In this document: positions 1 to 64,000 of the stretch, one piece after another
Layout of the letters: each line of letters begins with the position of its first letter
Numbering within the stretch: the stretch's first letter is position 1
The notes under the pieces: generated by a model
The model's input: only the letters and a program-made list of their open reading frames with translations
Told to the model about the DNA's origin: nothing
Database searches by the model: none
Made by a program: the position numbers and the translations under genes
Virus record (IMG/VR): IMGVR_UViG_3300013121_000030
Span: 64,001-128,000 of that record
Length of the DNA: 64,000 nucleotides
From: an uncultured virus (IMG/VR IMGVR_UViG_3300013121_000030)
Taxonomy: Duplodnaviria > Heunggongvirae > Uroviricota > Caudoviricetes
Direction: 5' to 3' (one strand)

Positions 1-1206
1 ATGCGTCCTCGGACTCATTGTGAGTGTGGTTGTGGAGAAAGACTAGAGAAGACGGTCGAGCACAAACGGGGAAGCGCAAAGGCATTCTTCCGAAGGTTCA
101 AACCCCACCACAGCACCAAAGTGCGCGACATTAACTCTTCTCAGGAATTTCCTGATTTCGAGTTCGTAGAAGCCGATGAAATTTCGGCGGGGGACTATCT
201 CGTGTTCTCTGGCTACGGTGTCGTAGAGGACACTCAAGTTTCCGAAGAAAAAGCCGAACTTATTGGGCTGTTCTTGGCGGAGGGAAGTTTCATAAAAAGA
301 GACGGAAAGCGCGTAGGGATTGAGTTTGCTTTTGGGTGGAACGAAGAAGATACTCTCGCTACCCATTGCGCCAACCTTTTGCGACAATCCTTCGGCACTA
401 GAGAGCCGACTCTTCAATGGGAAGAGCTTATAACTCCTGAGGTCCTTCCGGTAAAACACCGGAGAGGGTGTGCGGAAGCATCGTGTCCACGATGTTGTGC
501 TCCTTCCGAATACCAATACAATGCAGGAAAAGAGAGACATACTTGCAAGGTATGCCACCATACGTGGAAATCATCCTCAACAATGGGGACTGTTCGGACG
601 TATCGTTCCTCAAATGAGGAAAAAGGAACGACACGGGTTCGTCTCATGGACTCTGTGGCGGCTAATTTCTTTTTTGAGTGGTGCGGAGAATATAGCCCGA
701 CCAAACAACTAAACTCGAAGGCTGTGGCTTGGCCACACACACTTCAACACCGCATCTTGTCGGGTTGGTTCTCAGGGGATGGTACAAACATCGCACAGGG
801 TGCGGTGGGTTGCACAACCTCACGGACTCTCGCGGATCAAATGCGCCTTTTGGCTACGCGATGCGGTGTTTATGCCCGACAGGAGATTGTCGTTGGACAA
901 TCCACATTGAAGAGTAAGAAAGTTTCTTCGGGCCTCTCTGTTCAGGAGATCCTTGTACGCGATGAGTATGGCCTTCTTCCTTTACATCGTGTTGTAATCC
1001 CAAGTCCTCCTCCATGGTTGGGACCGAAATTTACGGCTTCTTCCCGGCCTACCCTCAAAGTTGAGGGGAATGAATACAAGAGGATCCGCGGAAGCTCCAT
1101 CTATCGCGTCCGTAAAACTTCACGAGTCCCTTATCATGGGGAAGTTTACAACTTCGAGGTCCAAGGAGATAATTCCTATGTGGTCGAAGGAGTAGCAGTC
1201 CACAAC
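1..1206 (+). mobile_element. Intein (C-terminal part) with LAGLIDADG homing endonuclease
   Basis: LIGLFLAEGS and LSGWFSGDG motifs; C-terminal splice blocks VYNFEVQGDNSYVVEGVAVHN followed by Cys at 1207. Confidence 0.88.
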
Positions 1207-2016
1207 TGCCAGCATATCCGTTACGAGAAGGGGAACACGTTCTACGACGAGCGTGGGATGCCCAATAAGATCGCGGAGCTGTGTGGGCACGAGAGCATCG
1301 ACCCAACGGGCGGAGTCCAATTCATCGAAGCTTCATGGGTGGGAACACCTGCCTTTACTGGGGCGGTGATGCGGAATATTATCCAGCCCGAAGAAATCGA
1401 CACTGCGACATTCCAAAAAATCCTGAAGAGCAAGGCAACGGAACCCAATCCCAATGCCACCCCCAAGGCGGCCAACTTGAAGCGTCGTGCCGAAGACTTT
1501 GACTTCGATATGGGAGGAGAGGACGAGGCTCCTGCTCCCGACGAGGCGAAGAAGGAAGAGAAAGAAAAGGATCCTCTTCGTGAGGTCGAGGATGAACTGG
1601 AGCAAACGGTTGTAGATCGCGTCAAAAAGCGCATCCAGGATCGTCTTCAGAAGGAAGAACAGGCCAAGTCCTTGAAGCCTGAAGGTGAACTGGCGACCTC
1701 CAACGACTCCAATGTTTTCAAGGAAGCCTCCAGGAAGATCGCCTACCAGACCTCCTTGGACATCATGGCGCGTACTGCGGCTAGTGATGCAACACTAATT
1801 TCGCAAGTTGCGATGCTGAATCGTAGATTTGGAATCTATATTCCAAATCGCATCTATAGAGCTTCCTTGAAAGTTGGTCCGACTTCCAAGTACGGCTCCC
1901 TCCAGAACTACCTCCGGTCCTGCCAGAGAGTTCTGGGTTCGATCACTCCCCAGGAGGCGACGACACTTGTTCGTCTCGGGCACCTCCTAAACAAGCGGAA
2001 AAGAACGGTATCCTAA
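1..2016 (+). CDS. Prohead (capsid maturation) protease interrupted by an intein; 5' part lies outside the window
   Basis: After the intein end (YVVEGVAVHN/C) the extein has FIEASWVGTPAF, resembling the E-x-S-x-V-x-x-P-A motif of HK97/herpes-fold prohead proteases; lies upstream of scaffold and capsid genes. Confidence 0.75.
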   Translation: MRPRTHCECGCGERLEKTVEHKRGSAKAFFRRFKPHHSTKVRDINSSQEFPDFEFVEADEISAGDYLVFSGYGVVEDTQVSEEKAELIGLFLAEGSFIKRDGKRVGIEFAFGWNEEDTLATHCANLLRQSFGTREPTLQWEELITPEVLPVKHRRGCAEASCPRCCAPSEYQYNAGKERHTCKVCHHTWKSSSTMGTVRTYRSSNEEKGTTRVRLMDSVAANFFFEWCGEYSPTKQLNSKAVAWPHTLQHRILSGWFSGDGTNIAQGAVGCTTSRTLADQMRLLATRCGVYARQEIVVGQSTLKSKKVSSGLSVQEILVRDEYGLLPLHRVVIPSPPPWLGPKFTASSRPTLKVEGNEYKRIRGSSIYRVRKTSRVPYHGEVYNFEVQGDNSYVVEGVAVHNCQHIRYEKGNTFYDERGMPNKIAELCGHESIDPTGGVQFIEASWVGTPAFTGAVMRNIIQPEEIDTATFQKILKSKATEPNPNATPKAANLKRRAEDFDFDMGGEDEAPAPDEAKKEEKEKDPLREVEDELEQTVVDRVKKRIQDRLQKEEQAKSLKPEGELATSNDSNVFKEASRKIAYQTSLDIMARTAASDATLISQVAMLNRRFGIYIPNRIYRASLKVGPTSKYGSLQNYLRSCQRVLGSITPQEATTLVRLGHLLNKRKRTVS

Positions 2017-2033
2017 AGATCAGAGGAGAACCC

Positions 2034-4304
2034 ATGGCACGTCAGCGCACAACCTGGAAACGATACGCATCCCCTCCCCCCCAGATGCCGGCAGTCGGCG
2101 TCACGGAAGATCCTGGCCACCCGGCGTACTACCCGGACCCTGAGGCCGACAAGTATAGGACGGGGGATACCTCGTCATGGGCGGAGGATCCCCATCCGGG
2201 TCCGTACGCCACTCCCGGGTCTGTTCCTCCAGCAATGCCCGGTAATCTTGTCACAGAGGACGTCCAGCATCCCGCATTTGTTTTGAAGCAGGCAGCCCTT
2301 CATCGGGTGGCCCAACAGCGTGCGAGGATTTGCGTTCGCATTGCCTCGCTTTTGCTTCCTCCGTCAGCCTCAGAGGCTGCGATTGAGAAGCGTGCTGACA
2401 GCCTCATGGACTTCCACACCGCAGACCTTCGCAATATGTTGGCAGGCCTGATTCAGGCCAAGAAGGCTGAGGACGACTCAGAGGAGGAGGATGTGGAGGA
2501 CGACGAGGACGAAGAAATTGAAGAGGAGGAAGAGGAAGAGGAGATGACAGCCAAGAAGAAGGCTGCCCTCCGTCGTCTTGCTCTCCTCCGCAAGGCCAAG
2601 AAGGCTGAGGACGACTCAGAGGAGGAGGAGGAAGACAAGGAGGAGGATGAGATGACAGCCAAGAAGAAGGCTGCTCTCCGTCGCCTTGCTCTCCTCCGCA
2701 AGGCCAAGAAGGCTGAGGACGACTCAGAGGAGGAGGAGATCGAGGAGGACGATGACGAAGAGGAAGAGGAGATGACAGCCAAGAAGAAGGCTGCCCTCCG
2801 CCGTCTTGCTCTCCTTCGCAAAGCCAAGAAGGCTGAGGACGACTCAGAGGACGTCGAGGCTGAAGATGAGGAAGAGAAGTCCGCCAAGAAGAAAGCCAAG
2901 AAGGCTGCCCTCCGCCGCAAGGCGGAGGAGATGATGATGGAGGACGATGAGGACATCCTCGCCAATGTGAAGAGGGATTGCTCTCCCTCTTCCAATAAGC
3001 CTTATGGGGATCGGGACTCGACATCCAAGGCTTATCGAGAACTCTACGATGAGTGCTATGCCGACTTCAAGACAGCCTCCCCCAAGCTTTCCAAGAAGGC
3101 TGAGGACGACTCAGAGGACGTCGAGGCTGAAGACGAGGACAAGGAGGCCAAGAAGGCAGCTTCCTTGCTCTTCAAGCACTTGAAGCGTCTCGCTGCGGAA
3201 GAGGAGAAAGAGGAAGAGGACAAGGAAGCCAAGAAGAAGGCTGCCCTCCGCCGTAAGGCTGAGGAGGATGCTGAGATTGAGGAGGAGACCACAGCCAAGA
3301 AGAAGGCTGCTCTTCGCCACAAGGCAAAGCTGGCAATCTTGAAGGCAGCTTCTCGTAAAAAGAAGGCTGCGGAGCAGCTCCGAGAGCGCAAGGCCAGCCT
3401 CGCCTACCTCAAGAAGGTCTTGAAGACTGCAGCCGGTCGCAAGCGCGCTTCGGATTTCTTCGGCATGGACACCGATGAAATCAAGGCATGCATGTGCGCG
3501 GAGGAAGAGGATCTCAAGGCGTGCGAGATGGAGGCAGAGGATTTGGATGGTGACGGTGTCGACCAGGACCGCAACGACTACTCCACCTCGGCCTATCCTC
3601 AAAAGAATGTTGGCATTGCCGCATCCGAGGAAGACATCACCGCAGATTTGGACATGATGGCGGACGAAGACCCGACTGCCTTCATGGACGAGGATGAGGA
3701 AATTCTTCTGATTGACGATGATGACGACGACATCATGGTCGAAGAGATTGAGGATGAGGATCCGACTGACTTCGATTTTGAAGACCCCACTGACTTTGAA
3801 GTCGAGGACGATCTCGATATTATGGCGGGGGACACAGAGGTCGAGGCAGAGGATGACGACTCTGAGCTAATGGCCATGTTGCGCAGCATGGCTGCCTCTG
3901 ATGAAGGGGAAGAGAGCGAAGAGGAAGAGACTGCGGCAAAGAAGGCATCTGAGGAGTCGGATGCAGTCGAGCCACACTTCCCCACTCCCTGGAGCGGGGA
4001 AGGAGGGAATGTCAATCCTCCGAAGTCCCCGGTGACTCCTCAGGTAGCTCAGTCCCTGAAGCAAGCCAGCGTGGATCCAATGGGGATGATGGATGCTGCG
4101 GATGAGGAGTTGGCCATGCTGTTTGGCGGGGCCGCTCCCAAGGCCAAGAAGGCAGGTCTTCGTCCTCAGCCCAAGACTGCTTCTGCGGCCAAGTCCCCAA
4201 AGGCCCTAGGGCAGGTCACTCGCCAGGCTTCTGGCGGGAACCCGGATGACATTTCGATGCTGTCCAAGCTTTGGGACCAGATGCCTGACGTCTCGAAGGT
4301 CTGA
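2034..4304 (+). CDS. Capsid scaffolding / internal head protein, very acidic with K/A-rich repeats
   Basis: Between protease and capsid genes; alternating D/E tracts and KKKAALRR repeats; SD GAGGAG upstream. Confidence 0.6.
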   Translation: MARQRTTWKRYASPPPQMPAVGVTEDPGHPAYYPDPEADKYRTGDTSSWAEDPHPGPYATPGSVPPAMPGNLVTEDVQHPAFVLKQAALHRVAQQRARICVRIASLLLPPSASEAAIEKRADSLMDFHTADLRNMLAGLIQAKKAEDDSEEEDVEDDEDEEIEEEEEEEEMTAKKKAALRRLALLRKAKKAEDDSEEEEEDKEEDEMTAKKKAALRRLALLRKAKKAEDDSEEEEIEEDDDEEEEEMTAKKKAALRRLALLRKAKKAEDDSEDVEAEDEEEKSAKKKAKKAALRRKAEEMMMEDDEDILANVKRDCSPSSNKPYGDRDSTSKAYRELYDECYADFKTASPKLSKKAEDDSEDVEAEDEDKEAKKAASLLFKHLKRLAAEEEKEEEDKEAKKKAALRRKAEEDAEIEEETTAKKKAALRHKAKLAILKAASRKKKAAEQLRERKASLAYLKKVLKTAAGRKRASDFFGMDTDEIKACMCAEEEDLKACEMEAEDLDGDGVDQDRNDYSTSAYPQKNVGIAASEEDITADLDMMADEDPTAFMDEDEEILLIDDDDDDIMVEEIEDEDPTDFDFEDPTDFEVEDDLDIMAGDTEVEAEDDDSELMAMLRSMAASDEGEESEEEETAAKKASEESDAVEPHFPTPWSGEGGNVNPPKSPVTPQVAQSLKQASVDPMGMMDAADEELAMLFGGAAPKAKKAGLRPQPKTASAAKSPKALGQVTRQASGGNPDDISMLSKLWDQMPDVSKV
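2541..2851 (+). repeat. Three intragenic tandem units encoding EMTAKKKAALRRLALLRKAKKAEDDSE
   Basis: Near-identical DNA units with ATG at 2544, 2652 and 2772, separated by variable-length acidic tracts. Confidence 0.9.
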
Positions 4305-4315
4305 TCACTCTTCAG

Positions 4316-4354
4316 AAAAAAGAGCCGGGGGATGCGTCTCCCGGCTCTTTTTTT
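4316..4354 (+). terminator. Intrinsic terminator (likely bidirectional)
   Basis: aaaaaagagccggg...cccggctctttttt hairpin with A/T tracts after the scaffold gene. Confidence 0.85.
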
Positions 4355-4476
4355 GTTCTCGCACTAAATATTTAGTGCATGTGGCGAAACATTATTCAGA
4401 AGAGACCTACTCGTAGAAATCATTCTCCGGGGGGATCTCCAAACGGCACCCTCTTGTACACAAGGAGCTTCAGCCC

Positions 4477-5136
4477 ATGGCAGAGCTTGGACAGGCGAGC
4501 GGTGGTTGGACCGAAAGTTCCTCAGCCCTCCGTATTTTGGAAGTAGGCGTGAGGAACACCCTCGGGATTGCAACGACTGACGCTTTTACGCAAACCAATC
4601 CCCCAATCGTCACCACGGCGATCACAATCTCAACCCAGGTCAACACTCGTGCCTTTGGCGTCCTTTCGGGGTCCGTCATTTTCGCACGACGTGACCAGGG
4701 GTCCAACTACATCGGTGGCCCGGTCGAGCCGGGTGCCCCCAACAACATTCTGATCCGTCCGCTGGGCGTCCTGATCAACAACGCGGCAGGCAATGCGTTT
4801 GAGAACCAGCCAGCAGTTGCTTCAGGTCGAATCCCCTACGTCAGCGGCCAGGGCGTTTATGGTAACCGTCTCTTTGAGACCCAGGCGCTCGCTGCGGCGG
4901 CTCCCCTGGCTCAGGGTGACCAGATCATCTACTCCACGGGCCAGGAACTGATTGCTTCGCGCAATGGTTACCTCCAGATGCGAGTCACCACTCAGACGGG
5001 TGCTGCGGTATCGTTGGATATTGCCACCATCGCATCTGAAGTTGCCAACGGTGCAGCTGCTTCAACAACCATTGGCATTCTCAAGATGCCACCCGACTCC
5101 ACCATGTACGAGCTGATCTACGACCAGCGGATCTAA
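4477..5136 (+). CDS. Capsid decoration / minor capsid protein
   Basis: 219 aa, G/A/T-rich, directly upstream of major capsid gene; SD AAGGAG. Confidence 0.55.
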   Translation: MAELGQASGGWTESSSALRILEVGVRNTLGIATTDAFTQTNPPIVTTAITISTQVNTRAFGVLSGSVIFARRDQGSNYIGGPVEPGAPNNILIRPLGVLINNAAGNAFENQPAVASGRIPYVSGQGVYGNRLFETQALAAAAPLAQGDQIIYSTGQELIASRNGYLQMRVTTQTGAAVSLDIATIASEVANGAAASTTIGILKMPPDSTMYELIYDQRI

Positions 5137-5154
5137 GAAAGGAGGAAGACTACC

Positions 5155-6033
5155 ATGTCAAACACTAACGTGGATAACGCGGTCAAGCAACAGATCATCT
5201 CCAAGTACATCTTCACGCAGGAGGGGCGCAACAAGATTGCGGCATCGCTCACGATGCCGCTTCGGTCGCGCCGCGACTACACCTCGGTGGGTCGTCGTGC
5301 CTTCCTTGTGGAGCAATTGCCAGATGGGGCACTCGCCATTTACGATAAGGACCCGGATGTTACGGCCTTCGTAATTGGTGAAGAAGGGGACAGCGTTTCC
5401 GCTGTGGTCAAGCCACGGCGTGTGACGGTGCCACTCTTCGAGATCGCTTCGCTTCCTCAGATCCCGCTCACGCAGATCAAGGAGCGTCGCTTCGACCTCA
5501 TCGAGCGTGCTCAGGACCTTGCTCGCGCCCAAATCCAGGCTGCCGAAGACGAGCGCGTCTTCGCTGTTCTGGACGCGGTTGCGGTCAACGGTTTTGACTC
5601 GCTTCCCCCCATCAACCCCGACATTCCGGTGGTCGCCCCGATTTCGGCAGCCGTCCTTGGTGACGCCTTCGCCTCGATCGAGCGCCACGACCTCCGCGTC
5701 AATCGCATTTTCATGAATGCGATCGACTACGCGGACCTTCGGAAGTTCGGCCGAGACATCCTGGACATTGAGTCCCAGGCTGTCCTGCTCAAGTCGGGCA
5801 TCATGGCAAACCTTTGGGGCGCGCAGATCATCACTTCGCGCCAAGTCCCCGCTGGCATCGTTTACATCGTAACCGAGCCGGAAATGCTGGGCCGTATTCC
5901 GGTTCGCACCGAACTTACGGTTCTCAGCGCGGACGACCCCAAGGCCCGCATGATCGGCTTCTCGTGCTTCGAGAACCTGGGAATCATGTGCCACAATCCG
6001 CGTGGTCTGGTTCGCCTTCTGGTCACCAGATAA
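5155..6033 (+). CDS. Major capsid protein (HK97-like fold)
   Basis: 292 aa; pattern of large-phage MCPs (VEQLPDGALAIYDKD, VPLFEIASLP, IQAAED, FMNA..YADLRK, LWGAQIITS..VP, FENLGI); strong SD GAAAGGAGG; terminator downstream. Confidence 0.85.
   Translation: MSNTNVDNAVKQQIISKYIFTQEGRNKIAASLTMPLRSRRDYTSVGRRAFLVEQLPDGALAIYDKDPDVTAFVIGEEGDSVSAVVKPRRVTVPLFEIASLPQIPLTQIKERRFDLIERAQDLARAQIQAAEDERVFAVLDAVAVNGFDSLPPINPDIPVVAPISAAVLGDAFASIERHDLRVNRIFMNAIDYADLRKFGRDILDIESQAVLLKSGIMANLWGAQIITSRQVPAGIVYIVTEPEMLGRIPVRTELTVLSADDPKARMIGFSCFENLGIMCHNPRGLVRLLVTR
5993..6026 (+). repeat. 34-bp direct repeat, copy 1 (3' end of MCP gene)
   Basis: acaatccgcgtggtctggttcgccttctggtcac identical to 9047-9080. Confidence 0.95.
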
Positions 6034-6060
6034 GCCACTGAAGCCCTCCTAGTGGGCTTC

Positions 6061-6101
6061 CAAGAGGGTCAGCAAGTTTCCTTGCTGACCCTCTTGATTT
6101 T
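6061..6101 (+). terminator. Intrinsic terminator after MCP
   Basis: Perfect 16-bp stem caagagggtcagcaag/cttgctgaccctcttg followed by T-rich tract. Confidence 0.8.
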
Positions 6102-6130
6102 GAAAAACCCGATGGTGTAAATACTCGAAC

Positions 6131-8239
6131 ATGAGTGTGGTGAGGAAGTGTCTTCAGTGTCGGGAAGAATTTCGTTTGGAGTCGGGTGAGGTCAACGTAC
6201 GATGCAGGGAGTGTCGGGAGCTTCGCCGACAGAAGGTCTGTCAAAAGTGCTCGGCAGCGTACAAGGATGATTCCGCCAAGAACACTCGGAGATACTGCCC
6301 AGCTTGCACACAAGTACCTCCGCGTGATGGGGGCAGGACTAGAGAGTTGGAGCGAAGGCGTCAAGGCCCACAGGGTAGGATTGACGAGCTGTTTTCAATA
6401 AAAAAGGGGACTCCGACATGGTGGGGCCGCGTTGGGGATTTGCTTTACCTCCAGTTGTTCCCGGGGGCCCTGGACGCCAATCTGGAATACGGCAACAAGT
6501 CTCCCTTCGACCTTGAGTCCAAGGAGCATGGGCGCGTCAACGCAAAAACGGCCAAGTGTCGTCGGTCTCGCCACGGTATCCCAATGTGGCAGTTTCTCTT
6601 GGAAGGGAGAGGAAATTGCGACACGTTCTTTTTGGTCGGATTTGACTCTGACCAGCGACATGTCGTTCACGCTTGGATTGCCCCAGCATCCTCTCTGCCT
6701 CGATCGCTCAAGAGGATGAGCCCTGAGTCGAAGGAATACGATGGCAGGGCCTACGAGGTGGGGGAGGATGTTGTTCGGGTCTTGGATCGCAAGTTCCAGT
6801 CCCTTTTGGACGTGGAGGAGGTGGGCCCTTCTCTACGCAAGAGGCGATACGATCGTGGGATTTTGGGGAATCTTGGTGAGAAGCTCTACGCTCACCAGTT
6901 CCCGAACTCCACACACATTTCCTCTGCCATCTCCAATGCGACGTGGGACTTCACAGACATCGATGGCACCACAGTGAATGTTCGGATCCGAAGGCCCGCT
7001 CAAGATCGCAAGAGGTGGACATTTTTGAGGTCTGGGGCCTCCACCGCAGATGTCTATCACTTCTATGGCCTGGATCCTCGGGGATTGGAGGTTTTGGCAG
7101 CATATCGAGTCCCGACACCTGAGATGCCTACGAAGGGATTTTCAGTCCCTCTCGAAGGGCCCTCCAAATGGGACCGCTTTCGAGTGGGGGATTGGCCCCA
7201 GGGCGTTTCCAGTTTTGTGGATAATACAGATTCCGTGTTTTTGGACATCACATCTCTTCGGGGAGAAACTGTGGCTGCGATGTCTTCTGAGGAAGTCGAG
7301 CTTCTCCTCCAGAGGGCCCTGAAGTTCTTCCGAGGGGAAGGGTTCCCGTTCCCGTCGCCGCTGGATGAGGACCAGTTGAGGGATGCCCTGGAGAAGGTTC
7401 GACGGTTCTCTCCACGTGGGGATTTCATGCCACCGGATGCGTCTGGGGTCTCTATCTGCGATGCGTACCAGCCTGGGCGATTCCACACCAAGAACTGTGC
7501 GGCGGACCACTCTGCCTTCTCAGCCTTCCATGATGATCAGCGGCTCTTGAGAGCACTTCGATTTTGTCTCCAAGGCGCTTCGCCGCGGATGACTTCGGAT
7601 CGGGTGCGGTCAGCATTGACGGCACTCAATCGGACTCCATCCCATTTCCGTCCCACAGTTGCATTTGCTCTTTGCAGGCATTACTTGCCTGACGGAGGGA
7701 CCGTTTTTGATCCGTGTGCTGGATGGGGCGGACGTCTCGTAGGGGCGTTGGCGGCTAGGTGTTCGTATGTGGGGGTGGAACCTGTGGAGTCGACAGTGGA
7801 TGGGCTGCACAAGATTGCCTCCAGGTTGAGAGAGGCCCGCGTTGGGGGAGGCGTGACCATACTTCACTCCACCATTGAGGAGGCTGATTTGGTGGGGGTT
7901 ACCGCAGACTTTGCCTTGACGTCTCCGCCTTATGTGGATCAGGAATCCTACGAAGGATTGGAGTGGTCGGAATATGCGGCCTGGAGATCAGGGTTTCTCC
8001 CATTGATGTTTGAGCGGGTGGAGGAGGTTCTTCGTCCTGGGGGACGATTTGCCGTCAACATCGCCGATGTTCGGCGTGGGAGTAAGACTCTGGCACTCAC
8101 GAGGGATGTTCGAGAGACTGCGGGACGTTTGGGGTGGGTTGAAGAAGGGGGATGGAGGATGGAGCTGGGGTCGTTTGGAGGGCGCCGAAAGGATGAGCCC
8201 ATCCTTGTCTTCAAACGGGTAACAAGCAGATGGGCATGA
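6131..8239 (+). CDS. DNA amino-methyltransferase (N4-C/N6-A) fused to N-terminal Zn fingers and two tandem PD-(D/E)XK-like domains
   Basis: Motif I FDPCAGWGGRL, motif IV LTSPPY; four CxxC pairs at N-terminus; two repeated G..G(D/E)..Y...FP...D......VN.(K/R)...W.F modules. Confidence 0.8.
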   Translation: MSVVRKCLQCREEFRLESGEVNVRCRECRELRRQKVCQKCSAAYKDDSAKNTRRYCPACTQVPPRDGGRTRELERRRQGPQGRIDELFSIKKGTPTWWGRVGDLLYLQLFPGALDANLEYGNKSPFDLESKEHGRVNAKTAKCRRSRHGIPMWQFLLEGRGNCDTFFLVGFDSDQRHVVHAWIAPASSLPRSLKRMSPESKEYDGRAYEVGEDVVRVLDRKFQSLLDVEEVGPSLRKRRYDRGILGNLGEKLYAHQFPNSTHISSAISNATWDFTDIDGTTVNVRIRRPAQDRKRWTFLRSGASTADVYHFYGLDPRGLEVLAAYRVPTPEMPTKGFSVPLEGPSKWDRFRVGDWPQGVSSFVDNTDSVFLDITSLRGETVAAMSSEEVELLLQRALKFFRGEGFPFPSPLDEDQLRDALEKVRRFSPRGDFMPPDASGVSICDAYQPGRFHTKNCAADHSAFSAFHDDQRLLRALRFCLQGASPRMTSDRVRSALTALNRTPSHFRPTVAFALCRHYLPDGGTVFDPCAGWGGRLVGALAARCSYVGVEPVESTVDGLHKIASRLREARVGGGVTILHSTIEEADLVGVTADFALTSPPYVDQESYEGLEWSEYAAWRSGFLPLMFERVEEVLRPGGRFAVNIADVRRGSKTLALTRDVRETAGRLGWVEEGGWRMELGSFGGRRKDEPILVFKRVTSRWA

Positions 8240-9531
8240 ACCCTATTCGAGTCTCTGTAGGTTCTCTCAAGCCTTTTTTGGAGGGGATGGAGGTTGTATG
8301 GTCCCATGCCCAGTGGGCACTGATGAAATATGGGGACAACTTTATCGCTAAGGCGGGTGATATTGCTTGGGTAAATGAGGTGAGGGAGCTTCTTTCTCAA
8401 GGGAAGAAGCCCGAAGAGATTGATCGCATACTCAATGAAAAGTGGCATCGCCACCCAAATGGAGGCGGGTGGGTGGCCAAAACAGCTCATGTTGATTCAA
8501 GCGCCTTTGTAGGAGAAAATTCTATAGTCTATGGCAACGCTAAGATCTACGGCAACGCCTGGGTCAACGACAAGGCTAAGATCTATGGCGACGCTCAAAT
8601 CAGTGATAACGCCGAAGTCTACGGCGGTGCTAGGGTATATAACAACGCTAGTGTCTATGGCGATGCCAGAGTCTATGATGAGGCTCGGATTTATGGTAAC
8701 GCCAAAGTCGGCGACAGCGCTCAGGTCCTGGACTTTGCCCATGTCTTTGACAGCGCCATAATTTGTGGAGGTTCACACATTTTTGGTTGTGCCGAGGTAT
8801 TGGGCAACGCCAAAGTCTATGGCAACGCCAAAGTCTACAGCGCCGCCCAGGTCTCAAACGACGACCAGGTTTGTGGGAGCGCCAGGATTGACGGTGGGCA
8901 TCGCTTCGCTCTCATCGATCATGCTATGGACCTCGCACGTACTAAAAGTTCCTTTCCTGGTGTCCCCATGGGACCTGGTTTTGAGGGACTCCGAGTGGAT
9001 CCAGAAGTGGTCTTCACATGCCGTGAAGAAATGGGGATTGCGTCATACAATCCGCGTGGTCTGGTTCGCCTTCTGGTCACGAGAGAAACTTGCGACAGCA
9101 GCACTCCGTCCATGCTGGCCCGCTCCGCAACAGAGGCGTTGGTGCGCGTCGGTGGACGCGCCTCTGCAACTCTCATTTCACATCTAGCAGCCCAACTCCT
9201 CAAACGGATGGGTCTCCCCGAGTCCCCAACGGCCCAATCCATCCTCATGGTCCTCACGCCCATCGCGGCTCACGCCGTGGGTGTCCGACTCCAAAACGTC
9301 CGCCTCCAACAGTGGTCGCAAGAGGCCCTTCAATCAGTCCTCGCCCAAATGGGCACGGACTTCATTCAGTCCCTCTGGCCCCACGTTCAGGACCACGCCG
9401 AGGTCTTCTTGAAGAACTCCGAAGCTCTGGGAGGAGTTTCCAAAGAACTCCTGTCAGGCAACAGTGTAGACGATCTCTTGACCCTGAAGGGAGGCGATAC
9501 AGCTATCCCCATTCCAGTTGTTGAAGGCTGA
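8230..9531 (+). CDS. Left-handed beta-helix (hexapeptide repeat) protein carrying an MCP-like C-terminal peptide and a helical tail
   Basis: HRHPNGGGWVA followed by (V/I)YGNAK-type hexapeptides; contains YNPRGLVRLLVTR matching the MCP C-terminus. Confidence 0.7.
   Translation: MGMNPIRVSVGSLKPFLEGMEVVWSHAQWALMKYGDNFIAKAGDIAWVNEVRELLSQGKKPEEIDRILNEKWHRHPNGGGWVAKTAHVDSSAFVGENSIVYGNAKIYGNAWVNDKAKIYGDAQISDNAEVYGGARVYNNASVYGDARVYDEARIYGNAKVGDSAQVLDFAHVFDSAIICGGSHIFGCAEVLGNAKVYGNAKVYSAAQVSNDDQVCGSARIDGGHRFALIDHAMDLARTKSSFPGVPMGPGFEGLRVDPEVVFTCREEMGIASYNPRGLVRLLVTRETCDSSTPSMLARSATEALVRVGGRASATLISHLAAQLLKRMGLPESPTAQSILMVLTPIAAHAVGVRLQNVRLQQWSQEALQSVLAQMGTDFIQSLWPHVQDHAEVFLKNSEALGGVSKELLSGNSVDDLLTLKGGDTAIPIPVVEG
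9047..9080 (+). repeat. 34-bp direct repeat, copy 2
   Basis: Identical to 5993-6026, in the same reading frame. Confidence 0.95.
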
Positions 9532-9789
9532 CACTTCATCTCCCACGAGCACCTGAGCGTCTCGAAGATAGGGCCGCAATAGATCTTCTTTTTCCTTGGC
9601 CGGGAATCCCCGGAGAACACAGTAAATGCCGAAGGCCAGTTCATCGAAGAGCTGGAGGATTTCTTCTCTGGAAAGGGGTGGACATTCCCCAAACCAACGA
9701 GGGGCAATGAGCCTCATGAAGGTCTCCACAACATCACAGAAGTCGTTGTCTCCCAAACGAACGCAGAGGATGGGCTGTTTTGGGTTCAT
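9454..9789 (-). CDS. Hypothetical protein
   Basis: 111-aa ORF coupled (ATGA overlap) to 9786-10028. Confidence 0.5.
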   Translation of the reverse strand: MNPKQPILCVRLGDNDFCDVVETFMRLIAPRWFGECPPLSREEILQLFDELAFGIYCVLRGFPAKEKEDLLRPYLRDAQVLVGDEVSAFNNWNGDSCIASLQGQEIVYTVA

Positions 9790-10028
9790 TGTTCGAGTTT
9801 CTCAATGTGACCAACGATTTGATCGTACAAATGATCGTCGCGCTCCTGAACACTCGTTGCGCCATCGGCGGACACTCTCAAAATACGATATATGCCATTT
9901 GCGTTGATTGAAAGATCCGCTCCCCGTGGACCTCGACGGACCAGAGAAATAAACTCAATCCCTTTGTCCCGCAGCAAGAGCTGCACAGCTTCCTGGAGAG
10001 ATAGTGAGATTTTTGGACGGCCCGACAT
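9786..10028 (-). CDS. Hypothetical protein
   Basis: 80-aa ORF in the minus-strand gene string. Confidence 0.5.
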   Translation of the reverse strand: MSGRPKISLSLQEAVQLLLRDKGIEFISLVRRGPRGADLSINANGIYRILRVSADGATSVQERDDHLYDQIVGHIEKLEQ

Positions 10029-10106
10029 GTGAGGGGGTGTGTAGATTGGGCTACACTACGACTTCAATACCCCAGCAGGGACTTCCCGCTGGGGTATTCT
10101 GTGGCC

Positions 10107-10556
10107 TTACTCGACGTCCCCCTCAGCATCCTCGGCATCCTCATCCCCCCCAGGGTCCCGAGGATCGAAATCGTCCAGAGGGCCATCGTAGGACACCCCG
10201 TAGCCCTCCACCTTGAGGTGGATCTTGGCGGTCTTCTTGATCCCTGACCACCATGACACCTCGGGAGCGGTCACGGTGTACGTGAACTCCTCGCCCATGT
10301 TGCGGGTCCCGGCCGGGTAGAGGTAGAGGCCGCCGGGCGTGGTCTCATCTCCCTTGAGAGCGGAGATGATCTGCACCGCCATGTCGTGGCCGCCATTGAT
10401 CTGGCGAGCGTCAGAGATCCCGTTGACGACGGGTCGGCCGGCGAGGATCCCCTTGAGGTCCGCTCCGTGCCCAGACGGATAGCCGTCGTACTGGCGATAG
10501 AGGACCGCGATCTCCGTGTCCCCGGTCTTGATGATGGTGAGGCTTCGTGTTCCCAT
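10107..10556 (-). CDS. Conserved phage hypothetical protein (leaderless)
   Basis: MGTRS...YRQYDGYPSGHG motif common in phage hypotheticals; ATG 6 nt after promoter -10. Confidence 0.7.
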   Translation of the reverse strand: MGTRSLTIIKTGDTEIAVLYRQYDGYPSGHGADLKGILAGRPVVNGISDARQINGGHDMAVQIISALKGDETTPGGLYLYPAGTRNMGEEFTYTVTAPEVSWWSGIKKTAKIHLKVEGYGVSYDGPLDDFDPRDPGGDEDAEDAEGDVE

Positions 10557-10562
10557 GCTCCA

Positions 10563-10590
10563 TGGGTAGCACGCGGACCCCCAGGTTACA
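10563..10590 (-). promoter_or_regulatory. Phage promoter TGTAAC-N16-TACCCA
   Basis: Repeated motif family; ATG 6 nt downstream. Confidence 0.75.
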
Positions 10591-10651
10591 CACAGTCCTG
10601 TGTGCCATATCTCACATAGGTAGCCCAGACTGTCCAATCCTCATAGCAACC

Positions 10652-11485
10652 TCATCTCGTGGTGACTTTTTCTTCAAGGATCGAGAAGATGGTGCCCAGA
10701 AACTGTGGGATCCGCTTGGCCATCTCGGAAGCGGAACCGTGGGAAATGGCGACCAACTCACGTTTTCTCATTCCTGGAACAACTTCCTTGGCTTCCAGTT
10801 TGAAAGTGCCGTCATCCTTCTCTGTGGCGAGGATGGATGCCCGGTAGCTGGATCCTCTGACCAACTGGAAGTTCAAGTCCAGATCGTAACCACGGCTGTA
10901 AATCCCAGCTTCGAGGGATTCAATTCCTGTCAGGGCCGAGGCCCTCCGTTTAGCCTCATTGAGTGCGGATTCAAAAGCTGTGAGAATGAGGGACCGCTCA
11001 TTCTCCCGACGCTTCTCTGCCTGATTTTTTTCGTCCAGGGCCTCCCATCCACCCATTTTTTCCACTTCAGAGAAGACCTCACCCAGGAAGGACTGTGCCA
11101 AAATTTTCCCGATCTTGTTGGCTGAGGGTTTTCCTTTTACGGGATTCTTCCCCAAGACCGTAACTCCTGTGGAGACGTCCTTTGGCATGGAGAGAGAAAC
11201 CGTGGAGGAGACTCCAAGATGATAGGCTGCCACACTAACTCTAACTGAGGTCGCGGGTCTGTGGGCGGATGCAGTGTCGACAGTCGCCCATGCCACAGCT
11301 TGGACACCCTTCGCGGCCAAGGGACTGATGGATTTGTTGGCGGTCTTCAGCAGATCTTCCAGATACTTATTCTGAGAGGAAGTTAGTGCATACGCATTCT
11401 GGATCTCTGGCTGTGCCGCAATCCAGCTACGAGCCACCTTGGAGATGAGGGGTTCAAGTGACATGGTGTTCTCCTTCCTGCTCAC
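10652..11485 (-). CDS. Hypothetical protein, possible head-internal protein
   Basis: 277-aa ORF; basic N-terminal leader SKVARSWIAA. Confidence 0.55.
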   Translation of the reverse strand: MSRKENTMSLEPLISKVARSWIAAQPEIQNAYALTSSQNKYLEDLLKTANKSISPLAAKGVQAVAWATVDTASAHRPATSVRVSVAAYHLGVSSTVSLSMPKDVSTGVTVLGKNPVKGKPSANKIGKILAQSFLGEVFSEVEKMGGWEALDEKNQAEKRRENERSLILTAFESALNEAKRRASALTGIESLEAGIYSRGYDLDLNFQLVRGSSYRASILATEKDDGTFKLEAKEVVPGMRKRELVAISHGSASEMAKRIPQFLGTIFSILEEKVTTR

Positions 11486-11886
11486 AACTTGGAGATCTTC
11501 CGAAGAAGGTCACGGATCAGCTTTGGGCTCGAACTGGCATCCAGCTCCTCCCCAAGGGCATCAATCATGTCGTTTTTGTAAATGCGGATACCTCCCCTCA
11601 AGCTCTTCTCTGCCCTGATCCTTGCCTCCCGCATCTCTGCCGCAGACTTCTCCATATGCATTTGGAGTCCCGTGAGGTTTGTTTTCAGAATCGATAGAGT
11701 TTTGGGGGAGAGCATTGGCTCTACATGCTTCAGCACTCCATGGAGATAGAATATCTGGTCCCACGTCTCTACCAACGCAGGAGCATCATCCATTCCTCTC
11801 CAAGGAGGGGCAGAGACGGCTTGCTTGTGAAACTGGAGAACTGCAGCAGAAAAGCCGGAGAGCATACCTCCGGCTTCGGTACGCAC
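11482..11886 (-). CDS. Hypothetical protein
   Basis: 134-aa ORF in the minus-strand gene string. Confidence 0.55.
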   Translation of the reverse strand: MRTEAGGMLSGFSAAVLQFHKQAVSAPPWRGMDDAPALVETWDQIFYLHGVLKHVEPMLSPKTLSILKTNLTGLQMHMEKSAAEMREARIRAEKSLRGGIRIYKNDMIDALGEELDASSSPKLIRDLLRKISKL

Positions 11887-11897
11887 GAATTAATGCG

Positions 11898-14114
11898 TCA
11901 GTCGATGTTGAGAGACCAGATCCCCACTGGGTTGTTCTCGTAGGACTTGCACCTCCGCACCTCATACCACCCTGCCTCCATGGAGGTGAGGTGGTCATGT
12001 TCTGGGTGCTCCACCCTCATGCCCCCGGGAGCGTGCAAGAACCCCAGGCGGTTCTTCGGCTCCTTCGCCACAGAGATGTGGAGCGTGATGGGGTCATCTG
12101 TCTGGGAGACGAACGTGTGGGACTCAAAACTGAAGGAGTGCCCACTCTGGGGGTTTTCTGCGACCTTGGCCTTGGCGGCGAGGGGGTCCTTGGACTGACG
12201 AAGGAAGATCAAATCCCCTTGCTGGGCACAGACCCACGATGCAGGGACATTCCCCGCCATGTACTGGTAGCAGCGCTCCACGAGCTGATGCGGGGGCGTG
12301 TTGTGGCCGTCTGTGATGCGACACGGCCGGACACGATGGAAGTGGACCCATGTGGCACCAGAATCCCGCCGCTCAAAGATGATCAGGAAGGTGGGATATC
12401 CGCGCGCCGTGACGGTTCCCGTCAGGGTGAAGAAGCACAGGCCGTAGTCATCCCCCTGCCCATTCAAATTCTTCTCCAGGTCGTTCACGACGATCCCACC
12501 AGTCACAGGATCCGTGAACCCTTCCTCGAAGAGGTAGTAGTTCCGTGAATAGCACCACTGGGTGCGCACCCCACTGACCGAAACCGCAACGTAGGGGATG
12601 GTGACAGTCCGGGTTTCGTTGTCGACCTGGGGCGTGAACGCAGAGCGCTCCTTCCGAGTCTTCTGCGCGTGGGAGACATCCTCGTCGCCTTCGTTGTCCA
12701 TCTCCAGCTCCCACTGGGACTGCACAAACTTGGGCATGGCCTTCCACTTGGGGCCCTTGGTGTGTTTGGTGAGGAACGCAGGCCACTTGAAGAGGGCGTT
12801 CAACCATGGGGTGATGTCCCGTTCGTAGGTAGTCCTGCTTGCGGCGTTCTTCGCCACCTCCGAAATGATGGGAGACCAGCCCTTCTGAGAGAGGGCCTTC
12901 TCCCACAGCAGGAACTCCCGGTTGACGGGGGCTCCATGGTCCCCTGGCTGCGAGAACACCCCTGTGGGGATGTCTCCTGCTGCAATGGCCGCAAAGAGCT
13001 TGGGGTATGCCTCCTTGGTAATCCCAAGGCCCGCAGCCTGGCCCTCCGCCGTCTTCTGCTTGCGGTAGTCCTTCTTGGCTTCTTCTTCGCGTATCTTGTC
13101 CGAGACTCCAGGAAGGGACTCACACAGCCTTCGACGAAATCTCAGGCCATTGATGACGGCCCTGTTTTTCCCAACCCCGACCGAATCAGTCCACGAGTGA
13201 TACCGGAATTCCTCCTGGGAGAATTGGGGTTGGCGTGCATCGCGGAGTGCTGCGACGAGCTTGTCGTAATCCTCCCCAACCGCACGAAGAAACGCCGACA
13301 GGAGCTTGTTGTTGGAGACTCCCTCCCAAGTCCTTGGAGACCGAAGCCACTCGAAGAAGCGAAACTCAAACGGCAGCTCCGTTTTGAGGCGTCCCAGATT
13401 CAGTGCGATGGTCTTCCTTGTCCGGGTTGCCGTCAGCCCCTCATCATCACAATCATACGTCCACGCACTCATGAGGGACGACCAGAGGGTCTCTGGGCCT
13501 CCCTCAAATGAGCTTCCACGGAGGTGGCCCATGATCGTGGGAATCGGGTAATTCTCGCGCAAGGATTCGTAGAAATGGCCCTTCCAGGAACCTACCTCCA
13601 CGTCCACACGAAGATCTGTTCCCTCCACAGTCACGTGCCCCACTGAAGGGCACAGGAACTTTAGATGACGACGGAGGATTTCCCCGCGGAACTCAATCTC
13701 CACCTCTCCAAAGAGGTAGGGTCTCAGATATTTGGACTTCGGTGAACAACGAAGCTCTAGTTCCCATTCCTGTCCAGGAGCATAGGAATCCGCCTCCATG
13801 TAGTGGTTTTCTGTTCTTCCTCTATGAAAGTCACCGGGGATCCGAAAGCTGACCTGAGAGGGGCGAGTAGTTACCTCAGACACCAACTTGGCCTTAAAAA
13901 GATCTGGTGTTGCGACCAGCTTTTCTCGCAACCAATCCGGTGACCGCCTAGAAGGGTGGGTCGAAATCCTCAGATTGGAATCGTCTCCCACAACCCCCAC
14001 CACTCCAAGGCCGGGCGCAATCTCGACACGGTGGATGAGAATCTCTTTGTGCTTGTAGTAGGTGTTCAAGAAGTCAGTGGAAAAGTCAGTGGAAAAAGAG
14101 ACGGAAATGGTCAT
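11898..14114 (-). CDS. Large hypothetical protein with C-terminal QGD..H..HPEH..G.Y.VRR phage domain
   Basis: 738-aa ORF; His-rich C-terminal module recurrent in phage proteins. Confidence 0.65.
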   Translation of the reverse strand: MTISVSFSTDFSTDFLNTYYKHKEILIHRVEIAPGLGVVGVVGDDSNLRISTHPSRRSPDWLREKLVATPDLFKAKLVSEVTTRPSQVSFRIPGDFHRGRTENHYMEADSYAPGQEWELELRCSPKSKYLRPYLFGEVEIEFRGEILRRHLKFLCPSVGHVTVEGTDLRVDVEVGSWKGHFYESLRENYPIPTIMGHLRGSSFEGGPETLWSSLMSAWTYDCDDEGLTATRTRKTIALNLGRLKTELPFEFRFFEWLRSPRTWEGVSNNKLLSAFLRAVGEDYDKLVAALRDARQPQFSQEEFRYHSWTDSVGVGKNRAVINGLRFRRRLCESLPGVSDKIREEEAKKDYRKQKTAEGQAAGLGITKEAYPKLFAAIAAGDIPTGVFSQPGDHGAPVNREFLLWEKALSQKGWSPIISEVAKNAASRTTYERDITPWLNALFKWPAFLTKHTKGPKWKAMPKFVQSQWELEMDNEGDEDVSHAQKTRKERSAFTPQVDNETRTVTIPYVAVSVSGVRTQWCYSRNYYLFEEGFTDPVTGGIVVNDLEKNLNGQGDDYGLCFFTLTGTVTARGYPTFLIIFERRDSGATWVHFHRVRPCRITDGHNTPPHQLVERCYQYMAGNVPASWVCAQQGDLIFLRQSKDPLAAKAKVAENPQSGHSFSFESHTFVSQTDDPITLHISVAKEPKNRLGFLHAPGGMRVEHPEHDHLTSMEAGWYEVRRCKSYENNPVGIWSLNID

Positions 14115-14132
14115 CGTGGGTTTCCTGTGGTG

Positions 14133-15515
14133 TTAGATGTACCCCTCGGCGATGTCCTGAAAGAGATCACGATTGGCAATGACTGCGTGGTTGATCCGCA
14201 CAACCATTCGTTGCGCATCCCTTTCTGGGATTCCGACCCTCTCGGCGAGTTCAGCAGCACGAAGACCCGCGAAGCGATGCGCCTCGAAAACTTGCGCCCA
14301 TGGGAGTTCAGGCTCGTCAAAAAGGTCGGACACGAGCCTCAAGGCTCGCGCCTTGAGGGATTCAAACTCAAGGCGATCCTCAGCGTTCTCTTCGGGATCG
14401 GCCATTCGTTCGAGAGCCAGCTCATCCTTTGGCTGAGCATTCAGGTCATCGAACTGCCCGAATTCCAACCCCACTTCTTCTCGTTGACGTCGCTCTCCCT
14501 CCGTTCGTGCTCCAACCGAAGACCTCAAGAGGGCGTCCTGTCCCTTGTCCCGAACGATGGAACACACCTGCTTTGTAATCCACTGGCGTGCAGCTGCAGC
14601 GTTGATCTTCCCCTCAATGATATGCCGGGAAAAGGCATTGTTGGAGATTTTGCGAGCAATTGCTTCTCGCATCTCATCTTCGGCAGTCCCCGCCGCCGCT
14701 GAGACCGGAAATCGGAGCTTGATCGTCCTCAAAACTCGATCCAGAAAACCCGAAGTGATGTCTTGGTAGGCAATCCAGAATGCGGTGAGATTGGTGCCCA
14801 GATTGTTCTTGGTCCACCGATCCACCGCAGATGGATCCAAGAGCCGAATTTCTCCCCCATCCTGGGGCGAAAGACGTGAGAGTCCCACCTGGAACTTGAG
14901 CTGACTCAACACCCGTGCCTTTCGCAGAATCGTCAGCAGAGGCAAGTCTGGGTATTGACGACACATGAAGATGTGCAAGTCTCCCTCGCTCATCATCCCC
15001 CGAAAGTAAGGGTGAAAGTCCTCAGGCATGGAGGACAGAAGGACTTCAGCGAAGATGTCCCGCGCAGAATCCATGTCTGCCGAACATCGGAGTCGTTCTC
15101 CCAGCAGAGAGGGACTCCCGTCCTCTTGGAGGAGTTGCAACATCCGTGCGGATCGTCGACACGTCTCCAAATACTGCGTCGAGTATCCTGCCGTCCCCCT
15201 CAGAAGAAGCCGATAGATTCCCACATCCCCAACGGAAGGAAGAGAAGTCAACGACCACCCCCCACGTCCCACAGGGATCTCCCCCGATGTTGGGGGATTT
15301 GACCTGTGACTAGGGCCCACCCGAACCACGGGGATTTGATGTAGGATCCGAAGGATCTCTGCATCAAACTCCTCCACTGGAAGACGGTCTGCCCAGCGAT
15401 CTGCACCACAATAGGATCGGACCCGATCCAAAAATTGGGTTGTTTGGATGGATGACGTTTGCGCCAAAAGGGCGCAAAGAACGGTCGACCACGGAATCGT
15501 GGTTGGGAGCTTCAT
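14133..15515 (-). CDS. ECF-like RNA polymerase sigma factor with long N-terminal extension
   Basis: Region-2-like AEDEMREA...ARQWITKQVCSIVRD and region-4 HTH GLRAAELAERVGIPERDAQRMVVR. Confidence 0.6.
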   Translation of the reverse strand: MKLPTTIPWSTVLCALLAQTSSIQTTQFLDRVRSYCGADRWADRLPVEEFDAEILRILHQIPVVRVGPSHRSNPPTSGEIPVGRGGWSLTSLPSVGDVGIYRLLLRGTAGYSTQYLETCRRSARMLQLLQEDGSPSLLGERLRCSADMDSARDIFAEVLLSSMPEDFHPYFRGMMSEGDLHIFMCRQYPDLPLLTILRKARVLSQLKFQVGLSRLSPQDGGEIRLLDPSAVDRWTKNNLGTNLTAFWIAYQDITSGFLDRVLRTIKLRFPVSAAAGTAEDEMREAIARKISNNAFSRHIIEGKINAAAARQWITKQVCSIVRDKGQDALLRSSVGARTEGERRQREEVGLEFGQFDDLNAQPKDELALERMADPEENAEDRLEFESLKARALRLVSDLFDEPELPWAQVFEAHRFAGLRAAELAERVGIPERDAQRMVVRINHAVIANRDLFQDIAEGYI

Positions 15516-15588
15516 AATCTGTCCTGTGGTGTGTGGGAACGGGAACGTTGAGTGTAGACCGCTCCCCGAAGTCCGGATGTAAGGTCCC

Positions 15589-15831
15589 TTACAACAGGGG
15601 CCGAGGTACTGTGAGTCGCTTCACAGTGCCCCCAGGGGGGCACTGTCGGTATGCTTCAGCACGAAAGTGGAACTCGCCGATGATGTCCTCACCCACTTGA
15701 ACCCTCCACCGATAGCAAGAGGGTCTCTTGGAGTCCTTCTCCACAACGCGCCTTTCTCGTGCGTAGCCCGCACTTCGCGTTGTGGAGGTGAAGACATCAG
15801 GAGATGGGTCCCTGAAGTAGCGAGTCGTCAC
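15589..15831 (-). CDS. Hypothetical protein (leaderless, GTG start)
   Basis: Start 6 nt after promoter -10. Confidence 0.55.
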   Translation of the reverse strand: MTTRYFRDPSPDVFTSTTRSAGYARERRVVEKDSKRPSCYRWRVQVGEDIIGEFHFRAEAYRQCPPGGTVKRLTVPRPLL

Positions 15832-15837
15832 ACCCCC

Positions 15838-15865
15838 AGTGTAGCACGACTTGGACCGACTTACA
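15838..15865 (-). promoter_or_regulatory. Phage promoter TGTAAG-N16-TACACT
   Basis: Motif family member. Confidence 0.75.
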
Positions 15866-15868
15866 CAA

Positions 15869-16366
15869 CTAATTGTCGAACCAGAACACGATCCGGCAGG
15901 GTTGGTCGGGCTTCTCCAAGGACTTCATGAAGGTATGGATAGCCTTCATGAGGTTGGCGGCATAAGGATCTTCGGGTCTGCAGTGACGGAGGATCTTCGT
16001 GACCTCCTCCGTTCCGAGCCACGAGGGAGTATGACGGTCTGGATTTGTGATCCGAACAGGGACCCCATTCTTCTCCTCCCAGACCTGGCAAATGCCCCTG
16101 GAGATCCATTTTCGAGCGTTCTCTGTGGTGACAACTCTCTCCACCGAGCTTTCCTCGTCACTCACCCAGAGCAAGTATTTGTCCTGAACCCTCCAGGAGA
16201 TGTCCTTCGGAATCCCCTTTGGGGGTAGGGACTTCGCGGTTTCATACCTGACCCCGGCCAGGAGAGAGAACACCGAGTATTGGCGGGGGTAACAGAACTC
16301 GCCCACAAATTTCCATTCCCCCGCTCGCTGCTGCTCCACAAACGGACCATGAATGTCGGTTCCCAT
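15869..16366 (-). CDS. Conserved phage hypothetical protein
   Basis: MGTDIH...RQYSVFSLLAGVR...HTPSWL...RIVFWFDN pattern; SD AGAGGA. Confidence 0.7.
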   Translation of the reverse strand: MGTDIHGPFVEQQRAGEWKFVGEFCYPRQYSVFSLLAGVRYETAKSLPPKGIPKDISWRVQDKYLLWVSDEESSVERVVTTENARKWISRGICQVWEEKNGVPVRITNPDRHTPSWLGTEEVTKILRHCRPEDPYAANLMKAIHTFMKSLEKPDQPCRIVFWFDN

Positions 16367-16388
16367 GCTCTGAATTCCTCTCACCCGG

Positions 16389-16416
16389 AGAGTAGCACGA
16401 TGGCTAGGAAGTTACA
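16389..16416 (-). promoter_or_regulatory. Phage promoter TGTAAC-N16-TACTCT
   Basis: Motif family member. Confidence 0.75.
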
Positions 16417-16470
16417 TGGAGAGTGAGCCTGATCAGTCTCACAGGCGCGGATCGCGCGCTGCGTCAGGGG

Positions 16471-18162
16471 TCAAGAGGTCTTCCAGAGGAAGACATGTGT
16501 GTCCGAAACCGCCCAAAGAGCAGCCCCGCATGCGAAGAGATCTGCTGCACGGGACGCAATGAGGGGATCCGTGACAATCTTTGTCGCCGGGTGTCCGCGA
16601 TGGTTGAGGAAGATTTCAAGCTTCTCTTCGTGGGGGACGGAGACCGCACATACCCCAGTGTCCAAAACGGCCATGGATGGTTCGTAGGGCACAGGGGTCT
16701 CTTCGGTGCGGAGATCGTAGGCTCCCGAAGAATCAAATCGAAGGACGTGCCTGAAGTATCTCGTCCCCTTTCGAGTGGAGACGAGCAGAACTCCCTTTGA
16801 GGAGAGGGCGCCCAACACTGTGTGGTGTTCGAGTTCCCTCACGATGGCTCGGACAGAGGTGTCCTTGGAGGGGAACACCATGAACAGTGGGGACCCGAAG
16901 GCATTCTGTGTGATCACCCCAGGGTCCATTCGGGTGGCCTGCGGCATGACGGTGGAAAAACTGTGAGCCGTCAAGAACACCCGATTGTTGAGGCACGTCC
17001 CACGAATCTCAGTGATGCTCTCCCCCATCCGAGCGAATATTCTCCCATCCGCAGACATGAGGGATTGGGCCGCGATTTGCGTTGTGACTTGACGGCTGCC
17101 ATCCAAATCCTCTCCGGTGAGATTTCCTTCGGCATCCAAGGAAAGTAGGATTCTCCCCTGGACATCCAAGACAGCACATGGGCCCTGTGGGGCAGGTCGG
17201 CTCTTCCCGCCGTCAATCCACAGTTTGTTCTGTCCCAAGACCACATGTCGTTGGGGGGAGTCCGCATACAAAATCTTCCGAATCTCTTCTGAGGTTGTCA
17301 GAACAGCAACTTCACGGAGGTTCGTAGCATGAATGAGGATGGGCTGGAGGAGGATGGGTGCTCCAGACATGGACGCTGGGGGCTCCAACCTCTTCCCAGA
17401 CACAAAGATAGCCTTCATCCAGTCCATGTAGGCCGATGGGACATCGGACATGGGGAAGCAAGCTGGCGGGAGCTTGGTTGCGGGGTCAAAGATCGAGATC
17501 CCCAACTGCATCCTGGTCAGCAAATCCTTCCCACAGGGATGTTGGCCCTGGTAGGGGTGGATCCCAATCAGGAGTTTGCACACCAACACCGCAAACGAGA
17601 ACCAGTCGGATCCCTCAGTCCACTTCCCATGAGCAATGGGATCCATGATGACTTCGGCGATAGCCCGAGCCGGAAAGTTTGGGGTCTGGTAGGAATCCGT
17701 GTCAATGAACCACGGACTCACAAAATCAGGACCCACGAGGATGTTTCCCTCATTCAGGTCCACGATCAAAGTCTGAGCTTTGTGGATCCTCTCGATGACC
17801 TCTCGACACTTGAGGATCAGGTCGTGGATCATGGGGTTGGTGATGGCCTCACGCCGCCGAAATCCCTTTGTGAAGAGAGGGCTCAGCGGCGTCGACGAAT
17901 CCACAAAACGAAAGGTGTGCCCTACATAGCAGGACTTCTGAGAATCGCCGAAGAGGGGCTCCTCGGGCAAGATAACCCGCGGATCCCGGATTGCGGCCAA
18001 CTCCCGAATCTTTGGGATGGGGACGACACGCTGGGGATCGTGATAGATTTTGATGCCGTGCGTGCGTGAAACCCGGAAGATGGAACCCTCGCCGCCCTGT
18101 GCTACAAAATCCTTGGTGGTATCCACATTGTAGGTGGAGGATGCCGTCCAGTAGCGTGTCAT
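16471..18162 (-). CDS. Ser/Thr protein kinase, YegI / TerY-associated type
   Basis: AQGGEGSIF, IKIYH, IVDLNEGNILV, FIDTDSYQ, DWFSFAVL, GIHPYQG motifs. Confidence 0.88.
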   Translation of the reverse strand: MTRYWTASSTYNVDTTKDFVAQGGEGSIFRVSRTHGIKIYHDPQRVVPIPKIRELAAIRDPRVILPEEPLFGDSQKSCYVGHTFRFVDSSTPLSPLFTKGFRRREAITNPMIHDLILKCREVIERIHKAQTLIVDLNEGNILVGPDFVSPWFIDTDSYQTPNFPARAIAEVIMDPIAHGKWTEGSDWFSFAVLVCKLLIGIHPYQGQHPCGKDLLTRMQLGISIFDPATKLPPACFPMSDVPSAYMDWMKAIFVSGKRLEPPASMSGAPILLQPILIHATNLREVAVLTTSEEIRKILYADSPQRHVVLGQNKLWIDGGKSRPAPQGPCAVLDVQGRILLSLDAEGNLTGEDLDGSRQVTTQIAAQSLMSADGRIFARMGESITEIRGTCLNNRVFLTAHSFSTVMPQATRMDPGVITQNAFGSPLFMVFPSKDTSVRAIVRELEHHTVLGALSSKGVLLVSTRKGTRYFRHVLRFDSSGAYDLRTEETPVPYEPSMAVLDTGVCAVSVPHEEKLEIFLNHRGHPATKIVTDPLIASRAADLFACGAALWAVSDTHVFLWKTS

Positions 18163-19040
18163 AGCCCGAGCTTCCTCTTGGTCTCCTGGAGATAGAACTC
18201 TTCCAGGGTGGGGGCCTCTTCAGGGGCAATGAAGAGATAGGACCCGGCCAAATCGTCCGTATGGGTTTGCGCAATGCACACCTTCCGATAGGCAGCCAGG
18301 AGGGGCAGCCACGGCTTGCGAAGGTGTAGATGACTGGAAAATCCCTCCACAAGGTGGTCCACCAAAACCTTGGGGTCGACCCCTCGGAAGGTTTCCAGCC
18401 CATCCGAGAATACTGCGGCGAAGTTGTATTCCTCTGGTCCCCAGGTCTCATCGACGAAGGGAGCAATGTCTCGCTCCTCGCTGTCCAACTCAGTTTGCCC
18501 CGAGAACCTACGGACCTTGTCCTTGAGGGGTGTGGGACCAAAGGTGTCCTGGTAAGGATTACCTTCCCCCATGAAGTAGGGGATGTATGGGGGCTGATTG
18601 GAAGGGGCCGAAATCTGGTGAATCTCGAACGTCACTCCTTCAAGTGAGATCTTTCCTCGGACCCACACCCCGTCCCCACACCCACGGAGACGAAAGCCCT
18701 GGGAGTCGAAGGTAAGAGCCAGGAGCGTACAAAGCTCAGACGTTGTTGGGAGGCCAAGAGCTGCGCGGACCTGAGTAACCTGCGAATGGGCTTTGGTGAA
18801 GAGGGAAATGGAATCCTTGCTCCACGAATCAGGGTCCCCATCCATCATTTTGGCCACGGTGCTCACCCATAGCCTGGACCCAATGTCTGTGAACGTCCCA
18901 GACGAGCACCCGTCCGAGACGATGGCGAGACCCACAGGAGGCTTCTCGGGATCCAAGGTCCCCGCGAAGGAGAAAGCATAGTCTTCACAAACACGGTGAG
19001 TTGAGCCGATTGAGAAGTGGTGTCCAGCGAAGATTTTCAT
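18159..19040 (-). CDS. PP2C-family protein phosphatase (PphC/YegK-like)
   Basis: GSTHRVCEDY, AIVSDGCSS, CTLL, GDG, FSDGL, DDL motifs; stop overlaps kinase start. Confidence 0.85.
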   Translation of the reverse strand: MKIFAGHHFSIGSTHRVCEDYAFSFAGTLDPEKPPVGLAIVSDGCSSGTFTDIGSRLWVSTVAKMMDGDPDSWSKDSISLFTKAHSQVTQVRAALGLPTTSELCTLLALTFDSQGFRLRGCGDGVWVRGKISLEGVTFEIHQISAPSNQPPYIPYFMGEGNPYQDTFGPTPLKDKVRRFSGQTELDSEERDIAPFVDETWGPEEYNFAAVFSDGLETFRGVDPKVLVDHLVEGFSSHLHLRKPWLPLLAAYRKVCIAQTHTDDLAGSYLFIAPEEAPTLEEFYLQETKRKLGL

Positions 19041-19104
19041 GGGATGTTCCAGGGATTCATGGGCCATGGAGGAGATTTCCCCCTCCATGGCCTGGGGTGA
19101 CTGC

Positions 19105-19893
19105 TCAGATCGAGAGCAGCTTGGAGGCGCTGCCGGTCCCCAGAGCCTTGCTCTGGGAGATGGACTGAGAGGCCACGAAATGGCCGATCTTCGCCATGGT
19201 GGCGGGAGACGCATCTCCGGCGGCAATGTAGTTGTCGATCCCCACCGACCCCTTGTAGTTGTCGAGGTAGGACGAAGTGCTTGTGGAGGGGTCGACGTTG
19301 ACCCCCACGAGCACGGACTGGAGGGACTCCAGCACCCGAATCTCGGGGTTCAGCTTGGCTGCCTTGGCAGAGCTGAGTGCTGTCTGAGCACCCTGCATGT
19401 TCTCGCGGGAAGCGTTTTCCTCTCCATCGGTCAAGACGAAGAGGACCGCATTGACCAGGAAGCCCTTCTCCGTCAAGGACTTCCCGTAAGCGAGGGTGGC
19501 TGAGCAAGCATCCACAATCGCGTCGTTGAGGGCCGTACATCCATAGGGAGCGATGGCGCCGGCGTAGTCTCCGGAGGTCACATCCATCAACTCCTTGAAG
19601 CCGAAGGTCTCCTTCACGCGATCTGCGAAGGTAACCATACGGACCATCATGTTCGCTGCCTGAGGGGAACGAGCCGCCCCCTGGATGGCGGACTCGACGG
19701 CCTTCGAGAGGAGGTTGGCAAAACCCGCGACTGAGGAAGAACAATCGACGAGGATGGTGATGAGGGTGTAGGACGTTGCGCCCAGGTTGTTGGGGTCCAT
19801 GGCCGAGAAGACCTTGGACTGCCCGCCGAAACCGAAGTGCGACGGGTCAAACGTGAACGACTGCATCCCACTTGGGATATTGGACGATGCCAT
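19105..19893 (-). other. vWA domain protein (TerY/YegL-like)
   Basis: MIDAS motif DCSSS, GCTALNDA, LTDGEEN. Confidence 0.85.
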
Positions 19894-19913
19894 GGTGATA
19901 CCTGTGTTGAGGG

Positions 19914-20711
19914 TCAGAGGTTGAAGGTGGTGGAGTTCTCGATGCGGATGCCCTTGCTCCGCAGGGCATCGAAGAAGGAAGCGACGACGGCATCGTAGCC
20001 GGGCACGGGCACGGGCGACGTGCAGTCCTGTAGAACTACGATGCGCTGGAGGAAGGACGTGGGCACGTTGGCGAGGAGGTCCGCCACAGAGTTCTGGAGG
20101 CAGAAGTTGAGGGCCTCGCCAGCCACGACCAGGCAATCCGCCTGCGTGAGCGAGGCGAGGAGATTGCTGTTGATCTGGGTGCGGGGATCCCCAGGATCTG
20201 GCACCACTGCCTGGAAGATGCTGTAGTGCTCCGTCAGCGGATGGTCTCCCTTGACCTCCATCGTGAAGTTGTTCTTGATGGCCGCAGACCACTCCAGAGC
20301 GGCATCCATGAGGCTGGGGTGGATCGACCATCCCCAAGTGCCGATGACGCAGTGCTGGGGCCAAATGGTGTGGGTCTTGCCCGAAGCATCCAGAGCCTTG
20401 AGGTACTTCAGGGCCTTCTGGTAGAGGCCTGGAATGGCCGGCTGCCAAACGCCGTCCTCCACCTCCTTGGCGGTGATCGTCGTGAAAGGAGCCGGGTGAT
20501 CCCCCGCCCCATTCCGCCAAAACACCGGATGGAAGATGGCCCACACGTGGTGGGAATCCGCGGTCATGGTGACGTGGTGGATATTCTTGGCGTTCCGTCG
20601 AATCCAAGCCCCCAAACGAGCCATGTCCTGGTCCGCTCCCGGAACAAAAAGGGAGCCCTTGGGATCGCAGAAATCGTTCTGCGCGTCGATGACAAAGAGG
20701 TGGTTCCTCAT
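19914..20711 (-). CDS. Nicotinamidase / isochorismatase-family cysteine hydrolase (PncA-like)
   Basis: IDAQNDFC..GSLFVPGA, DSH, WPQHC..GTWG, KG....EHYS, AGEALNFC; SD AAGGA. Confidence 0.85.
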   Translation of the reverse strand: MRNHLFVIDAQNDFCDPKGSLFVPGADQDMARLGAWIRRNAKNIHHVTMTADSHHVWAIFHPVFWRNGAGDHPAPFTTITAKEVEDGVWQPAIPGLYQKALKYLKALDASGKTHTIWPQHCVIGTWGWSIHPSLMDAALEWSAAIKNNFTMEVKGDHPLTEHYSIFQAVVPDPGDPRTQINSNLLASLTQADCLVVAGEALNFCLQNSVADLLANVPTSFLQRIVVLQDCTSPVPVPGYDAVVASFFDALRSKGIRIENSTTFNL

Positions 20712-20967
20712 GATTATTTTTCCTTGTGTGTGTTCTGCCCCACAGGATGTGGGGGAGGTAATGTTGCCCCGAAATATACCCCGGGGGAATTATGGGAGGT
20801 ACTCCGCCGGATCTGGAATGATCCCCAATCCTCACGGAGGATCGAATGGCATGTGTGGCCTCAGGTGGAAGCTCCTCGTTTACTGGAAACCCTGTCCACA
20901 TCTCCATGCGACCATTCCGGATCTTGGCTGCATAGGCCCGGCCGCTCTGGTCGCTATCCTTGAGAGG

Positions 20968-21348
20968 TCACAGGGGGAACACCTCCACCGAGGGCCACGC
21001 CACCTGGCACAAGGCCTTCGTCTTGGAGAGATAGATCAGGTTCTCCGATTCCTCCTCAGGAGGCAACAGAACACTCGTGTGGCCCTGGATGAATCCGAAT
21101 GCGGCGCTCGCGTTGTCGGCTTGACGCCAGTGAACGCGGCCTTCCTCCTCCGCCTTTGCGAGGATGGGCCGGAGCCCATCCCACGCCTCAGGGACCCCCT
21201 TCACCCACGAGGAGTATCGCTCCACAGTCTCCCGGATCCCCATCTTCGTGCAACCGAAGATGTAGAGGGTCTCTGAAGAATCCTGGAAAGACATGCCCTG
21301 GGCGATGTCTCGCAGGAGACTGGAGAAACTGAGGTAGATCGTCTTCAT
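20968..21348 (-). CDS. Hypothetical protein
   Basis: ORF downstream of promoter 21361-21388. Confidence 0.55.
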   Translation of the reverse strand: MKTIYLSFSSLLRDIAQGMSFQDSSETLYIFGCTKMGIRETVERYSSWVKGVPEAWDGLRPILAKAEEEGRVHWRQADNASAAFGFIQGHTSVLLPPEEESENLIYLSKTKALCQVAWPSVEVFPL

Positions 21349-21360
21349 GGCTTCAGGACC

Positions 21361-21388
21361 AGTGTAGCACGTCGGTCGCCAAGTTACA
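21361..21388 (-). promoter_or_regulatory. Phage promoter TGTAAC-N16-TACACT
   Basis: Motif family member. Confidence 0.78.
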
Positions 21389-21394
21389 CGGGGA

Positions 21395-21823
21395 TCAGTG
21401 GAACAGGCCGTATCCTCCGACGGGGAGGGAAGCCGAGGGCTGGATTTCTTCGTACTTGAAGGAGGGATTCCCTCGGAGCACGGTGAAGAGGAACAGGTCC
21501 AAGAACGAATCCGTATCCAGATCCAGCCCAGCCTCACCCGTCTCCCAGTGGTGTTCGGGACCTCCCTCTACCTCCCACCCCATCTCTGCGATGCCTGCCG
21601 CCACGAACTTGTTCCAGGAGTCCTCTCGAAGCCAGGAGTCCTCGTACTCTGCGGCCACCTCATTCATGACATCGACACCAATGACCTTGGTCCCCTCAGC
21701 GTAGGCGTTAATGATCTCATCGCTGGAGAGGTTGGTCCTGAGAAGGATTCTCCTCGTCTTCTCATGGCCATCACCACTCCAGTCTCCGATGACCAGCTCA
21801 ATGACATGTTCCTGGTTTTCCAT
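21395..21823 (-). CDS. Conserved phage hypothetical protein
   Basis: IGDWSGDGHEK...GGYGLF pattern; SD AAAGGA. Confidence 0.65.
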   Translation of the reverse strand: MENQEHVIELVIGDWSGDGHEKTRRILLRTNLSSDEIINAYAEGTKVIGVDVMNEVAAEYEDSWLREDSWNKFVAAGIAEMGWEVEGGPEHHWETGEAGLDLDTDSFLDLFLFTVLRGNPSFKYEEIQPSASLPVGGYGLFH

Positions 21824-21824
21824 A

Positions 21825-22238
21825 CTATGATCCTTTCTGGCTCCAGTCGGCCGCCTCATTCCGCAGGAGCGCAGCGAAGTCTCCGGGGGATTGCTTCAAA
21901 GCTGCCTCCATAGTCGAATAGAGGCCCAGCCGCTTGGTCCCATTCCCTGATGGGAACGTGATACTGGTTCTCCAGCCAACACTGGCTGGCTCCACCTTGA
22001 GAGCAAAGAACCCGATTTCTTCGCCCATGATAAGGAGGTTGCCCAATGTTCCCAGAGTCGTTTGGCCTCGTTGGGAATGGTGCCATACCACTCTCTTCCC
22101 TGAGCCACTGCGGAACTCTTGGAGCTGGTTGCGCAACTCCTCGATCTCGGCGTCAGCCTCTGAAGCGACCATCATTGCAGTCTGAAGTACCTCGTCAGGG
22201 GTCCTCATGTTGAGGATCTTTTGAGCGTATTTGCCCAC
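21825..22238 (-). CDS. Hypothetical protein
   Basis: GTG start with SD GAGGAG after promoter 22259-22286. Confidence 0.55.
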   Translation of the reverse strand: MGKYAQKILNMRTPDEVLQTAMMVASEADAEIEELRNQLQEFRSGSGKRVVWHHSQRGQTTLGTLGNLLIMGEEIGFFALKVEPASVGWRTSITFPSGNGTKRLGLYSTMEAALKQSPGDFAALLRNEAADWSQKGS

Positions 22239-22258
22239 TGTGGCTCCTCTCCTCCACG

Positions 22259-22286
22259 AGTGTAGCACGCCAGAGGACGAGTTACA
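22259..22286 (-). promoter_or_regulatory. Phage promoter TGTAAC-N16-TACACT
   Basis: Motif family member. Confidence 0.78.
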
Positions 22287-22437
22287 CCGGATTCAGTATC
22301 CCACTCTTCCCCACATCGTCCGTAAGTGTAAGAGTCCCCACATGCAGTGCAGCGATAAGCCTTTTTTCCCCCGCGCGTCCCGTCTGGGACCACCCCTCCT
22401 CGATGACACACGCGACAAATTGGCCTTGGCTGCTTCT

Positions 22438-23067
22438 TCAGGGGACTTTTGCCACAATTTTCCATGAGGAGCCTTTTCGAGCGGTCGTGATGTGGGAGAA
22501 GTGGTGTTCAAGCTCGTGAATCAGTTCAGGGATGGGGTGCCACTGAAACAGTGTAAAGTCGACCCCATCCAAGATTCTCAACTGCATGTGAAAAACTCGT
22601 CTGCCAACATATCCGGAGGCTTCGACAAATCTGTGGCCGTTATAGGTGTAGGTGTGCCACCCCCACCTAGGATGATCGAAGGTATTGAAAACGAATCTCC
22701 CTCCAGGGCGCAAGATCCGAGCGACCCTGGGGAAGACTTTCTTCAGGTTGAGGTATCCGATGGATTGCCTGCACGCGACCACATCGAATTGGGACTCACC
22801 TTGAAGTTCTTCGGCGGATGCGCGACGAGCTTCAAAGCAAGGAGACAAGAGATGGCATCGGGGATTGAGATCCCGAAGGACAACACGACTGGCTCCCATT
22901 TCCAGAGCTTGACGGGACAAGACTCCCGTGCCGCCACACAAGTCCAGGACCGCCTCACCGGGCTGGAGTGCCGCGAACTGAAGAAGGCCGTCCTTTCTAT
23001 CAATCCACCGCTGGTAGAGGGAGGTGTAATTGTCTGTCGTGCAGTTAAACATCAGAGTTTTGGCCAA
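22438..23067 (-). CDS. Class I SAM-dependent methyltransferase
   Basis: VLDLCGGTG, FDVV, ARILRPGGRFVF motifs. Confidence 0.85.
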   Translation of the reverse strand: MAKTLMFNCTTDNYTSLYQRWIDRKDGLLQFAALQPGEAVLDLCGGTGVLSRQALEMGASRVVLRDLNPRCHLLSPCFEARRASAEELQGESQFDVVACRQSIGYLNLKKVFPRVARILRPGGRFVFNTFDHPRWGWHTYTYNGHRFVEASGYVGRRVFHMQLRILDGVDFTLFQWHPIPELIHELEHHFSHITTARKGSSWKIVAKVP

Positions 23068-24167
23068 GTGGACTCGTCGGCCGACAAGGCCGCAACAAAT
23101 CCGTGTCCTTGGATGTTGAAGATAGGCGGGAGAGGGTCACGATGTGAATCTCTCACTGTTCCTGGTGGAGCATAAGGCAACGTTGGAACATTGGGAAGCT
23201 GGACATGGAGGTGAAGGACAGCCTCAGCCCAACGGTGGGTGAACAACATCCGAACCAAGAGGGGCGCATTGAGGCTGGCTTTTTCGAGCCCCGCCAACAG
23301 AATGCTCTTCCCAAGAAGGGCTGTGTAAACAGCATTTGCGCTCGAAAAACCTGGGCCCTTCTTTCGAGGAGAGATGAGAGAGCAGGCGTATCCCGCACGG
23401 ACTGCAATAGACCCGAAGACTTGCTCGGGAATCCCCAACACAGTCCCCGTGAAAAAGTTTCGATAGTGATTCGCAAGGCGGTCAAACAACACGACCGAAG
23501 ATTCTTGCACTGTGGCTGTCCCACAGTCTGTGGTTGAGGAAAAATGTTGGTCCTCAATCACCTGGACAATCTCCTCCAGAAATGCAGGATCACCAACCTC
23601 AAAGGGCATAATCGTGCCATCTGGAAATACCAGTGACTTCTTTTTGAGGGCAGCCAAATCATTGGCGACCACACAATGACACTTGGCCCTCAGACAGACT
23701 CCGTAAGCAGCCTGGAGAGTCTGATCCAGAGAAGAACCTGAAGTCATCTTACACCCAATGAGGTGCATCTTCGGATTGATCCGCCGCATCTCATCAATGA
23801 CATGGGGAGCAAGGATGAATGGAATCAACATCCGTTCACCAACTCCCACAGTGAGCATCTTGCCGTGGAAGGGAGTTTCAGGAATCCAGTTGACGACGGC
23901 GGCTGCCATGACCGCAGCATCGAGAGTGGGAGCCAGCTCCCTACACTTGGCCTGGTAGTCCCAGAACCCATTGTGACGAATGACCTGGACTCGTTCGGGA
24001 GGGACAATTCCTGGGATGTCCGGAATCAGAAAGATGACTTCATGCCCGCGATCCCGAAGCAGCGAGGCAAGGTGCGCTGCCCAGATCCCGCGGGATCGGT
24101 TGCCGACGAGCTTGTTGTCATCCAGCTTCCCGTAGACAGCGCCTGCTGTGATTAGGATTCGAGACAT
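23052..24167 (-). CDS. CoaB-like (phosphopantothenate-cysteine ligase fold) domain fused to class II aldolase-like domain
   Basis: ILITAG...D....N.S.G, MAAAV, LIGCK, VVANDL (CoaB/DFP); C-terminal GSIAVR..LISP, AVLHLH, PYAPPGT, GHG (aldolase II-like). Confidence 0.7.
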   Translation of the reverse strand: MSRILITAGAVYGKLDDNKLVGNRSRGIWAAHLASLLRDRGHEVIFLIPDIPGIVPPERVQVIRHNGFWDYQAKCRELAPTLDAAVMAAAVVNWIPETPFHGKMLTVGVGERMLIPFILAPHVIDEMRRINPKMHLIGCKMTSGSSLDQTLQAAYGVCLRAKCHCVVANDLAALKKKSLVFPDGTIMPFEVGDPAFLEEIVQVIEDQHFSSTTDCGTATVQESSVVLFDRLANHYRNFFTGTVLGIPEQVFGSIAVRAGYACSLISPRKKGPGFSSANAVYTALLGKSILLAGLEKASLNAPLLVRMLFTHRWAEAVLHLHVQLPNVPTLPYAPPGTVRDSHRDPLPPIFNIQGHGFVAALSADESTWPKL

Positions 24168-24173
24168 GGGGTT

Positions 24174-24830
24174 TCATCCTTTGCGGAGAGACTCCGAAAT
24201 TTCCACAGCCACCCGAAGCGGGGCCAAGTTGGCTTGCGAGCCTATCTTCCACCAGATCTCCTGAAGGGGGAATCCCAGGAGAGAAGTGGGATCTTTGATC
24301 TCCCCCAGATTTGTGACCCACGACTGGACCACTGGCTCCGATATTCGGAGCGACCCGGCGCAATCGGAAGGATTGCACGTCTGGATGTACTCCATCGCCT
24401 CCCACGGCGAGATCTTCCGCATCTTCATCACTTCCGTGAAGACGAAAGATTGCCCTCCAACCCGCACCAACTCTCCTCCGCTCGCATTGCTGAGGATTGT
24501 GACTCCAGTGGACGACATCACCTCCTTTCCTGACATGGCGAGGATGTTGCTCAACATCCCATCAGGAGTCGGCTCCTTGTGGAGAGGCTTGCCTTCCACA
24601 GAGATCACCTGGTCGCAGGTGAGAATGGCATCCTCGTCGCCGAAACGAGCCACAAGTTCGAGCCCCTTCATGAGGCTCAGGAACTTGGGGCCCTCAACCA
24701 CAGGATCCTTGAGGAGGACATCCTCATAGGCTCGCTCATCGATTCGGGCACCTTCTGCCCTCCAAGGATCCAGGAAGATCTGCCTGAAAAAGTTGATGCG
24801 GTACTTGGATGTGGTTCCGAGGATGTACAT
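24174..24830 (-). CDS. maf: Maf-family nucleotide pyrophosphatase
   Basis: ILGTTSKYR, IDER, TCDQVI, K.P, MSGK, CAGS, LLGFPL Maf motifs. Confidence 0.8.
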   Translation of the reverse strand: MYILGTTSKYRINFFRQIFLDPWRAEGARIDERAYEDVLLKDPVVEGPKFLSLMKGLELVARFGDEDAILTCDQVISVEGKPLHKEPTPDGMLSNILAMSGKEVMSSTGVTILSNASGGELVRVGGQSFVFTEVMKMRKISPWEAMEYIQTCNPSDCAGSLRISEPVVQSWVTNLGEIKDPTSLLGFPLQEIWWKIGSQANLAPLRVAVEISESLRKG

Positions 24831-24883
24831 GAGTTCTCAGGTCCCCCGTGATTACGGGGGAGCATGGACGATAAGGTGGCTGG

Positions 24884-25031
24884 GAATAGATCCCCGCCTT
24901 CGCGGGGGAAAGTCCCTCTCGACAGAGACAGGGGCACCACGGGGGGGAAGATCCCCGCGTTCGCGGGGGAAGGCATGCTCAGAAATCACACTAACCCTGT
25001 TACCCAGGAAGATCCCGAACGCGAGGGAAAG
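24884..25031 (-). CRISPR. Cas-less type I-E-like CRISPR mini-array (2 full repeats, 1 degenerate, 2 spacers of 32 nt)
   Basis: Repeats CTTTCCCCCGCGAAGGCGGGGATCTATTC (24884-24912), CCTTCCCCCGCGAACGCGGGGATCTTCCC (24945-24973) and degenerate CTTTCCCTCGCGTTCGGGATCTTCCT (25006-25031); exact 61-bp period; CCCCGCG/GCGGGGAT core shared with the E. coli I-E repeat. Confidence 0.72.
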
Positions 25032-25032
25032 C

Positions 25033-25407
25033 TCAGGACAGAACCGCAGACCCCACCGCAAGGTCCACGAGACGCTTGTGGGGGTCCAGGAGGCGGACGG
25101 ACTTGCCGTCCACACGGACGGTGAAGCTCTCATGGAGTTCGTGGGTGATGATCTGCTGGATGGCCAACCACGCCGTGAACACCACGGACTCGATGGAGGC
25201 GGTGGAGGCCACGAACCACTTGCGCCCATAGCCAATTCCGTATTCAGAAGAGTTGGCATCCGGCCGCTCGAACGAGCACTGGATGTTCCATCCCACCTGC
25301 TCATCATCGGAAGCAGGCTGGATGCGCCATTGGAAGCGCCACTCCTCGAATCGAGTGGCGCGCATTTCGATCCCAAAAAGGATCTCATGGAGTTCGTTCT
25401 GGATCAT
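25033..25407 (-). CDS. Conserved phage hypothetical protein
   Basis: GRKW......SVV.TA..A......HE..E.F.......DPH pattern. Confidence 0.7.
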   Translation of the reverse strand: MIQNELHEILFGIEMRATRFEEWRFQWRIQPASDDEQVGWNIQCSFERPDANSSEYGIGYGRKWFVASTASIESVVFTAWLAIQQIITHELHESFTVRVDGKSVRLLDPHKRLVDLAVGSAVLS

Positions 25408-25420
25408 AGTATCCCTTCAT

Positions 25421-25879
25421 TTAGCGGAGAGCCCGCCGCATGAACACCAGCAACTGATTCTCATCTAGGTGCAGGAGAATCTTTAGGGCATTCTGGTGGG
25501 CCCGAAGCTTCTTAGCCTTGCGGAAGACCGCCCGCATCTTTCCCATCCTCAACGTCGCGGCCCAGTTTGATGCTACAGCCTCATGGATGAGGAGGAGGAT
25601 GCGGGTGTTGGGCACCCCAAAGTAACGGAGCGCAACCACTTCCGCCGCCAATGTCTGAAGTTCACGGGCAGGAGCAAGCCGAGCAAACTTGCCCAGACAT
25701 GTCTGAGCAGCATCTGCTGACCACGAATCTGAAGAGAGCGACACTCCGCCAGCCACAAGATGGAGCCCCTCATGCAGAATAGACTCTGCAAGATTTCTCC
25801 CTTCCGTATCCATGAAGGTGTAGGTAGAGATCCCCCGATCCTCCATGAACTCCTCCAGTTTCTCTTCGGTCGCCCACAT
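25421..25879 (-). CDS. Hypothetical protein (leaderless)
   Basis: ATG 6 nt after -10; contains HEGLH (HExxH). Confidence 0.6.
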   Translation of the reverse strand: MWATEEKLEEFMEDRGISTYTFMDTEGRNLAESILHEGLHLVAGGVSLSSDSWSADAAQTCLGKFARLAPARELQTLAAEVVALRYFGVPNTRILLLIHEAVASNWAATLRMGKMRAVFRKAKKLRAHQNALKILLHLDENQLLVFMRRALR

Positions 25880-25885
25880 ACTTCT

Positions 25886-25913
25886 AGGGTAGCACCTTGA
25901 TTCTCATGTTACA
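25886..25913 (-). promoter_or_regulatory. Phage promoter TGTAAC-N16-TACCCT
   Basis: Motif family member. Confidence 0.78.
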
Positions 25914-25949
25914 CAAAGAAAAGGAGGGCTGGATATCCAGCCCTCCTTT
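25914..25949 (-). terminator. Intrinsic terminator after DUF932 gene
   Basis: Perfect palindrome aaaggagggctggat/atccagccctccttt with T-tract on minus strand. Confidence 0.75.
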
Positions 25950-25956
25950 GGGGAGG

Positions 25957-26940
25957 TTACACCATGGAAAGGAGGAGCGTCCGGGCGCGGGCGTTGAGGT
26001 CGGCGCCGCTCCCAAGAAGGACGGACTCGGTCCGGGAGTTCCCGCCCTTGACGTTCTTCACGGTCGCCTCGTGGGAGGTGAAGAACGTGAGGGCGTTGAA
26101 GGCGCCGTAGAAGGTGTTCTCGACTCCCTTCTGGCCCACCGCACCGAACCGAAGCCGGTTCAGGAGCGCGTGGCGGTTCAGCGCCCGCGTCTGGGCGGCC
26201 CCCTCCTCCATGGGGATCGGGAAGAGCTTGAGAAGGAAATTCTCCCACTCGTCAGGGGTCATCCCCCGATTGGCGAGCTTGGTAAGCTCCTCCTCGTCCC
26301 GCTTGAAGCGGGTCATTGCCTCGCCGAGGATGCGGGCCGCCTCCTTCATACGGTCGTCCTTGGACGACGTGTGGCGGATGGAGATTAGGCCGCCCTCACC
26401 ACGAGCCGCGTTCCAGGTGTTCTTGCAGACCACGCGCGTGGTCACAGGCCCGACATGCATGGCGTCCTTGCCATTGTGACTGTTAGTGGCCCAGATGTAG
26501 GGAATATGACGATCCCCGAGAATCGGCTCGAAGCCGTCCTGGAGGCGCCCCAGCGCCCACACGATCTGGCCGTCGCGGAGACTGCCCGCGGTCTCGAAGA
26601 CGACCTTGCCATCCGCCACATCGGCCACGTCCTGGCAGAAGTTGAACAGCTCCTCGTTCTGGATCGGCTGGTACAGCCGACCCGACATCCCCAGCACCTT
26701 GCCGTCGTCCTCCCGGACGATGGCCCGGCCGACGTTCTGGGGGACCCGGATCTCCTGGTCACCATGGCGGATCGTCAGGTCCCGCATGACCACCCGGCTC
26801 TTGAGCTGGGCGAGCCGCATCGCGGTCTCAGCATCCACCGGCTCATCGCCAGCGGAGACCCCCAGACCGTGCCAGGGAACCGCCCCAGCGTACATCATCT
26901 TCGCAACCCCGTTGTTTCCGATTTCGAGTTCGTGTGCCAT
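25957..26940 (-). CDS. DUF932 family phage/plasmid protein (leaderless)
   Basis: MAHE, PWHGLG, Y.PIQN, FETAGSL..G..VW, NSHNG, RVVCKNT, IRHT motifs. Confidence 0.9.
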   Translation of the reverse strand: MAHELEIGNNGVAKMMYAGAVPWHGLGVSAGDEPVDAETAMRLAQLKSRVVMRDLTIRHGDQEIRVPQNVGRAIVREDDGKVLGMSGRLYQPIQNEELFNFCQDVADVADGKVVFETAGSLRDGQIVWALGRLQDGFEPILGDRHIPYIWATNSHNGKDAMHVGPVTTRVVCKNTWNAARGEGGLISIRHTSSKDDRMKEAARILGEAMTRFKRDEEELTKLANRGMTPDEWENFLLKLFPIPMEEGAAQTRALNRHALLNRLRFGAVGQKGVENTFYGAFNALTFFTSHEATVKNVKGGNSRTESVLLGSGADLNARARTLLLSMV

Positions 26941-26946
26941 GCCTCA

Positions 26947-26974
26947 ACAGTAGCACTCCGACTCTCAAGTTACA
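26947..26974 (-). promoter_or_regulatory. Phage promoter TGTAAC-N16-TACTGT
   Basis: Motif family member; ATG 6 nt downstream. Confidence 0.78.
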
Positions 26975-27124
26975 TGGTAAAGGACAAGATTTTTCATTCT
27001 TCCGTCGCGGGTCGGATTCGACCCCAAAAACACGGAAAGGACCGTACCTTTCGGCACGATCCTTTCTGATCCTGAGGATGAGCGGCCTTCGACCGTGATC
27101 GCCCTCCGACCACCATCCAAGATT

Positions 27125-27565
27125 TTACGAAGTTTTCTTGAGGAAGTCTCCGAGGGTTCTGTAGCGCTTCGCCAGGTTGCACATTTCCTCATGAAGATCT
27201 TCTCGGACACTTTCCACCGTGTAGCAGTGGAGATTCTCCTTGGTGGCGCCACATCCACATGAACAGTAATCCTGTCGTAGTTGTGCGACATACCACCCAG
27301 GTGCGCGCCAATACATTTCGATCCTATCGTAGGACCGAATTTCCGCGGTAAACTCAGCCCAAAGTTTGAGGTTTTCCCTCTTTCCGAGAAAGAGGACGTA
27401 CTCATCACTCCCAATCTTCGTAGCCTTCAGGCTGGGTGAAATTTCATCATATCGATGTCTCTCCTCATGCTGCTCCATCTGAGAACGGGATGTCGAGGTG
27501 ATGCCACACCTCTCGCAGGCGTAGGTGGTGGAGGTGACGGTGACGGGACTGGAAATTTCCTTCAT
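27125..27565 (-). CDS. Hypothetical Zn-finger protein
   Basis: CERC...HEERH and CSCGC; start overlaps stop of 27562-27894. Confidence 0.55.
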   Translation of the reverse strand: MKEISSPVTVTSTTYACERCGITSTSRSQMEQHEERHRYDEISPSLKATKIGSDEYVLFLGKRENLKLWAEFTAEIRSYDRIEMYWRAPGWYVAQLRQDYCSCGCGATKENLHCYTVESVREDLHEEMCNLAKRYRTLGDFLKKTS

Positions 27566-27894
27566 GGTGCCTCTGTGTAGGTTTGAGGTATCTTGTAGCT
27601 GGGCCCTGGCTCCCAACCAAAGTGGTTGTTTTTGGAGCCCTTCTGCCCCCTGGAGTTGATTTGCTGCTCAAGGGTGAGACGCTGGACACCCATCCTCTTG
27701 ATGGTCCCGTCGTGCTCCCAGGCTTCCAGGAGGAGATCCGCATCCCGCTCCCCCTCAAAGATCTGGACCCCATGGGGCCGATCGTTGACGAGATAGAGGA
27801 CCAGGTCTGCTCCCGAAGCGAATCCAGTGGCGAGCTTGCAGAGCCAAGCCCGTGCTGCCTTGGAGCCTTGAAGACGGATGAGCGCGGAGTTCAC
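27562..27894 (-). CDS. Hypothetical protein (leaderless, GTG)
   Basis: Start 6 nt after -10 of promoter 27901-27928. Confidence 0.55.
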   Translation of the reverse strand: MNSALIRLQGSKAARAWLCKLATGFASGADLVLYLVNDRPHGVQIFEGERDADLLLEAWEHDGTIKRMGVQRLTLEQQINSRGQKGSKNNHFGWEPGPSYKIPQTYTEAP

Positions 27895-27900
27895 AGGTCC

Positions 27901-27958
27901 AGTGTAGCATGCTGATCCGCGAGTTACACGTGTAACTTGTCCCCTGATGTGCTACACT
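27901..27958. promoter_or_regulatory. Back-to-back divergent pair of TGTAAC-N16-TACACT promoters
   Basis: Minus copy 27901-27928, plus copy 27931-27958; the -35 boxes form the palindrome agttacacgtgtaact. Confidence 0.8.
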
Positions 27959-27966
27959 CTCTCGTA

Positions 27967-29040
27967 ATGAGCACTTTCGCAACGACCATCCACACCATCA
28001 AGATCTCCGCACACCCGAACGCGGATGCGCTCGAACTCGCCCACGTAGGGGCGTACGTGAGCATCGTCAAGAAGGGTCAGTTCCAGACGGGTGACCGTGT
28101 AGCCTACATCCAGGAGCAGAGCCTTCTTCCTGAGGCGCTTCTGGACGAGCTGGGTCTCCGTGGACGTTTGGCGGGCTCCGAGGGGAATCGTGTCAAGGCG
28201 GTCAAGCTCCGGGGGGTTCTGTCCCAGGGGATTTGCTATCCGGCCCGGCCGGAGTGGGAGGTCGGCCAGGATGTCTCTGAGATCCTGGGAATCACGAAGT
28301 GGGAGCCCCCGATTCCGGCGCATCTGGGAGGCCAGATGCTCAACCTTGGGTCGCGCCACACCGCGACCTACGACATCGAGAATTACAAGGGCTTTCCTGA
28401 CGTCCTGGTCCCTGGGGAGGAGATCGTCGCCACGGAGAAGATCCACGGCACCTGCTGCCAGGTGGTCCTTCTCCCGAAGGGGATGGAGGTCGAGGGGAAG
28501 CGGGTGTTCGTGGGCACAAAGGGGATGGGGGCCAAGGGCCTGGTCTTTCGGGAGGAAGTCCCGAACCCCAACGTCTACATCCGAGCCACCGAGAAGATTC
28601 GGGGAATCTTGGAGGACAGCCCTCTCTTCGTTGGAGCCACAGAGCCTGTGATCCTTCTGGGGGAGGTCTTCGGGGAGGGCGTCCAGGATCTCCACTATGG
28701 AGTCAAGGGAGTCACGTTCCGGGCCTTCGACATCGTTCGGGGATTCCGCGGAGGTCAGAACTTCCTGGACGATTCGGATCTGGATGAGGCCCTTAATGCC
28801 CTCGGGATTCCTCGGGTTCCGGTCCTCTTTCGGGGCCCCTTCGACCTGGAGGCGCTCATGCCCCTCATCCGCGGCAGGGAGACCCTCTCGGGGAATGCGG
28901 TCCACATCCGTGAGGGGATCGTGGTCCGCACGACGAAGGAGCGGAAGGACCCTCAGATTCCCGCCCTGGAAGGTCGTGTCCAGCTCAAGCTGGTGTCGGA
29001 GGACTATCTCCTCCGCAAGGGGGGGACGGAGCACAACTGA
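27967..29040 (+). CDS. RNA ligase, Rnl2 / DRB0094 family
   Basis: N-terminal HPNADALELA OB-like domain, KLRGVLSQG; motifs TEKIHGT, GEVFG, FDI, REGIVV, LKLVS..YL. Confidence 0.92.
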   Translation: MSTFATTIHTIKISAHPNADALELAHVGAYVSIVKKGQFQTGDRVAYIQEQSLLPEALLDELGLRGRLAGSEGNRVKAVKLRGVLSQGICYPARPEWEVGQDVSEILGITKWEPPIPAHLGGQMLNLGSRHTATYDIENYKGFPDVLVPGEEIVATEKIHGTCCQVVLLPKGMEVEGKRVFVGTKGMGAKGLVFREEVPNPNVYIRATEKIRGILEDSPLFVGATEPVILLGEVFGEGVQDLHYGVKGVTFRAFDIVRGFRGGQNFLDDSDLDEALNALGIPRVPVLFRGPFDLEALMPLIRGRETLSGNAVHIREGIVVRTTKERKDPQIPALEGRVQLKLVSEDYLLRKGGTEHN

Positions 29041-29253
29041 TGCGCCTTGTGCGCCCATCCCGGCGCACCATTCGAGCCGAACAGCTCAAACGCAAGGATC
29101 GACGGCTCTCCCAACGAGCTGGAGGAGCCTCACGGGCAGGTGCGGCTCTCTGTGGAGCTTCAAGTTGCAGTGTTTCAGCCTCTGTCACGGGTTCTTACCT
29201 GCGAATGCAGGCCGACTCCTATGCGGCCCTGGCCGAAACCCTCCGATCATCGG

Positions 29254-29281
29254 TGTAATCTGACGACCGGCGTGCTACCCT
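29254..29281 (+). promoter_or_regulatory. Phage promoter TGTAAT-N16-TACCCT
   Basis: Motif family member; ATG at 29288 is 6 nt downstream. Confidence 0.75.
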
Positions 29282-29287
29282 CCAGTC

Positions 29288-29914
29288 ATGAGACTCAACG
29301 CCAGTCTGGAAACCATCCAGAAGACATACGAGACGGAGCGAGCAGGGAGGGCGCTCGCCAGCCAGATCCTCTTTCTCGTGGAGGATCTCCAAGTCACCAT
29401 GAAGGACGAGAAAGATGGCTGGGGAGAGATCGCCAAAGAATCCGGGAAGAGGGAGCTTCTGGATCTTCTTCTCAAGGACCAGAATGCCCATGGAGACGAG
29501 GATTCCAGCGTGGCCTCCGGGACTCGCGCATGGGTTCTGTGGGGCGGTGAGGCCGCAATCGAGCCGTATCTTCAGGCGGTAGAAATTGTCCGCTTCCGAA
29601 AGCATTTCGGGGCGTGGCGAAAGGACCAGAAAAGCGCATTCCGATTCCTCCTCAAGAAGGTGGGAACTGAGGAGATGTTTGGTCTGGATCAAAGCCGCAA
29701 GAACCTCTTCTTCAACCTCGAAGAGGCAACCACGGCTCTGGCCACGGCCTACTCAAAGTGGGTCGAAAAGACTTCAAAGGAATACCTCACCTGCATTGAG
29801 GCAGCCGAGCTTCATCTCAAGAAGCTTCGGGATTCGTGGGATAGCGCACAAAAACGGCTCCTGGAATCCCACCAAAACATCGTCGGAGGTAATCTCGAAA
29901 ATCACCTCCGGTAA
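29288..29914 (+). CDS. Hypothetical protein (leaderless, coiled-coil-like)
   Basis: 208-aa ORF. Confidence 0.6.
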   Translation: MRLNASLETIQKTYETERAGRALASQILFLVEDLQVTMKDEKDGWGEIAKESGKRELLDLLLKDQNAHGDEDSSVASGTRAWVLWGGEAAIEPYLQAVEIVRFRKHFGAWRKDQKSAFRFLLKKVGTEEMFGLDQSRKNLFFNLEEATTALATAYSKWVEKTSKEYLTCIEAAELHLKKLRDSWDSAQKRLLESHQNIVGGNLENHLR

Positions 29915-29915
29915 G

Positions 29916-29943
29916 TGTAACTTCGACGTTGGCGTGCTACACT
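29916..29943 (+). promoter_or_regulatory. Phage promoter TGTAAC-N16-TACACT driving the tRNA-like RNA
   Basis: Motif family member; predicted +1 at G29950. Confidence 0.8.
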
Positions 29944-29949
29944 GTCTTT

Positions 29950-30094
29950 GAACTCAACCCCTCCCTGTAGTTCAACAGGGAGAACACCCGGAAGTGATCC
30001 GGAAGTAGGCCGAGGCCCGGTTCGATTCCGGGGATGTGTGGACACAGGCTGAAAGTGTTGGAGGTTCGATTCCTCTCAGGGAGGGGTTGAGTTC
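29950..30094 (+). ncRNA. tRNA-like non-coding RNA with 18-bp closing stem, D-arm and two T-arms
   Basis: GAACTCAACCCCTCCCTG pairs perfectly with CAGGGAGGGGTTGAGTTC; TA-GTTC..GAAC D-arm; T-arms CCCGG-TTCGATT-CCGGG and GGAGG-TTCGATT-CCTCT; no CCA. Confidence 0.8.
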
Positions 30095-30135
30095 TTGTTC
30101 TCCTTCAGATCAAGACTTCAGAGTATCAGAAACCA

Positions 30136-32577
30136 ATGCCGACACTTCAGCTCTTCTCTCGCGGGGGACAACCCCGCACACTCTTCAACGTCCGTCTTGA
30201 TTCCTTTGCGGGAGTCGCGGCACCAGCTCCCTCCCCCAAGCACTTCGTGATTGTGGTGGACCGTTCGGGGTCCATGTGGGGATCCATGGAGGATCTGAAG
30301 AAGACCCTCCTTCAGCTCCTGGTGGTTCAGGGCTGTACGGATCCTGGGATGCTCGTGTCCCTCATCTCCTACTCTTCCCAGGGGGACATGACGGTTCACT
30401 TCCAGCGGGTTCCTGCTCGCCAGATCACTTCGGGCTCGTCCGCGGAGACCTCGATTCGGGCACTCCACGTCACGGGGCTGACCTGCATCTCGCAGGCTCT
30501 CTCCAAGGCGGTGGAGATGATCCAGCCTGGGGAGGCGACCCTGATTTCCCTCCATTCGGACGGCTACGCGAATGATCGGTCGCCATACACGGAGGGTCGT
30601 GCATTGGATGCGATCGTCGCGGACTTCTCGTCCAAGTATCCGAGCGCATGCATCTGCACGATCGCATACAGCGCCTACTCCGACTTCGGCCTCCTCGATC
30701 GGCTCGCGTCGGCGACGGGAGGTTCCTGCATCGTCGCCTCCTCAATCTTCGAGGTCTTTGAGGCTCTCTCTGCGTCCATGAAGACGCTGGAGGGGACTTC
30801 CAAGGCCATCGAGATCCCAGCCCAGGGGGCCGACTTCGTGGTGGCGATCGACATCGAGGCAAAGAAGGTCTACGGAGCCGAGGGGGATCTTCGGGTTTTT
30901 GGTCTCCACTCGGGAGCGACCATCCTCCGTCTCACCAAGGCTCCTGGGGCCTCTGAGGCAGCTCTGAGTCCCGAGTGGACGCTGGCCTGTGCGCGGGCCT
31001 TCCTGTCCATGAGGCGGCTGGCGGATGCCAAGGGCGCGGCCATGGCTTCTCGTGTGGAGGCCATGAAGAGCCACCTGAACGCGCTCCTCCCCTCGGATCT
31101 GGCCACCTGGTCCCAGGCCATGGAGGAGGCGATTTTCGGGGGTGAGGATCTCCACCAGGTTCCGTCGCTGGTATCCAGCGACGCATCCGTCCTCGACATC
31201 TGCAAGGTTCTGGCGCAGGATCCCTCGCACGTTCAGATCCACATCCCCAGCCTGATGGCCGGTTACAAGCGCCGGTCCATCATGAAGGTGGCAGGCAAGT
31301 GGGATGGGGGGACGCTCGTGGCCCCCAAGACCCGCACCAAGAATGCGGATGACAGTGAGTGGGTGGCCATCACGGGGGTGGATGTTTCGAGCACGAAGTG
31401 TTCGATGAACCTCGCCACGAAGCGCCCGATCGATCTCGTGGACCAGTCGGGAAAGGTCATCACGGAGGCCGGTGGGATTTCTCTGGTGCGGAAGCTCTCC
31501 AACTTCCGCAACTACACCCTGGTCGCGGACGGGAAGGTTCTGGTCCCGCGTCTCCGCATCAAGATCTCTTCCAAGGCCCTTTTTGATCGCCTGGTGCAGA
31601 TGAGGGCCATTCCTGCGGGGAAGTTCACTCCCACGGAGAGTGTGGAGATTGATTTCGAGGGACGTCCTCTCGTCTCGGACGAAGGGTTCTCGATTCCCGC
31701 AGACCTCTTCCAGCGGATGGCGCTCCTGCGGGTGATTTCTTCCACCCTCGCAGCCATCATGAAGGGGGAGTCCGCGGAACTCACCAAGGAGCAGATCGCA
31801 GCGCTTGCTGAGGTGGGTCTCAGCAAGAATCTGTTCGTGAACCTTCCGAGCACGGTTCCGTACGCAGACCGGGATCAGGCTGTGGCGAACGGCTGGATTG
31901 ACAGCTACGTGGCCTACTCGATCAGCCTGGGCTCCAAGGAGATCTTCTCGCTCGGGGAGTTCTACTCCGCGAATGAGTTCCTGGGTCGGTGGTGGGAGGT
32001 CTCGACGACGGCGAATGGGAAGGAGAAGAAGCCCACGTGGAATATTCTCCGGGATTCCTCGGCCACGGTTTCTCCGAAGGTCTCCAAGGCCAAGGTGAAT
32101 GCGGTGGATGAGTTCCAGCGCCCCATCGTGGAGGTCCTTCTGGGGATCGCTTCGGGGGATGCCGTGGACGCCCTCCAGAAGCGGATTCTGGACCTCGACG
32201 TGGGGATTGATCCCGATGATGTGGATGATCTCTTCCGCTGGAGGGAGCTGGGCGAGCGGATGGACGCCAGCCTGGACATCATCGCCAGGAAGGTCCAGGC
32301 TGGTCTGGAATCTCTCCAGCGCGATTACCTGGCGCCGCTGGCATTCCAGGTGGGTTCGACGGGTCTTCCTCCGGCGGAGGATCTTCAGGCCCATGATGCC
32401 GAGGGTCTGAAGAAGGAGTGCCCCAGCCTCGCGGGCACGAAGATCCCTGAGGGCACGTTCTTCCTCATGGGGGAACACATCCTCGGAATCTATCCGGAAA
32501 CGTGCTGGTTCTCCACGGAGAAGGGCATCGCAGAAGCTCGGGCCCTGATGGCGGGTTCCGTGGCTGAGGCTGACTGA
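30136..32577 (+). CDS. Large vWA domain protein
   Basis: N-terminal MIDAS VVDRSGSM, GLTCISQAL, HSDGYAN; 813 aa. Confidence 0.8.
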   Translation: MPTLQLFSRGGQPRTLFNVRLDSFAGVAAPAPSPKHFVIVVDRSGSMWGSMEDLKKTLLQLLVVQGCTDPGMLVSLISYSSQGDMTVHFQRVPARQITSGSSAETSIRALHVTGLTCISQALSKAVEMIQPGEATLISLHSDGYANDRSPYTEGRALDAIVADFSSKYPSACICTIAYSAYSDFGLLDRLASATGGSCIVASSIFEVFEALSASMKTLEGTSKAIEIPAQGADFVVAIDIEAKKVYGAEGDLRVFGLHSGATILRLTKAPGASEAALSPEWTLACARAFLSMRRLADAKGAAMASRVEAMKSHLNALLPSDLATWSQAMEEAIFGGEDLHQVPSLVSSDASVLDICKVLAQDPSHVQIHIPSLMAGYKRRSIMKVAGKWDGGTLVAPKTRTKNADDSEWVAITGVDVSSTKCSMNLATKRPIDLVDQSGKVITEAGGISLVRKLSNFRNYTLVADGKVLVPRLRIKISSKALFDRLVQMRAIPAGKFTPTESVEIDFEGRPLVSDEGFSIPADLFQRMALLRVISSTLAAIMKGESAELTKEQIAALAEVGLSKNLFVNLPSTVPYADRDQAVANGWIDSYVAYSISLGSKEIFSLGEFYSANEFLGRWWEVSTTANGKEKKPTWNILRDSSATVSPKVSKAKVNAVDEFQRPIVEVLLGIASGDAVDALQKRILDLDVGIDPDDVDDLFRWRELGERMDASLDIIARKVQAGLESLQRDYLAPLAFQVGSTGLPPAEDLQAHDAEGLKKECPSLAGTKIPEGTFFLMGEHILGIYPETCWFSTEKGIAEARALMAGSVAEAD

Positions 32578-32585
32578 AAAAGATG

Positions 32586-32613
32586 TTGACGGCGGGGAAT
32601 CTAAGAGTATGAT
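32586..32613 (+). promoter_or_regulatory. Sigma70-type promoter for tRNA-Leu
   Basis: TTGACG-N16-TATGAT, overlapped by an 11-bp inverted repeat. Confidence 0.6.
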
Positions 32614-32625
32614 TCCCCGCCACAA

Positions 32626-32710
32626 GCTCAGGTGATTGGAATTGGTAGACATGCCCGACTCAAAATCGGGTGCCCTTACGGGCGTGAGGGTTCGACTCCC
32701 TTCCTGAGCA
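32626..32710 (+). tRNA. tRNA-Leu(CAA)
   Basis: Cloverleaf with long variable arm; anticodon loop CT-CAA-AA; T-loop TTCGACT. Confidence 0.92.
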
Positions 32711-32747
32711 AGGAAAATAAGGAGACCCGAGTATAATCCTTGGGTCA

Positions 32748-33476
32748 ATGAAAACCGCAAAGGCCCATAATGGGCCGCCGCAAACTTCAACAACAGGACA
32801 ACAACTCGTGACCACCGAATTCGCCACCGATCTCGACACCATGGTTTCCACCATCGAAAACGACACCATTGATGAGCGCGTTTCTCGCCTCGTGGAGAGA
32901 ATCTCCGCAAGCGCGGACGCACTCAAAGTCAACCAGTTCTTCGCCACAATCTCTGCTACAGGGACGATTGGTGAGACTTCGCGCGTCTACCTCACCAAGG
33001 TAGGCGAGATGTCCCTCTTGGACTTCTGCACGGCGATTGTTCGTGCGGCGGGCCAGGAGGATGAGGCTGAGCCGGAGGTTCCGGTTCAGGTTGAGGCCTC
33101 AAAGGCGGCCAAGAGCAAGAAGGAGCCGAAGGCCCCCAAGGCTCCCAAGGCTGAAAAGGAGCCGAAGGCTCCCAAGGCTGGGAAGGCCCCCAAGGCTGAG
33201 GTCAAGGAAGAGGAGGAGGAGGAGGAGGCCCCCGCCAAGGCTCCGAAGACTCCGCCCAAGGCCAAGAAGACCTCTGCCGAGGAGGATCTCACGGAGGCAC
33301 GTGAGAGCATTGTCGGTCTTTTGGAGAAGGATTCCAATGGTCTTCCGGCTTCAAAGATCGTGGAGTCGTTGGGGCTCCATCGGAATGTCGTCCAGGCCAT
33401 CTTGGACGCTCTCATCGCGGATGGGAAGGCTGTCCGTGAGGGGCAAGCTCGCGGCACCAAGTACAAGCTCATTTGA
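32748..33476 (+). CDS. Histone-like DNA-binding protein with C-terminal winged helix
   Basis: KAPKAEKEPKAPKA repeats; C-terminal ILDALIADGKAVREGQARGTKY. Confidence 0.7.
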   Translation: MKTAKAHNGPPQTSTTGQQLVTTEFATDLDTMVSTIENDTIDERVSRLVERISASADALKVNQFFATISATGTIGETSRVYLTKVGEMSLLDFCTAIVRAAGQEDEAEPEVPVQVEASKAAKSKKEPKAPKAPKAEKEPKAPKAGKAPKAEVKEEEEEEEAPAKAPKTPPKAKKTSAEEDLTEARESIVGLLEKDSNGLPASKIVESLGLHRNVVQAILDALIADGKAVREGQARGTKYKLI

Positions 33477-33478
33477 GC

Positions 33479-33521
33479 TTATGACTCCAGGGTCCCTCTT
33501 TCTGGGACCCTGGAGTCATAA
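33479..33521. terminator. Hairpin / terminator
   Basis: Perfect 18-bp inverted repeat ttatgactccagggtccc/gggaccctggagtcataa. Confidence 0.65.
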
Positions 33522-33576
33522 CATCGTTCCCTAACTCATATATTGCCGCCTCCCAATTCAATGGGAGGACACGGCA

Positions 33577-33915
33577 ATGAGTTTGTTGGAGGGAAAAAGG
33601 CTTCTTCAGCATGCGGGGGGACACTTGGGTTCCTCTGTTGTTTTTGCAGCCATAATGTTTGGGGTGGTGTACTTCGCTTACGAGTTTCAAGCGAAGTACA
33701 ACGAGAGGATGCGCGCATCCTTGGCCAGGGTGTCAAGTGATGTTGTGGTTCTCCAAAGCCGTGCAGACCTTGCTGAGCGGAACTTGGCCTCTCTTTCAAT
33801 GGAGATTGCCTCACTCCAATCGCGGGTGGAGTTTTTGACAAAAAAACCTTTGGTTCCCCCAACACCTCCATCAAAGACCTCTAGGACCGGAAAGACAAAG
33901 AAACTACCCCCGTGA
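33577..33915 (+). CDS. Hypothetical membrane-anchored coiled-coil protein
   Basis: Hydrophobic N-terminal segment then heptad pattern; SD GGAGG. Confidence 0.5.
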   Translation: MSLLEGKRLLQHAGGHLGSSVVFAAIMFGVVYFAYEFQAKYNERMRASLARVSSDVVVLQSRADLAERNLASLSMEIASLQSRVEFLTKKPLVPPTPPSKTSRTGKTKKLPP

Positions 33916-34418
33916 CAAAAAGCTACACTCGCTTCCTCCAGTTCCAGGTGCGAATCCGAATTGCAATCAGCCACTGGCTGAAAGATCCTGGTTCTTCTCT
34001 CCTCGTTGGTGGATGGATCGGCGGACAATCCCGATGCCCGTTGTCACTCCACGAAAAATGGCCCCATCTCGCGTCACGGGCCACAAAAGACTCGGAGGAT
34101 TTTATGGAAGACACTGCTCGACTCTGGGGGATCCTTCTGGAGGAAGCAGAAGCATTCCTGGACGGAATCGAAAATGGTCCTCAAGCTCCTCCAGAGTTAG
34201 GGTCTTTCTATGAATTCGGATTGGAGCTGAGGAGCACTCTAAAGTGGACAGAAGACCCGCATCTCCATGAGTTTGACGAAATTCGGGTATGTGAGGACGA
34301 TGCCCGCCATCGACAAAACACTCTTCATCAGGAACGTCAACGGGGTTCTGATGTGCGAGGCTGGAATCCTCGCACACCGTCACTTCGGATACAGGCAGCT
34401 CAGCCAACTCTCCCGTAA
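33912..34418 (+). CDS. Hypothetical protein (3' end overlaps next ORF)
   Basis: GTGA coupling to previous gene. Confidence 0.35.
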   Translation: MTKSYTRFLQFQVRIRIAISHWLKDPGSSLLVGGWIGGQSRCPLSLHEKWPHLASRATKDSEDFMEDTARLWGILLEEAEAFLDGIENGPQAPPELGSFYEFGLELRSTLKWTEDPHLHEFDEIRVCEDDARHRQNTLHQERQRGSDVRGWNPRTPSLRIQAAQPTLP

Positions 34419-34902
34419 TATTCGGACTCGGTGGTCCAACTTCCTCATTGAAGGGTTGGACTTCCGTGTGTCCTCAAGTCCAGAGGACCACCTTCTTTAC
34501 AGGAACCTGTGTTCTCAGCTGCACATTCGACCCTCGATTGCGCTGGGGAAGAAAATCTTGTGGGTGACCTATGACGGCATGGAGAAGATCGTAGACTCCA
34601 GGACTACCCCTGTGACTCCTCCTCTTCCCTTGTCCTCACCGCACACCACACACACATCACCTCACGCTCCACAGAAGTTCCCTGTTGTAGCCTTGAGCCA
34701 TTTTGAGGCACTCACGCTGATTCAAAACTCGGCAGCCAAGCGTGGAGATTGGGACATGGTGAGGTGGACTGAGAAGGTGGCCCTGCAAGCGCTTGGAATC
34801 GAAGTGGCCTCGGAAACTGCCGTGCTGTGTCAGGCACCCGAGGATCCTCCACGTGTGGATTCCTTTGGGGATCTCATTGACAACATCCGGGGGGTCCTGT
34901 GA
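34267..34902 (+). CDS. Hypothetical protein, ORF6N/antirepressor-like DNA-binding domain
   Basis: NFLIEGLDF...LWVTYDGMEKIV resembles the ORF6N pattern. Confidence 0.45.
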   Translation: MSLTKFGYVRTMPAIDKTLFIRNVNGVLMCEAGILAHRHFGYRQLSQLSRNIRTRWSNFLIEGLDFRVSSSPEDHLLYRNLCSQLHIRPSIALGKKILWVTYDGMEKIVDSRTTPVTPPLPLSSPHTTHTSPHAPQKFPVVALSHFEALTLIQNSAAKRGDWDMVRWTEKVALQALGIEVASETAVLCQAPEDPPRVDSFGDLIDNIRGVL

Positions 34903-35618
34903 TCTTTGGGTCCCCAACAATTGGGGCGGCGCTTCTGTCTCCTGGCGTGAACCTTTATCTCCCCACTGGGGTGATTTTGTGGCTCTCCGTGGAAGAGGAC
35001 GAATTGGATTGGGAGGTGGTCGACGCCGGAGACGAAGCCATCGGAGAACCTCCACCATGGCTGGACATGGGGGAGATCATGGATCACATGCGCTACTCCA
35101 TGGTTGGAGGCCCAGTCATGGATTGGGCCCTCCACAAAGGTTTGTCTCCGCAACAGAGATTTGCGGTTTACTGCAGCAAACCCCACATCTCCCGATGTTC
35201 ATGGGAGTATGAGGAATACGATGTTGAATACGACATCTTTGAGGTAAAAAGAGAGCCCCCATCCCTCTCCGCACGAGAATTCGAGTGCGCTATCTCAGAA
35301 CTTTTTGAGAGGAAACGCCTCCACAAAAAGAGGATTAGGGAGTTGAAAAAGGCTCAGTGGGACAACGACCAAAGGATGAGGTTGAGGTGGTCTTTCGGGG
35401 GCGGTTATTTCGAGTCCTCAGTGGAACCTTGGTGTTCTGTGGAACTCATCTCGACATTGGCGGACCCGGATCTGCCTGAATATCACGCTCCAAACATCCT
35501 TGCATGGGGCCGATCGGACTCCAACAGTCGGGAAGATGCCTTCTTGGCACTGAAGACCATGGCGGATAGCTTCCGGCCAGACCTGGATCTAACCAAAATC
35601 CCCCAGCGATACTATTGA
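34899..35618 (+). CDS. Hypothetical protein
   Basis: 239-aa ORF coupled to previous gene. Confidence 0.55.
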   Translation: MIFGSPTIGAALLSPGVNLYLPTGVILWLSVEEDELDWEVVDAGDEAIGEPPPWLDMGEIMDHMRYSMVGGPVMDWALHKGLSPQQRFAVYCSKPHISRCSWEYEEYDVEYDIFEVKREPPSLSAREFECAISELFERKRLHKKRIRELKKAQWDNDQRMRLRWSFGGGYFESSVEPWCSVELISTLADPDLPEYHAPNILAWGRSDSNSREDAFLALKTMADSFRPDLDLTKIPQRYY

Positions 35619-35637
35619 GGTCGGTAATTGTTACTGC

Positions 35638-35880
35638 GTGGAGAACGACGACTTTCTCGAATATAACGGAACTGTGGTGTCCATGGCTCATGGGGATTTT
35701 CTGGTGGAAGTTCCAGAACTAGGAACTACGATTCGGGCCAAGCTCGCTGGGAGCCTCCGAAAGAACAAGATCCGTGTAATCGTCGCGGATGAAGTCAAGG
35801 TAGCGGTATCCCCCTACGATTTTGGGCGGGGGAGGATCGTGTATCGGTTGTCAAAGGGGGGACTCCCTCCCCGTCGATGA
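35638..35880 (+). CDS. infA: Translation initiation factor IF-1
   Basis: GTVV....F.V.......IRAKLAGSLRKNKIRVIVADEVKVAVSPYDFGRGRIVYR. Confidence 0.93.
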   Translation: MENDDFLEYNGTVVSMAHGDFLVEVPELGTTIRAKLAGSLRKNKIRVIVADEVKVAVSPYDFGRGRIVYRLSKGGLPPRR

Positions 35881-35907
35881 CAGACCTGGGAGAGAAGGGG
35901 AAGGGGA

Positions 35908-36099
35908 ATGGTGGAGACAACACAACATCCAGTGGACGCGAAGCCTTTGAAGCAGCCTCTCACACAGTGGGAGAAGGTACACAAGTTGGCTGAGGACACG
36001 AAAAGGTCTTTGCGCGAGTGCTGGAAAGCATTCAAGTCTGTGAATGGAGACTCTCTGAAGGCCAAGGATCTCCTGCGAAGGGAAGAAAATGCCCACTGA
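35908..36099 (+). CDS. Small protein resembling the N-terminal UBA-like domain of EF-Ts
   Basis: VHKLAEDTKRSLRECWKAFKSVNGDSLKAKDLLR versus EF-Ts pattern VKELRERTGAGMMDCKKAL..NGD...A...LR. Confidence 0.6.
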   Translation: MVETTQHPVDAKPLKQPLTQWEKVHKLAEDTKRSLRECWKAFKSVNGDSLKAKDLLRREENAH

Positions 36100-36319
36100 G
36101 ATTGACCACGAGTACACCGAAGAAATCGTCTGTCGCTACTGTGGGGAGGTCCACGAGGATTCCTGGGACTTTGCGGACAGCGACTCGGATTTCGAGTGCT
36201 GGAGTTGCCTGAAGAGGTTTTCATTCACGCGCCACACGATCGTGGCCTACTCTTCGTGGAAGAATGAGCCTCAGAAGGGGCACCGTGCGGGGGAAGCAGA
36301 TTCTCCGTCTGAGGAGTAG
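36089..36319 (+). CDS. Small Zn-ribbon protein
   Basis: CRYC and CWSC pairs. Confidence 0.55.
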   Translation: MPTEIDHEYTEEIVCRYCGEVHEDSWDFADSDSDFECWSCLKRFSFTRHTIVAYSSWKNEPQKGHRAGEADSPSEE

Positions 36320-36792
36320 GTCGTGATGACCGTGATGATGTGTTCCTGAGTCCTCTGGAACACCACCACGACCCCCAGGCGCGGATCTTCCCAAACCGTC
36401 TTGGCTCCCGCCTGGAAAGCTTCCCATCGTGGGGATCGGCCCCGTGATCGCTCCTTGTTGAGGGTGCGAAAGAAGAGGTCCAGGGAAGCTCGGATCTGAG
36501 GGACCGTTATTCCCCTCAGGTCCATGCGATACTGGGCGTGGGGGGTCAGGAACAGATTGAACTTCCAGGGGCCGCGCTCACGCTCATGGTCGTAGACTTT
36601 GTTGGCGGCAGCATTGGGCAGGTCTTCTCCGTTCTCCACAAGAGAGACGAGAGTGTCTTCAAGACGGCCGTCAGGAAGTTCATCGCGGATCCTTCGGACA
36701 ACATGACAGGTCCCCCCAGGATATCTTGCACCCAACCCAGGAGGATTCCGCACGAATGCGCTTCTGCGCAAGAATGCACTCTTGCGCAGCAA
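36271..36792 (-). CDS. Hypothetical protein with DUF4258/BrnT-like motif
   Basis: LTPHAQYRMDLRGIT...ITVITTY. Confidence 0.45.
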   Translation of the reverse strand: MLRKSAFLRRSAFVRNPPGLGARYPGGTCHVVRRIRDELPDGRLEDTLVSLVENGEDLPNAAANKVYDHERERGPWKFNLFLTPHAQYRMDLRGITVPQIRASLDLFFRTLNKERSRGRSPRWEAFQAGAKTVWEDPRLGVVVVFQRTQEHIITVITTYSSDGESASPARCPF

Positions 36793-36816
36793 GGATAGCC
36801 TGTTGGAGCCTTCTAC

Positions 36817-37134
36817 TCACACCCATCCCTCCCACCGAGCCTGGAAGGTCTGGAGGTCCTCCTCCAGCTTCGTCAGGAAGGAATTTGCCTCCTCCCCATG
36901 GAGGTGGGAGTAGGTATGGAGGTCCTCATCCACGGCCATGCGAATGATCTTGGCTGCGTGGAGGGGGAGCTCGCGTAGACGATGGAACATCTCCACCGCG
37001 CCGTGGACAGCGCGGCCAGAACCGGGAATCCGCGAGTCCTCCGCGACACCCCGAGCGTTCAGAAACGCTCCCCCACGGGGATAGAGGTCCATGATGGACA
37101 GAGCGGACTGGAAGATGGTTGGGGAGTACGACAT
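36817..37134 (-). CDS. Hypothetical protein (leaderless)
   Basis: ATG 6 nt after -10. Confidence 0.55.
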   Translation of the reverse strand: MSYSPTIFQSALSIMDLYPRGGAFLNARGVAEDSRIPGSGRAVHGAVEMFHRLRELPLHAAKIIRMAVDEDLHTYSHLHGEEANSFLTKLEEDLQTFQARWEGWV

Positions 37135-37140
37135 GAGAAG

Positions 37141-37168
37141 AGTGTAGCACCCCTCTCGCCGTTTTACA
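37141..37168 (-). promoter_or_regulatory. Phage promoter TGTAAA-N16-TACACT
   Basis: Motif family member. Confidence 0.75.
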
Positions 37169-37268
37169 TGGGGTTGGTGAGGTGTGCGGCCTTGAACCTC
37201 TTACACCAATGCCTCCCCACGGCAAATGGGGATCGTGGGAGTTGAACACCCTTCCTCCTCACCAACAG

Positions 37269-37341
37269 TGCTCCAGGCAGGGATCGAACCTGCGACGCCC
37301 TCCTCTTCAGGGAGGCGCTCTGCCAACTGAGCTACCGGAGC
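37269..37341 (-). tRNA. tRNA-Phe(GAA)
   Basis: Cloverleaf; anticodon loop CT-GAA-GA. Confidence 0.92.
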
Positions 37342-37391
37342 TTGAGAGGTTCAGCCGGTAGCCTCTGGAGCTACCGGCTACCGAAAGCCGG

Positions 37392-37464
37392 GGTGGATGA
37401 CGGGTCTCGAACCCGCACCTCGGGAGTCACAATCCCGCACGCTGCCAGTTGCGCCACATCCACC
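37392..37464 (-). tRNA. tRNA-His(GTG)
   Basis: Anticodon loop TT-GTG-AC; encoded G-1 and C73. Confidence 0.9.
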
Positions 37465-37580
37465 GTAAGGATGGAAGGCTCCCGCCGAGGGGAGCGCAAT
37501 ATGGAGCTGGAGCAGAGACATGACGGGAACCTTCTTTCACACGTTGGTATTGGCTGTCAAGGGGGGTGGATGGAATTTTG

Positions 37581-37654
37581 TGATCGTGGCAGGAATCGAA
37601 CCTGCGGCCTCAAGATTCGGAATCTTGCGCTCTATCCAACTGAGCTACACGATC
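37581..37654 (-). tRNA. tRNA-Arg(CCG)
   Basis: Anticodon loop TT-CCG-AA; canonical D and T arms. Confidence 0.92.
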
Positions 37655-38411
37655 GAATGGACTGGATCTGTGTCGAACAAGTCTCCAGATACCCAGGAAC
37701 AATGTCCACGAACTTGGACTTGGGGAGCCCCATGAGAATGGGGACGAATGAGTGGGTAGCGATGATGACCTGTTTGGAGTCAGGGATTTGACTGAGGACC
37801 CTCCAAAAATCAATCTGGTTGGGGATGTCTCGGCAGTTCTCAGGCTCGTCGAGCAGGACCGTGAATCCGCGGGTCTTCTCCGCTGAGAGAACATGGCATT
37901 CTCTCCAGTTAGCATGCTCCTTTTGGAGGTATTCCGGGACCTTGCCCCCAGGGAACCTCACATTTATCTTTTCCCATTTCGCAAGAGCCGTAAACATGCG
38001 GGAGACTTTGGAATTGGTTTGTTCCCCCGCCGAAGACTTCCTCTGGAAAATGGAGCGAATTCCCTCATCAAGGAAGTCGTCCTCAAAAGCTACCCCTTTT
38101 CCAAAGAGGCCTACTTCCTCCAGTGAGTCCACATAGCCTGTTTTCGCGCCATCATGGTGGACACGGAGTCCTCGTGGAGTCTCAAAGTACCTGAGGCTCT
38201 CTCTGGTGAGAGAAGGGACCATTCCCTGCTCACACATGAGCACACGGGCCAGATTTTTGAGGATCGAGCTTTTTCCGGACCCATTGGGTCCCCAAAGGAT
38301 GTTGAGTCCTGGCTGGAAGACAAACTCTTGTCTCCCTTGAAGACACGCGATCTTCTCCCAAAAATCCACACACGTCGTATGTGGATCGGTGATTTCGAGT
38401 TTGGAAATCAT
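37632..38411 (-). CDS. ABC/AAA-type ATPase
   Basis: Walker A GPNGSGKS, signature SAGE, Walker B LLDEPE, IIATHS. Confidence 0.85.
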   Translation of the reverse strand: MISKLEITDPHTTCVDFWEKIACLQGRQEFVFQPGLNILWGPNGSGKSSILKNLARVLMCEQGMVPSLTRESLRYFETPRGLRVHHDGAKTGYVDSLEEVGLFGKGVAFEDDFLDEGIRSIFQRKSSAGEQTNSKVSRMFTALAKWEKINVRFPGGKVPEYLQKEHANWRECHVLSAEKTRGFTVLLDEPENCRDIPNQIDFWRVLSQIPDSKQVIIATHSFVPILMGLPKSKFVDIVPGYLETCSTQIQSIRSCSSVG

Positions 38412-38415
38412 GGAG

Positions 38416-38489
38416 TGCCCCTAGCAGGACTCGAACCTGCGACCTACGGTTTAGGAAACCGTCGCTCTATCCACCTGAGCTATAGGAGC
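38416..38489 (-). tRNA. tRNA-Arg(CCT)
   Basis: Anticodon loop TT-CCT-AA. Confidence 0.92.
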
Positions 38490-38591
38490 AGATGCTCTGG
38501 CAACCCTGTTCTGTATTCCCCACTACAGTCTTCCCTTGGGACTTGACTGAGGAACAGGGCCCTTACCTCGGGTTGGACCCCCCGGCCAGAG

Positions 38592-38837
38592 CTAAATTCG
38601 GGATGGGATGTTGTTGACCGCGTGGGTGATTTCCCCAAAGGGGAAGAAGAGCTTCACCAGAAAGCCTGGCTTGTTGTTCAAACGCCAATCAACGAATTTG
38701 ATGCCCTCAAACTCACCTTCGAGGTCGATGTTTCGACCAGTGAAGACAATCCCCACGACTGTCCCCACTTCTTTCTCTCCCAAAACAGGGACATGTGGAC
38801 GACCGATGTGTCGGCGAGCACGAGTGAGCTTGGACAT
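38592..38837 (-). CDS. Hypothetical protein
   Basis: ORF downstream of promoter 38853-38880; SD AGGA. Confidence 0.5.
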   Translation of the reverse strand: MSKLTRARRHIGRPHVPVLGEKEVGTVVGIVFTGRNIDLEGEFEGIKFVDWRLNNKPGFLVKLFFPFGEITHAVNNIPSRI

Positions 38838-38852
38838 GGGGTTGGTTCCTGG

Positions 38853-38880
38853 AGGATAGCACGTGGAGTCGGAACTTACA
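38853..38880 (-). promoter_or_regulatory. Phage promoter TGTAAG-N16-TATCCT
   Basis: Motif family member. Confidence 0.72.
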
Positions 38881-38924
38881 CAAGTTTCTTCGTGGTCTCA
38901 GGGCGCTTGAAGCGCGGTAATGTC

Positions 38925-39014
38925 TGGCGGAGGAGGTGGGATTTGAACCCACGGGGGACTTTCATCCCCGTCCGATTTCAAGTCGGGTGCCTTAAACCGC
39001 TCGGCCACTCCTCC
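38925..39014 (-). tRNA. tRNA-Ser(TGA)
   Basis: Long variable arm; anticodon loop CT-TGA-AA; encoded CCA. Confidence 0.93.
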
Positions 39015-39019
39015 AGTCT

Positions 39020-39093
39020 TGGACAAGGTGGGACTTGAACCCACGACCCGCCGGTTATGAGCCGGCTGCTCTAACCGACTGAGCTACTCGTCC
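39020..39093 (-). tRNA. tRNA with CAT anticodon (Ile2 or elongator Met)
   Basis: Anticodon loop CT-CAT-AA; paired 1:72, so not an initiator. Confidence 0.88.
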
Positions 39094-39269
39094 GCGCGCA
39101 CTCTACCCCGACAAGCACCCCGCTTGTCGGCCAGCTTCCGATCCTTGTGTCGGCCCCCCCGCTGGAGGAGACGACCATTCTTGGTCTGCCCCTTCATGTG
39201 GGCGTCAGCCCACACCGCGTGAGCGAGGGCGCGCAAGGGATTCGTTTGGTTCTTCTGGGGCATGGAAGG

Positions 39270-39339
39270 AGTGTAGCACGTCGAGTCCGAACTTACACTA
39301 ACTTTTTAGTGTGTAACTCTGGGGTTTGGGTGCTACCGT
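39270..39339. promoter_or_regulatory. Second divergent promoter pair (minus 39270-39297; plus 39312-39339)
   Basis: TGTAAG-N16-TACACT and TGTAAC-N16-TACCGT; each has an ATG 6 nt downstream. Confidence 0.78.
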
Positions 39340-39345
39340 ATCCCC

Positions 39346-39711
39346 ATGGGAACTGCTCCTCAGAATCTTCGCTACTCTGCGTTCTACCAGAACCTCCCCA
39401 TCGAAGGGAAATTTACGATCTCCGAGGCCCAAGAGCTGGCCAAGAAGAACAATCTTCCGCTCCGTCTTTGGAGAGACGGAACCCACATCTTCACTGTGGC
39501 TCCCCACGGGATGGCGCCGATGGTGCCCAATCTACTCCCGTGCGAATTCCGCGCGTGGGCCGAGTTTATCGTAGCTCACACAAGCTCCGCGGAACATCTG
39601 CTCCCTCTTGCGGTGGATGCGCTGCTCGCCGCCATGGACGCCAACGACACCGAAGCGATCTCTTCTCTCACCGCCACCCTCAAGATGGCACGGTCGATTC
39701 CGAAGCGGTAG
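39346..39711 (+). CDS. Hypothetical protein (leaderless)
   Basis: ATG 6 nt after -10. Confidence 0.6.
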   Translation: MGTAPQNLRYSAFYQNLPIEGKFTISEAQELAKKNNLPLRLWRDGTHIFTVAPHGMAPMVPNLLPCEFRAWAEFIVAHTSSAEHLLPLAVDALLAAMDANDTEAISSLTATLKMARSIPKR

Positions 39712-39980
39712 TTATCTTGTGTCGGAGTGGCCCACACGTGGACAGAGACTTCTTTGTCCTTCTGGGCTCGGCTGGAGATTGTGTAACCATATTACATGTT
39801 CTCCAAGGACTCTCCGAACTCTGCTTCTCAGCAGGCAATTTCCCGCTCCTCCTCGTGTGCGGAAAGGCGGAGTTTACCTCCCTCACCCTGGATCAATTTC
39901 AGGACTCCTTCAAAATCATCCTGAGCTTCCCTTCCACATCCAAGAAAATCCTCTTCCACCTTGAAGGGTCTATCTGAGCA

Positions 39981-40340
39981 ATGAGACGGAAAAAGATGAA
40001 GCGCCTTCGCAGGAAGGCAATGATGAGGAGCTACCGCGCGGCACTTCGAGCCCAGCCGTTGTCGATCTCCAAGATCGAGCGTGTCACGCGCGGAATCGGT
40101 CGCACCCTCTCCAGGGACTTCTCCCACGAGCATGCGTGGTATGCGACAAACCGCGATTCCTGGGCCACGTTCGACCTTGAAACGATGCGTGAGGAAGTCC
40201 GCCGCAAGCTCGACTCCGAAACGGGAATCTCACCCATGGATTGGGTCCGAATGGACCTGCAATACTACTCCGATCGGTGGAACGCTGGGCGCTATCGGCG
40301 CCTTCTTCTCCAGATCGAAGAGGTCAAGTCGCGGGTGTAA
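39981..40340 (+). CDS. Hypothetical basic protein
   Basis: 119-aa ORF. Confidence 0.5.
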   Translation: MRRKKMKRLRRKAMMRSYRAALRAQPLSISKIERVTRGIGRTLSRDFSHEHAWYATNRDSWATFDLETMREEVRRKLDSETGISPMDWVRMDLQYYSDRWNAGRYRRLLLQIEEVKSRV

Positions 40341-40363
40341 CTCAGCCGTCCGCGTGCTACACT
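40336..40363 (+). promoter_or_regulatory. Phage promoter TGTAAC-N16-TACACT
   Basis: Motif family member; ATG at 40370. Confidence 0.8.
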
Positions 40364-40369
40364 GGAGTC

Positions 40370-40903
40370 ATGCGGATTGTTGTTTACGGGGGGTCTTTCA
40401 ACCCCTTCTGCAAGAACCACTTGGATGTCGTCTCCTGGGCGACAACTCAGGGGGATGAGGTGTGGGTGATTCCCAGTTACGCCCACCCTGAGAAGTCCTT
40501 GATGATCGATTTCGAGCATCGGCTTGTCATGGCGCGGCTCGCGGTGGGTTCGGAGCTGTGGCCTGTGCCTGTGTGGGTGTCCGACATCGAAAGGACCCTC
40601 TTCCAGGAGGGGATGTCCAAGATCTTCACCTACCATCTGCTCCGCCGCCTGGCGGCCATGCATCCTGAGAACACATTCGTGTTCGCCATTGGGCCGGACA
40701 TTGATCCCAGCAAGTGGGAGCTGGGGCCTGAAGCAATGGCGGAGTTTGAGTTCATCCGGGTCCCCGACATGGGGACCCATGCGACCCAAGTGCGGGAGTG
40801 GATTCGCACTGGGGATTCCCAGTGGAGAAATTTCGTGCCCACCCAGGTGCAGCGCTACATCACGTGGAAGTCGCTCTACGGGGATTTCTCCCACGAGATT
40901 TGA
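40370..40903 (+). CDS. nadD: Nicotinate/nicotinamide-nucleotide adenylyltransferase (NadD-like)
   Basis: VYGGSFNP..NH, DEVWVIP, HP.K, HR..M..LA, SDIE, TY..L..L, F.IG.D, ATQVRE, V..YI....LY. Confidence 0.85.
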   Translation: MRIVVYGGSFNPFCKNHLDVVSWATTQGDEVWVIPSYAHPEKSLMIDFEHRLVMARLAVGSELWPVPVWVSDIERTLFQEGMSKIFTYHLLRRLAAMHPENTFVFAIGPDIDPSKWELGPEAMAEFEFIRVPDMGTHATQVREWIRTGDSQWRNFVPTQVQRYITWKSLYGDFSHEI

Positions 40904-40913
40904 GGGGGGTCTC

Positions 40914-41324
40914 ATGGTCCGTCAGGATGTGGAGGTGTTGTGGAGCGACCTGGAAAACTGCGGGGGTTGCATCAAGGACTTGGCCACTCGTTTGGTCGAC
41001 ACCGAAAATGGCCTCTTGTCGGCATACCTTTCGTGTCGGGAGAATCCCGACACGAAGTATCTCCGAGCGGCTTACGCTTGCGGGTTGAGGTATTCTCAGG
41101 TGGCCTCTTTCCTTGAAGAAAGAGTTGAGGAAAGAGCAACGCGCTTTGCCTATCTTTATGGAACACTGTGTGCGCAGAGGTCCCTGGACTCCGCGTGGAG
41201 GATGAGAGCTTTTGTTGCCGAAACTGAGATGACACTGTACAGGTCCATCGCACAAACCCACATCCGTGGGATTCGTGTTCTGACTGAGAAACTCCGGGTT
41301 TGTGTGGATAAGCAATCGGCATGA
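40914..41324 (+). CDS. Hypothetical protein
   Basis: ATG after GAGGGG SD downstream of nadD. Confidence 0.5.
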   Translation: MVRQDVEVLWSDLENCGGCIKDLATRLVDTENGLLSAYLSCRENPDTKYLRAAYACGLRYSQVASFLEERVEERATRFAYLYGTLCAQRSLDSAWRMRAFVAETEMTLYRSIAQTHIRGIRVLTEKLRVCVDKQSA

Positions 41325-41704
41325 ACTCCGCGGAGTATTCTCCATCCATGATGGACACCAAAATCAGAATCTTCTACTCAGAGTCCTTTGGGGACTTTGG
41401 GCGAGTCGACCTCTCCTTTGTCTCAACTTTGGGAGAGTTTCTGGCTCTTCTTCTCATGGGGGACGTTCCTGCTTCTCCTCAAGTCCTCAACCTTTTGGGG
41501 ATCCAATGTTCCCCAGAACTTCGAGCACGGTGGAAGTGTTCCCTCTCAGTAGGGACGCTTCGCTATGAGGAAGTCCCCAAGGATTCAACGCTGGAGACGA
41601 TCCCATGGGAGGTTTCGGAGCGTGTGGAGCGGCTGGTCAACAATTCGCTCAGCTTTGGTGCGGATATCCTTCGGCACCTCCATAAACGGAACTGGGACAT
41701 TTGA
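41321..41704 (+). CDS. Hypothetical protein
   Basis: ATGA coupling to previous gene. Confidence 0.5.
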   Translation: MNSAEYSPSMMDTKIRIFYSESFGDFGRVDLSFVSTLGEFLALLLMGDVPASPQVLNLLGIQCSPELRARWKCSLSVGTLRYEEVPKDSTLETIPWEVSERVERLVNNSLSFGADILRHLHKRNWDI

Positions 41705-41732
41705 GGGGTATTCGCCCTTACAAAGGAATCCA

Positions 41733-43436
41733 ATGCGACACTATCTTCTGGCCACAGCAGCAATCTTTGCTTGCATCCCATCCCCTCCCACAGAGGACAC
41801 CACATCTCAGGGCAGCACCAGCGACTCTGACTCTGAGAGTTCGAGTGGGTCCTCAGGGGTGCTGACCTCCACGGTCACGACTGTTGAGCCCATTGAGTGC
41901 CTCAAGGATGCAGACTGCGGGGAACCCTCTCCATGGTGCATCCTCAGCAAGTGCCTTGGTTGTGCGGAGCTGGACTGCAAGGATGGATTGATCTGCGAGC
42001 CGTTCTCAGGGATGTGTGTCGAGTGCATGGGCAATTCGGATTGTCCTGACCATCTTGCCTGCGAGGACAATCTCTGTGTTCCGAGGACGTGCTCCACGGA
42101 TGGGGAGTGTCTGGAAGATGGGATTTGCGATGTTGCCCATGGTGTGTGCTATGCGACTGTCGTTTGGGCAAACGCTGCAACCCCCTGTGAGAAGTCGGAT
42201 GGTTCAGAGGCGTTTCCCTACTGCTCAATCGCTCAGACCTTGGAACGGGAGAAAGGTTCTTTTGGGGTGTGGCTCACGGGGAACCAGAACTTCAACCTCA
42301 TGGAGAAAACGGTCATTCAGAACCGTTCAATCGCCTTGGTGGGAGGCCCTGAAATCCCCTCGATCAAGGCGGATTTCCAAGGCACGGTTGCAGTTGAGGT
42401 CAACCACGGGAGCCTTCGGATCCGCAACATCCCCCTGGAGGCCCATAACCTGAGTGGGGTTCGTATTCTGGCGAATTCTCAGGTTGTCGTCCAGGGGAGT
42501 GTGGTTCGTGGGTTTTTCACGGGACCGCAAAATTCTGGGATCATGGTAGAGCCAGGGGCTTCGCTGACCATGGAAGGGAGCCACCTCCTCGGGTTTTTGG
42601 GGGATGGGATCCAGGTGGCAGGGAAGGCCACAATCAAGGGGTCCAGGATCTTCTCAAATGGCGAGAATGGGGTCATCGCTGGACTCGTGGAGGGTGGCAG
42701 CGGAGTTGTTCTCATCGAGAACTCCGTGATTTCCGGGAATGGCATCGGCGATTCGGCGGCCAGTTTCACAAAAGAATGTGGCCTCGTACTGGATCACGGG
42801 AGCATGGGGACCATTCAAAACAGCTTGGTCTCCTTCAACAATGCCTGCGGTATCCAGGTGGTCCACGCCAGCAGCGCCTCGATTACCAACAGCCAGATCA
42901 CCTTCAACGGAGCAGGGGAGTTTAAGTCGGGGGGAGTTGTGGTTGGTGACACTGACCATCCCTTCGACACAGACCAATCTGACGTCAACCTAATGTTGAC
43001 GACCATTCTCAACAACAATACTGGATCTGGCCTCAACGAGGCCATCGATTGCTCCGCAACCTCCACAGTGAAAATCGAAGGATCCATCCTCCTGGGGTCT
43101 GGTCAGGCAAAGAACTCCTTCCCAGCTTCGTGCGGGAAGAATGTCTTCAAGTCTGTCCTGGATTTTGATTCCGAAATCTCCCCATGCAGCAACACCAACA
43201 CCAAGGACTGCAACAATGAGACTTCCTTTGAGGCCATCTTGGGAACCGTTGTGGAACTCGTAGTCCCAGAAGTATCCCAACTTCCAGAGGCCACAGTCCC
43301 CATCTGGATCTTTCGCTCGGTGAAGAATCCAGCGATCAAGATCACCAGTGAGAAGTGGTACCCAACCTCGGATATGGACGGAGACCCACGCAAAGGACTC
43401 GATACTCCTGGATCCGATGTGTATCTTGGTGAGTGA
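41733..43436 (+). CDS. Lipoprotein with Ser/Thr linker, Cys-rich repeats and right-handed beta-helix domain
   Basis: Lipobox IFAC; CxxDxDC repeats; DGS...PYCSI..; I.NS.I..N beta-helix repeats; D.DG.PR...D.PG.D tail. Confidence 0.75.
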   Translation: MRHYLLATAAIFACIPSPPTEDTTSQGSTSDSDSESSSGSSGVLTSTVTTVEPIECLKDADCGEPSPWCILSKCLGCAELDCKDGLICEPFSGMCVECMGNSDCPDHLACEDNLCVPRTCSTDGECLEDGICDVAHGVCYATVVWANAATPCEKSDGSEAFPYCSIAQTLEREKGSFGVWLTGNQNFNLMEKTVIQNRSIALVGGPEIPSIKADFQGTVAVEVNHGSLRIRNIPLEAHNLSGVRILANSQVVVQGSVVRGFFTGPQNSGIMVEPGASLTMEGSHLLGFLGDGIQVAGKATIKGSRIFSNGENGVIAGLVEGGSGVVLIENSVISGNGIGDSAASFTKECGLVLDHGSMGTIQNSLVSFNNACGIQVVHASSASITNSQITFNGAGEFKSGGVVVGDTDHPFDTDQSDVNLMLTTILNNNTGSGLNEAIDCSATSTVKIEGSILLGSGQAKNSFPASCGKNVFKSVLDFDSEISPCSNTNTKDCNNETSFEAILGTVVELVVPEVSQLPEATVPIWIFRSVKNPAIKITSEKWYPTSDMDGDPRKGLDTPGSDVYLGE

Positions 43437-43534
43437 TGTCACCAAAACTCCAGAAGAAAATTTGGTGGTGATGGGTACATAAGCGGAGCAAGTGTGGTAG
43501 AAACCCACACTCACACACCATCGAAGAGCAAGCT

Positions 43535-43723
43535 ATGTCAACGATCCTTTTTGGACTTGGTATGGCGGCGTTCTTGGGGGTGGTGGTACCCCTGGCCTAC
43601 GAAGTCAGGATCCTGGTCTCTGGTGGACGGAGAGCAGGAATTCAAAGGTATCTCCACCCCGTGGTCTTCGGCGACGATCTTAATGACGCCGACCGCAGGG
43701 CCATCGACGCTGCCTCGCTGTAA
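43535..43723 (+). CDS. Small membrane protein
   Basis: Hydrophobic N-terminus; hairpin follows. Confidence 0.4.
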   Translation: MSTILFGLGMAAFLGVVVPLAYEVRILVSGGRRAGIQRYLHPVVFGDDLNDADRRAIDAASL

Positions 43724-43730
43724 CTCAAAC

Positions 43731-43759
43731 CCGAGGCCCCTCACGATGAGGGGCCTCGG
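43731..43759 (+). terminator. Hairpin / terminator
   Basis: 13-bp perfect stem ccgaggcccctca/tgaggggcctcgg. Confidence 0.55.
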
Positions 43760-43788
43760 CCATTTAAGGTTCTGAGTACGGTGGTGGG

Positions 43789-44352
43789 GTGTTGTCTCGG
43801 CGATGTCATGTAACGGCCGATGAGATCCGTCAGAGGTATCCGCAGTGGGATCCAGCCTCCATGCGACCGACGCATCGTGTGCGGAGGTCTCACGGGGACG
43901 ATTTTGTAGAGTTGAGGCCAACGCCTGGGGAACCTGTTTGGTTTGCTTTTGAGCCCGGGGAGGAGGAGCCTTCCTATGGTTTTATTGTCGAGTCGTGTCT
44001 ATGGAAGCCTCTTCGGCGTCATGAGGGCCTCCACGTTCAGGAGATGGTGGTGGTGCAGCAACCCCGACAATCGGGGGTCTACTTTCTGAAGGACGGGGAG
44101 GGGAGGATAAAGATAGGTTGGTCTGTAGAGGTGCCACGACGCTTGAGGCAGCTCCAGACCGCTCAAGCACAACTTCTCGTCTGTCTAGGTGTGATTTGGA
44201 CCACGGATCCCGAGACTGAGAAAAGACTCCATCGTCAGTTCGCCGCACTGAAGATCCGCGGAGAATGGTTCGACGGAAAGTGTGGGACGATTGAGAGGTA
44301 CATTCTGACAGTCACTAACCATGTCCAAGCCAAAATCGCCCAAGAGCCTTAG
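43789..44352 (+). CDS. GIY-YIG nuclease, MUG113/T5orf172 family
   Basis: VYFL.....IKIGWS....RRL.QLQT...EKRLHRQF...IRGEWF. Confidence 0.85.
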   Translation: MLSRRCHVTADEIRQRYPQWDPASMRPTHRVRRSHGDDFVELRPTPGEPVWFAFEPGEEEPSYGFIVESCLWKPLRRHEGLHVQEMVVVQQPRQSGVYFLKDGEGRIKIGWSVEVPRRLRQLQTAQAQLLVCLGVIWTTDPETEKRLHRQFAALKIRGEWFDGKCGTIERYILTVTNHVQAKIAQEP

Positions 44353-44586
44353 GTTTTCGGATTCGCTGGAATCCGCACCGACCGTGAACGCCTTCAGAAT
44401 CCGATCGATCGGGGAGATCGAGGACATGTACATGGTTGAGTTTTTGGAATATTTGGGGGACCAACCTCGCTTGGTGTCAAGGATCTGTGTGCATACCAAT
44501 TTCCTATCCGTATTTCGGGAGAAGCTAGGGGAAATGTACGAGGAAGTGACTCCCCGAATTCTCCATTAGTTAGGTATCATTCACCA

Positions 44587-45819
44587 ATGAGCTTCCAACG
44601 AGGAATTTTTCGCACTTACATTGTGACTCTCCCCGTGTTCCATGCTTCTTTGGGAGAATCGAAGACTCCGTACACGTTCAAGTCGGGAGATGTTCTCAGC
44701 TTCGACGGGACGGCGGTGGAGATTGCTGATGGCAACCGATATAACTGCACTGAGCTTCGAGGTGCCATCAAGCAAGGTTGGTTGCAACTCGCGGACTCCG
44801 CGGAGGCAATCCCAGTCCCAACCAAAACTCCTTTTGTACGGCCCATCAAACCGGCAAACATGGCCATGCATGGGACCGAGAGGTTTGTCCCGGAGATTGA
44901 GATTTCTGACGGGAGGGTTGTGGGGGATGCAGCAATGTCTCCCATGATCAACATCCTTCGGGACTTTGAGGCGGAGTTGAGGGGAGCCCCTGATGCTCAT
45001 GGAATCTCAGCTCGGACCGAAGTCCGTCCGCAATATCCGGTCCACGTGCAGGACGAATCTGACACTCACGGCCGAATCGTATCTCGGCTTTCCTCAGACG
45101 AGGATAGTCCCACCATCCGCGGGATGCGCTTCAACAGGACCAACAATGTTGTGCGGGACCTCTCTGGATTGACTCCCACGACACCCGAAGGACCTGTCGT
45201 TCGTCACAACGCCCCCATCAAGACTGCTTCTAAGTTTTCAGTCCAAGAAGAAAATGGGCAAGTCCACGCTTTTGTGTCCTCTTCAAATCGGTCCGCCTCG
45301 ATGGAAGAGTCCTCGAAAGCTCGGGTCTCTGGGGTCGCAGATGTTTCCAATCCCACTGCTTCTGTGGGAGCCGCCATTCAACGAGATGCTGCCCAGCGAA
45401 CCCCTGATGGGGACGGATTCAAGATCCGTGGGTTGTTGAGGACCTCAACACAGATGTCAGCTGTGGTCGGGGACTCCACAAACGCTGTCCAGGCCGAAGA
45501 GAATAGGCTTGCCAGGGAGATTGCCTCCAGTCGACGTGCTTCCATCCTTACGTCCGACTCGAAGCCGCAGAGCGTGGCGGCAGCAGCCCCTGAGGTTGAT
45601 GTTGAGAAGATCCGCTATGAAGTTGTCCGGATCTTTGTCCCTGACTTCAAGTGGGATCTGTCTAGGGAGGATGAGGAGAAGATTGGGGAGATCCAAGAAA
45701 TCATCACAAAGGATCTCAAATCCCCCACATTGAAGGCTATCTTCGCGGTTGAGAGCGAAGGTATCCGTCGAGAGATCACGAGTCGACTCAAGGCTAAAAT
45801 GAAAAAGTCTCCAGTGTGA
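44587..45819 (+). CDS. Hypothetical protein
   Basis: 410-aa ORF ending at a bidirectional terminator. Confidence 0.6.
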   Translation: MSFQRGIFRTYIVTLPVFHASLGESKTPYTFKSGDVLSFDGTAVEIADGNRYNCTELRGAIKQGWLQLADSAEAIPVPTKTPFVRPIKPANMAMHGTERFVPEIEISDGRVVGDAAMSPMINILRDFEAELRGAPDAHGISARTEVRPQYPVHVQDESDTHGRIVSRLSSDEDSPTIRGMRFNRTNNVVRDLSGLTPTTPEGPVVRHNAPIKTASKFSVQEENGQVHAFVSSSNRSASMEESSKARVSGVADVSNPTASVGAAIQRDAAQRTPDGDGFKIRGLLRTSTQMSAVVGDSTNAVQAEENRLAREIASSRRASILTSDSKPQSVAAAAPEVDVEKIRYEVVRIFVPDFKWDLSREDEEKIGEIQEIITKDLKSPTLKAIFAVESEGIRREITSRLKAKMKKSPV

Positions 45820-45858
45820 AAGAGGAAGGGCCGCTACAGCGGCCCTTCCTCTTTCACA
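45815..45858. terminator. Bidirectional terminator between convergent genes
   Basis: tgtgaaagaggaagggccgct/agcggcccttcctctttcaca inverted repeat. Confidence 0.8.
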
Positions 45859-45862
45859 TACC

Positions 45863-46144
45863 TCACTGAGGAATCAGTGAGGTCGTTCCAGGGGCCACCC
45901 CTGTGGTCCCAGTCTCCTCAGGGGAGGTGGTGGAAGTGGTGGTGGTGGAAGTGGTGGCGCCAGGGCAACCTGCAACGGTCCCAGTGGTTGTGGCACACCC
46001 CCCAGGAACAGGGTTGATGTGATTCCCAGTAGTCACATCCCCGGTGGTGGTGGGGTTTCCGGTGGGTTCTGGTGTTGGGTTGGATGGGCATCCCAGAGTG
46101 AGGAGGGATGCTGCCACCGCGGAGAGGATAGTGAATGTTCGCAT
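45863..46144 (-). CDS. Small Thr/Pro-rich lipoprotein
   Basis: Signal peptide with lipobox TLGC. Confidence 0.6.
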   Translation of the reverse strand: MRTFTILSAVAASLLTLGCPSNPTPEPTGNPTTTGDVTTGNHINPVPGGCATTTGTVAGCPGATTSTTTTSTTSPEETGTTGVAPGTTSLIPQ

Positions 46145-46211
46145 TGTGAGCACCATTACCATCCAACATCAAAAAAATATCGTGTCTGTGCCCGACCCAT
46201 TTTTAGGATGG

Positions 46212-47102
46212 TCATGGGAGACTGATCTGGCAGCCCCTGAAGGTGTTCAGGGCTCGCTGCACGTCAGCAAATTCTACGTGGTTGTGGCCAGCCACATAGG
46301 ACTCTCCAATGGCAAGCTGGGTTAGGGAGATCAGGTCTCGGATGACGCCACCTGAAGCTTCAATCAACGCTGCGCAGCTTCCAATGGGGAGCATGTCTTC
46401 TTCGGAGCGCTGGCGGAGGATCTGCATCAAGAATGCGTTTACCTCGCCACCTGGCATCGGGTCATACGCGGGTTGAGTGATGAAATAATCAAATCCCTTC
46501 TTGAGTTCCTCAGCCGCGCCGTACATCACGGCTGGGGGCCCGACGACGACCACGGCAACATGTCCCCGGATCGCAGCCAAATCGTGGGCACATAGCCCAT
46601 TGAAGACCTCGATGGGGAGGCGATCCAGCGAATCAAGGAGCAACACGGGCCGACGCTTGAGCTGATCGACGTTTTGCCTTGGGTCCTCGGGTGAATCCGA
46701 GAACAATGACGCCAAAATGTCCAGTGCGAGGAGCGTGCCTGCTTGTGGCTCGTGTATCTGAATTTTTTGGATCAAAGTGTCGACCTGTTTGGCCAGATGA
46801 TCCTTAAGCATCCCAGGGTTGTTGAGATCGACCTGGGTGGTCGCATCGAGAAAGATCGGGATGAGATCGTCAGCGTTGCTCAATTCACGCTCAAGGACAC
46901 GGAGTTGCATCGTCTTGCCAGTGCCGCTTGGACCGGCGAGGAGGTGCGAGGACTTCGGGTGCAACTTGAGGCCGATGAGCGTTTGGTGGGCAAGCGATTG
47001 ATTACGATCTTCGACATAGAGGCCGTTCTTGAGCGCCTGTCCTGGGTCTCCCGAGGGCTCGAATCGGGCCAAGGCTTCCTTGAAGTGTTCGCGCGGCTTC
47101 AT
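46212..47102 (-). CDS. P-loop (AAA-like) ATPase
   Basis: GPSGTGKT, LLLDSLDRL, ASGGVIRDLI. Confidence 0.8.
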   Translation of the reverse strand: MKPREHFKEALARFEPSGDPGQALKNGLYVEDRNQSLAHQTLIGLKLHPKSSHLLAGPSGTGKTMQLRVLERELSNADDLIPIFLDATTQVDLNNPGMLKDHLAKQVDTLIQKIQIHEPQAGTLLALDILASLFSDSPEDPRQNVDQLKRRPVLLLDSLDRLPIEVFNGLCAHDLAAIRGHVAVVVVGPPAVMYGAAEELKKGFDYFITQPAYDPMPGGEVNAFLMQILRQRSEEDMLPIGSCAALIEASGGVIRDLISLTQLAIGESYVAGHNHVEFADVQRALNTFRGCQISLP

Positions 47103-47184
47103 GAGTTTGATACCCCCAAAAAGAAACGCGAGGTCTGGACTATCCCAGACCTCGCATTTCCCACGCTCTATTAGAGCGTGGCCT

Positions 47185-48063
47185 CTACCTATCCGACAAA
47201 ATGGTCTTGAAGTGTGGAGCTACAATGGTGGCTTGGCTCCAAGCTTCCGCGGAAGCGGAACCGAGCTTTCCTTTCCCTTCTCGGAGGAGGAAGCGATATG
47301 CGTCGTGATGATCACGGTGAAGGGTGGAGTAGCTCCTCCTCCGGTAAGTGGGGGAGAGGGCTTGGGAGAGCTGATCGTAGTAGCGTTGGAAGGGTGGGGT
47401 CGGAGGCACAACGGGATGTGAGGGTTGTGTACGAAGTGTCCGAACGCGAGTATGAGCTTCCGGAAACCAAAGCCGAAAGAGTCCCCAGCTGTCTGGGGGA
47501 ATAACAACAATTTCCGGACTTTGGCGAGTGAGGATAGATTTTGCCAAGACCTCAAGCCCGAAGGGAGGTCCTCCATAGGAATCCATCATATGGAGGACCC
47601 CTCCGGAGATTTTGGGATAGTCCCATGTCTCCCATGCATGGACAGCCATGAAATTGACAGGTTGGTGATCTTCTACTTGAAGTGCCCTTACCAAGTGGTG
47701 GGCCCGGAGACGTGCTGGTGGGCCCACATCGATGACCATGGTGGTCATCTTCTCTGGGGTTTCAGAAGCCGCCGCGAGATCATCCCACAGGGAGTCCTCG
47801 TATGCCTCTTCTGAGGCGGACGATATTTGAATAGGGCAGCGAGTAGGGGATATTGCACTGCCCTCGGCAATCTTCTGCCACTGGAAGACATGGACGACCA
47901 CTTTCCCTTCACGGGTCTGGAGAATGGTCACCTTTGTTCCACGAAAGGACTGAAGGTCGACGTTATTGGAGCCGATGATTTGGGCCTGCACTTCCAAGAA
48001 GTGCGGTGGGTCACTGTCCCTTGACTGGGGGAGTTTGTACTTTAGGAACGATGTCTGGGTCAT
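47185..48063 (-). CDS. Hypothetical protein (start uncertain)
   Basis: Long ORF; its upstream part overlaps the lipoprotein ORF in another frame. Confidence 0.45.
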   Translation of the reverse strand: MTQTSFLKYKLPQSRDSDPPHFLEVQAQIIGSNNVDLQSFRGTKVTILQTREGKVVVHVFQWQKIAEGSAISPTRCPIQISSASEEAYEDSLWDDLAAASETPEKMTTMVIDVGPPARLRAHHLVRALQVEDHQPVNFMAVHAWETWDYPKISGGVLHMMDSYGGPPFGLEVLAKSILTRQSPEIVVIPPDSWGLFRLWFPEAHTRVRTLRTQPSHPVVPPTPPFQRYYDQLSQALSPTYRRRSYSTLHRDHHDAYRFLLREGKGKLGSASAEAWSQATIVAPHFKTILSDR

Positions 48064-48241
48064 GTTTGGAGCCTGGATCTGATGTGGTAGTGGAGGTGGT
48101 TCCTTGAGGAGGAGACTTCTCAGGACGGTCACTCTTATGGGTCGGGGGGCCCGAGTCTGCACTCTCAGTGTCATCCCCACGGGGACAACCGAAAAGAGCC
48201 ACGAAGAGCACCAAGAACACAGTTTTCTGTGGATTCTGCAT
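48011..48241 (-). CDS. Small lipoprotein
   Basis: Hydrophobic core, lipobox LFGC and S/T/P-rich tail. Confidence 0.55.
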   Translation of the reverse strand: MQNPQKTVFLVLFVALFGCPRGDDTESADSGPPTHKSDRPEKSPPQGTTSTTTSDPGSKHDPDIVPKVQTPPVKGQ

Positions 48242-48533
48242 GCCCTGGAAGGCTTATACTCTCCCAATCGAGCGCGGGTCGCGTCCCCAAGGTGTATCTT
48301 GGGGGATTCGGTGCTACTCTCAAGGGTTGCCTCAAGGAAGAGGCTCAAGGAGCTTCTTCCAATGAGCCTTCAGCAGTTCCAACAACTCCAAAACATCCTG
48401 GGACACCGCATGTCCCCCATCCAAATCGCCACTATGACCCCTGAGGAGGCCGTCGCCTTCCTCCTGAAGCCCCAGTTCACCATCCCACCCCTCCTGCGGA
48501 GTTTCCGCACATCCTGTCCGACACAGACTGGCG

Positions 48534-48561
48534 TGTAACAAGGGGCTCTGTGTGTTACTCT
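48534..48561 (+). promoter_or_regulatory. Phage promoter TGTAAC-N16-TACTCT
   Basis: Motif family member upstream of HNH gene. Confidence 0.7.
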
Positions 48562-48579
48562 CCGGGAGAGGAGGAAGAG

Positions 48580-49047
48580 ATGGATAAGTCACAGATCTAC
48601 GACTCAAAGCCAGAGTCCCCCACTCGGGACCCGGCGTTCTACCTGGAGAGGCACAAGCGCCGCCAGGGACGTGGTGGTCCGGGTGGGGGGAAGATGGAGC
48701 GCTTTGCGCGAATCGCAGCCCACGTACCTGTCTCTGTGGCTCAGGTGGTCCAGGGGGATATCCCGGATTATGTCGTCAACGAGTACCACTGGATGAACCG
48801 TGTCCATGGGGCTGTGAGTCCGGCAAGCACTGCCGGGATCATTCTGTGTGTGTATTGCAACCGAAACCTTCGGGAGTTTCGGCCTGACGATCGCACAGAG
48901 GACCACGTCCACCCACGATTCTTGGGGGGCGCGGACTTGGGCAGGGACAACCTGGTGCCAGCCTGCGGCCCATGCAACCGGGCCAAGGCAAATCACCCAC
49001 TTCTCATGTTCCTTGCACGTCGTCGTGAGGGGAAGCCCTCTCAATGA
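48580..49047 (+). CDS. HNH endonuclease
   Basis: CVYC...TEDHVHPRFLGG....DNLVPACGPCNRAK; SD GAGGAG. Confidence 0.88.
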   Translation: MDKSQIYDSKPESPTRDPAFYLERHKRRQGRGGPGGGKMERFARIAAHVPVSVAQVVQGDIPDYVVNEYHWMNRVHGAVSPASTAGIILCVYCNRNLREFRPDDRTEDHVHPRFLGGADLGRDNLVPACGPCNRAKANHPLLMFLARRREGKPSQ

Positions 49048-49122
49048 CCCAGTGAATTAACAACCTGGACTCCCAAAAGGGTCCAGAGAGGGAAGGGAGA
49101 GGTTCATCTTTCTCCCTTCCCT

Positions 49123-49476
49123 CTACTTGGTCTGGAAGCGTCTCTTGAAGAGATAGTAGTTCCAGTATTTGAGGAGAGAGTTGTAGGCCTTTTGGGAAAC
49201 CTCCATCCCTTTTGGATCGGCGATCGATTTGTAATGATCGTGCTTTTTGGTCCATTCCTCCATCAAGTCCCGGACCTTCTCTCGGTACTTGGTGAAGTCT
49301 TGAGAAGAGAGGTTCTGGATGTCAATCCCGCCCAAGACCTGGGGCTTGATCAGCTTCTCCAGAGTCGCTCGTTGATCCCGATACGCCAAGGGATCCCCCC
49401 CTTGTTGAGGCATGAGATAGTAGAGATTAGGTTTTGCCGAGAACTTCAGCATTTTGTCACGAAAGGAGCTGCTCAT
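49123..49476 (-). CDS. Hypothetical protein
   Basis: Coupled to the peptidase gene. Confidence 0.5.
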   Translation of the reverse strand: MSSSFRDKMLKFSAKPNLYYLMPQQGGDPLAYRDQRATLEKLIKPQVLGGIDIQNLSSQDFTKYREKVRDLMEEWTKKHDHYKSIADPKGMEVSQKAYNSLLKYWNYYLFKRRFQTK

Positions 49477-50309
49477 TTTTTCTTCTCCAGGATGGGCAGA
49501 ACTGTGGCTTGAAAGAATGGCTCCCTCTCTACTACCTTGTAGAAATCAGTGGGCGCCTTTGACGTGTCGTTGGGCAGGGGGCCATGATGGATCAGAAAGA
49601 TCTCGTCCAGTTGTGTCAACCCAGTCCTCACCAACCATCCAAACCCAATCTTCTCGTTGGAAGGGAACACCCGCAACATCTTGTGGACAACCGCAGCGCT
49701 CACCAGGAGCCCAGCGTCGGTCTCCACGATCTTCTCGGGTCCCTTGGACGGAGGTGGGGGCAGGAGTCCAGTGGCAAACCGCTGGAGGCCATTGGAAGTG
49801 ATCTCCCGCTCAATAGCACATGCGGGTCGGCGCACGAGATATCGTGGCCACTTCTCATACCATTTTTTGTAAAAGTCATCCTTGGAGACCACACGAACAG
49901 TCTCTTCGGGGTCGGGGATGTTGGGATCCGCAACGTAGACATTCAGTTGATCATCCACGTCAAAGACAACGCTCGCATGAGACCACTCCCGACCCTCAGG
50001 ATTCCAGGCGATGATGACTGGGACTCCGCGGTCTGTCCACTCTTTGAGCTGACGGACTGTGGAGGGACACACCAGTGTCGCTCTCATCCCATAATGTTGG
50101 GCACAAGCCAGTACATTCTCCCAGCTCGCCCCTCGCATGGGCTGAGCACCCAACACCTCATTGACCTGATCCTCGTCACACTTCACCCCAAGTGCTTGGA
50201 GGCACATCATGGTCGAGCAGGCGACGCATGAGTATTGCGTCCTCTGCCGCACTGGGACCACATCCGCTTTTGCCGTACGATTTGTCATGGACATTGTTGT
50301 CCATGACAT
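49473..50309 (-). CDS. C39-family cysteine peptidase
   Basis: QRTQYSCVAC (Q/C), SHASVV (H), YVADP (D). Confidence 0.85.
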   Translation of the reverse strand: MSWTTMSMTNRTAKADVVPVRQRTQYSCVACSTMMCLQALGVKCDEDQVNEVLGAQPMRGASWENVLACAQHYGMRATLVCPSTVRQLKEWTDRGVPVIIAWNPEGREWSHASVVFDVDDQLNVYVADPNIPDPEETVRVVSKDDFYKKWYEKWPRYLVRRPACAIEREITSNGLQRFATGLLPPPPSKGPEKIVETDAGLLVSAAVVHKMLRVFPSNEKIGFGWLVRTGLTQLDEIFLIHHGPLPNDTSKAPTDFYKVVEREPFFQATVLPILEKKK

Positions 50310-50510
50310 AGGGAATTCAATGGAGAGGATGGGAAGGCAACCCAGCCGCACCGGATCCCATCAGCTCTTCCAAGATATCCTGAACTCCACGCCAGTACCC
50401 ACACCCGAAATCATGGGTGTCTCCTTCAAAGGAACGCTCAGATCGCATAAATCGATCCTCAAGGCGTTTTTGGAGCAACGCATCTTCCAAAGACTTACGG
50501 GATGGGGCAT

Positions 50511-50894
50511 TCATGGGATATTCTCTGAATGTTGGCGGAGGAAGGCTTCGCAAGTGCCTTGGACAATCCTCGTGAGGACTTCCTTCTGGAGTTTGGAGAG
50601 AACTCCTTCAACAGCAGATTGAACCTTCTCTTCGTCCAGAATACCCGAATGCTCGGAAGCGTACAAAATTGTTTGGAGGAGGGCCTCTTGACGGAGAGCC
50701 TCCATCAAGAGGCCCATGGAGGCTTCCTCCATTCCCATGCTATCCCCCAATCCCTGAACGACCTGAAGGTCTTCAGGGCCTTGGAGGCGTCGCATCGAGT
50801 GGACAGACCCATCGTGGTCTTTGCGGACCCACACCTCCATCACAAACACAGAGTGATCTGGGTGATCACCCTTTTTCCACTGAGACGCAGACAC
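50511..50894 (-). CDS. Hypothetical protein
   Basis: 127-aa ORF in the minus-strand gene string. Confidence 0.5.
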   Translation of the reverse strand: MSASQWKKGDHPDHSVFVMEVWVRKDHDGSVHSMRRLQGPEDLQVVQGLGDSMGMEEASMGLLMEALRQEALLQTILYASEHSGILDEEKVQSAVEGVLSKLQKEVLTRIVQGTCEAFLRQHSENIP

Positions 50895-51368
50895 TCAGCG
50901 CTCCTCACTTCTCCACGACTTCCCCTCAACATGATCACGGAGGGAGGCGCAGAAGGCACCTGGATCGTCCACCTTGCCGTCCATCTTTCGCATACATGCA
51001 GTCACTTTGTGCTTTGCGTCTCCTGAGAGAGAGTCCCAAAACTTCTTGACAGATTGCTCTGTCCATCCTTTGGGGAGTGAGGTCCAGGCTGCCTTTTTCT
51101 TCAGGCCCAAGATCGATGCGACTTTGGATCGATACTTCGGGTGTTTGATGGCAACCCGGGCCAGGGCTCTGACAAGATGCTTTTCTGAGATTGCAGACGC
51201 CTTCTTGGGGGCGATCTCCTCAATCCGTCCGTCGTACTTCTCCCACTCCTCTGCCGCATCCGGATTTCCATGGTCGCGGAGATACTCCGCGACATCAACC
51301 TTCTCCCCTTCAGAGAATTTGGCTTCGGGGTTGTGGGATGCTGTGTGGGACTTCTTCTGCATTACCAT
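50895..51368 (-). CDS. Hypothetical protein, probable virion/head-associated
   Basis: KKASA and KKKAA motifs, DDPGAFCA motif; SD GAGGAG. Confidence 0.55.
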   Translation of the reverse strand: MVMQKKSHTASHNPEAKFSEGEKVDVAEYLRDHGNPDAAEEWEKYDGRIEEIAPKKASAISEKHLVRALARVAIKHPKYRSKVASILGLKKKAAWTSLPKGWTEQSVKKFWDSLSGDAKHKVTACMRKMDGKVDDPGAFCASLRDHVEGKSWRSEER

Positions 51369-51401
51369 GTGGTTCTCCTCTGAGAGGAGTCCTGGGATAG
51401 G

Positions 51402-53432
51402 TTACCTATTCCGAGAAGGCGCACACATGATGTCACGAAGAAGTTTGACCATGGGGACAGGCAAATCCTGGGCCCTGGGCACGACCACCACATCGTGGAA
51501 AAGAGTCTCCACCCCAGTCATATAGTCTCCAATCCCCACACCAATGATCCTGATGTGGTTTTCTTCGGCGACCCTGATGAGGTGACGTATCACTTTCACA
51601 TCGTTGTGGTTGGGGAGACCATCGGTGATGACTACCAGGAATCTGTGGGATTCCTGTCTCTGCAAGATCTGCAGCAAGCCAAAGTAAATGCCGTCCGCGA
51701 GAGGAGTCCCTCCTCCCCCTGTTTTGTAGTTCCCCAAGGAGTCCAAGCATCCCCGTACAGTCTGCTCCCAAGTTTTGTAGATCCTGTAGAGAACCGCATA
51801 ATTGCGATGGTGATCGCGTGTAGCTCCATGCGAATAAGGAGCCTTGTCCTGGATCCCAACCACAAGGGATTTGCCTCCGATGGACTCCAAAGGCTCAATG
51901 AAAGCCAGAGTCCCCCCCACAGTCCCCTCCAGGGACCCGTCCATGGAAGGGGACTCATCCAAAACAATGACTGCAGCTGCTGAAATGTCGCGGCCCTCTG
52001 TAACCTCAAAGAATGCGGACGTTGGAGCCTCCCCCATCCAGAGGGCCGCCCCAGTTTCCGCAATACGAAGTGGAGACAACATGGGTCCTTGGCGCAACCC
52101 ATGGTGCTCTTCGACATGCCATTGTTGAGCGAGCAAAATGTTTCGGAGCTGAGCCCTCGCATATCCAATCGTCTGCATGATTGAACGGTGGATAGGTTGG
52201 GCCACCCCCTGTCTCGGGCGCACAGAGACAGTCGTGTCGTTAGCGACACTGACCGGATTCCACATCATCTCCCCAGCCACAGGGGTCACACGCATGACCT
52301 CTGGGCGATGGCTGCGGCTGCGGTTTGACGCAGGACCAGAGGTCACAGGATTGGTGTCGTTGAGGCTCCCATAGGCCTCCTTCCCAAGGACCATTTTATC
52401 GACCAGGTTTTTGTCGAGGACCTTGAGAAGGTCCTCTAAGGTCCCACCACCACCTTTTTTGTCTTTCTTGCCCGAGTTTAAAGTCAGGATTGCCTGGATC
52501 ATCTCTTCCAGAAAGGTCTCAGCTTCCTTTTTCTTCTGGATCTTTTCCAGAAGAGCCTTTTCAGCCTCCTCGTACTCTGGGAGGGCTTGGACGGCCTCCA
52601 CGACTTCCAGCGAAGCCCACATAGCAGCCATATCTTGGTAAGCTTGGTTGCGGAGGCGAGTGAGGATTTTCTTCACCTCCCCCTCAAAAAGAGGGATCAG
52701 AGTTGGGAACTCCCGATGTATCTCTCCTCTGGTTAGTCTTGTGGTTTGGGTTGGGTAGTCAAATCCTTCCACATGGAGAAAGATTTCGACAGCCTCCAGA
52801 AGGCCAAAGTTTCCCGTAATCTCCGGCTTGAGGCGATTATTCAGGATCCAGTCATGGATGTCATGGAGGGACTGGCGTGTTCCCGGAAAGCTTTCCCCCC
52901 CGAGGATCTCGATTCTCACGTCCTCCAGAATCCCCAAAATCGAACTCAGGAGTCCTGCCGAAACCTCGTTGTGGCGGATCCTCGACTCGACTGCACGAGA
53001 ATAATCCTCAATGTCCTGCCACTCCAAGGTCTCGCGTGGAGTGTACATGGTGTGGAAAGCCTCATGGTTACACCCACCCAAAAACGCGACCCCCAAGGAG
53101 GTATCGTTGTCGGCAATTGGGGCGACGACAATCCTGGGGGTTTTTGTCTTGAGGGAAAAATCAATGGCCTTCTGGAGGGAAGTGTGGAGAGTCCCCCAAG
53201 AGACTGGGATTTGCTCCGTTTCTGAAAGATTCAGATTGGTTTTCCCCACCATGAGCTGGGTGAGGATCCCCAGGAGGAGAAGAGTGCCCCAGGTGTCTAC
53301 ATTGTAGAACGACGTTCCCTCCTCCAGAACCACTGGACGGTGGATCTTCTTCGTCCCAAGGATCGAGGTAACCGCATGCTGCGCAAGTGCGTAGAAGCGT
53401 GTTCCTGGGGCGATGTAGGAGGAAACGAGCAT
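51402..53432 (-). CDS. CobT-like vWA protein with N-terminal HExxH segment
   Basis: NHEAFH...ILEDVRIE; C-terminal LDESPSM, GTPL, ITDGLPN, IGVGIG. Confidence 0.8.
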   Translation of the reverse strand: MLVSSYIAPGTRFYALAQHAVTSILGTKKIHRPVVLEEGTSFYNVDTWGTLLLLGILTQLMVGKTNLNLSETEQIPVSWGTLHTSLQKAIDFSLKTKTPRIVVAPIADNDTSLGVAFLGGCNHEAFHTMYTPRETLEWQDIEDYSRAVESRIRHNEVSAGLLSSILGILEDVRIEILGGESFPGTRQSLHDIHDWILNNRLKPEITGNFGLLEAVEIFLHVEGFDYPTQTTRLTRGEIHREFPTLIPLFEGEVKKILTRLRNQAYQDMAAMWASLEVVEAVQALPEYEEAEKALLEKIQKKKEAETFLEEMIQAILTLNSGKKDKKGGGGTLEDLLKVLDKNLVDKMVLGKEAYGSLNDTNPVTSGPASNRSRSHRPEVMRVTPVAGEMMWNPVSVANDTTVSVRPRQGVAQPIHRSIMQTIGYARAQLRNILLAQQWHVEEHHGLRQGPMLSPLRIAETGAALWMGEAPTSAFFEVTEGRDISAAAVIVLDESPSMDGSLEGTVGGTLAFIEPLESIGGKSLVVGIQDKAPYSHGATRDHHRNYAVLYRIYKTWEQTVRGCLDSLGNYKTGGGGTPLADGIYFGLLQILQRQESHRFLVVITDGLPNHNDVKVIRHLIRVAEENHIRIIGVGIGDYMTGVETLFHDVVVVPRAQDLPVPMVKLLRDIMCAPSRNR

Positions 53433-53447
53433 GGTGGAGATACCCGA

Positions 53448-54134
53448 TCACACCCTGATCGCAGGCGGGGGACAGAACGTAGTCTCACGCCACCAGCCAT
53501 CCCGAATCAATGCCTCCCTGGTGTCGTACCTCCAGTGGAAGCGGGCACATGAGAGGGACCTGTTGAACATTGTGGTGCTCATTGGGTTCGGAATCGCGCG
53601 CCCGAATCCCGTCCCAACAGAGCAGGTGATGGAACGATCCAGATCCAGGTAATCCCCCGGTCCGGAACCTGCCATGGGATAGGTACGGAGAGGATCCGGA
53701 AGCCCGGGGATCCACCTCTGCGGCGAATACTTCTTCCAATCTGGGGGATCCTTCTTCTTCGGAATGGATTCCTCGAAGACCCGAAGATCAATCTCACCAA
53801 CGTGTCCTGGAATGCCCCTTTGGGAGGCATAGCTCAGCGAGACATCCACGAACTTGAAGGCCGCGACAGTGTCCTTGTCCTCCCTCCATCCTCGGATCTG
53901 GATGGAGTGTAGGGGACGAACCACATAGCCGGCGTCCGCATCGGACGACGCCTTGCCAGAGATGACATCCACACCATCAACAGAAAGAATGGCCTCGATG
54001 GAACGATCCAAAAATGGGTTGCGGATGGTGATGTACCACTCACTCCCAATTTTTGAAATGAGTGAGTTATTCTGTCTGGGGATCTTCTTACCATCCCCAT
54101 AAAAAAAGGAAACGTTTTCGGCGAGGTTTGGCAT
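53448..54134 (-). CDS. Conserved hypothetical protein
   Basis: SVDGVDVISG..GYVV...IRGWR...AAFKF...SYA..G.I...VFEE pattern. Confidence 0.65.
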   Translation of the reverse strand: MPNLAENVSFFYGDGKKIPRQNNSLISKIGSEWYITIRNPFLDRSIEAILSVDGVDVISGKASSDADAGYVVRPLHSIQIRGWREDKDTVAAFKFVDVSLSYASQRGIPGHVGEIDLRVFEESIPKKKDPPDWKKYSPQRWIPGLPDPLRTYPMAGSGPGDYLDLDRSITCSVGTGFGRAIPNPMSTTMFNRSLSCARFHWRYDTREALIRDGWWRETTFCPPPAIRV

Positions 54135-54175
54135 GGTGACTGATACCCATTCTATCAGTCCACTCCAGATAGATT

Positions 54176-55174
54176 ATGCGACGGCACGCCTTTCAGACCA
54201 AACTCTCGCTCTTCCACCTCCTGAGCCGGTTCAAGTCGATTGACGAAATCATTCGAGCCTCAGCGCTGGAGGGATATCTAGGTATCCCCCCCAACTCTAT
54301 CATCAACCGTGGGTGGAAGGACCTCCCACTGGAGATTGATGGAGTCAACCCCAACATGTTGACCCCAGGCCCCAGTGGAGTTGAGAGAAGCCTCAGAATT
54401 GCCATTGCCCAACTCCTCCGCAAGTATTACCCAAAGGTCTCGGGCGATAATTTGGAGTCCTACCTGCCCGACTTCAGCCTCGCCAACATGCTCTATCGAA
54501 AGGAAGGAAAGCCACTTCCGTACAAAGTTGGGGAGTGGGCCAAAAGAGAAATCCCACTCTTTACGGTTGGCCATCTCGTCCAAGCGCTGAAGAAATACAT
54601 CCTCAAATCTCCAGGCATGGTCTCCAATAGTTGGCGTGCTCTCGTGGAGAAACGTCACCCCACGTCTCAGCCATTCTTGCAGGAGAATCCCTCTCGGGAG
54701 CAAGAGGATGAGCGCGACGAATCGGTGGACTTCGAGAAGACGGTGCGGACCAAAGGCTTGACTCGCTACGAAGAGAAAGTAGCTCCTCCGGTCCTAAACC
54801 GCCTCCATACGATCATCGAGCGCAACCCCGCCTTGGGAGGAGAAATCCGGGAATACATTAAGAGCCACCCACCAAAAGCTCTGTATCCCAAGGAAAAGAA
54901 CATCTGGATCCGTGCCATGATTGGGATCTTGCTGGAAGGTGAGACCCTCAGTGAAATCCGATCACAGTTCCAGCAGGAAGGCATCAGTGCTCAGCAGTTG
55001 AGCAATCTAATCTCAGCATCTAAGCTCGTGGGATTCGCCTCGAATCCCGAGTTTTTGGATGGGCTCCAAAAAATCTTGGGGGCTGGAGCAGAGTCTCTCG
55101 GTGTGGGCTACTCCAGGTTAGCCCGCAAACGCTCTAGGAATCCAGAGCGTCAATCACCTCTCCGTCGTGCATGA
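54176..55174 (+). CDS. Hypothetical protein with possible C-terminal HTH
   Basis: 332 aa; GETLSEIR...ISAQQLSNLI. Confidence 0.5.
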   Translation: MRRHAFQTKLSLFHLLSRFKSIDEIIRASALEGYLGIPPNSIINRGWKDLPLEIDGVNPNMLTPGPSGVERSLRIAIAQLLRKYYPKVSGDNLESYLPDFSLANMLYRKEGKPLPYKVGEWAKREIPLFTVGHLVQALKKYILKSPGMVSNSWRALVEKRHPTSQPFLQENPSREQEDERDESVDFEKTVRTKGLTRYEEKVAPPVLNRLHTIIERNPALGGEIREYIKSHPPKALYPKEKNIWIRAMIGILLEGETLSEIRSQFQQEGISAQQLSNLISASKLVGFASNPEFLDGLQKILGAGAESLGVGYSRLARKRSRNPERQSPLRRA

Positions 55175-55934
55175 ACGTCTCCTCAAGAGACGGAACAAGG
55201 TACTGATTCCTCAAGGTCGTGGGCTCGTGGCCCACGGCCTTTGCCGTTTCTTCTAGGGCCTTCTGGAATTCTTTCTTGAGGATCTCGTCCTTTTTCTTTC
55301 GCTCCTTGGGCAGCTTGGGTCCCTTGGACCGGATCTTGGCGAGCCTCTCTTTCATGGATTCGTTGGCGTGGAATCCGCGAATGTCCTTGGCCGTGATCCC
55401 AAACTCCTTGAGGTAGGCGTTTACTTCCTCTGCGGAGGCGTCCACGATCTCATCGTCGGGGTCCTTGCCCTTGACGGCTTTCTTGAGGGCGGAGAGGAGA
55501 CGAGCATCCGTGACGTCCTTCTCTTGCTCCACCCCAGACTTGCCCACGTACTCCAGAGTGGCCTTGCCCTTGCTGAAGCGCACATGGTCGACCCTCCACC
55601 CCGTGACTCCAAAATGGCCCTTGTCAGCGGACTCCGAGTTCCCCACGCGCTCGTAGGTGTGGTCCATGAGGGCCACCGCCAAGGCCACCGAACACGTCTC
55701 AGGATCGTCGCAGGAGAGGTCCTCGTACACCTGGTCTCGCATCTCATCGATGGAGTGCCGAAGCTCCTCCAGCCTCTCTGCTTTCTCCTGGTGGCGACGT
55801 TGGACCTGGCGTGGGCCGTACTCGTAGATCACCCGTTCTTCTCCATCCTTGGTCTTGACCTTCTTTTTGCTCTTGTATTTCGCCAAGAACCTACGACAGA
55901 CCTTAGCAGCAATCCGAGCGAGTTCGCCTTCCAT
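55134..55934 (-). CDS. DNA topoisomerase IB (bacterial/poxviral type)
   Basis: Catalytic residues in ERVGN (R), YVGKSG (K), TAKDIR (R), VGH (H), LRNQY (Y). Confidence 0.88.
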   Translation of the reverse strand: MEGELARIAAKVCRRFLAKYKSKKKVKTKDGEERVIYEYGPRQVQRRHQEKAERLEELRHSIDEMRDQVYEDLSCDDPETCSVALAVALMDHTYERVGNSESADKGHFGVTGWRVDHVRFSKGKATLEYVGKSGVEQEKDVTDARLLSALKKAVKGKDPDDEIVDASAEEVNAYLKEFGITAKDIRGFHANESMKERLAKIRSKGPKLPKERKKKDEILKKEFQKALEETAKAVGHEPTTLRNQYLVPSLEETFMHDGEVIDALDS

Positions 55935-56786
55935 ACGGAAGACTCCAGGACATCGATAATTCACCGTTCCCACCAAAAAACTCTGACTTGACGCGGATGC
56001 TCCTCACCCGGTAGGGTGTCCGAGCTGTCTCCTGGAGGACTTCCTCCAGCGCAGAACGTCCACTCATGACTCTAACCTCTGCAATCCAGCGTAGGACGAC
56101 TCCCCGAAGGGGAGTCTGTCAGACCGTGGAGGGAGTTCATGGAGTGGGTGGGGACGTCCAGGGAAACCTGGAGAGGGTTGACGACGCCTCCGAGACAGCT
56201 CTTCGAGGACACTCCCCTGAGTCTCTTCAGGGGAGAGAAGACAAGGGTGCAATGAAGACCTGGAGCCTACAGGGAGTTCTCTCCCCATGGTTCCTGGACA
56301 ACCGGAGGACCTCCCAATCTTGGGATCCACAAATTGAGACTGTGGATCTTGGTCGACTCCTTCAAGGCGGGGGTCTCAAGGAGACCCCCTCTCCCTCCTT
56401 CTCTGGATCGAAGGGGGAGGGAGAGGTTAATGAATTCAATGTTAATGAATTGAATTCAGAGTCTTGTGTCTTCCCAATTCAAAATGAACAAACTGATAAC
56501 AACACTGAAAACGAACTACTTCAACTACTTCTCGTTCAAAACCTACTAACACCTGAGCTACTCGACACACTGAAACTCCTCGACACACTGATGAAGCTAC
56601 AAGAGCTAGTAGACCTGATGAACAACATGGATGAGATGACAAGGAACTATGAGTCCTGGGTGTCCTTTGTGGGAAGTGGGGAAGTGTTCCCCTGGGAGGT
56701 GGAGTTGAGATAACCTGGAGTAAGTTTCTCCTTGGGAGGAGAAATTCCTCTTATGGGTTCTCTCCTCTTGGGAGGAGAAGAACTTC

Positions 56787-57191
56787 ATGATTGGTCTGGG
56801 ATATGGTTACCATAGGACTGGGAGAGCACCTCTCAGAACTCCACTGGAAGCAAAGAAGGAACTAGCTCTTCCTGTGTATGCTCTTCTCTTGGGTAGAGCA
56901 TCGACAGTGTATCCTGGGACTTCCTTGGCTGGACCTTCAAGGGTGGTTGGGATATTCAAAAATCCTGGGAGTGGTGGAGATATTTCCCTGGTGGGAGTTC
57001 TTCCAGTCTGGGTGGATGGGGTTCAGTGGCAACAGGGAGTTCTTCCGGTGCTGAAGGATCCTCGTTGGAGTCCCCAGAGGCTTGTGTGGTTGAAGTTTTT
57101 GGGAACTGATCCATGGAGACCTGTGGGTTACATTGGGACGGCCCTTGAGGAGTCCTTTGTACAAGCTGGGTATGGTCCCAGGGTTCCTTGA
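56787..57191 (+). CDS. Hypothetical protein
   Basis: SD GGAGGAG; start of rightward operon. Confidence 0.5.
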   Translation: MIGLGYGYHRTGRAPLRTPLEAKKELALPVYALLLGRASTVYPGTSLAGPSRVVGIFKNPGSGGDISLVGVLPVWVDGVQWQQGVLPVLKDPRWSPQRLVWLKFLGTDPWRPVGYIGTALEESFVQAGYGPRVP

Positions 57192-57203
57192 ACGGAGGAT
57201 TCT

Positions 57204-57428
57204 ATGGTTGATTGGAAGAAGCCAAGTGTTGGGAGTGTTGCTTCCTTGGCAGACCCTGTGAAACCTCAGATTGGGGATCTGGTGGATATTCGGTGTCGGG
57301 AAGAACGGTGTGACTCAACCTCCATGAGGTTTATTGGTGAGGAGAAGCATGACTACTTGGATGGTGGGGGTACTACCTTCAAGTATCAATGCTCCCAATG
57401 TCAGAAGATCCTCACGGTGAGAATGTAA
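57204..57428 (+). CDS. Small Zn-ribbon protein
   Basis: C....C and CSQC; SD GGAGGA. Confidence 0.55.
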   Translation: MVDWKKPSVGSVASLADPVKPQIGDLVDIRCREERCDSTSMRFIGEEKHDYLDGGGTTFKYQCSQCQKILTVRM

Positions 57429-57988
57429 TTTTTCCTGTGCTTTGTCATGGAGCAGCAGCTCATGACAGGGCAGTACAACTGGCTAACCAGTTTGGACCCC
57501 TCCGGTTGGACTCCTCTCTCACAGTAGAGTCCGCGAGGCAGATTAAGGCTTGGATTGGTGAGGGGGACTTTTCCCTTCCTCATTGGTCGTGGGTCCTTGG
57601 ACCCGCAGACGAAGCAGATCCCGCGGCAGTCGATGCACTCTTGAAGCTCCTGGAAGAGCGTGGAGAAGAGTTTGAGGATGGGCCCGTTGTGTGGGCCCAG
57701 GATGATGGAGAGGTCCCTGGGACTCTCCGTTCGCGGTGTTCCATGGTGTGGTGTCCTGCACCTGGGACACCGAAGTCTTCCTTGGCCCTCTTGGGGACAG
57801 AAGAGGGGTGGAAGAGTCTTCGAGCTTCTGAAGACCCACGCCAGATTGCCGAGACCCTTGCTGGGGCATTGTCGCTGGAGAATAGTTGGGGTGTTCGGGA
57901 GGTGGAGTTGTGGGGTCAAACACGCCGGGTATTGGCCCGGCGTCACCCTTCCATCCTGGATGTTGGGTGGATGTGGAGGAAGTTCTGA
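57389..57988 (+). CDS. Degenerate clamp-loader delta-prime-like subunit (start uncertain)
   Basis: DEA...AVDALLKLLEE...VPGTLRSRC resembles the HolB/DnaX NALLK.LEE and TI.SRC motifs; no Walker A. Confidence 0.6.
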   Translation: MLPMSEDPHGENVIFPVLCHGAAAHDRAVQLANQFGPLRLDSSLTVESARQIKAWIGEGDFSLPHWSWVLGPADEADPAAVDALLKLLEERGEEFEDGPVVWAQDDGEVPGTLRSRCSMVWCPAPGTPKSSLALLGTEEGWKSLRASEDPRQIAETLAGALSLENSWGVREVELWGQTRRVLARRHPSILDVGWMWRKF

Positions 57989-58911
57989 TGTCCTACGAGA
58001 ACCTTCGCGTGCTAGAGGGGGACGATGAACAAATCCGTCTCTTTTTGAGAGGGATCGAGGAGGGTGTTGTGGATAGTGGGGGAGTCGTCATGCGAATGAC
58101 TCCCGAGATGTTTTTTTCGGTGACGAGAGTGGACCCAATTTTTGGTGCTACGTCCAAACCGTTGCGACGGACGGTTTACATTTTGGACGGAGACCCGGGG
58201 GAAGACATCTTGAAGACCACCGAAGAAGCCCTGGTGGTTATGGGCTCAACCCCCAAGTGGGGGGGGAAGCTCCCAAAGTCCTTTGTGTTGACATTTTCCC
58301 GGGGACGGCCCTGGGAAACCACCGAGCGAGCTATAACTTTTTGTCAAAATGAGGCGGTCCGAAGAGGGTTCGTGTTTCCTCAGCCTCTCGCCCAAGCACT
58401 GGTGGCACTCGTGGGGCCTCAACCTGGAGTTCTCTGGTTCGAGGTCCTAAAATTGTCTCATTTGGTGGGATCCTCCAAGGCAGTTGAGCCCACGTTCCTT
58501 CGAGAGTCCGCAGTAGGACTAGGTGGAGCGGAAGCGGCCCCCGCGATTGTTGAGGCGTTGAGCAAGAAATCCCGATTTGCGATGGCCAAGGCGTTGGTGG
58601 ACCTCCAACGGAGTGCAGAATCAAAGCCCCTTTTGGCACTTGTGGGATATTTACGGTCTACGCTGCTCACGTGGGTCGATGTGTCCAGGTATCGAGACCG
58701 CGGGTGGGGGTCAGAGGACATTGCATCGCAGATGGGAATGCATCCTTATCGCTACAAGATGCAGATAATCCCAATGCTGATGGGGTGGTCGACTCAAGAG
58801 CTGTCAGATCTTATGGAGGATCTGGGTTCAGTGGAGTTTGGGTGTAAAGAGGGAGGAGCTGTGTCACCATTGGTGATGCTTGAGGCTGTCCTTTTGTTGG
58901 TGTGTCAGTGA
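57988..58911 (+). CDS. holA: DNA polymerase III delta subunit-like protein
   Basis: LV.LVG......E..KL, ...[11 protein letters not shown], ..K.G....LE.L HolA pattern. Confidence 0.7.
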
Positions 58912-59032
58912 TGCACCTATAGCCGAGGCCTGGCTACCAGTGGAGGGTAGCCGCGAGGCTCCAAAAGGTTTGAAGCTTGTCCAATGTGTTTCAGAGGCGC
59001 ATTGGGCATTTTTTTTCTGGAGAAGGGGATTC

Positions 59033-62000
59033 ATGAAGTTCGCACGCAGGTTCACGTTGGATGCCAAACCGACCCAGTACGAGAAGAGGACTTCCAGGAT
59101 CACGAATCCTGACGGTTCGGTGGTGTTTGAGGCGGCAGGGATCCTGATCCCTGAGGGATGGTCTCAGGTTGCGGTGGATATCTTGGCTCAGAAGTATTTC
59201 CGAAAAGCCGGGTGTCCTGTAGCGGTCCGAGAGGTGGAGGAGGAGGGAGTACCAACGTGGCTTCGGCGATCCGAAGCAGACGTGGAGGTTCTCAAGAACC
59301 TTCCGGAATCCCAACGATTTGGCGGAGAGACAGATGCTCGCCAAGTTTTTCGGAGGCTGGCGGGGTGTTGGACATATTGGGGATGGAAGTACAGGTACTT
59401 CGACACCGAAGAGGATGCGAAGATTTTTTATGAGGAAATCTTCGTGATGCTGGAGCGCCAAATGGTGGCTCCCAACAGTCCACAATGGTTTAACACGGGC
59501 CTCCATTGGGCCTATGGGATCACGGGACCAGCACAGGGGCACTACTTCTGGGACTTCGAGACAGAGCAGGTCCGTCGTTCCGAGAATGCCTATGAGCGAC
59601 CGCAGCCTTCGGCATGCTTCATCCAGTCCGTGGCGGATGACCTGGTGGGGGATGGTGGGATTATGGACCTCTGGGTCCGAGAAGCTCGCCTCTTCAAGTA
59701 CGGGTCTGGAACGGGGAGCAACGTGTCCATGGTCCGAGGGGCGAAGGAGTCCCTCTCGGGGGGCGGAAAATCCAGCGGATTGATGAGCTTCCTGCGTGTG
59801 GGGGATCGGGCGGCGGGGGCGATCAAGTCTGGGGGGACGACACGCCGCGCAGCGAAGATGGTCGTGGTGGATGTGGACCACCCTGACATCGAAGATTTTG
59901 TCACGTGGAAGGTGAAGGAAGAGCGAAAGGTCGCTGCACTCGTCGCAGGTTCTAAGACATGCAAAAAGGCACTTCAGAAGTTGCTGGAGGCGGTGCTGTC
60001 TGTTGAGGGGGAAGACGGCTACGACCCCAAAAAGAATTCATCTCTCCGGGCGGCTCTTCGGGAAGCTCGTGCGGCTGGCATTCCTGAGTCGTACCTGCAA
60101 AAGGTAATGCAGTCTCGGGACTTTGAGACGTTCGAGGAGTACACGACAGATTGGGACGCAGAGGCGTATAACACGGTTTCAGGCCAGAACTCGAACAACT
60201 CTGTTCGAGTGACCAATGATTTCATGGTGGCCGCAGAGAATGGACTACCGTGGCATTTGCGGTTCAGGACCACAGGCAAGGTCTCCTCGACTCTCGAAGC
60301 CAGGAAGCTGTGGGGTCTGATTGCAGAGGCCGCATGGTCATGTGCTGATCCTGGGATTCAGTTCCACTCCACCATCAATGAGTGGCACACGTGTCCAAAG
60401 GATGGGGAGATCCGGGCATCCAACCCCTGTGTGACAGGAGATACGTTGGTGGCTGTTGGAGACCAAGGGTGGCGTCCAATTCGGAGTCTTTGTGAAGAGG
60501 ATTTTTCCGTCATTGGCAGCGACGGTGAGGCCCACCAAATCTGGCCTGCATATTGTACGGGACGCAAAGAAGTGTTTCGTCTGCGGACAAGGGCAGGGTA
60601 CGAAGTCAAAGTCACCGCGGACCACAAATTCCTCACGAAAAATCGTGGGGATGTGAGGGCGGATGAGTTGAGTAAAGATGACATCCTCCTTTTGGGGCCC
60701 TCCAAATTTTGGGGGAGGGAAAGGGAGAGGATTCGGGACCTTTTCTCCCGAGAAGGCTTTGTGGAGACTGACAATGGTTATGTTGGTCTCGGGGGTGTGT
60801 CTCCCAACCAACTTCAGCAAACTCAAATCCACCTCTTGTCGTTCGGGATCCGGTCGGACATCCCCCGGGGGGAGAATGTGTTGTGCATTCGCGGGGGATC
60901 TCGGCATCTCTTTGAGCAAGAGATTGGGTTTGCTGCGGATAGCCCGCAGGCAGTAAGCCTCCAACAGATGAATCGTCTGGATGCAGAGTGGTCGCCAGAG
61001 CCTCTGGAGGACACTGTGGATGAATTTGTGTTTGTTGGGGAGGAGGATGTCTTTGACCTCACGGAGCCCGCGACACACCATTTCATTGCCAATGGGTTTG
61101 TAGTCCACAACTGCTCCGAATACATGTTCTTGGATGACACTGCTTGCAATTTGGCGTCCCTGAACCTGATGAAGTTTTTGGGGAAAGATGGCAAGTTGGA
61201 CCCGCGAGCGGTGGAGAGCGCGTGTCGAACTTGGACAGTCGTGTTGGATATTTCGGTTCTCATGGCCCAATATCCAAGCCAGGAGATCGCCCTTCGGTCG
61301 CACCTCTACAAGACCTTGGGGTTGGGCTACGCGAACCTGGGGACGTACTTCATGGTTCGCGGTATCCCGTACGATTCAGTGGCCGCTCAAGCGATCTGCG
61401 GCTACGTGACCGCGATCATGACGGGAGTGGCCTATGCGACTTCTGCGGAGTTGGCCGAATCTCTGGGCGCTTTCCCGAGGTACTCAGAAAATGCCGAATC
61501 CATGCTTCGGGTGATGCGGAATCACCGCCGCGTGGCCATGGGGATGGAGGATTTTGAGGGGGTCTCGAAGAAACCCCCACGGCTTCGGTCCAAGGATTGT
61601 CCGGACCCTGAGTTGGTGGATGCTGCTCAGGCTGTGTGGAAGAAGGCGGTGAGGTTGGGGGAGAAGCACGGCTACCGCAACGCCCAGGTCACGGTGATCG
61701 CCCCGACAGGGTGTGTTCTCCCAGAGACGATGGTGCCCACAAGCAAGGGACTTATTGGGCTTGGGGCCTTGGGGGATGTTGCTGGGCCTACCTGGCAAGA
61801 TTTGGGCGTTGAGGTGTCAACGCATGAAGGCCCCCGAACGGCGACAAAATTCTACATCAACTCAATCGAGAATGTTGTGGCTGTAAAAACAGCCCGAGGG
61901 TTTGAGGTGAGTGGAACTCCCCAGCACCGGATTAAACGAGTTGTTGGTGGTGTTTGGGAATGGGCTCGGCTTAGTGACCTCAAAAATGGAGACGTAGTTC

Positions 62001-64000
62001 CATTGGCCTTGGGGTCTAACACTCTGGACAAGGTGCGGGAGGTTTCTCTTCCTGTGTTGGGAGAGCCCTATTTTGGAAGTGTGAAGACCCTCAGGGTGCC
62101 CCACAAGATGACCCTTGAGTTGGCAGAGCTGGTGGGCTATTTCATGGGAGATGGCTCCCTCCACTCAAAGGGGTTGAGGTTTTGTGTCTCGAACAAGGAC
62201 CTTGATGTGGTGGAATATTTGAAGGGCCAAGTGAGGGCCCTCTTTGGGGTTGAGGCAACCGAACAAAAGCGCTCTGGATACACAGAGATTGGCGTCAACT
62301 CGACTGGGTTGGCTTCGTGGTGGGAGGCTGCGGGGTTTTCAAAATCTCGTCCTCACCCTGAGCATCAAGGGAAGGGGTGGACGCCCCATGTCCCGCATGC
62401 TGTGCTGGCTACTAACAGTAGTGAGGTGTACGCAGCATTTTGCCGGGGCCTTTTTGAGGCAGACGGCTCAGTTGCAGGAGGCTCTCCGAACTGGGGAACA
62501 AGCTCACCCTCTTTTGCTGCTCAAATCCGCACAATCTTACTGTCTCTTGGAATCCCCACGACTACAAGGACATGGATCAGTGGACTTGGCTCGGAGATGA
62601 GGTCCTTGCGTCCATGGAACAGAAGGTTTGCGGTCTCCTTTGCGAAAAAAGTGGGTTTTCTATCCCTTCGGAAGAAGAAGCTCCTTTGGGATTCGCAGGG
62701 AAAGGACTCCAAAAAGGATGGAATTTATGTAACATCAAAGATGGTGTCCAAAATTCCGAAGGGACATCCGCGACGAGCTGCGGCCATGATGTCATTCGGC
62801 AAGCATGGGTTTATTTCACGGGAAGTGTTTGAGGACCTGGCCCAAGACATTTGGGCTGACGAGAAGTGGCGCAGTGGATTTGTCTATGACAAGGTGGAGT
62901 CTTCTCTCCTGGGAGAGGAGGCTGCGACCTACGATCTTTCTGTGCCTGACAATGTTTCTTACGTGGCCAATGGGTTTGTTTCCCACAACACCATCGGCCT
63001 CCTGATGGACTGCGACACCACTGGCATCGAGCCCGACTTCGCCCTGGTGAAGTTCAAGAAGCTAGCTGGTGGTGGATACTTCAAGATCATCAATTCCTCA
63101 GTCCCGATGGCTCTGGACCGCTTGGGATATACAGATGTCGAGATCAACGACATCATTCGTTATTGCCGAGGCACTGGGACTCTCGTGGGGTCCCCCGCGA
63201 TCACTCCCCTGGACCTCCAACGCAAAGGATTCACAGAAGAGGTCCTTGCGCGCGTGGAGGCAGAGCTGCCCACGACATTTGACATTGGATTTGCCTTCAA
63301 CATCCACGTTTTGGGGGCAGAGTTCTGCAAAAATGTTTTGGGGATTTCTCAGGACCAATGGGGTCAACCTGGATTTTCTGCGCTTCGCGCTCTGGGGTTT
63401 ACCTCTGAGGAGGTACGGAAGGCAAACGATTACGTTTGCGGAACCATGACCGTCGAGGGGGCACCCCACCTCCGTCCAGAGCACTTGCCAGTATTTGACT
63501 GCGCCAACAAGTGCGGCCGCTATGGCAATCGCTTCATTGCGCCGATGGCCCACGTGCGGATGATGGCAGCCGCCCAGCCCTTCCTCTCTGGCGCGATCTC
63601 CAAGACGATCAACATGCCGCGCGAGGCGACCATTGAGGACGTCAAGGCGGTCTACCAGGCAGCCTGGGAAGTGGGCCTTAAGGCGCTCGCTCTCTACCGT
63701 GATGGTTCCAAGCTCAGCCAGCCACTCTCCTCGTCCTTGCTGCTGGACGACGATGTGCCTGAAGAGGCCACAACTCAACCCCAAATGATTGAAAAGGTGG
63801 TTGAGAGGGTGATTGAGCGTCGACAGGGAGAGCGTAGGACGCTGCCTTCACGGAGGCGGGGTTACACTCAGAAGGCTATGGTTGGCGGCCACAAAATCTA
63901 CGTCCACACAGGCGAATACGCCGATGGATCGGTGGGCGAGATCTTCGTGGACATGCACAAGGAGGGAGCCGCCTTCCGCTCTCTCATGAACTGTTTTGCC
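59033..64000 (+). CDS. nrdJ: Vitamin B12-dependent (class II) ribonucleotide reductase with two inteins; 3' end beyond window
   Basis: [101 protein letters not shown]; absent from ORF track because no stop in window. Confidence 0.95.
60428..61111 (+). mobile_element. Intein 1 in NrdJ (228 aa, reduced endonuclease region)
   Basis: CVTGDTLV...VTADHKF...[21 protein letters not shown] followed by Cys of NPCSE. Confidence 0.9.
61712..62989 (+). mobile_element. Intein 2 in NrdJ (426 aa, LAGLIDADG)
   Basis: CVLPETMV...GTPQHR...LVGYFMGDG...RGLFEADG...[21 protein letters not shown] followed by Thr of PTGTIG. Confidence 0.92.

Follow-up and report, generated by a model that had tools for sequence, protein, structure and literature searches.

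How does a phage genome in which no type I-E cas genes were found come to hold two unique spacers set between repeats of type I-E layout? The DNA analysed here (the window, 64,000 nucleotides) is part of a virus record of 234,244 bp (bases 64001-128000), whose completeness is rated at ~90%. The repeats were located where two minus-strand genes, maf and an ORF of 124 aa, leave 202 nt between them (24831-25032). A first-pass annotation had taken them for a Cas-less type I-E-like mini-array whose RNAs might be loaded onto host Cascade or act as RNA anti-CRISPRs, with Cas6 cutting that would also process the maf mRNA. According to our analysis the locus is a small CRISPR-type array by architecture, and probably by origin too. 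We prefer, at an even chance, to read it as an orphan "neo-CRISPR" mini-array that has decayed in part; a palindrome mimicking I-E repeats would have been its seed, and it would share a transcript with the maf operon.

Read along the minus strand, the locus runs R1 (26 nt), spacer 1, R2 (29 nt), spacer 2, R3 (29 nt), 22 nt and a last hairpin, H4. The decayed first repeat R1, CTTTCCCTCGCGTTCGGGATCTTCCT (25006..25031, minus strand), starts 1 nt past the stop codon of the upstream ORF and carries a 3-nt internal deletion; by folding, its canonical hairpin is lost, and its 3' eight bases, ATCTTCCT, equal those of R2 at 7/8 positions. Spacer 1, GGGTAACAGGGTTAGTGTGATTTCTGAGCATG (24974..25005, minus strand), and spacer 2, CCCCGTGGTGCCCCTGTCTCTGTCGAGAGGGA (24913..24944, minus strand), are each 32 nt long and unique, and spacer 2 is able to form a small internal hairpin. 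Between the two spacers lies R2, CCTTCCCCCGCGAACGCGGGGATCTTCCC (24945..24973, minus strand), an intact 29-nt repeat composed of 5 nt, a 6-bp stem with a 4-nt loop, and 8 nt. R3, CTTTCCCCCGCGAAGGCGGGGATCTATTC (24884..24912, minus strand), also an intact 29-nt hairpin repeat, follows exactly 61 nt after R2; the two are identical at 24/29 positions and differ at 5/29, and three of the last eight bases of R3 differ from those of R2. H4 (24841..24861, minus strand) is an 8-bp hairpin of different sequence in the same orientation as the repeats. It lies off register, 47-48 nt after R3, ends 10 nt ahead of the maf ATG and covers the maf leader.

The start-to-start distance is 61 from R2 to R3 (a repeat family of 23 nt, 96%) and 58 from R1 to R2, because R1 has its internal deletion. 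Spacer 1 is still 32 nt long, and both periods must therefore have been 61 before the deletion. Much of what the first-pass annotation had stated about these parts stands: the letters and coordinates of the spacers (24913-24944 and 24974-25005), two units with the I-E core (24945-24973 and 24884-24912), a degenerate 5'-most unit that keeps its 3' handle, a fourth hairpin outside the period (24841-24861), and I-E-like geometry with two unique 32-nt spacers in a minus-strand orientation matching the operon. Its exact 61-bp period for three units applies to R2 and R3 and has to be given up for the shortened R1.

R2 and R3 have the layout of I-E repeats (28-29 nt, in which a short 5' flank precedes a GC-rich stem of 6-7 bp closed by a 4-nt loop, and 7-8 nt at the 3' end become the 5' handle of the guide), and the unique 32-nt spacers at a 61-nt period give the spacing of an I-E array, whose spacers measure 32-33 nt. 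What does not fit is the divergence of R2 from R3 and the position of the degenerate copy. An I-E array would have near-identical repeats with a degenerate copy at the leader-distal end; here the degenerate R1 forms the upstream end, that is, the leader side, the reverse of a normal array, which uses its leader-side repeat as the template for integration.

Chance does not account for the repeats, which are real. The window contains the core CCCCGCGNNNGCGGGGAT, with up to one mismatch, at two places where 0.00 are expected, and none of 100 shuffles contained a single match. The core was found nowhere else in the 234,244-bp genome, and a search of the whole phage genome that tolerated up to 7 substitutions in the 29-nt unit returned R2 and R3 only. 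R2 and R3 fold at -13.1 and -14.0 kcal/mol (z -2.6 and -2.8) and H4 at -15.1 kcal/mol (z -3.2); unusual stability is confined to the single hairpins, the 222-nt RNA as a whole being unremarkable (z -1.27). That GC-rich hairpins resemble one another here by chance, or that the repeats belong to a hidden coding sequence, is hardly credible, although two ORFs (24793-25443, plus strand, 216 aa; 24852-25388, minus strand, 178 aa) do span them. The shuffles argue against the former. As to the latter, contigs of a related phage from two runs carry flanks 81-94% identical to ours and keep both H4 and R3, and 7/10 of the listed differences at 25312-25342 fall on codon position 3 when read in the 124-aa frame, but not in the frames of the overlapping ORFs. 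Wholesale exchange of the array segment is seen in the same relative: from the junction of R3 and spacer 2 to the upstream ORF's stop codon, 82 other letters replace the 121 nt (24911-25031) that hold spacer 2, R2, spacer 1 and R1. The gap region is thus non-coding, and this replacement shows that variation affects the leader side of the array. Such variability would be expected from array turnover; REP clusters also vary between strains. An Rfam scan of 24000-26000 (E up to 10) gave 11 weak matches and no CRISPR family and was dropped; the test has no power here, because a true bacterial I-E array (that of genome G050, described below) also gave no such family, with 8 weak matches.

The array lies on the operon strand. 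Its downstream operon gene is maf (24174..24830, minus strand, 218 aa; Pfam Maf, 2.2e-19), and upstream of it stands the 124-aa ORF (25033..25407, minus strand), assigned to phrog_1540 with function unknown; a DUF932 gene and small unknown ORFs are also among the neighbours. A look-up of the Maf protein returned relatives from mixed phyla. Neither the Maf nor the 124-aa protein had relatives in IMG/VR, and the latter had none in JGI metagenomes. No promoter-like or terminator-like site was found within 24831-25032, and the nearest upstream transcription stop is a terminator-like 13-bp hairpin with a T-rich tail (25920..25949, minus strand). These two observations are most simply explained by co-transcription with the operon, and the array is probably part of one transcript with an ORF of 152 aa, the 124-aa ORF and maf. 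The RNA run yielded only two short contigs of the related phage, both outside the array.

The label Cas-less was correct for the scanned ORFs of the window, among which no cas gene was found; it does not describe the phage. In the rest of its genome the phage encodes cas6/cmx6, cas3, a cmx8-like (cas8-like) gene, cas7/DevR, cas5/DevS and a 188-aa GyrB-N-like ORF, with several scores below the curated cut-offs, and the predicted effector is I-B/"MYXAN"-like. Two phage arrays, 110-140 kb from our locus, have a common 36-nt repeat and 35-41-nt spacers: one with 12-13 repeats (~201.6-202.5 kb) and one with 4 repeats (~228.7-229.0 kb). The 36-nt repeat was not found in other IMG/VR contigs. With such a set of genes, and with no adaptation genes found in the phage, the mini-array could be conceived as a source of guides for this effector, processed by the phage's Cas6. 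We consider this very improbable: the 36-nt repeat is unrelated to the 29-nt unit, which the genome-wide search recovered as R2 and R3 alone, the spacers of the two arrays are of another length, and a 61-nt period fits type I-E instead.

Cognate I-E cas genes were searched for in the same genome in two ways. A greedy ORF call of the whole genome gave 275 ORFs, of which 225 (at least 80-90 aa; five listed window ORFs and all shorter ORFs were left out) were scanned with Pfam; none of the 225 matched Cse1, Cse2, Cas7e, Cas5e, Cas6e, Cas1 or Cas2. Six-frame searches of the phage returned no match for Cas1 and none for Cas6e, the Cas6e model being equally without a match in an E. coli control. A Y1 transposase was likewise searched for in the phage, with 0 matches.

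The idea of a captured host array found no support in searches with the spacers and the repeat. The spacers gave no protospacer in the collections searched. In IMG/VR neither spacer had a match to 23-nt patterns that had to agree exactly apart from each sixth base, a search that diverged targets would escape; neither had a significant match in INPHARED or PLSDB; and a comparison of both spacers and the 22 nt after R3 with the phage itself gave nothing beyond chance (best 14 nt, E 0.015). Spacers matching related viruses or mobile elements, as in viral mini-arrays, were hence not recovered by these searches. The repeat lay in an I-E CRISPR array at none of the at least 120 genome loci listed, at 0/19 metagenome loci and in none of 401 sampled Pseudomonadota genomes; in viral contigs it had one solitary match without an array. 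The repeats do not appear to come from a recognisable host CRISPR array.

Their closest relatives are of another kind. The pattern CCCCGCGNNNGCGGGGATCT, searched in a single genome of each species, gave at least 120 loci in many phyla, and among the matches listed GTCAT precedes 105/135. No locus among them has three repeats at a 61-nt period. Neighbours less than 150 nt apart form 53 inverted versus 12 direct pairs among the matches listed, a preference typical of REP/REPIN elements, and the inverted pairs are spaced at 33-115 nt, none at 61. Two genomes illustrate the abundance of the family: in G001 (2.3 Mb) a sub-family flanked by GCTTT...ATCTT reaches 69 copies, in inverted pairs at 20/20 places fetched (most of which were chosen for showing paired matches), and G004 (1.5 Mb) holds 121 exact copies of the GTCAT sister form. 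R2 and R3 are each 26/29 identical to one REP-like copy of G001, a best-of-many match found by a phage-derived pattern, and have the flanks GCTTT...ATCTT in common with it, as expected of a palindrome with family flanks; their identity to the true I-E repeat of G050 is 16-17/29. By this similarity the repeats appear to belong to a widespread bacterial family of REP/REPIN-like palindromes, for which no published name was found in the literature searched. The family itself seems to mimic I-E repeats, with 5 nt, a CCCCGCG...GCGGGG hairpin and then ATC.

Does the locus need a CRISPR link at all? It may be a plain cluster of REP-like palindromes acquired from a host, perhaps with host-like genes such as maf. 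Its hairpins would then be no more than intercistronic RNA or DNA structures (barriers to 3'-5' decay, processing sites or, in the case of H4, an element occluding the maf ribosome-binding site), and the 61-nt spacing a coincidence or a property of the family with another cause. We judge this explanation, the main rival of our reading, unlikely. In its favour are the 26/29 identity to a dispersed REPIN-like copy, a Y1 transposase (RAYT/IS200 family) in 4/5 bacterial genomes carrying the palindromes, stems that stay intact where flanks drift, the end of H4 so shortly before the maf start, and the missing protospacers and cognate array in the databases searched and among the loci listed. It also agrees with what the phage-specific pattern TTCCCCCGCGAANGCGGGGATC retrieved from JGI metagenomes, 19 loci and no arrays; an inverted copy follows within ~70 nt in 15/19 of these loci by eye, and in 8 by a strict regex. 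The phage copies, in contrast, are not dispersed but confined to a single locus in 234 kb, all four hairpins have the same orientation as judged by their flanks, with no inverted partner, and no Y1 transposase that could act as RAYT was matched in the same genome. Two successive unique spacers of 32 nt are also unlike the spacing of the 53 inverted pairs listed. Nor are the hairpins intrinsic terminators, because they have no T-run.

The bacterial relatives themselves also argue against a plain REP cluster. Among the matches listed for the at least 120 loci, 3/12 direct pairs are exactly 61 apart, against 0/53 inverted ones. The 401 sampled Pseudomonadota genomes were searched for two copies 39-69 nt apart, and 4 matched. 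In G004, 14/18 direct pairs (gap 20-50), at about a dozen loci, are exactly 61 apart with inner sequences that are all different, and one locus has three repeats with two different inserts; the remaining 4/18 come from 33-nt tandems. Twelve doublets from five genomes were aligned copy to copy. The two copies agree in 12/12 doublets at positions -5 to +3 and in 11, 11, 9 and 10 of 12 at +4 to +7, and agreement falls to 2/12 at +8. At +4 to +7 the letters vary between loci and agree within a locus. By this profile the duplicated unit measures 28 nt (5+16+7), with an insert of 33 nt; 28 is also the modal length of the exact duplication, seen in 6/12 loci fetched. The ruler of I-E spacer integration in E. 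coli is 28+33 as well, and the doublets are the footprint expected of I-E-type spacer integration. We know of no REP/RAYT mechanism that explains so sharp a boundary of a 28-nt duplication.

A complete I-E operon is present in one of the doublet-bearing genomes, G050; behind it lies an array of 61-nt period whose repeats have the same layout as R2 and R3. Cas1 was found in 1/5 of the doublet-bearing genomes (G050), and Cas6e in 0/5, in a search that was also without a match in the E. coli control. These genomes are mostly incomplete MAGs, and the absence of Cas1 from four of them is hence a real weakness, not a refutation. Two of two G004 inserts checked had no second copy in G004, and two of two inserts of bacterial doublets checked had no IMG/VR match. 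In the phage array the period fits a 28+33 duplication, with boundaries blurred by the 5/29 differences between the repeats. Layout, orientation and period are those of the bacterial doublets, twice over, and we therefore read the phage array as the same phenomenon. The dispersed 28+33 doublets of bacteria are the most interesting observation of this study and merit one of their own.

A match to a REP or terminator family had been named in the first-pass annotation as grounds for dropping the array. Such a match exists, closer (26/29) than that to a true I-E repeat (16-17/29), yet the family shows the I-E footprint of 28+33 in bacteria, and for this reason the CRISPR link is left standing. It has changed in kind, from a captured host array to an array seeded on a repeat mimic.

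The scenario behind the neo-CRISPR mini-array would be as follows. Most likely an I-E-type Cas1-Cas2 integrase took a REP-like palindrome as a pseudo-repeat and inserted two spacers, with the palindrome unit duplicated at each insertion. The integrase would be that of the host or of a donor bacterium, because searches of the phage gave no match to Cas1 or to a Y1 transposase. Partial decay would have followed, in which R1 lost its hairpin and the last eight bases of R3 diverged, while the array would be transcribed with the operon. If a Cas6e/Cascade of a host I-E system accepts the hairpin, one canonical 61-nt guide could be formed, consisting of ATCTTCCC, spacer 2 and the R3 hairpin; a second guide with spacer 1 might also form, poorly processed. 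Use of the array RNAs by host Cascade is possible, and a present-day function as guide or decoy is doubtful in our view.

We tentatively extend this scenario, at clearly less than even confidence, to a general one: REP-like palindromes that mimic I-E repeats may be natural landing pads of I-E Cas1-Cas2. Single spacers would be written at many chromosomal sites, giving dispersed 28+33 "one-spacer arrays", and in the present case a jumbo phage, infecting the cell or resident in it, would have received two spacers in its DNA. If this is true, the locus documents the birth of a CRISPR array in the wild and a host immune memory inside a virus genome, which the phage might exploit as guides or decoys.

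The pattern of decay bears on function. R1 has lost the hairpin and kept its last eight bases, and R3 has kept the hairpin while its last eight bases diverged; by our own count ~3 differences fall on the 29 positions needed for the guides and ~11 on the 29 that are not needed. This uneven decay, small as the numbers are, hints at past or present selection for guide RNAs. Another conceivable reading is that of an RNA anti-CRISPR or a regulatory crRNA-like array (Racr or Cracr type) that would disarm host I-E immunity, its RNAs soaking up the host's I-E Cas6e/Cas5/Cas7 or guiding Cascade by partial pairing to the host's own cas promoter or a safeguarding toxin. A DUF932 gene and small unknown ORFs are typical company of elements of this type. 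In the I-E example tested in one study, a repeat with a 1-nt deletion is described as poorly processed (10.1101/2024.10.29.618823), and degenerate outer repeats with guide-relevant parts kept are seen in the phage array too. The spacers of that example, however, measure 21-24 nt (10.1101/2024.10.29.618823) against the full 32 nt found here, and our repeats match no known host array. An anti-CRISPR or regulatory array of this type is thus quite improbable.

How does the proposed neo-CRISPR mini-array compare with known systems? Viral mini-arrays, according to one account, hold one or two spacers, have no cas genes nearby and presumably rely on host Cas proteins; their repeats are those of host arrays, and most of their spacers match related viruses (PMC11656645). 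The phage locus is like them in its two spacers, which are set between repeats of CRISPR type and have no cas genes beside them. It is unlike them in that no matching array or protospacer was found, in repeats that differ at 5/29 positions and in nearest relatives that are REP-like. Solitary repeat decoys are likewise reported as established in viruses (PMC10651486). I-E Cracr arrays of phages are described with two or three spacers and degenerate repeats (10.1101/2024.10.29.618823), and Cracr and Racr elements as having been found via similarity to host CreA/CreR RNAs, with short spacers that match cas promoters (10.1101/2024.10.29.618823; PMC10651486). With these our locus has in common repeat-like phage RNAs (here predicted), degenerate repeats and two I-E-type spacers; the 32-nt length of its spacers, for which no target was found, sets it apart from Cracr arrays.

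REP/REPIN elements are described as being mobilised by RAYT transposases (PMC3116915, PMC3337134). The likeness lies in a short GC-rich palindrome with conserved flanks, whose bacterial relatives occur in tens to more than 100 copies, mostly as inverted pairs; the difference lies in phage copies at a single locus, all direct, with an I-E period, unique spacers and no Y1 transposase found. As to the phage as a whole, its genome of more than 200 kb, its own type I effector with no adaptation genes found and its short arrays recall the CRISPR-Cas systems of huge phages that Al-Shayeb et al. reportedly described in 2020. This likeness concerns the phage's system with the 36-nt repeat, not the locus with the 29-nt repeat. 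If our reading of the latter is true, RNA that could engage a second system, the I-E system of a host, is carried by a virus that already has an I-B-like one of its own.

The nearest counterpart is off-target I-E integration that creates new arrays (Nivala et al. 2018, as cited in 10.1101/148544). That work, as summarised there, used E. coli with induced Cas1-Cas2, and natural cases are called circumstantial (Nivala et al. 2018, cited in 10.1101/148544). In both instances a repeat-like sequence outside a CRISPR locus is duplicated around an insert with the I-E ruler, which in the bacterial relatives of our repeat measures 28 nt + 33 nt. Unlike the E. coli case, the target would be a family of REP-like palindromes at many loci of wild genomes and in one phage, and the integrase is inferred. 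If true, this scenario offers a concrete and testable route by which new CRISPR arrays arise from REP-like palindromes; many "orphan mini-arrays" would be explained, and array finders and REP annotators would be looking at the same objects. Mini-arrays and repeat decoys of phages were already known; what would distinguish the present array is the source of its repeats, a very widespread family of palindromes with the I-E layout.

The phage itself encodes a type I-B/'MYXAN'-like CRISPR-Cas system, which lies outside the window. Its cas operon (L132:14501-19520 plus L133:531-2122 of the phage sequence; genome ~217.5-224.1 kb) comprises cas6/cmx6, cas3, a cmx8-like gene, cas7/DevR and cas5/DevS, as assigned by profile scans of ORFs in which several cas scores fell below curated cut-offs. 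A 188-aa ORF for a GyrB-N-like ATPase is sandwiched by cas3 and the cmx8-like gene. Profile searches of the phage genome recovered no cas1, cas2 or cas4. Its two arrays (L131:17583-18474 and L133:6709-6978) have a 36-nt repeat in common, are oriented in opposite directions and hold 12-13 and 4 repeats, respectively. Further along L133, the right end of the record carries a 42-nt tandem repeat (12057-12244; 4.5 copies, 97% matches) that extends up to the contig end.

Unusual cargo genes were also found outside the window (L126:4166-5170; L125:8654-12780; L131:876-3676 and 10113-10814; L124:7811-11926). They encode an actin homologue of the Volactin family (6.5e-69), RlaP adjoined by Ro60/TROVE, a serpin, an ADP-ribosylglycohydrolase, Thg1 and a 1372-aa Rhs/SpvB/TcdB-like protein.

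Within the window, a DUF932 protein (1.6e-44; phrog_1221) is encoded two genes upstream of the I-E-like mini-array, at 25957-26940 (-). The DUF932 family is commonly found with anti-defence genes on plasmids. Three neighbouring ORFs at 16471-20907 (-) gave weak matches to kinase-like, PP2C phosphatase and vWA domains, which suggests a signalling-type module. The catalytic core of a eukaryotic-type topoisomerase IB (PF01028, 1.2e-27) is encoded at 55137-55976 (-), and a class II ribonucleotide reductase of 1843 aa runs from 58880-64000 on to genome position 128411 (L155:880-6408); two insertions that resemble inteins, with a LAGLIDADG domain, break up its sequence. Seven tRNA genes (Leu, Phe, His, two Arg, Ser and Met) are located at 32626-32710 and 37268-39093, with six of them in one cluster.

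An IMG/VR search for the repeat core CCCCCGCGAANGCGGGGATCT returned only one further viral contig (L003, 13,845 bp), where a single copy (6524-6544) is positioned directly 5' of a gene and adjoins another hairpin. This copy may be a solitary repeat-like unit.

Many bacterial loci carry a related REP-like palindrome family, GTCAT-CCCCGCG-NNN-GCGGGG-ATC. In genome G004 the GTCAT palindrome also forms tandem arrays of at least three copies with a 33-nt period, i.e. a 24-nt unit plus 9 nt (contigs C58:3010-3094, C72:52441-52525 and C98:4290-4407). The other regular arrangement is a doublet, in which 28-nt duplicated units flank a unique 33-nt insert, giving a period of 61 nt. Such doublets occur in G004 (e.g. 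L178-L186), where 14 of the 18 direct pairs follow the 28+33 pattern, in genomes G050 (L187, L188) and G086 (L189), and at L060 and L075. The 28+33 doublets look like natural off-target I-E spacer integration, although searches recovered Cas1 from just one of five doublet-bearing genomes.

Follow-up and report, generated by a model that had tools for sequence, protein, structure and literature searches.

A predicted tRNA-mimic RNA with closed ends and a second T-arm module, shared by a jumbo phage and Aeh1-like Aeromonas phages

Introduction

What use does a jumbo phage have for the gene of a 145-nt RNA that is shaped like a tRNA and has neither an anticodon loop nor a CCA end? The tRNA shape is reused for protein recruitment in YrlA RNAs, in the tRNA-like domain of tmRNA and in viral tRNA-like structures, and tRNA mimics are thus a known kind of molecule. 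The locus that raises the question lies at 29950..30094 (+) of the window, by which we mean the whole 64,000-nt stretch of DNA analysed here, bases 64001-128000 of the 234,244-bp IMG/VR phage record IMGVR_UViG_3300013121_000030. CheckV estimates this record to be 90% complete, and ARAGORN finds 42 tRNA genes in the phage genome. Coordinates prefixed G000 are those of the whole phage record, in which the RNA occupies G000:93950-94094 (+); all others are those of the window. A preliminary description of the locus had read it as a possible two-elbow tRNA mimic and had offered as roles a decoy for tRNA-targeting defence nucleases, a scaffold resembling the Y RNA YrlA and a cis-regulatory leader of the vWA gene downstream. 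Here we report on its architecture, its relatives and the standing of these and other explanations.

Results

A tRNA core with closed ends and an extra module

The bounds of the RNA are set by its closing stem, and its ends are predicted accordingly. As first described, this stem is a perfect 18-bp helix formed by 29950..29967 and 30077..30094, and the inner 7 nt of its 5' strand (29961-29967) are the equivalent of the acceptor stem. The TA that follows corresponds to U8-A9 and leads into a tRNA-like D arm (together 29968..29985) with a 4-bp stem, GTTC at 29970-29973 and GAAC at 29982-29985, and an 8-nt loop that contains GGG. At the position of the anticodon arm there is a CCGGA/TCCGG hairpin (29988..30002) of 5 bp with a 5-nt loop, and after it a single-stranded AAGTA linker (30003..30007) that is invariant in all eight rows of the family alignment A5 described below. 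A three-way extra module of 43 nt comes next (30008..30050). Its 4-bp helix, GGCC at 30008-30011 with GGCT at 30047-30050, had been missed in the preliminary description; it encloses T arm 1, which is canonical (CCCGG-TTCGATT-CCGGG, 30016-30032), and a small GG-loop hairpin (TGTG-TGGA-CACA, 30035-30046) whose sequence does not vary in A5. The linker at 30051..30059 carries a GAAA that is likewise invariant in A5 and ends in the equivalent of tRNA position 48 (30059). T arm 2 (GGAGG-TTCGATT-CCTCT, 30060..30076) has one G-U pair and abuts the closing stem directly, so that it is stacked on the acceptor equivalent as had been proposed. The 3' strand of the closing stem runs into a T-rich stretch (30095-30105), and there is a weak terminator-like call at 30063-30093.

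Both T arms and both small hairpins were thus correctly recognised at the outset. What had been described as an insert of about 70 nt in place of the anticodon arm does contain the elements named, but its placement was not right: the CCGGA hairpin itself sits where an anticodon arm would be, and the roughly 50 nt of extra module occupy the variable-arm position. Across the family the RNA keeps the tRNA core, namely U8-A9, a GG-bearing D arm and an acceptor-equivalent helix stacked on T arm 2. Its ends are closed by a helix of 14-18 bp, its anticodon arm is cut down to a hairpin with a loop of 4-5 nt, and its variable-arm position holds the three-way module, in which the 4-bp helix, the second canonical T arm and the GG-loop hairpin meet. 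The two-elbow idea fits this arrangement in that a GG-bearing loop is available as a possible partner for each T loop.

The minimum free energy of the RNA, -71 kcal/mol, compares with -50.1 +/- 3.9 in 200 shuffled sequences (z -5.3), none of which was as stable. The single-sequence minimum-energy fold draws a long hairpin in place of T arm 1; this hairpin is not conserved, with only 47.6% of its alignment cells paired and covariation absent. We also set aside a pairing between the 3' side of the D arm and the linker that precedes T arm 2, since by eye it is not kept in PX29. The equivalents of positions 15 and 48 (columns 22 and 106 of A5) are G:C in the five distinct Aeromonas rows and A:U in the window, a change that represents a single event and is not significant (102 of 500 shuffles).

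A promoter of the phage's own family precedes the RNA

Directly upstream is a block of the phage promoter type (29916..29943, +) that reads TGTAAC, a spacer and CGTGCTACACT, the core of the promoter family, with its TACACT hexamer at 29938-29943. Allowing at most 7 mismatches in 29, the 29-nt block 29916-29944 is found in 15 copies in the 234-kb genome, which bears out the earlier statement that the RNA has its own promoter; one copy, at G000:225416, is 93% identical, and another member of the family stands at the start of the phage's Ro60 gene. Of the other 14 copies, 8 have an ATG that starts 6-7 nt past TACACT, just the position occupied by G29950, as had been noticed. Transcription of the tRNA-mimic RNA therefore probably starts from its own phage-type promoter at about G29950.

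The next gene (30136..32577, +) encodes an 813-aa protein with a vWA domain (Pfam VWA_2) and begins 41 nt downstream of the RNA. Because the stretch from the end of the RNA to the ATG at 30136 has no promoter copy and no Shine-Dalgarno-like sequence, this gene is probably transcribed through the tRNA-mimic RNA. In four public sequencing runs (one RNA and three listed as 'DNA?', out of 13 listed) no assembled contig covered 29810-30217.

Cultured Aeromonas phages carry the same design

When IMG/VR was scanned for pairs of T loops separated by 25-45 nt, more than 118 loci came up, one of which, in Aeromonas phage Aeh1, has its elements in the same order as the window RNA. Blastn locates the Aeh1-type element in 13 records of Aeromonas phages, with identities of 84-100%. 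We built a covariance model, R1, from the PX29, phiAS5 and Ah1 sequences with a hand-written structure, excluding the window sequence from its building. R1 gave a full-length match to the window element (29954-30090, 78.9 bits, E 1.4e-15) with zero non-canonical pairs flagged; the ordinary tRNAs of the window scored 18.4 bits or less. In R1 searches the RNA is single-copy in each genome.

Alignment A5, fitted to the model, has eight rows of which six are distinct, and standard pairs make up 98.7% of its cells. Changes on both sides are seen in 26 of 40 pairs, most of which trace to one deep split because only two lineages carry the family. None of 500 shuffles reached the alignment in any of five measures, and in controls with slid partners 35-48% of cells were paired. 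Double changes affect 12 of the 14 aligned pairs of the closing stem (helix 1), four of five pairs of the hairpin at the anticodon position and all four pairs of the module helix (helix 4), and they are found in two of five pairs in T arm 1 and three of five in T arm 2. The D stem keeps its four pairs, one of them by a double change (GTTC/GAAC versus GCTC/GAGC). RNAalifold, run on A5, predicted 39 of the same 40 pairs, the module included. At the level of sequence, then, the tRNA-mimic RNA is a real RNA family, because cultured Aeromonas phages of the Aeh1 type share the design of the window phage, and compensatory changes that separate two unrelated phage lineages have kept all its predicted helices intact.

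Beyond these two lineages the searches gave no further member. No match to the window element came from a blastn search of 50,697 phage records, and a 7-kb query from the window matched only tRNA-Leu and RNA-ligase fragments. Among the more than 118 two-T-arm IMG/VR loci listed, the best after Aeh1 scored 25-41 bits with R1; those we inspected, Aeh1 apart, proved to be tRNAs whose insert bears a T arm, nested tRNAs, or a tRNA with a second copy of its 3' half behind it. In IMG/VR, a pattern of a T arm plus the GTGTGGRCACA hairpin found four loci, all in Aeromonas isolates; two T arms plus GAAA found 18 loci with no strict member; and D loop, GAAGTA and T arm found five, four from Aeromonas and one ordinary tRNA. 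A pattern search of JGI metagenomes yielded 35 loci, all of them chance matches in non-tRNA sequence (R1 matches, 0 of 35), and one of GTDB genomes yielded three loci with no R1 match. As these collection scans used exact patterns and not a covariance search, divergent members may have been missed.

The RNA is neither a decoding tRNA nor a YrlA RNA

Several features of tRNAs are present in the element: U8, a GG-bearing D arm, and an acceptor stem stacked on a T arm whose loop reads TTCGAWT. Missing from it are a 7-nt U33 loop and a CCA after the acceptor-equivalent strand. The loop at the anticodon position measures 5 nt in the window and Aeh1 sequences and 4 nt in the four remaining distinct ones, and the family has no conserved U33. 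The claim that this is not a decoding tRNA, made because U33 and CCA are missing, is thus supported by the loop length in six of six distinct sequences. In keeping with this, ARAGORN reports seven tRNAs in the window and none at the element, and the tRNA model RF00005 matches it neither at the gathering score nor at E<=10 over 29850-30200. The preliminary description had recognised no known family, and Rfam agrees: at the gathering score the element is not called in a scan of the whole window, and at E<=10 the 351 nt from 29850 to 30200 return only noise (sR11, mir-3689, Afu_191, Yfr1). The RNA resembles class II tRNAs in having an extra helical element between the positions of the anticodon and T arms together with canonical acceptor, D and T arms. 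It differs from them in that its extra element, 43 nt long, forms a three-way module and brings a T arm of its own, and in having no anticodon loop, no CCA and no call from tRNA finders.

YrlA offers another likeness. It too is a non-coding tRNA mimic with canonical T and D arms and closed 5' and 3' ends, it too occurs in phages that encode Ro-type proteins, and the 15:48 pair may be kept in our family as well (G:C in Aeromonas, A:U in the window, one event only). The order of domains is different. PMC4201824 describes YrlA as permuted, with V, the T arm, a closed acceptor hairpin and the D arm following one another inside the closing stem. The tRNA-mimic RNA runs in normal tRNA order: its closing stem encloses first the D arm, then the hairpin and the module with T arm 1, and last T arm 2. 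Its acceptor end is closed, and it has two T arms. The YrlA model RF02553 finds nothing at the window element at E<=10, nothing at the Aeh1 locus at E<=0.1 and nothing in the whole Aeh1 genome at E<=0.01. It does find two positive controls, in mycobacteriophage Lumos (39.3 bits) and in the window phage itself (G000:211372-211486, 37.4 bits); both score below the gathering score of 69, and both have the permuted order. [quoted passage not shown] Domain order, the missing CGAA motif and the lack of an RF02553 match together exclude YrlA identity.

Two other sets of phage RNAs deserve comparison. The T4 RNAs rnaC and rnaD (species 1 and 2) are phage-encoded stable RNAs of 119-139 nt beside tRNA genes, and in rnaC, too, a T arm is the last element and is flanked by an acceptor-like stem; the rnaC fold, though, shows no D arm and a single T arm, and rnaD has none. 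R1 gave zero matches over rnaC/rnaD (L122:4909-5172) and matched the T4 locus only over tRNA genes (23.4 and 13.8 bits), and with folds that differ as well we rejected homology. Yrl1 and Yrl2 of Thermus phage phiLo are, like our RNA, small phage RNAs with a stem closing 5' and 3' ends, and they are partners of a phage Ro60. As PMC12135203 describes them, they have a stem-bulge-stem with a CGAA motif and lie directly upstream of the Ro60 gene, a description that sets them apart from an RNA with a perfect stem, no CGAA and a position 62 kb from rsr.

Ro-type genes occur in phages of both lineages

In Aeh1, PX29, phiAS5 and phiWae14 the RNA lies at the end of a tightly packed string of genes on the same strand, and in all four flanks examined the first gene of the string, about 2.5-3 kb upstream of the RNA, encodes a DUF2828+vWA protein. 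This protein family is present in 694 phage records, including mycobacteriophage proteins annotated 'Ro-like RNA binding protein', and it aligns weakly with the Ro60 of the window phage across the TROVE/vWA junction (E 0.001). No DUF2828 protein was found in the window phage. That phage does encode what is by homology a true Ro60 orthologue, rsr (G000:30086-31780, -), with TROVE and vWA_Ro60 domains and a match of 4.5e-22 to the D. radiodurans Rsr (2nvo). The tRNA-mimic RNA is about 62 kb away from rsr and on the opposite strand, which places it outside the setting usual for YrlA, the same strand within about 4 kb of a Ro60 gene; beside rsr itself there is no intergenic room for a Y RNA.

DUF2828 genes are far commoner than the RNA (694 versus 13 phage records), and R1 matched nothing within 4.5 kb of a DUF2828-type gene in three of three phages (Lumos, FelixO1 and Vibrio phage 1.081.O). 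Peptide patterns retrieved no IMG/VR relatives of the window Ro60. The whole records of five loci with Ro60 or DUF2828 homologues contained no strict member of the RNA family; the best R1 score in these five, 35.5 bits, belongs to a tRNA-Val with an extra T arm.

Two genes upstream of the RNA in the window is an RNA ligase gene (27937..29040, +; PF09414 5.9e-20, PF21189 6.7e-14), whose proximity recalls the rsr-yrlBA-rtcBA arrangement reported in PMC7790460 and PMC4201824. A 208-aa ORF neighbouring the RNA gave no Pfam, PHROG or Atlas lead and is not similar to the upstream ORF of Aeh1, and the window and Aeh1 loci have no protein neighbours in common.

Discussion

What, then, is the RNA for? 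We commit ourselves to a stable, trans-acting, non-decoding tRNA mimic that presumably presents two elbows, and regard a Ro-type scaffold as its leading specific role. The trans role is suggested because the fold is conserved across different genomic contexts. That the RNA is such a mimic, of a family so far undescribed, and most likely a putative Y-RNA-like partner of Ro-type proteins, is a reading to which we give roughly an even chance. The DUF2828+vWA gene strings, the lack of a YrlA match in Aeh1, the Ro60 of the window phage and the RNA ligase are circumstantial pointers that would favour a Y-RNA-like scaffold. Some jumbo phages are described as having TROVE proteins that work with a tRNA-like partner (PMC7824862), and a phage Ro60 as binding phage Y-like RNAs and host PNPase (PMC12135203). 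The same reading is weakened because a canonical YrlA-type RNA is already encoded by the window phage and because the closing stem of the tRNA-mimic RNA has no bulge and no CGAA motif. Its distance from rsr and its opposite strand, the absence of a DUF2828 protein from the window phage and the much wider spread of DUF2828 genes also count against it.

Under the scaffold reading the D loop and the GG hairpin would each receive one of the two T loops, giving two tRNA-like elbows, and the RNA would offer tRNA surfaces to proteins while being neither decoded nor charged. Its partner might be the machinery of Ro-type proteins (TROVE, or DUF2828 plus vWA) with which these phages would survey and repair RNA. 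The closed stem could protect the ends of the RNA or guide its excision from a longer transcript running into the vWA gene. Since this stem has been selected in both lineages with unrelated sequences, we infer that it is either retained in the mature RNA or used for excision.

Tentatively, the RNA could be given a more specific role as the founder of a new class of phage tRNA mimics, that of an unpermuted, 'double-elbow' Y-like RNA that, through its closed stem and two T-loop elbows, bridges a Ro-type protein or RNA-repair enzyme to a partner that recognises tRNAs, or that titrates a defence factor reading elbows. RNase P, PNPase and ligase are candidates for the second partner in such a bridge.

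The main rival to the Ro-type scaffold is a decoy of the tRNA body, a role we consider unlikely. As a decoy or sponge the RNA, with its two T loops or elbows and its acceptor-like helix, would bind and draw off a defence nuclease or host factor that reads the body of tRNAs (T loop, elbow or acceptor) and not the anticodon, or, in a variant, would occupy tRNA-processing or tRNA-modifying enzymes. A canonical tRNA core and two canonical T loops joined to no anticodon loop and no CCA are what such a molecule might look like, and the phage invests in tRNA supply and repair, with its 42 tRNA genes and an RNA ligase next door; jumbo phages are, moreover, described in PMC7824862 as countering attacks on tRNAs. 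Neither lineage has defence or counter-defence genes linked to the RNA, however, the two loci share no protein neighbour, and each genome has a single copy of the gene. The best-known anti-phage tRNA nucleases, furthermore, cut anticodon loops, and this cut site is precisely what the tRNA-mimic RNA is without.

We attach only a slim chance to the RNA being the precursor of an unusual tRNA, with a module that is removed like an intron or tolerated and a product that is charged and used in translation or aminoacyl transfer. Phage tRNA genes with long inserts are indeed present nearby: the third RNA of the Aeh1 cluster scores as a tRNA at 53 bits despite an insert of about 53 nt and encodes its CCA; an RNA ligase gene is close by in the window; and the 5' 75 nt of the element are annotated, in our view wrongly, as tRNA-OTHER in PX29 and as tRNA-Ala in phiWae14. 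Yet removing the module would leave no 7-nt anticodon loop but one of 4-5 nt with no conserved U33. The CCA is unencoded, the discriminator is G in the window and C in Aeromonas, and there is no G3:U70. Neither ARAGORN nor the Rfam tRNA model makes a call, and the module, with helices that covary and a small hairpin of invariant sequence, is unlike a spacer to be discarded.

Comparably improbable is a cis-acting element of the vWA transcript, whether a 5' leader, a processing signal or an attenuator for the gene 41 nt downstream, the first form of which had been proposed in the preliminary description. Probable transcription of the vWA gene through the RNA and the T-rich stretch after the stem are what such an element would lead one to expect. 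The vWA protein has many homologues, in bacteria and in jumbo phages (260 at E<=0.001 among 8000 candidates scored); a direct peptide scan found no relatives, and a profile scan found 41 loci, of which the 34 with long matches were searched for the RNA. It was present within 2.5 kb of the vWA homologue at none of these 34 phage loci, a result that speaks against the leader. In the Aeromonas phages, too, tRNA-like genes and small ORFs, and no vWA gene, come after the RNA, and a fold conserved across different contexts is not what a leader tied to one gene would show. A PDB sequence search with the vWA protein and with Aeh1p164, the DUF2828+vWA protein of Aeh1, gave no useful match.

Least credible of all is a functionless remnant, a tRNA gene decaying after partial duplication of its T arm: duplicated 3' halves or extra T arms after tRNA genes are common in IMG/VR phage contigs, and Table 4 of the Aeh1 genome paper (PMC1524935) counts three 'pseudo' tRNAs and gives no detail on them, but homologues with compensatory changes in 26 of 40 pairs, between lineages otherwise devoid of detectable DNA similarity here, contradict decay, as do the invariant linkers and the dedicated promoter, and the number of paired double changes makes recent horizontal transfer followed by neutral drift unlikely.

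The architecture is absent from Rfam 15 and undescribed in the main texts of the articles that were searched. In Aeh1, Ah1, phiAS5, avDM12-TAAL and AsFcp_2 the element is unannotated.

To the known reuses of the tRNA shape the family adds a design in which the core follows the normal tRNA order, the ends are closed, the anticodon is missing and a second T arm comes within a module; compensatory evolution has maintained this design in two unrelated phage lineages. Because members are present in cultured phages (Aeh1, Ah1, PX29 and phiAS5), the ends, modifications and partners of the RNA and its knock-out phenotype can be put to experiment. The family bears on the role of the phage 'pseudo-tRNAs' and on what the widespread phage Ro-like (DUF2828+vWA) proteins bind. 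If the double-elbow reading is true, the RNA would represent a second, independent route by which phages have turned a tRNA into a protein scaffold.

A promoter-like family and the start of the vWA gene

The block preceding the two-T-arm RNA element belongs to a promoter-like family with 15 copies in the phage record (G000) and the pattern TGTAAC, spacer, CGTGCTACACT. Five copies lie in the window, at 29916 (the element's own) and 40336 on the plus strand and at 39297, 22286 and 21388 on the minus strand, and the other ten lie elsewhere in the record. Leaving out the element's own copy, an ATG follows after a 6–7-nt spacer in eight of 14 copies, implying that the mRNAs are leaderless. Downstream of the element, the vWA protein can be read from the ATG at window position 30136 (30136–32577, plus strand), whereas the database gene call P0001 (763 aa) begins 50 codons further on, after the DxSxS MIDAS motif. 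The longer, 813-aa reading is probably the correct one because homologues cover 92–99% of it.

A Ro60/Rsr gene and a distant YrlA-type RNA

Outside the window, the phage carries a Ro60/Rsr orthologue (rsr; G000:C1:30086–31780, minus strand) with TROVE and vWA_Ro60 domains and a match to PDB 2nvo at 4.5e-22; an ORF resembling dual-specificity phosphatases comes after it. Genes are tightly packed there, leaving no room for a Y RNA adjoining rsr. A search with the Rfam YrlA model, RF02553, located a canonical YrlA-type (permuted tRNA-like) RNA at G000:C1:211372–211486 (plus strand, also outside the window), some 180 kb from rsr on the linear record, with 37.4 bits, an E value of 1.2e-7 and the full model covered. 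Its elements run in the order closing stem, T arm, closed 7-bp acceptor hairpin, TA and D arm, and it is flanked by tRNA-Glu and tRNA-Pro inside the phage's large tRNA cluster. Six T-arm-bearing sequences in this cluster (plus strand, near G000:C1 positions 206883, 207400, 207621, 210062, 210957 and 211624) are not called by ARAGORN; they could represent unusual tRNAs or additional tRNA-like RNAs.

In Mycobacterium phage Lumos, the gap 3' of the Ro-like gene (L223:5941–6321) seems to hold three stem-closed RNAs, each with GTGGAC at its start and GTCCAG at its end; of these, the central RNA is the one matched by the YrlA model.

Unusual tRNA genes and T arms in other phages

Long tRNA genes, measuring 140–160 nt, recur in IMG/VR phage contigs (L045:3871–4021 and L139:3434–3591, both plus strand; L068, minus strand; L007/L035/L051), and their anticodon-loop insert comprises an AGTAAA-loop hairpin and a stem enclosing a T-arm-like hairpin. 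At L044:6612–6777 (plus strand) a complete tRNA looks to be nested within another tRNA-like gene. Directly after the Aeromonas phage Aeh1 copy of the RNA element stand two further long tRNA-like genes (L125:3186–3311 and L125:3325–3446). One combines a closed stem of 13 bp with a 52-nt insert. The other reaches a tRNA score of 53 bits, carries roughly 53 extra nt in its anticodon loop and encodes CCA; the Aeh1 annotation calls it tRNA-Val, and the PX29 annotation calls its counterpart a joined tRNA-Leu. In phage tRNA clusters, an extra T arm or duplicated 3' half often appears within about 20–50 nt after a tRNA gene (L102, L080, L142, L230 and others).

Ro-type genes and tRNA clusters

Using tblastn, we detected homologues of Ro60 or DUF2828 at E ≤ 1e-17 in the flanks of at least seven loci from the two-T-arm RNA patterns (L142, L085, L139, L057, L120, L080 and L102); for L084 the match was weak and partial (8e-7). 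There is thus a tendency for Ro-type genes to lie in tRNA clusters.
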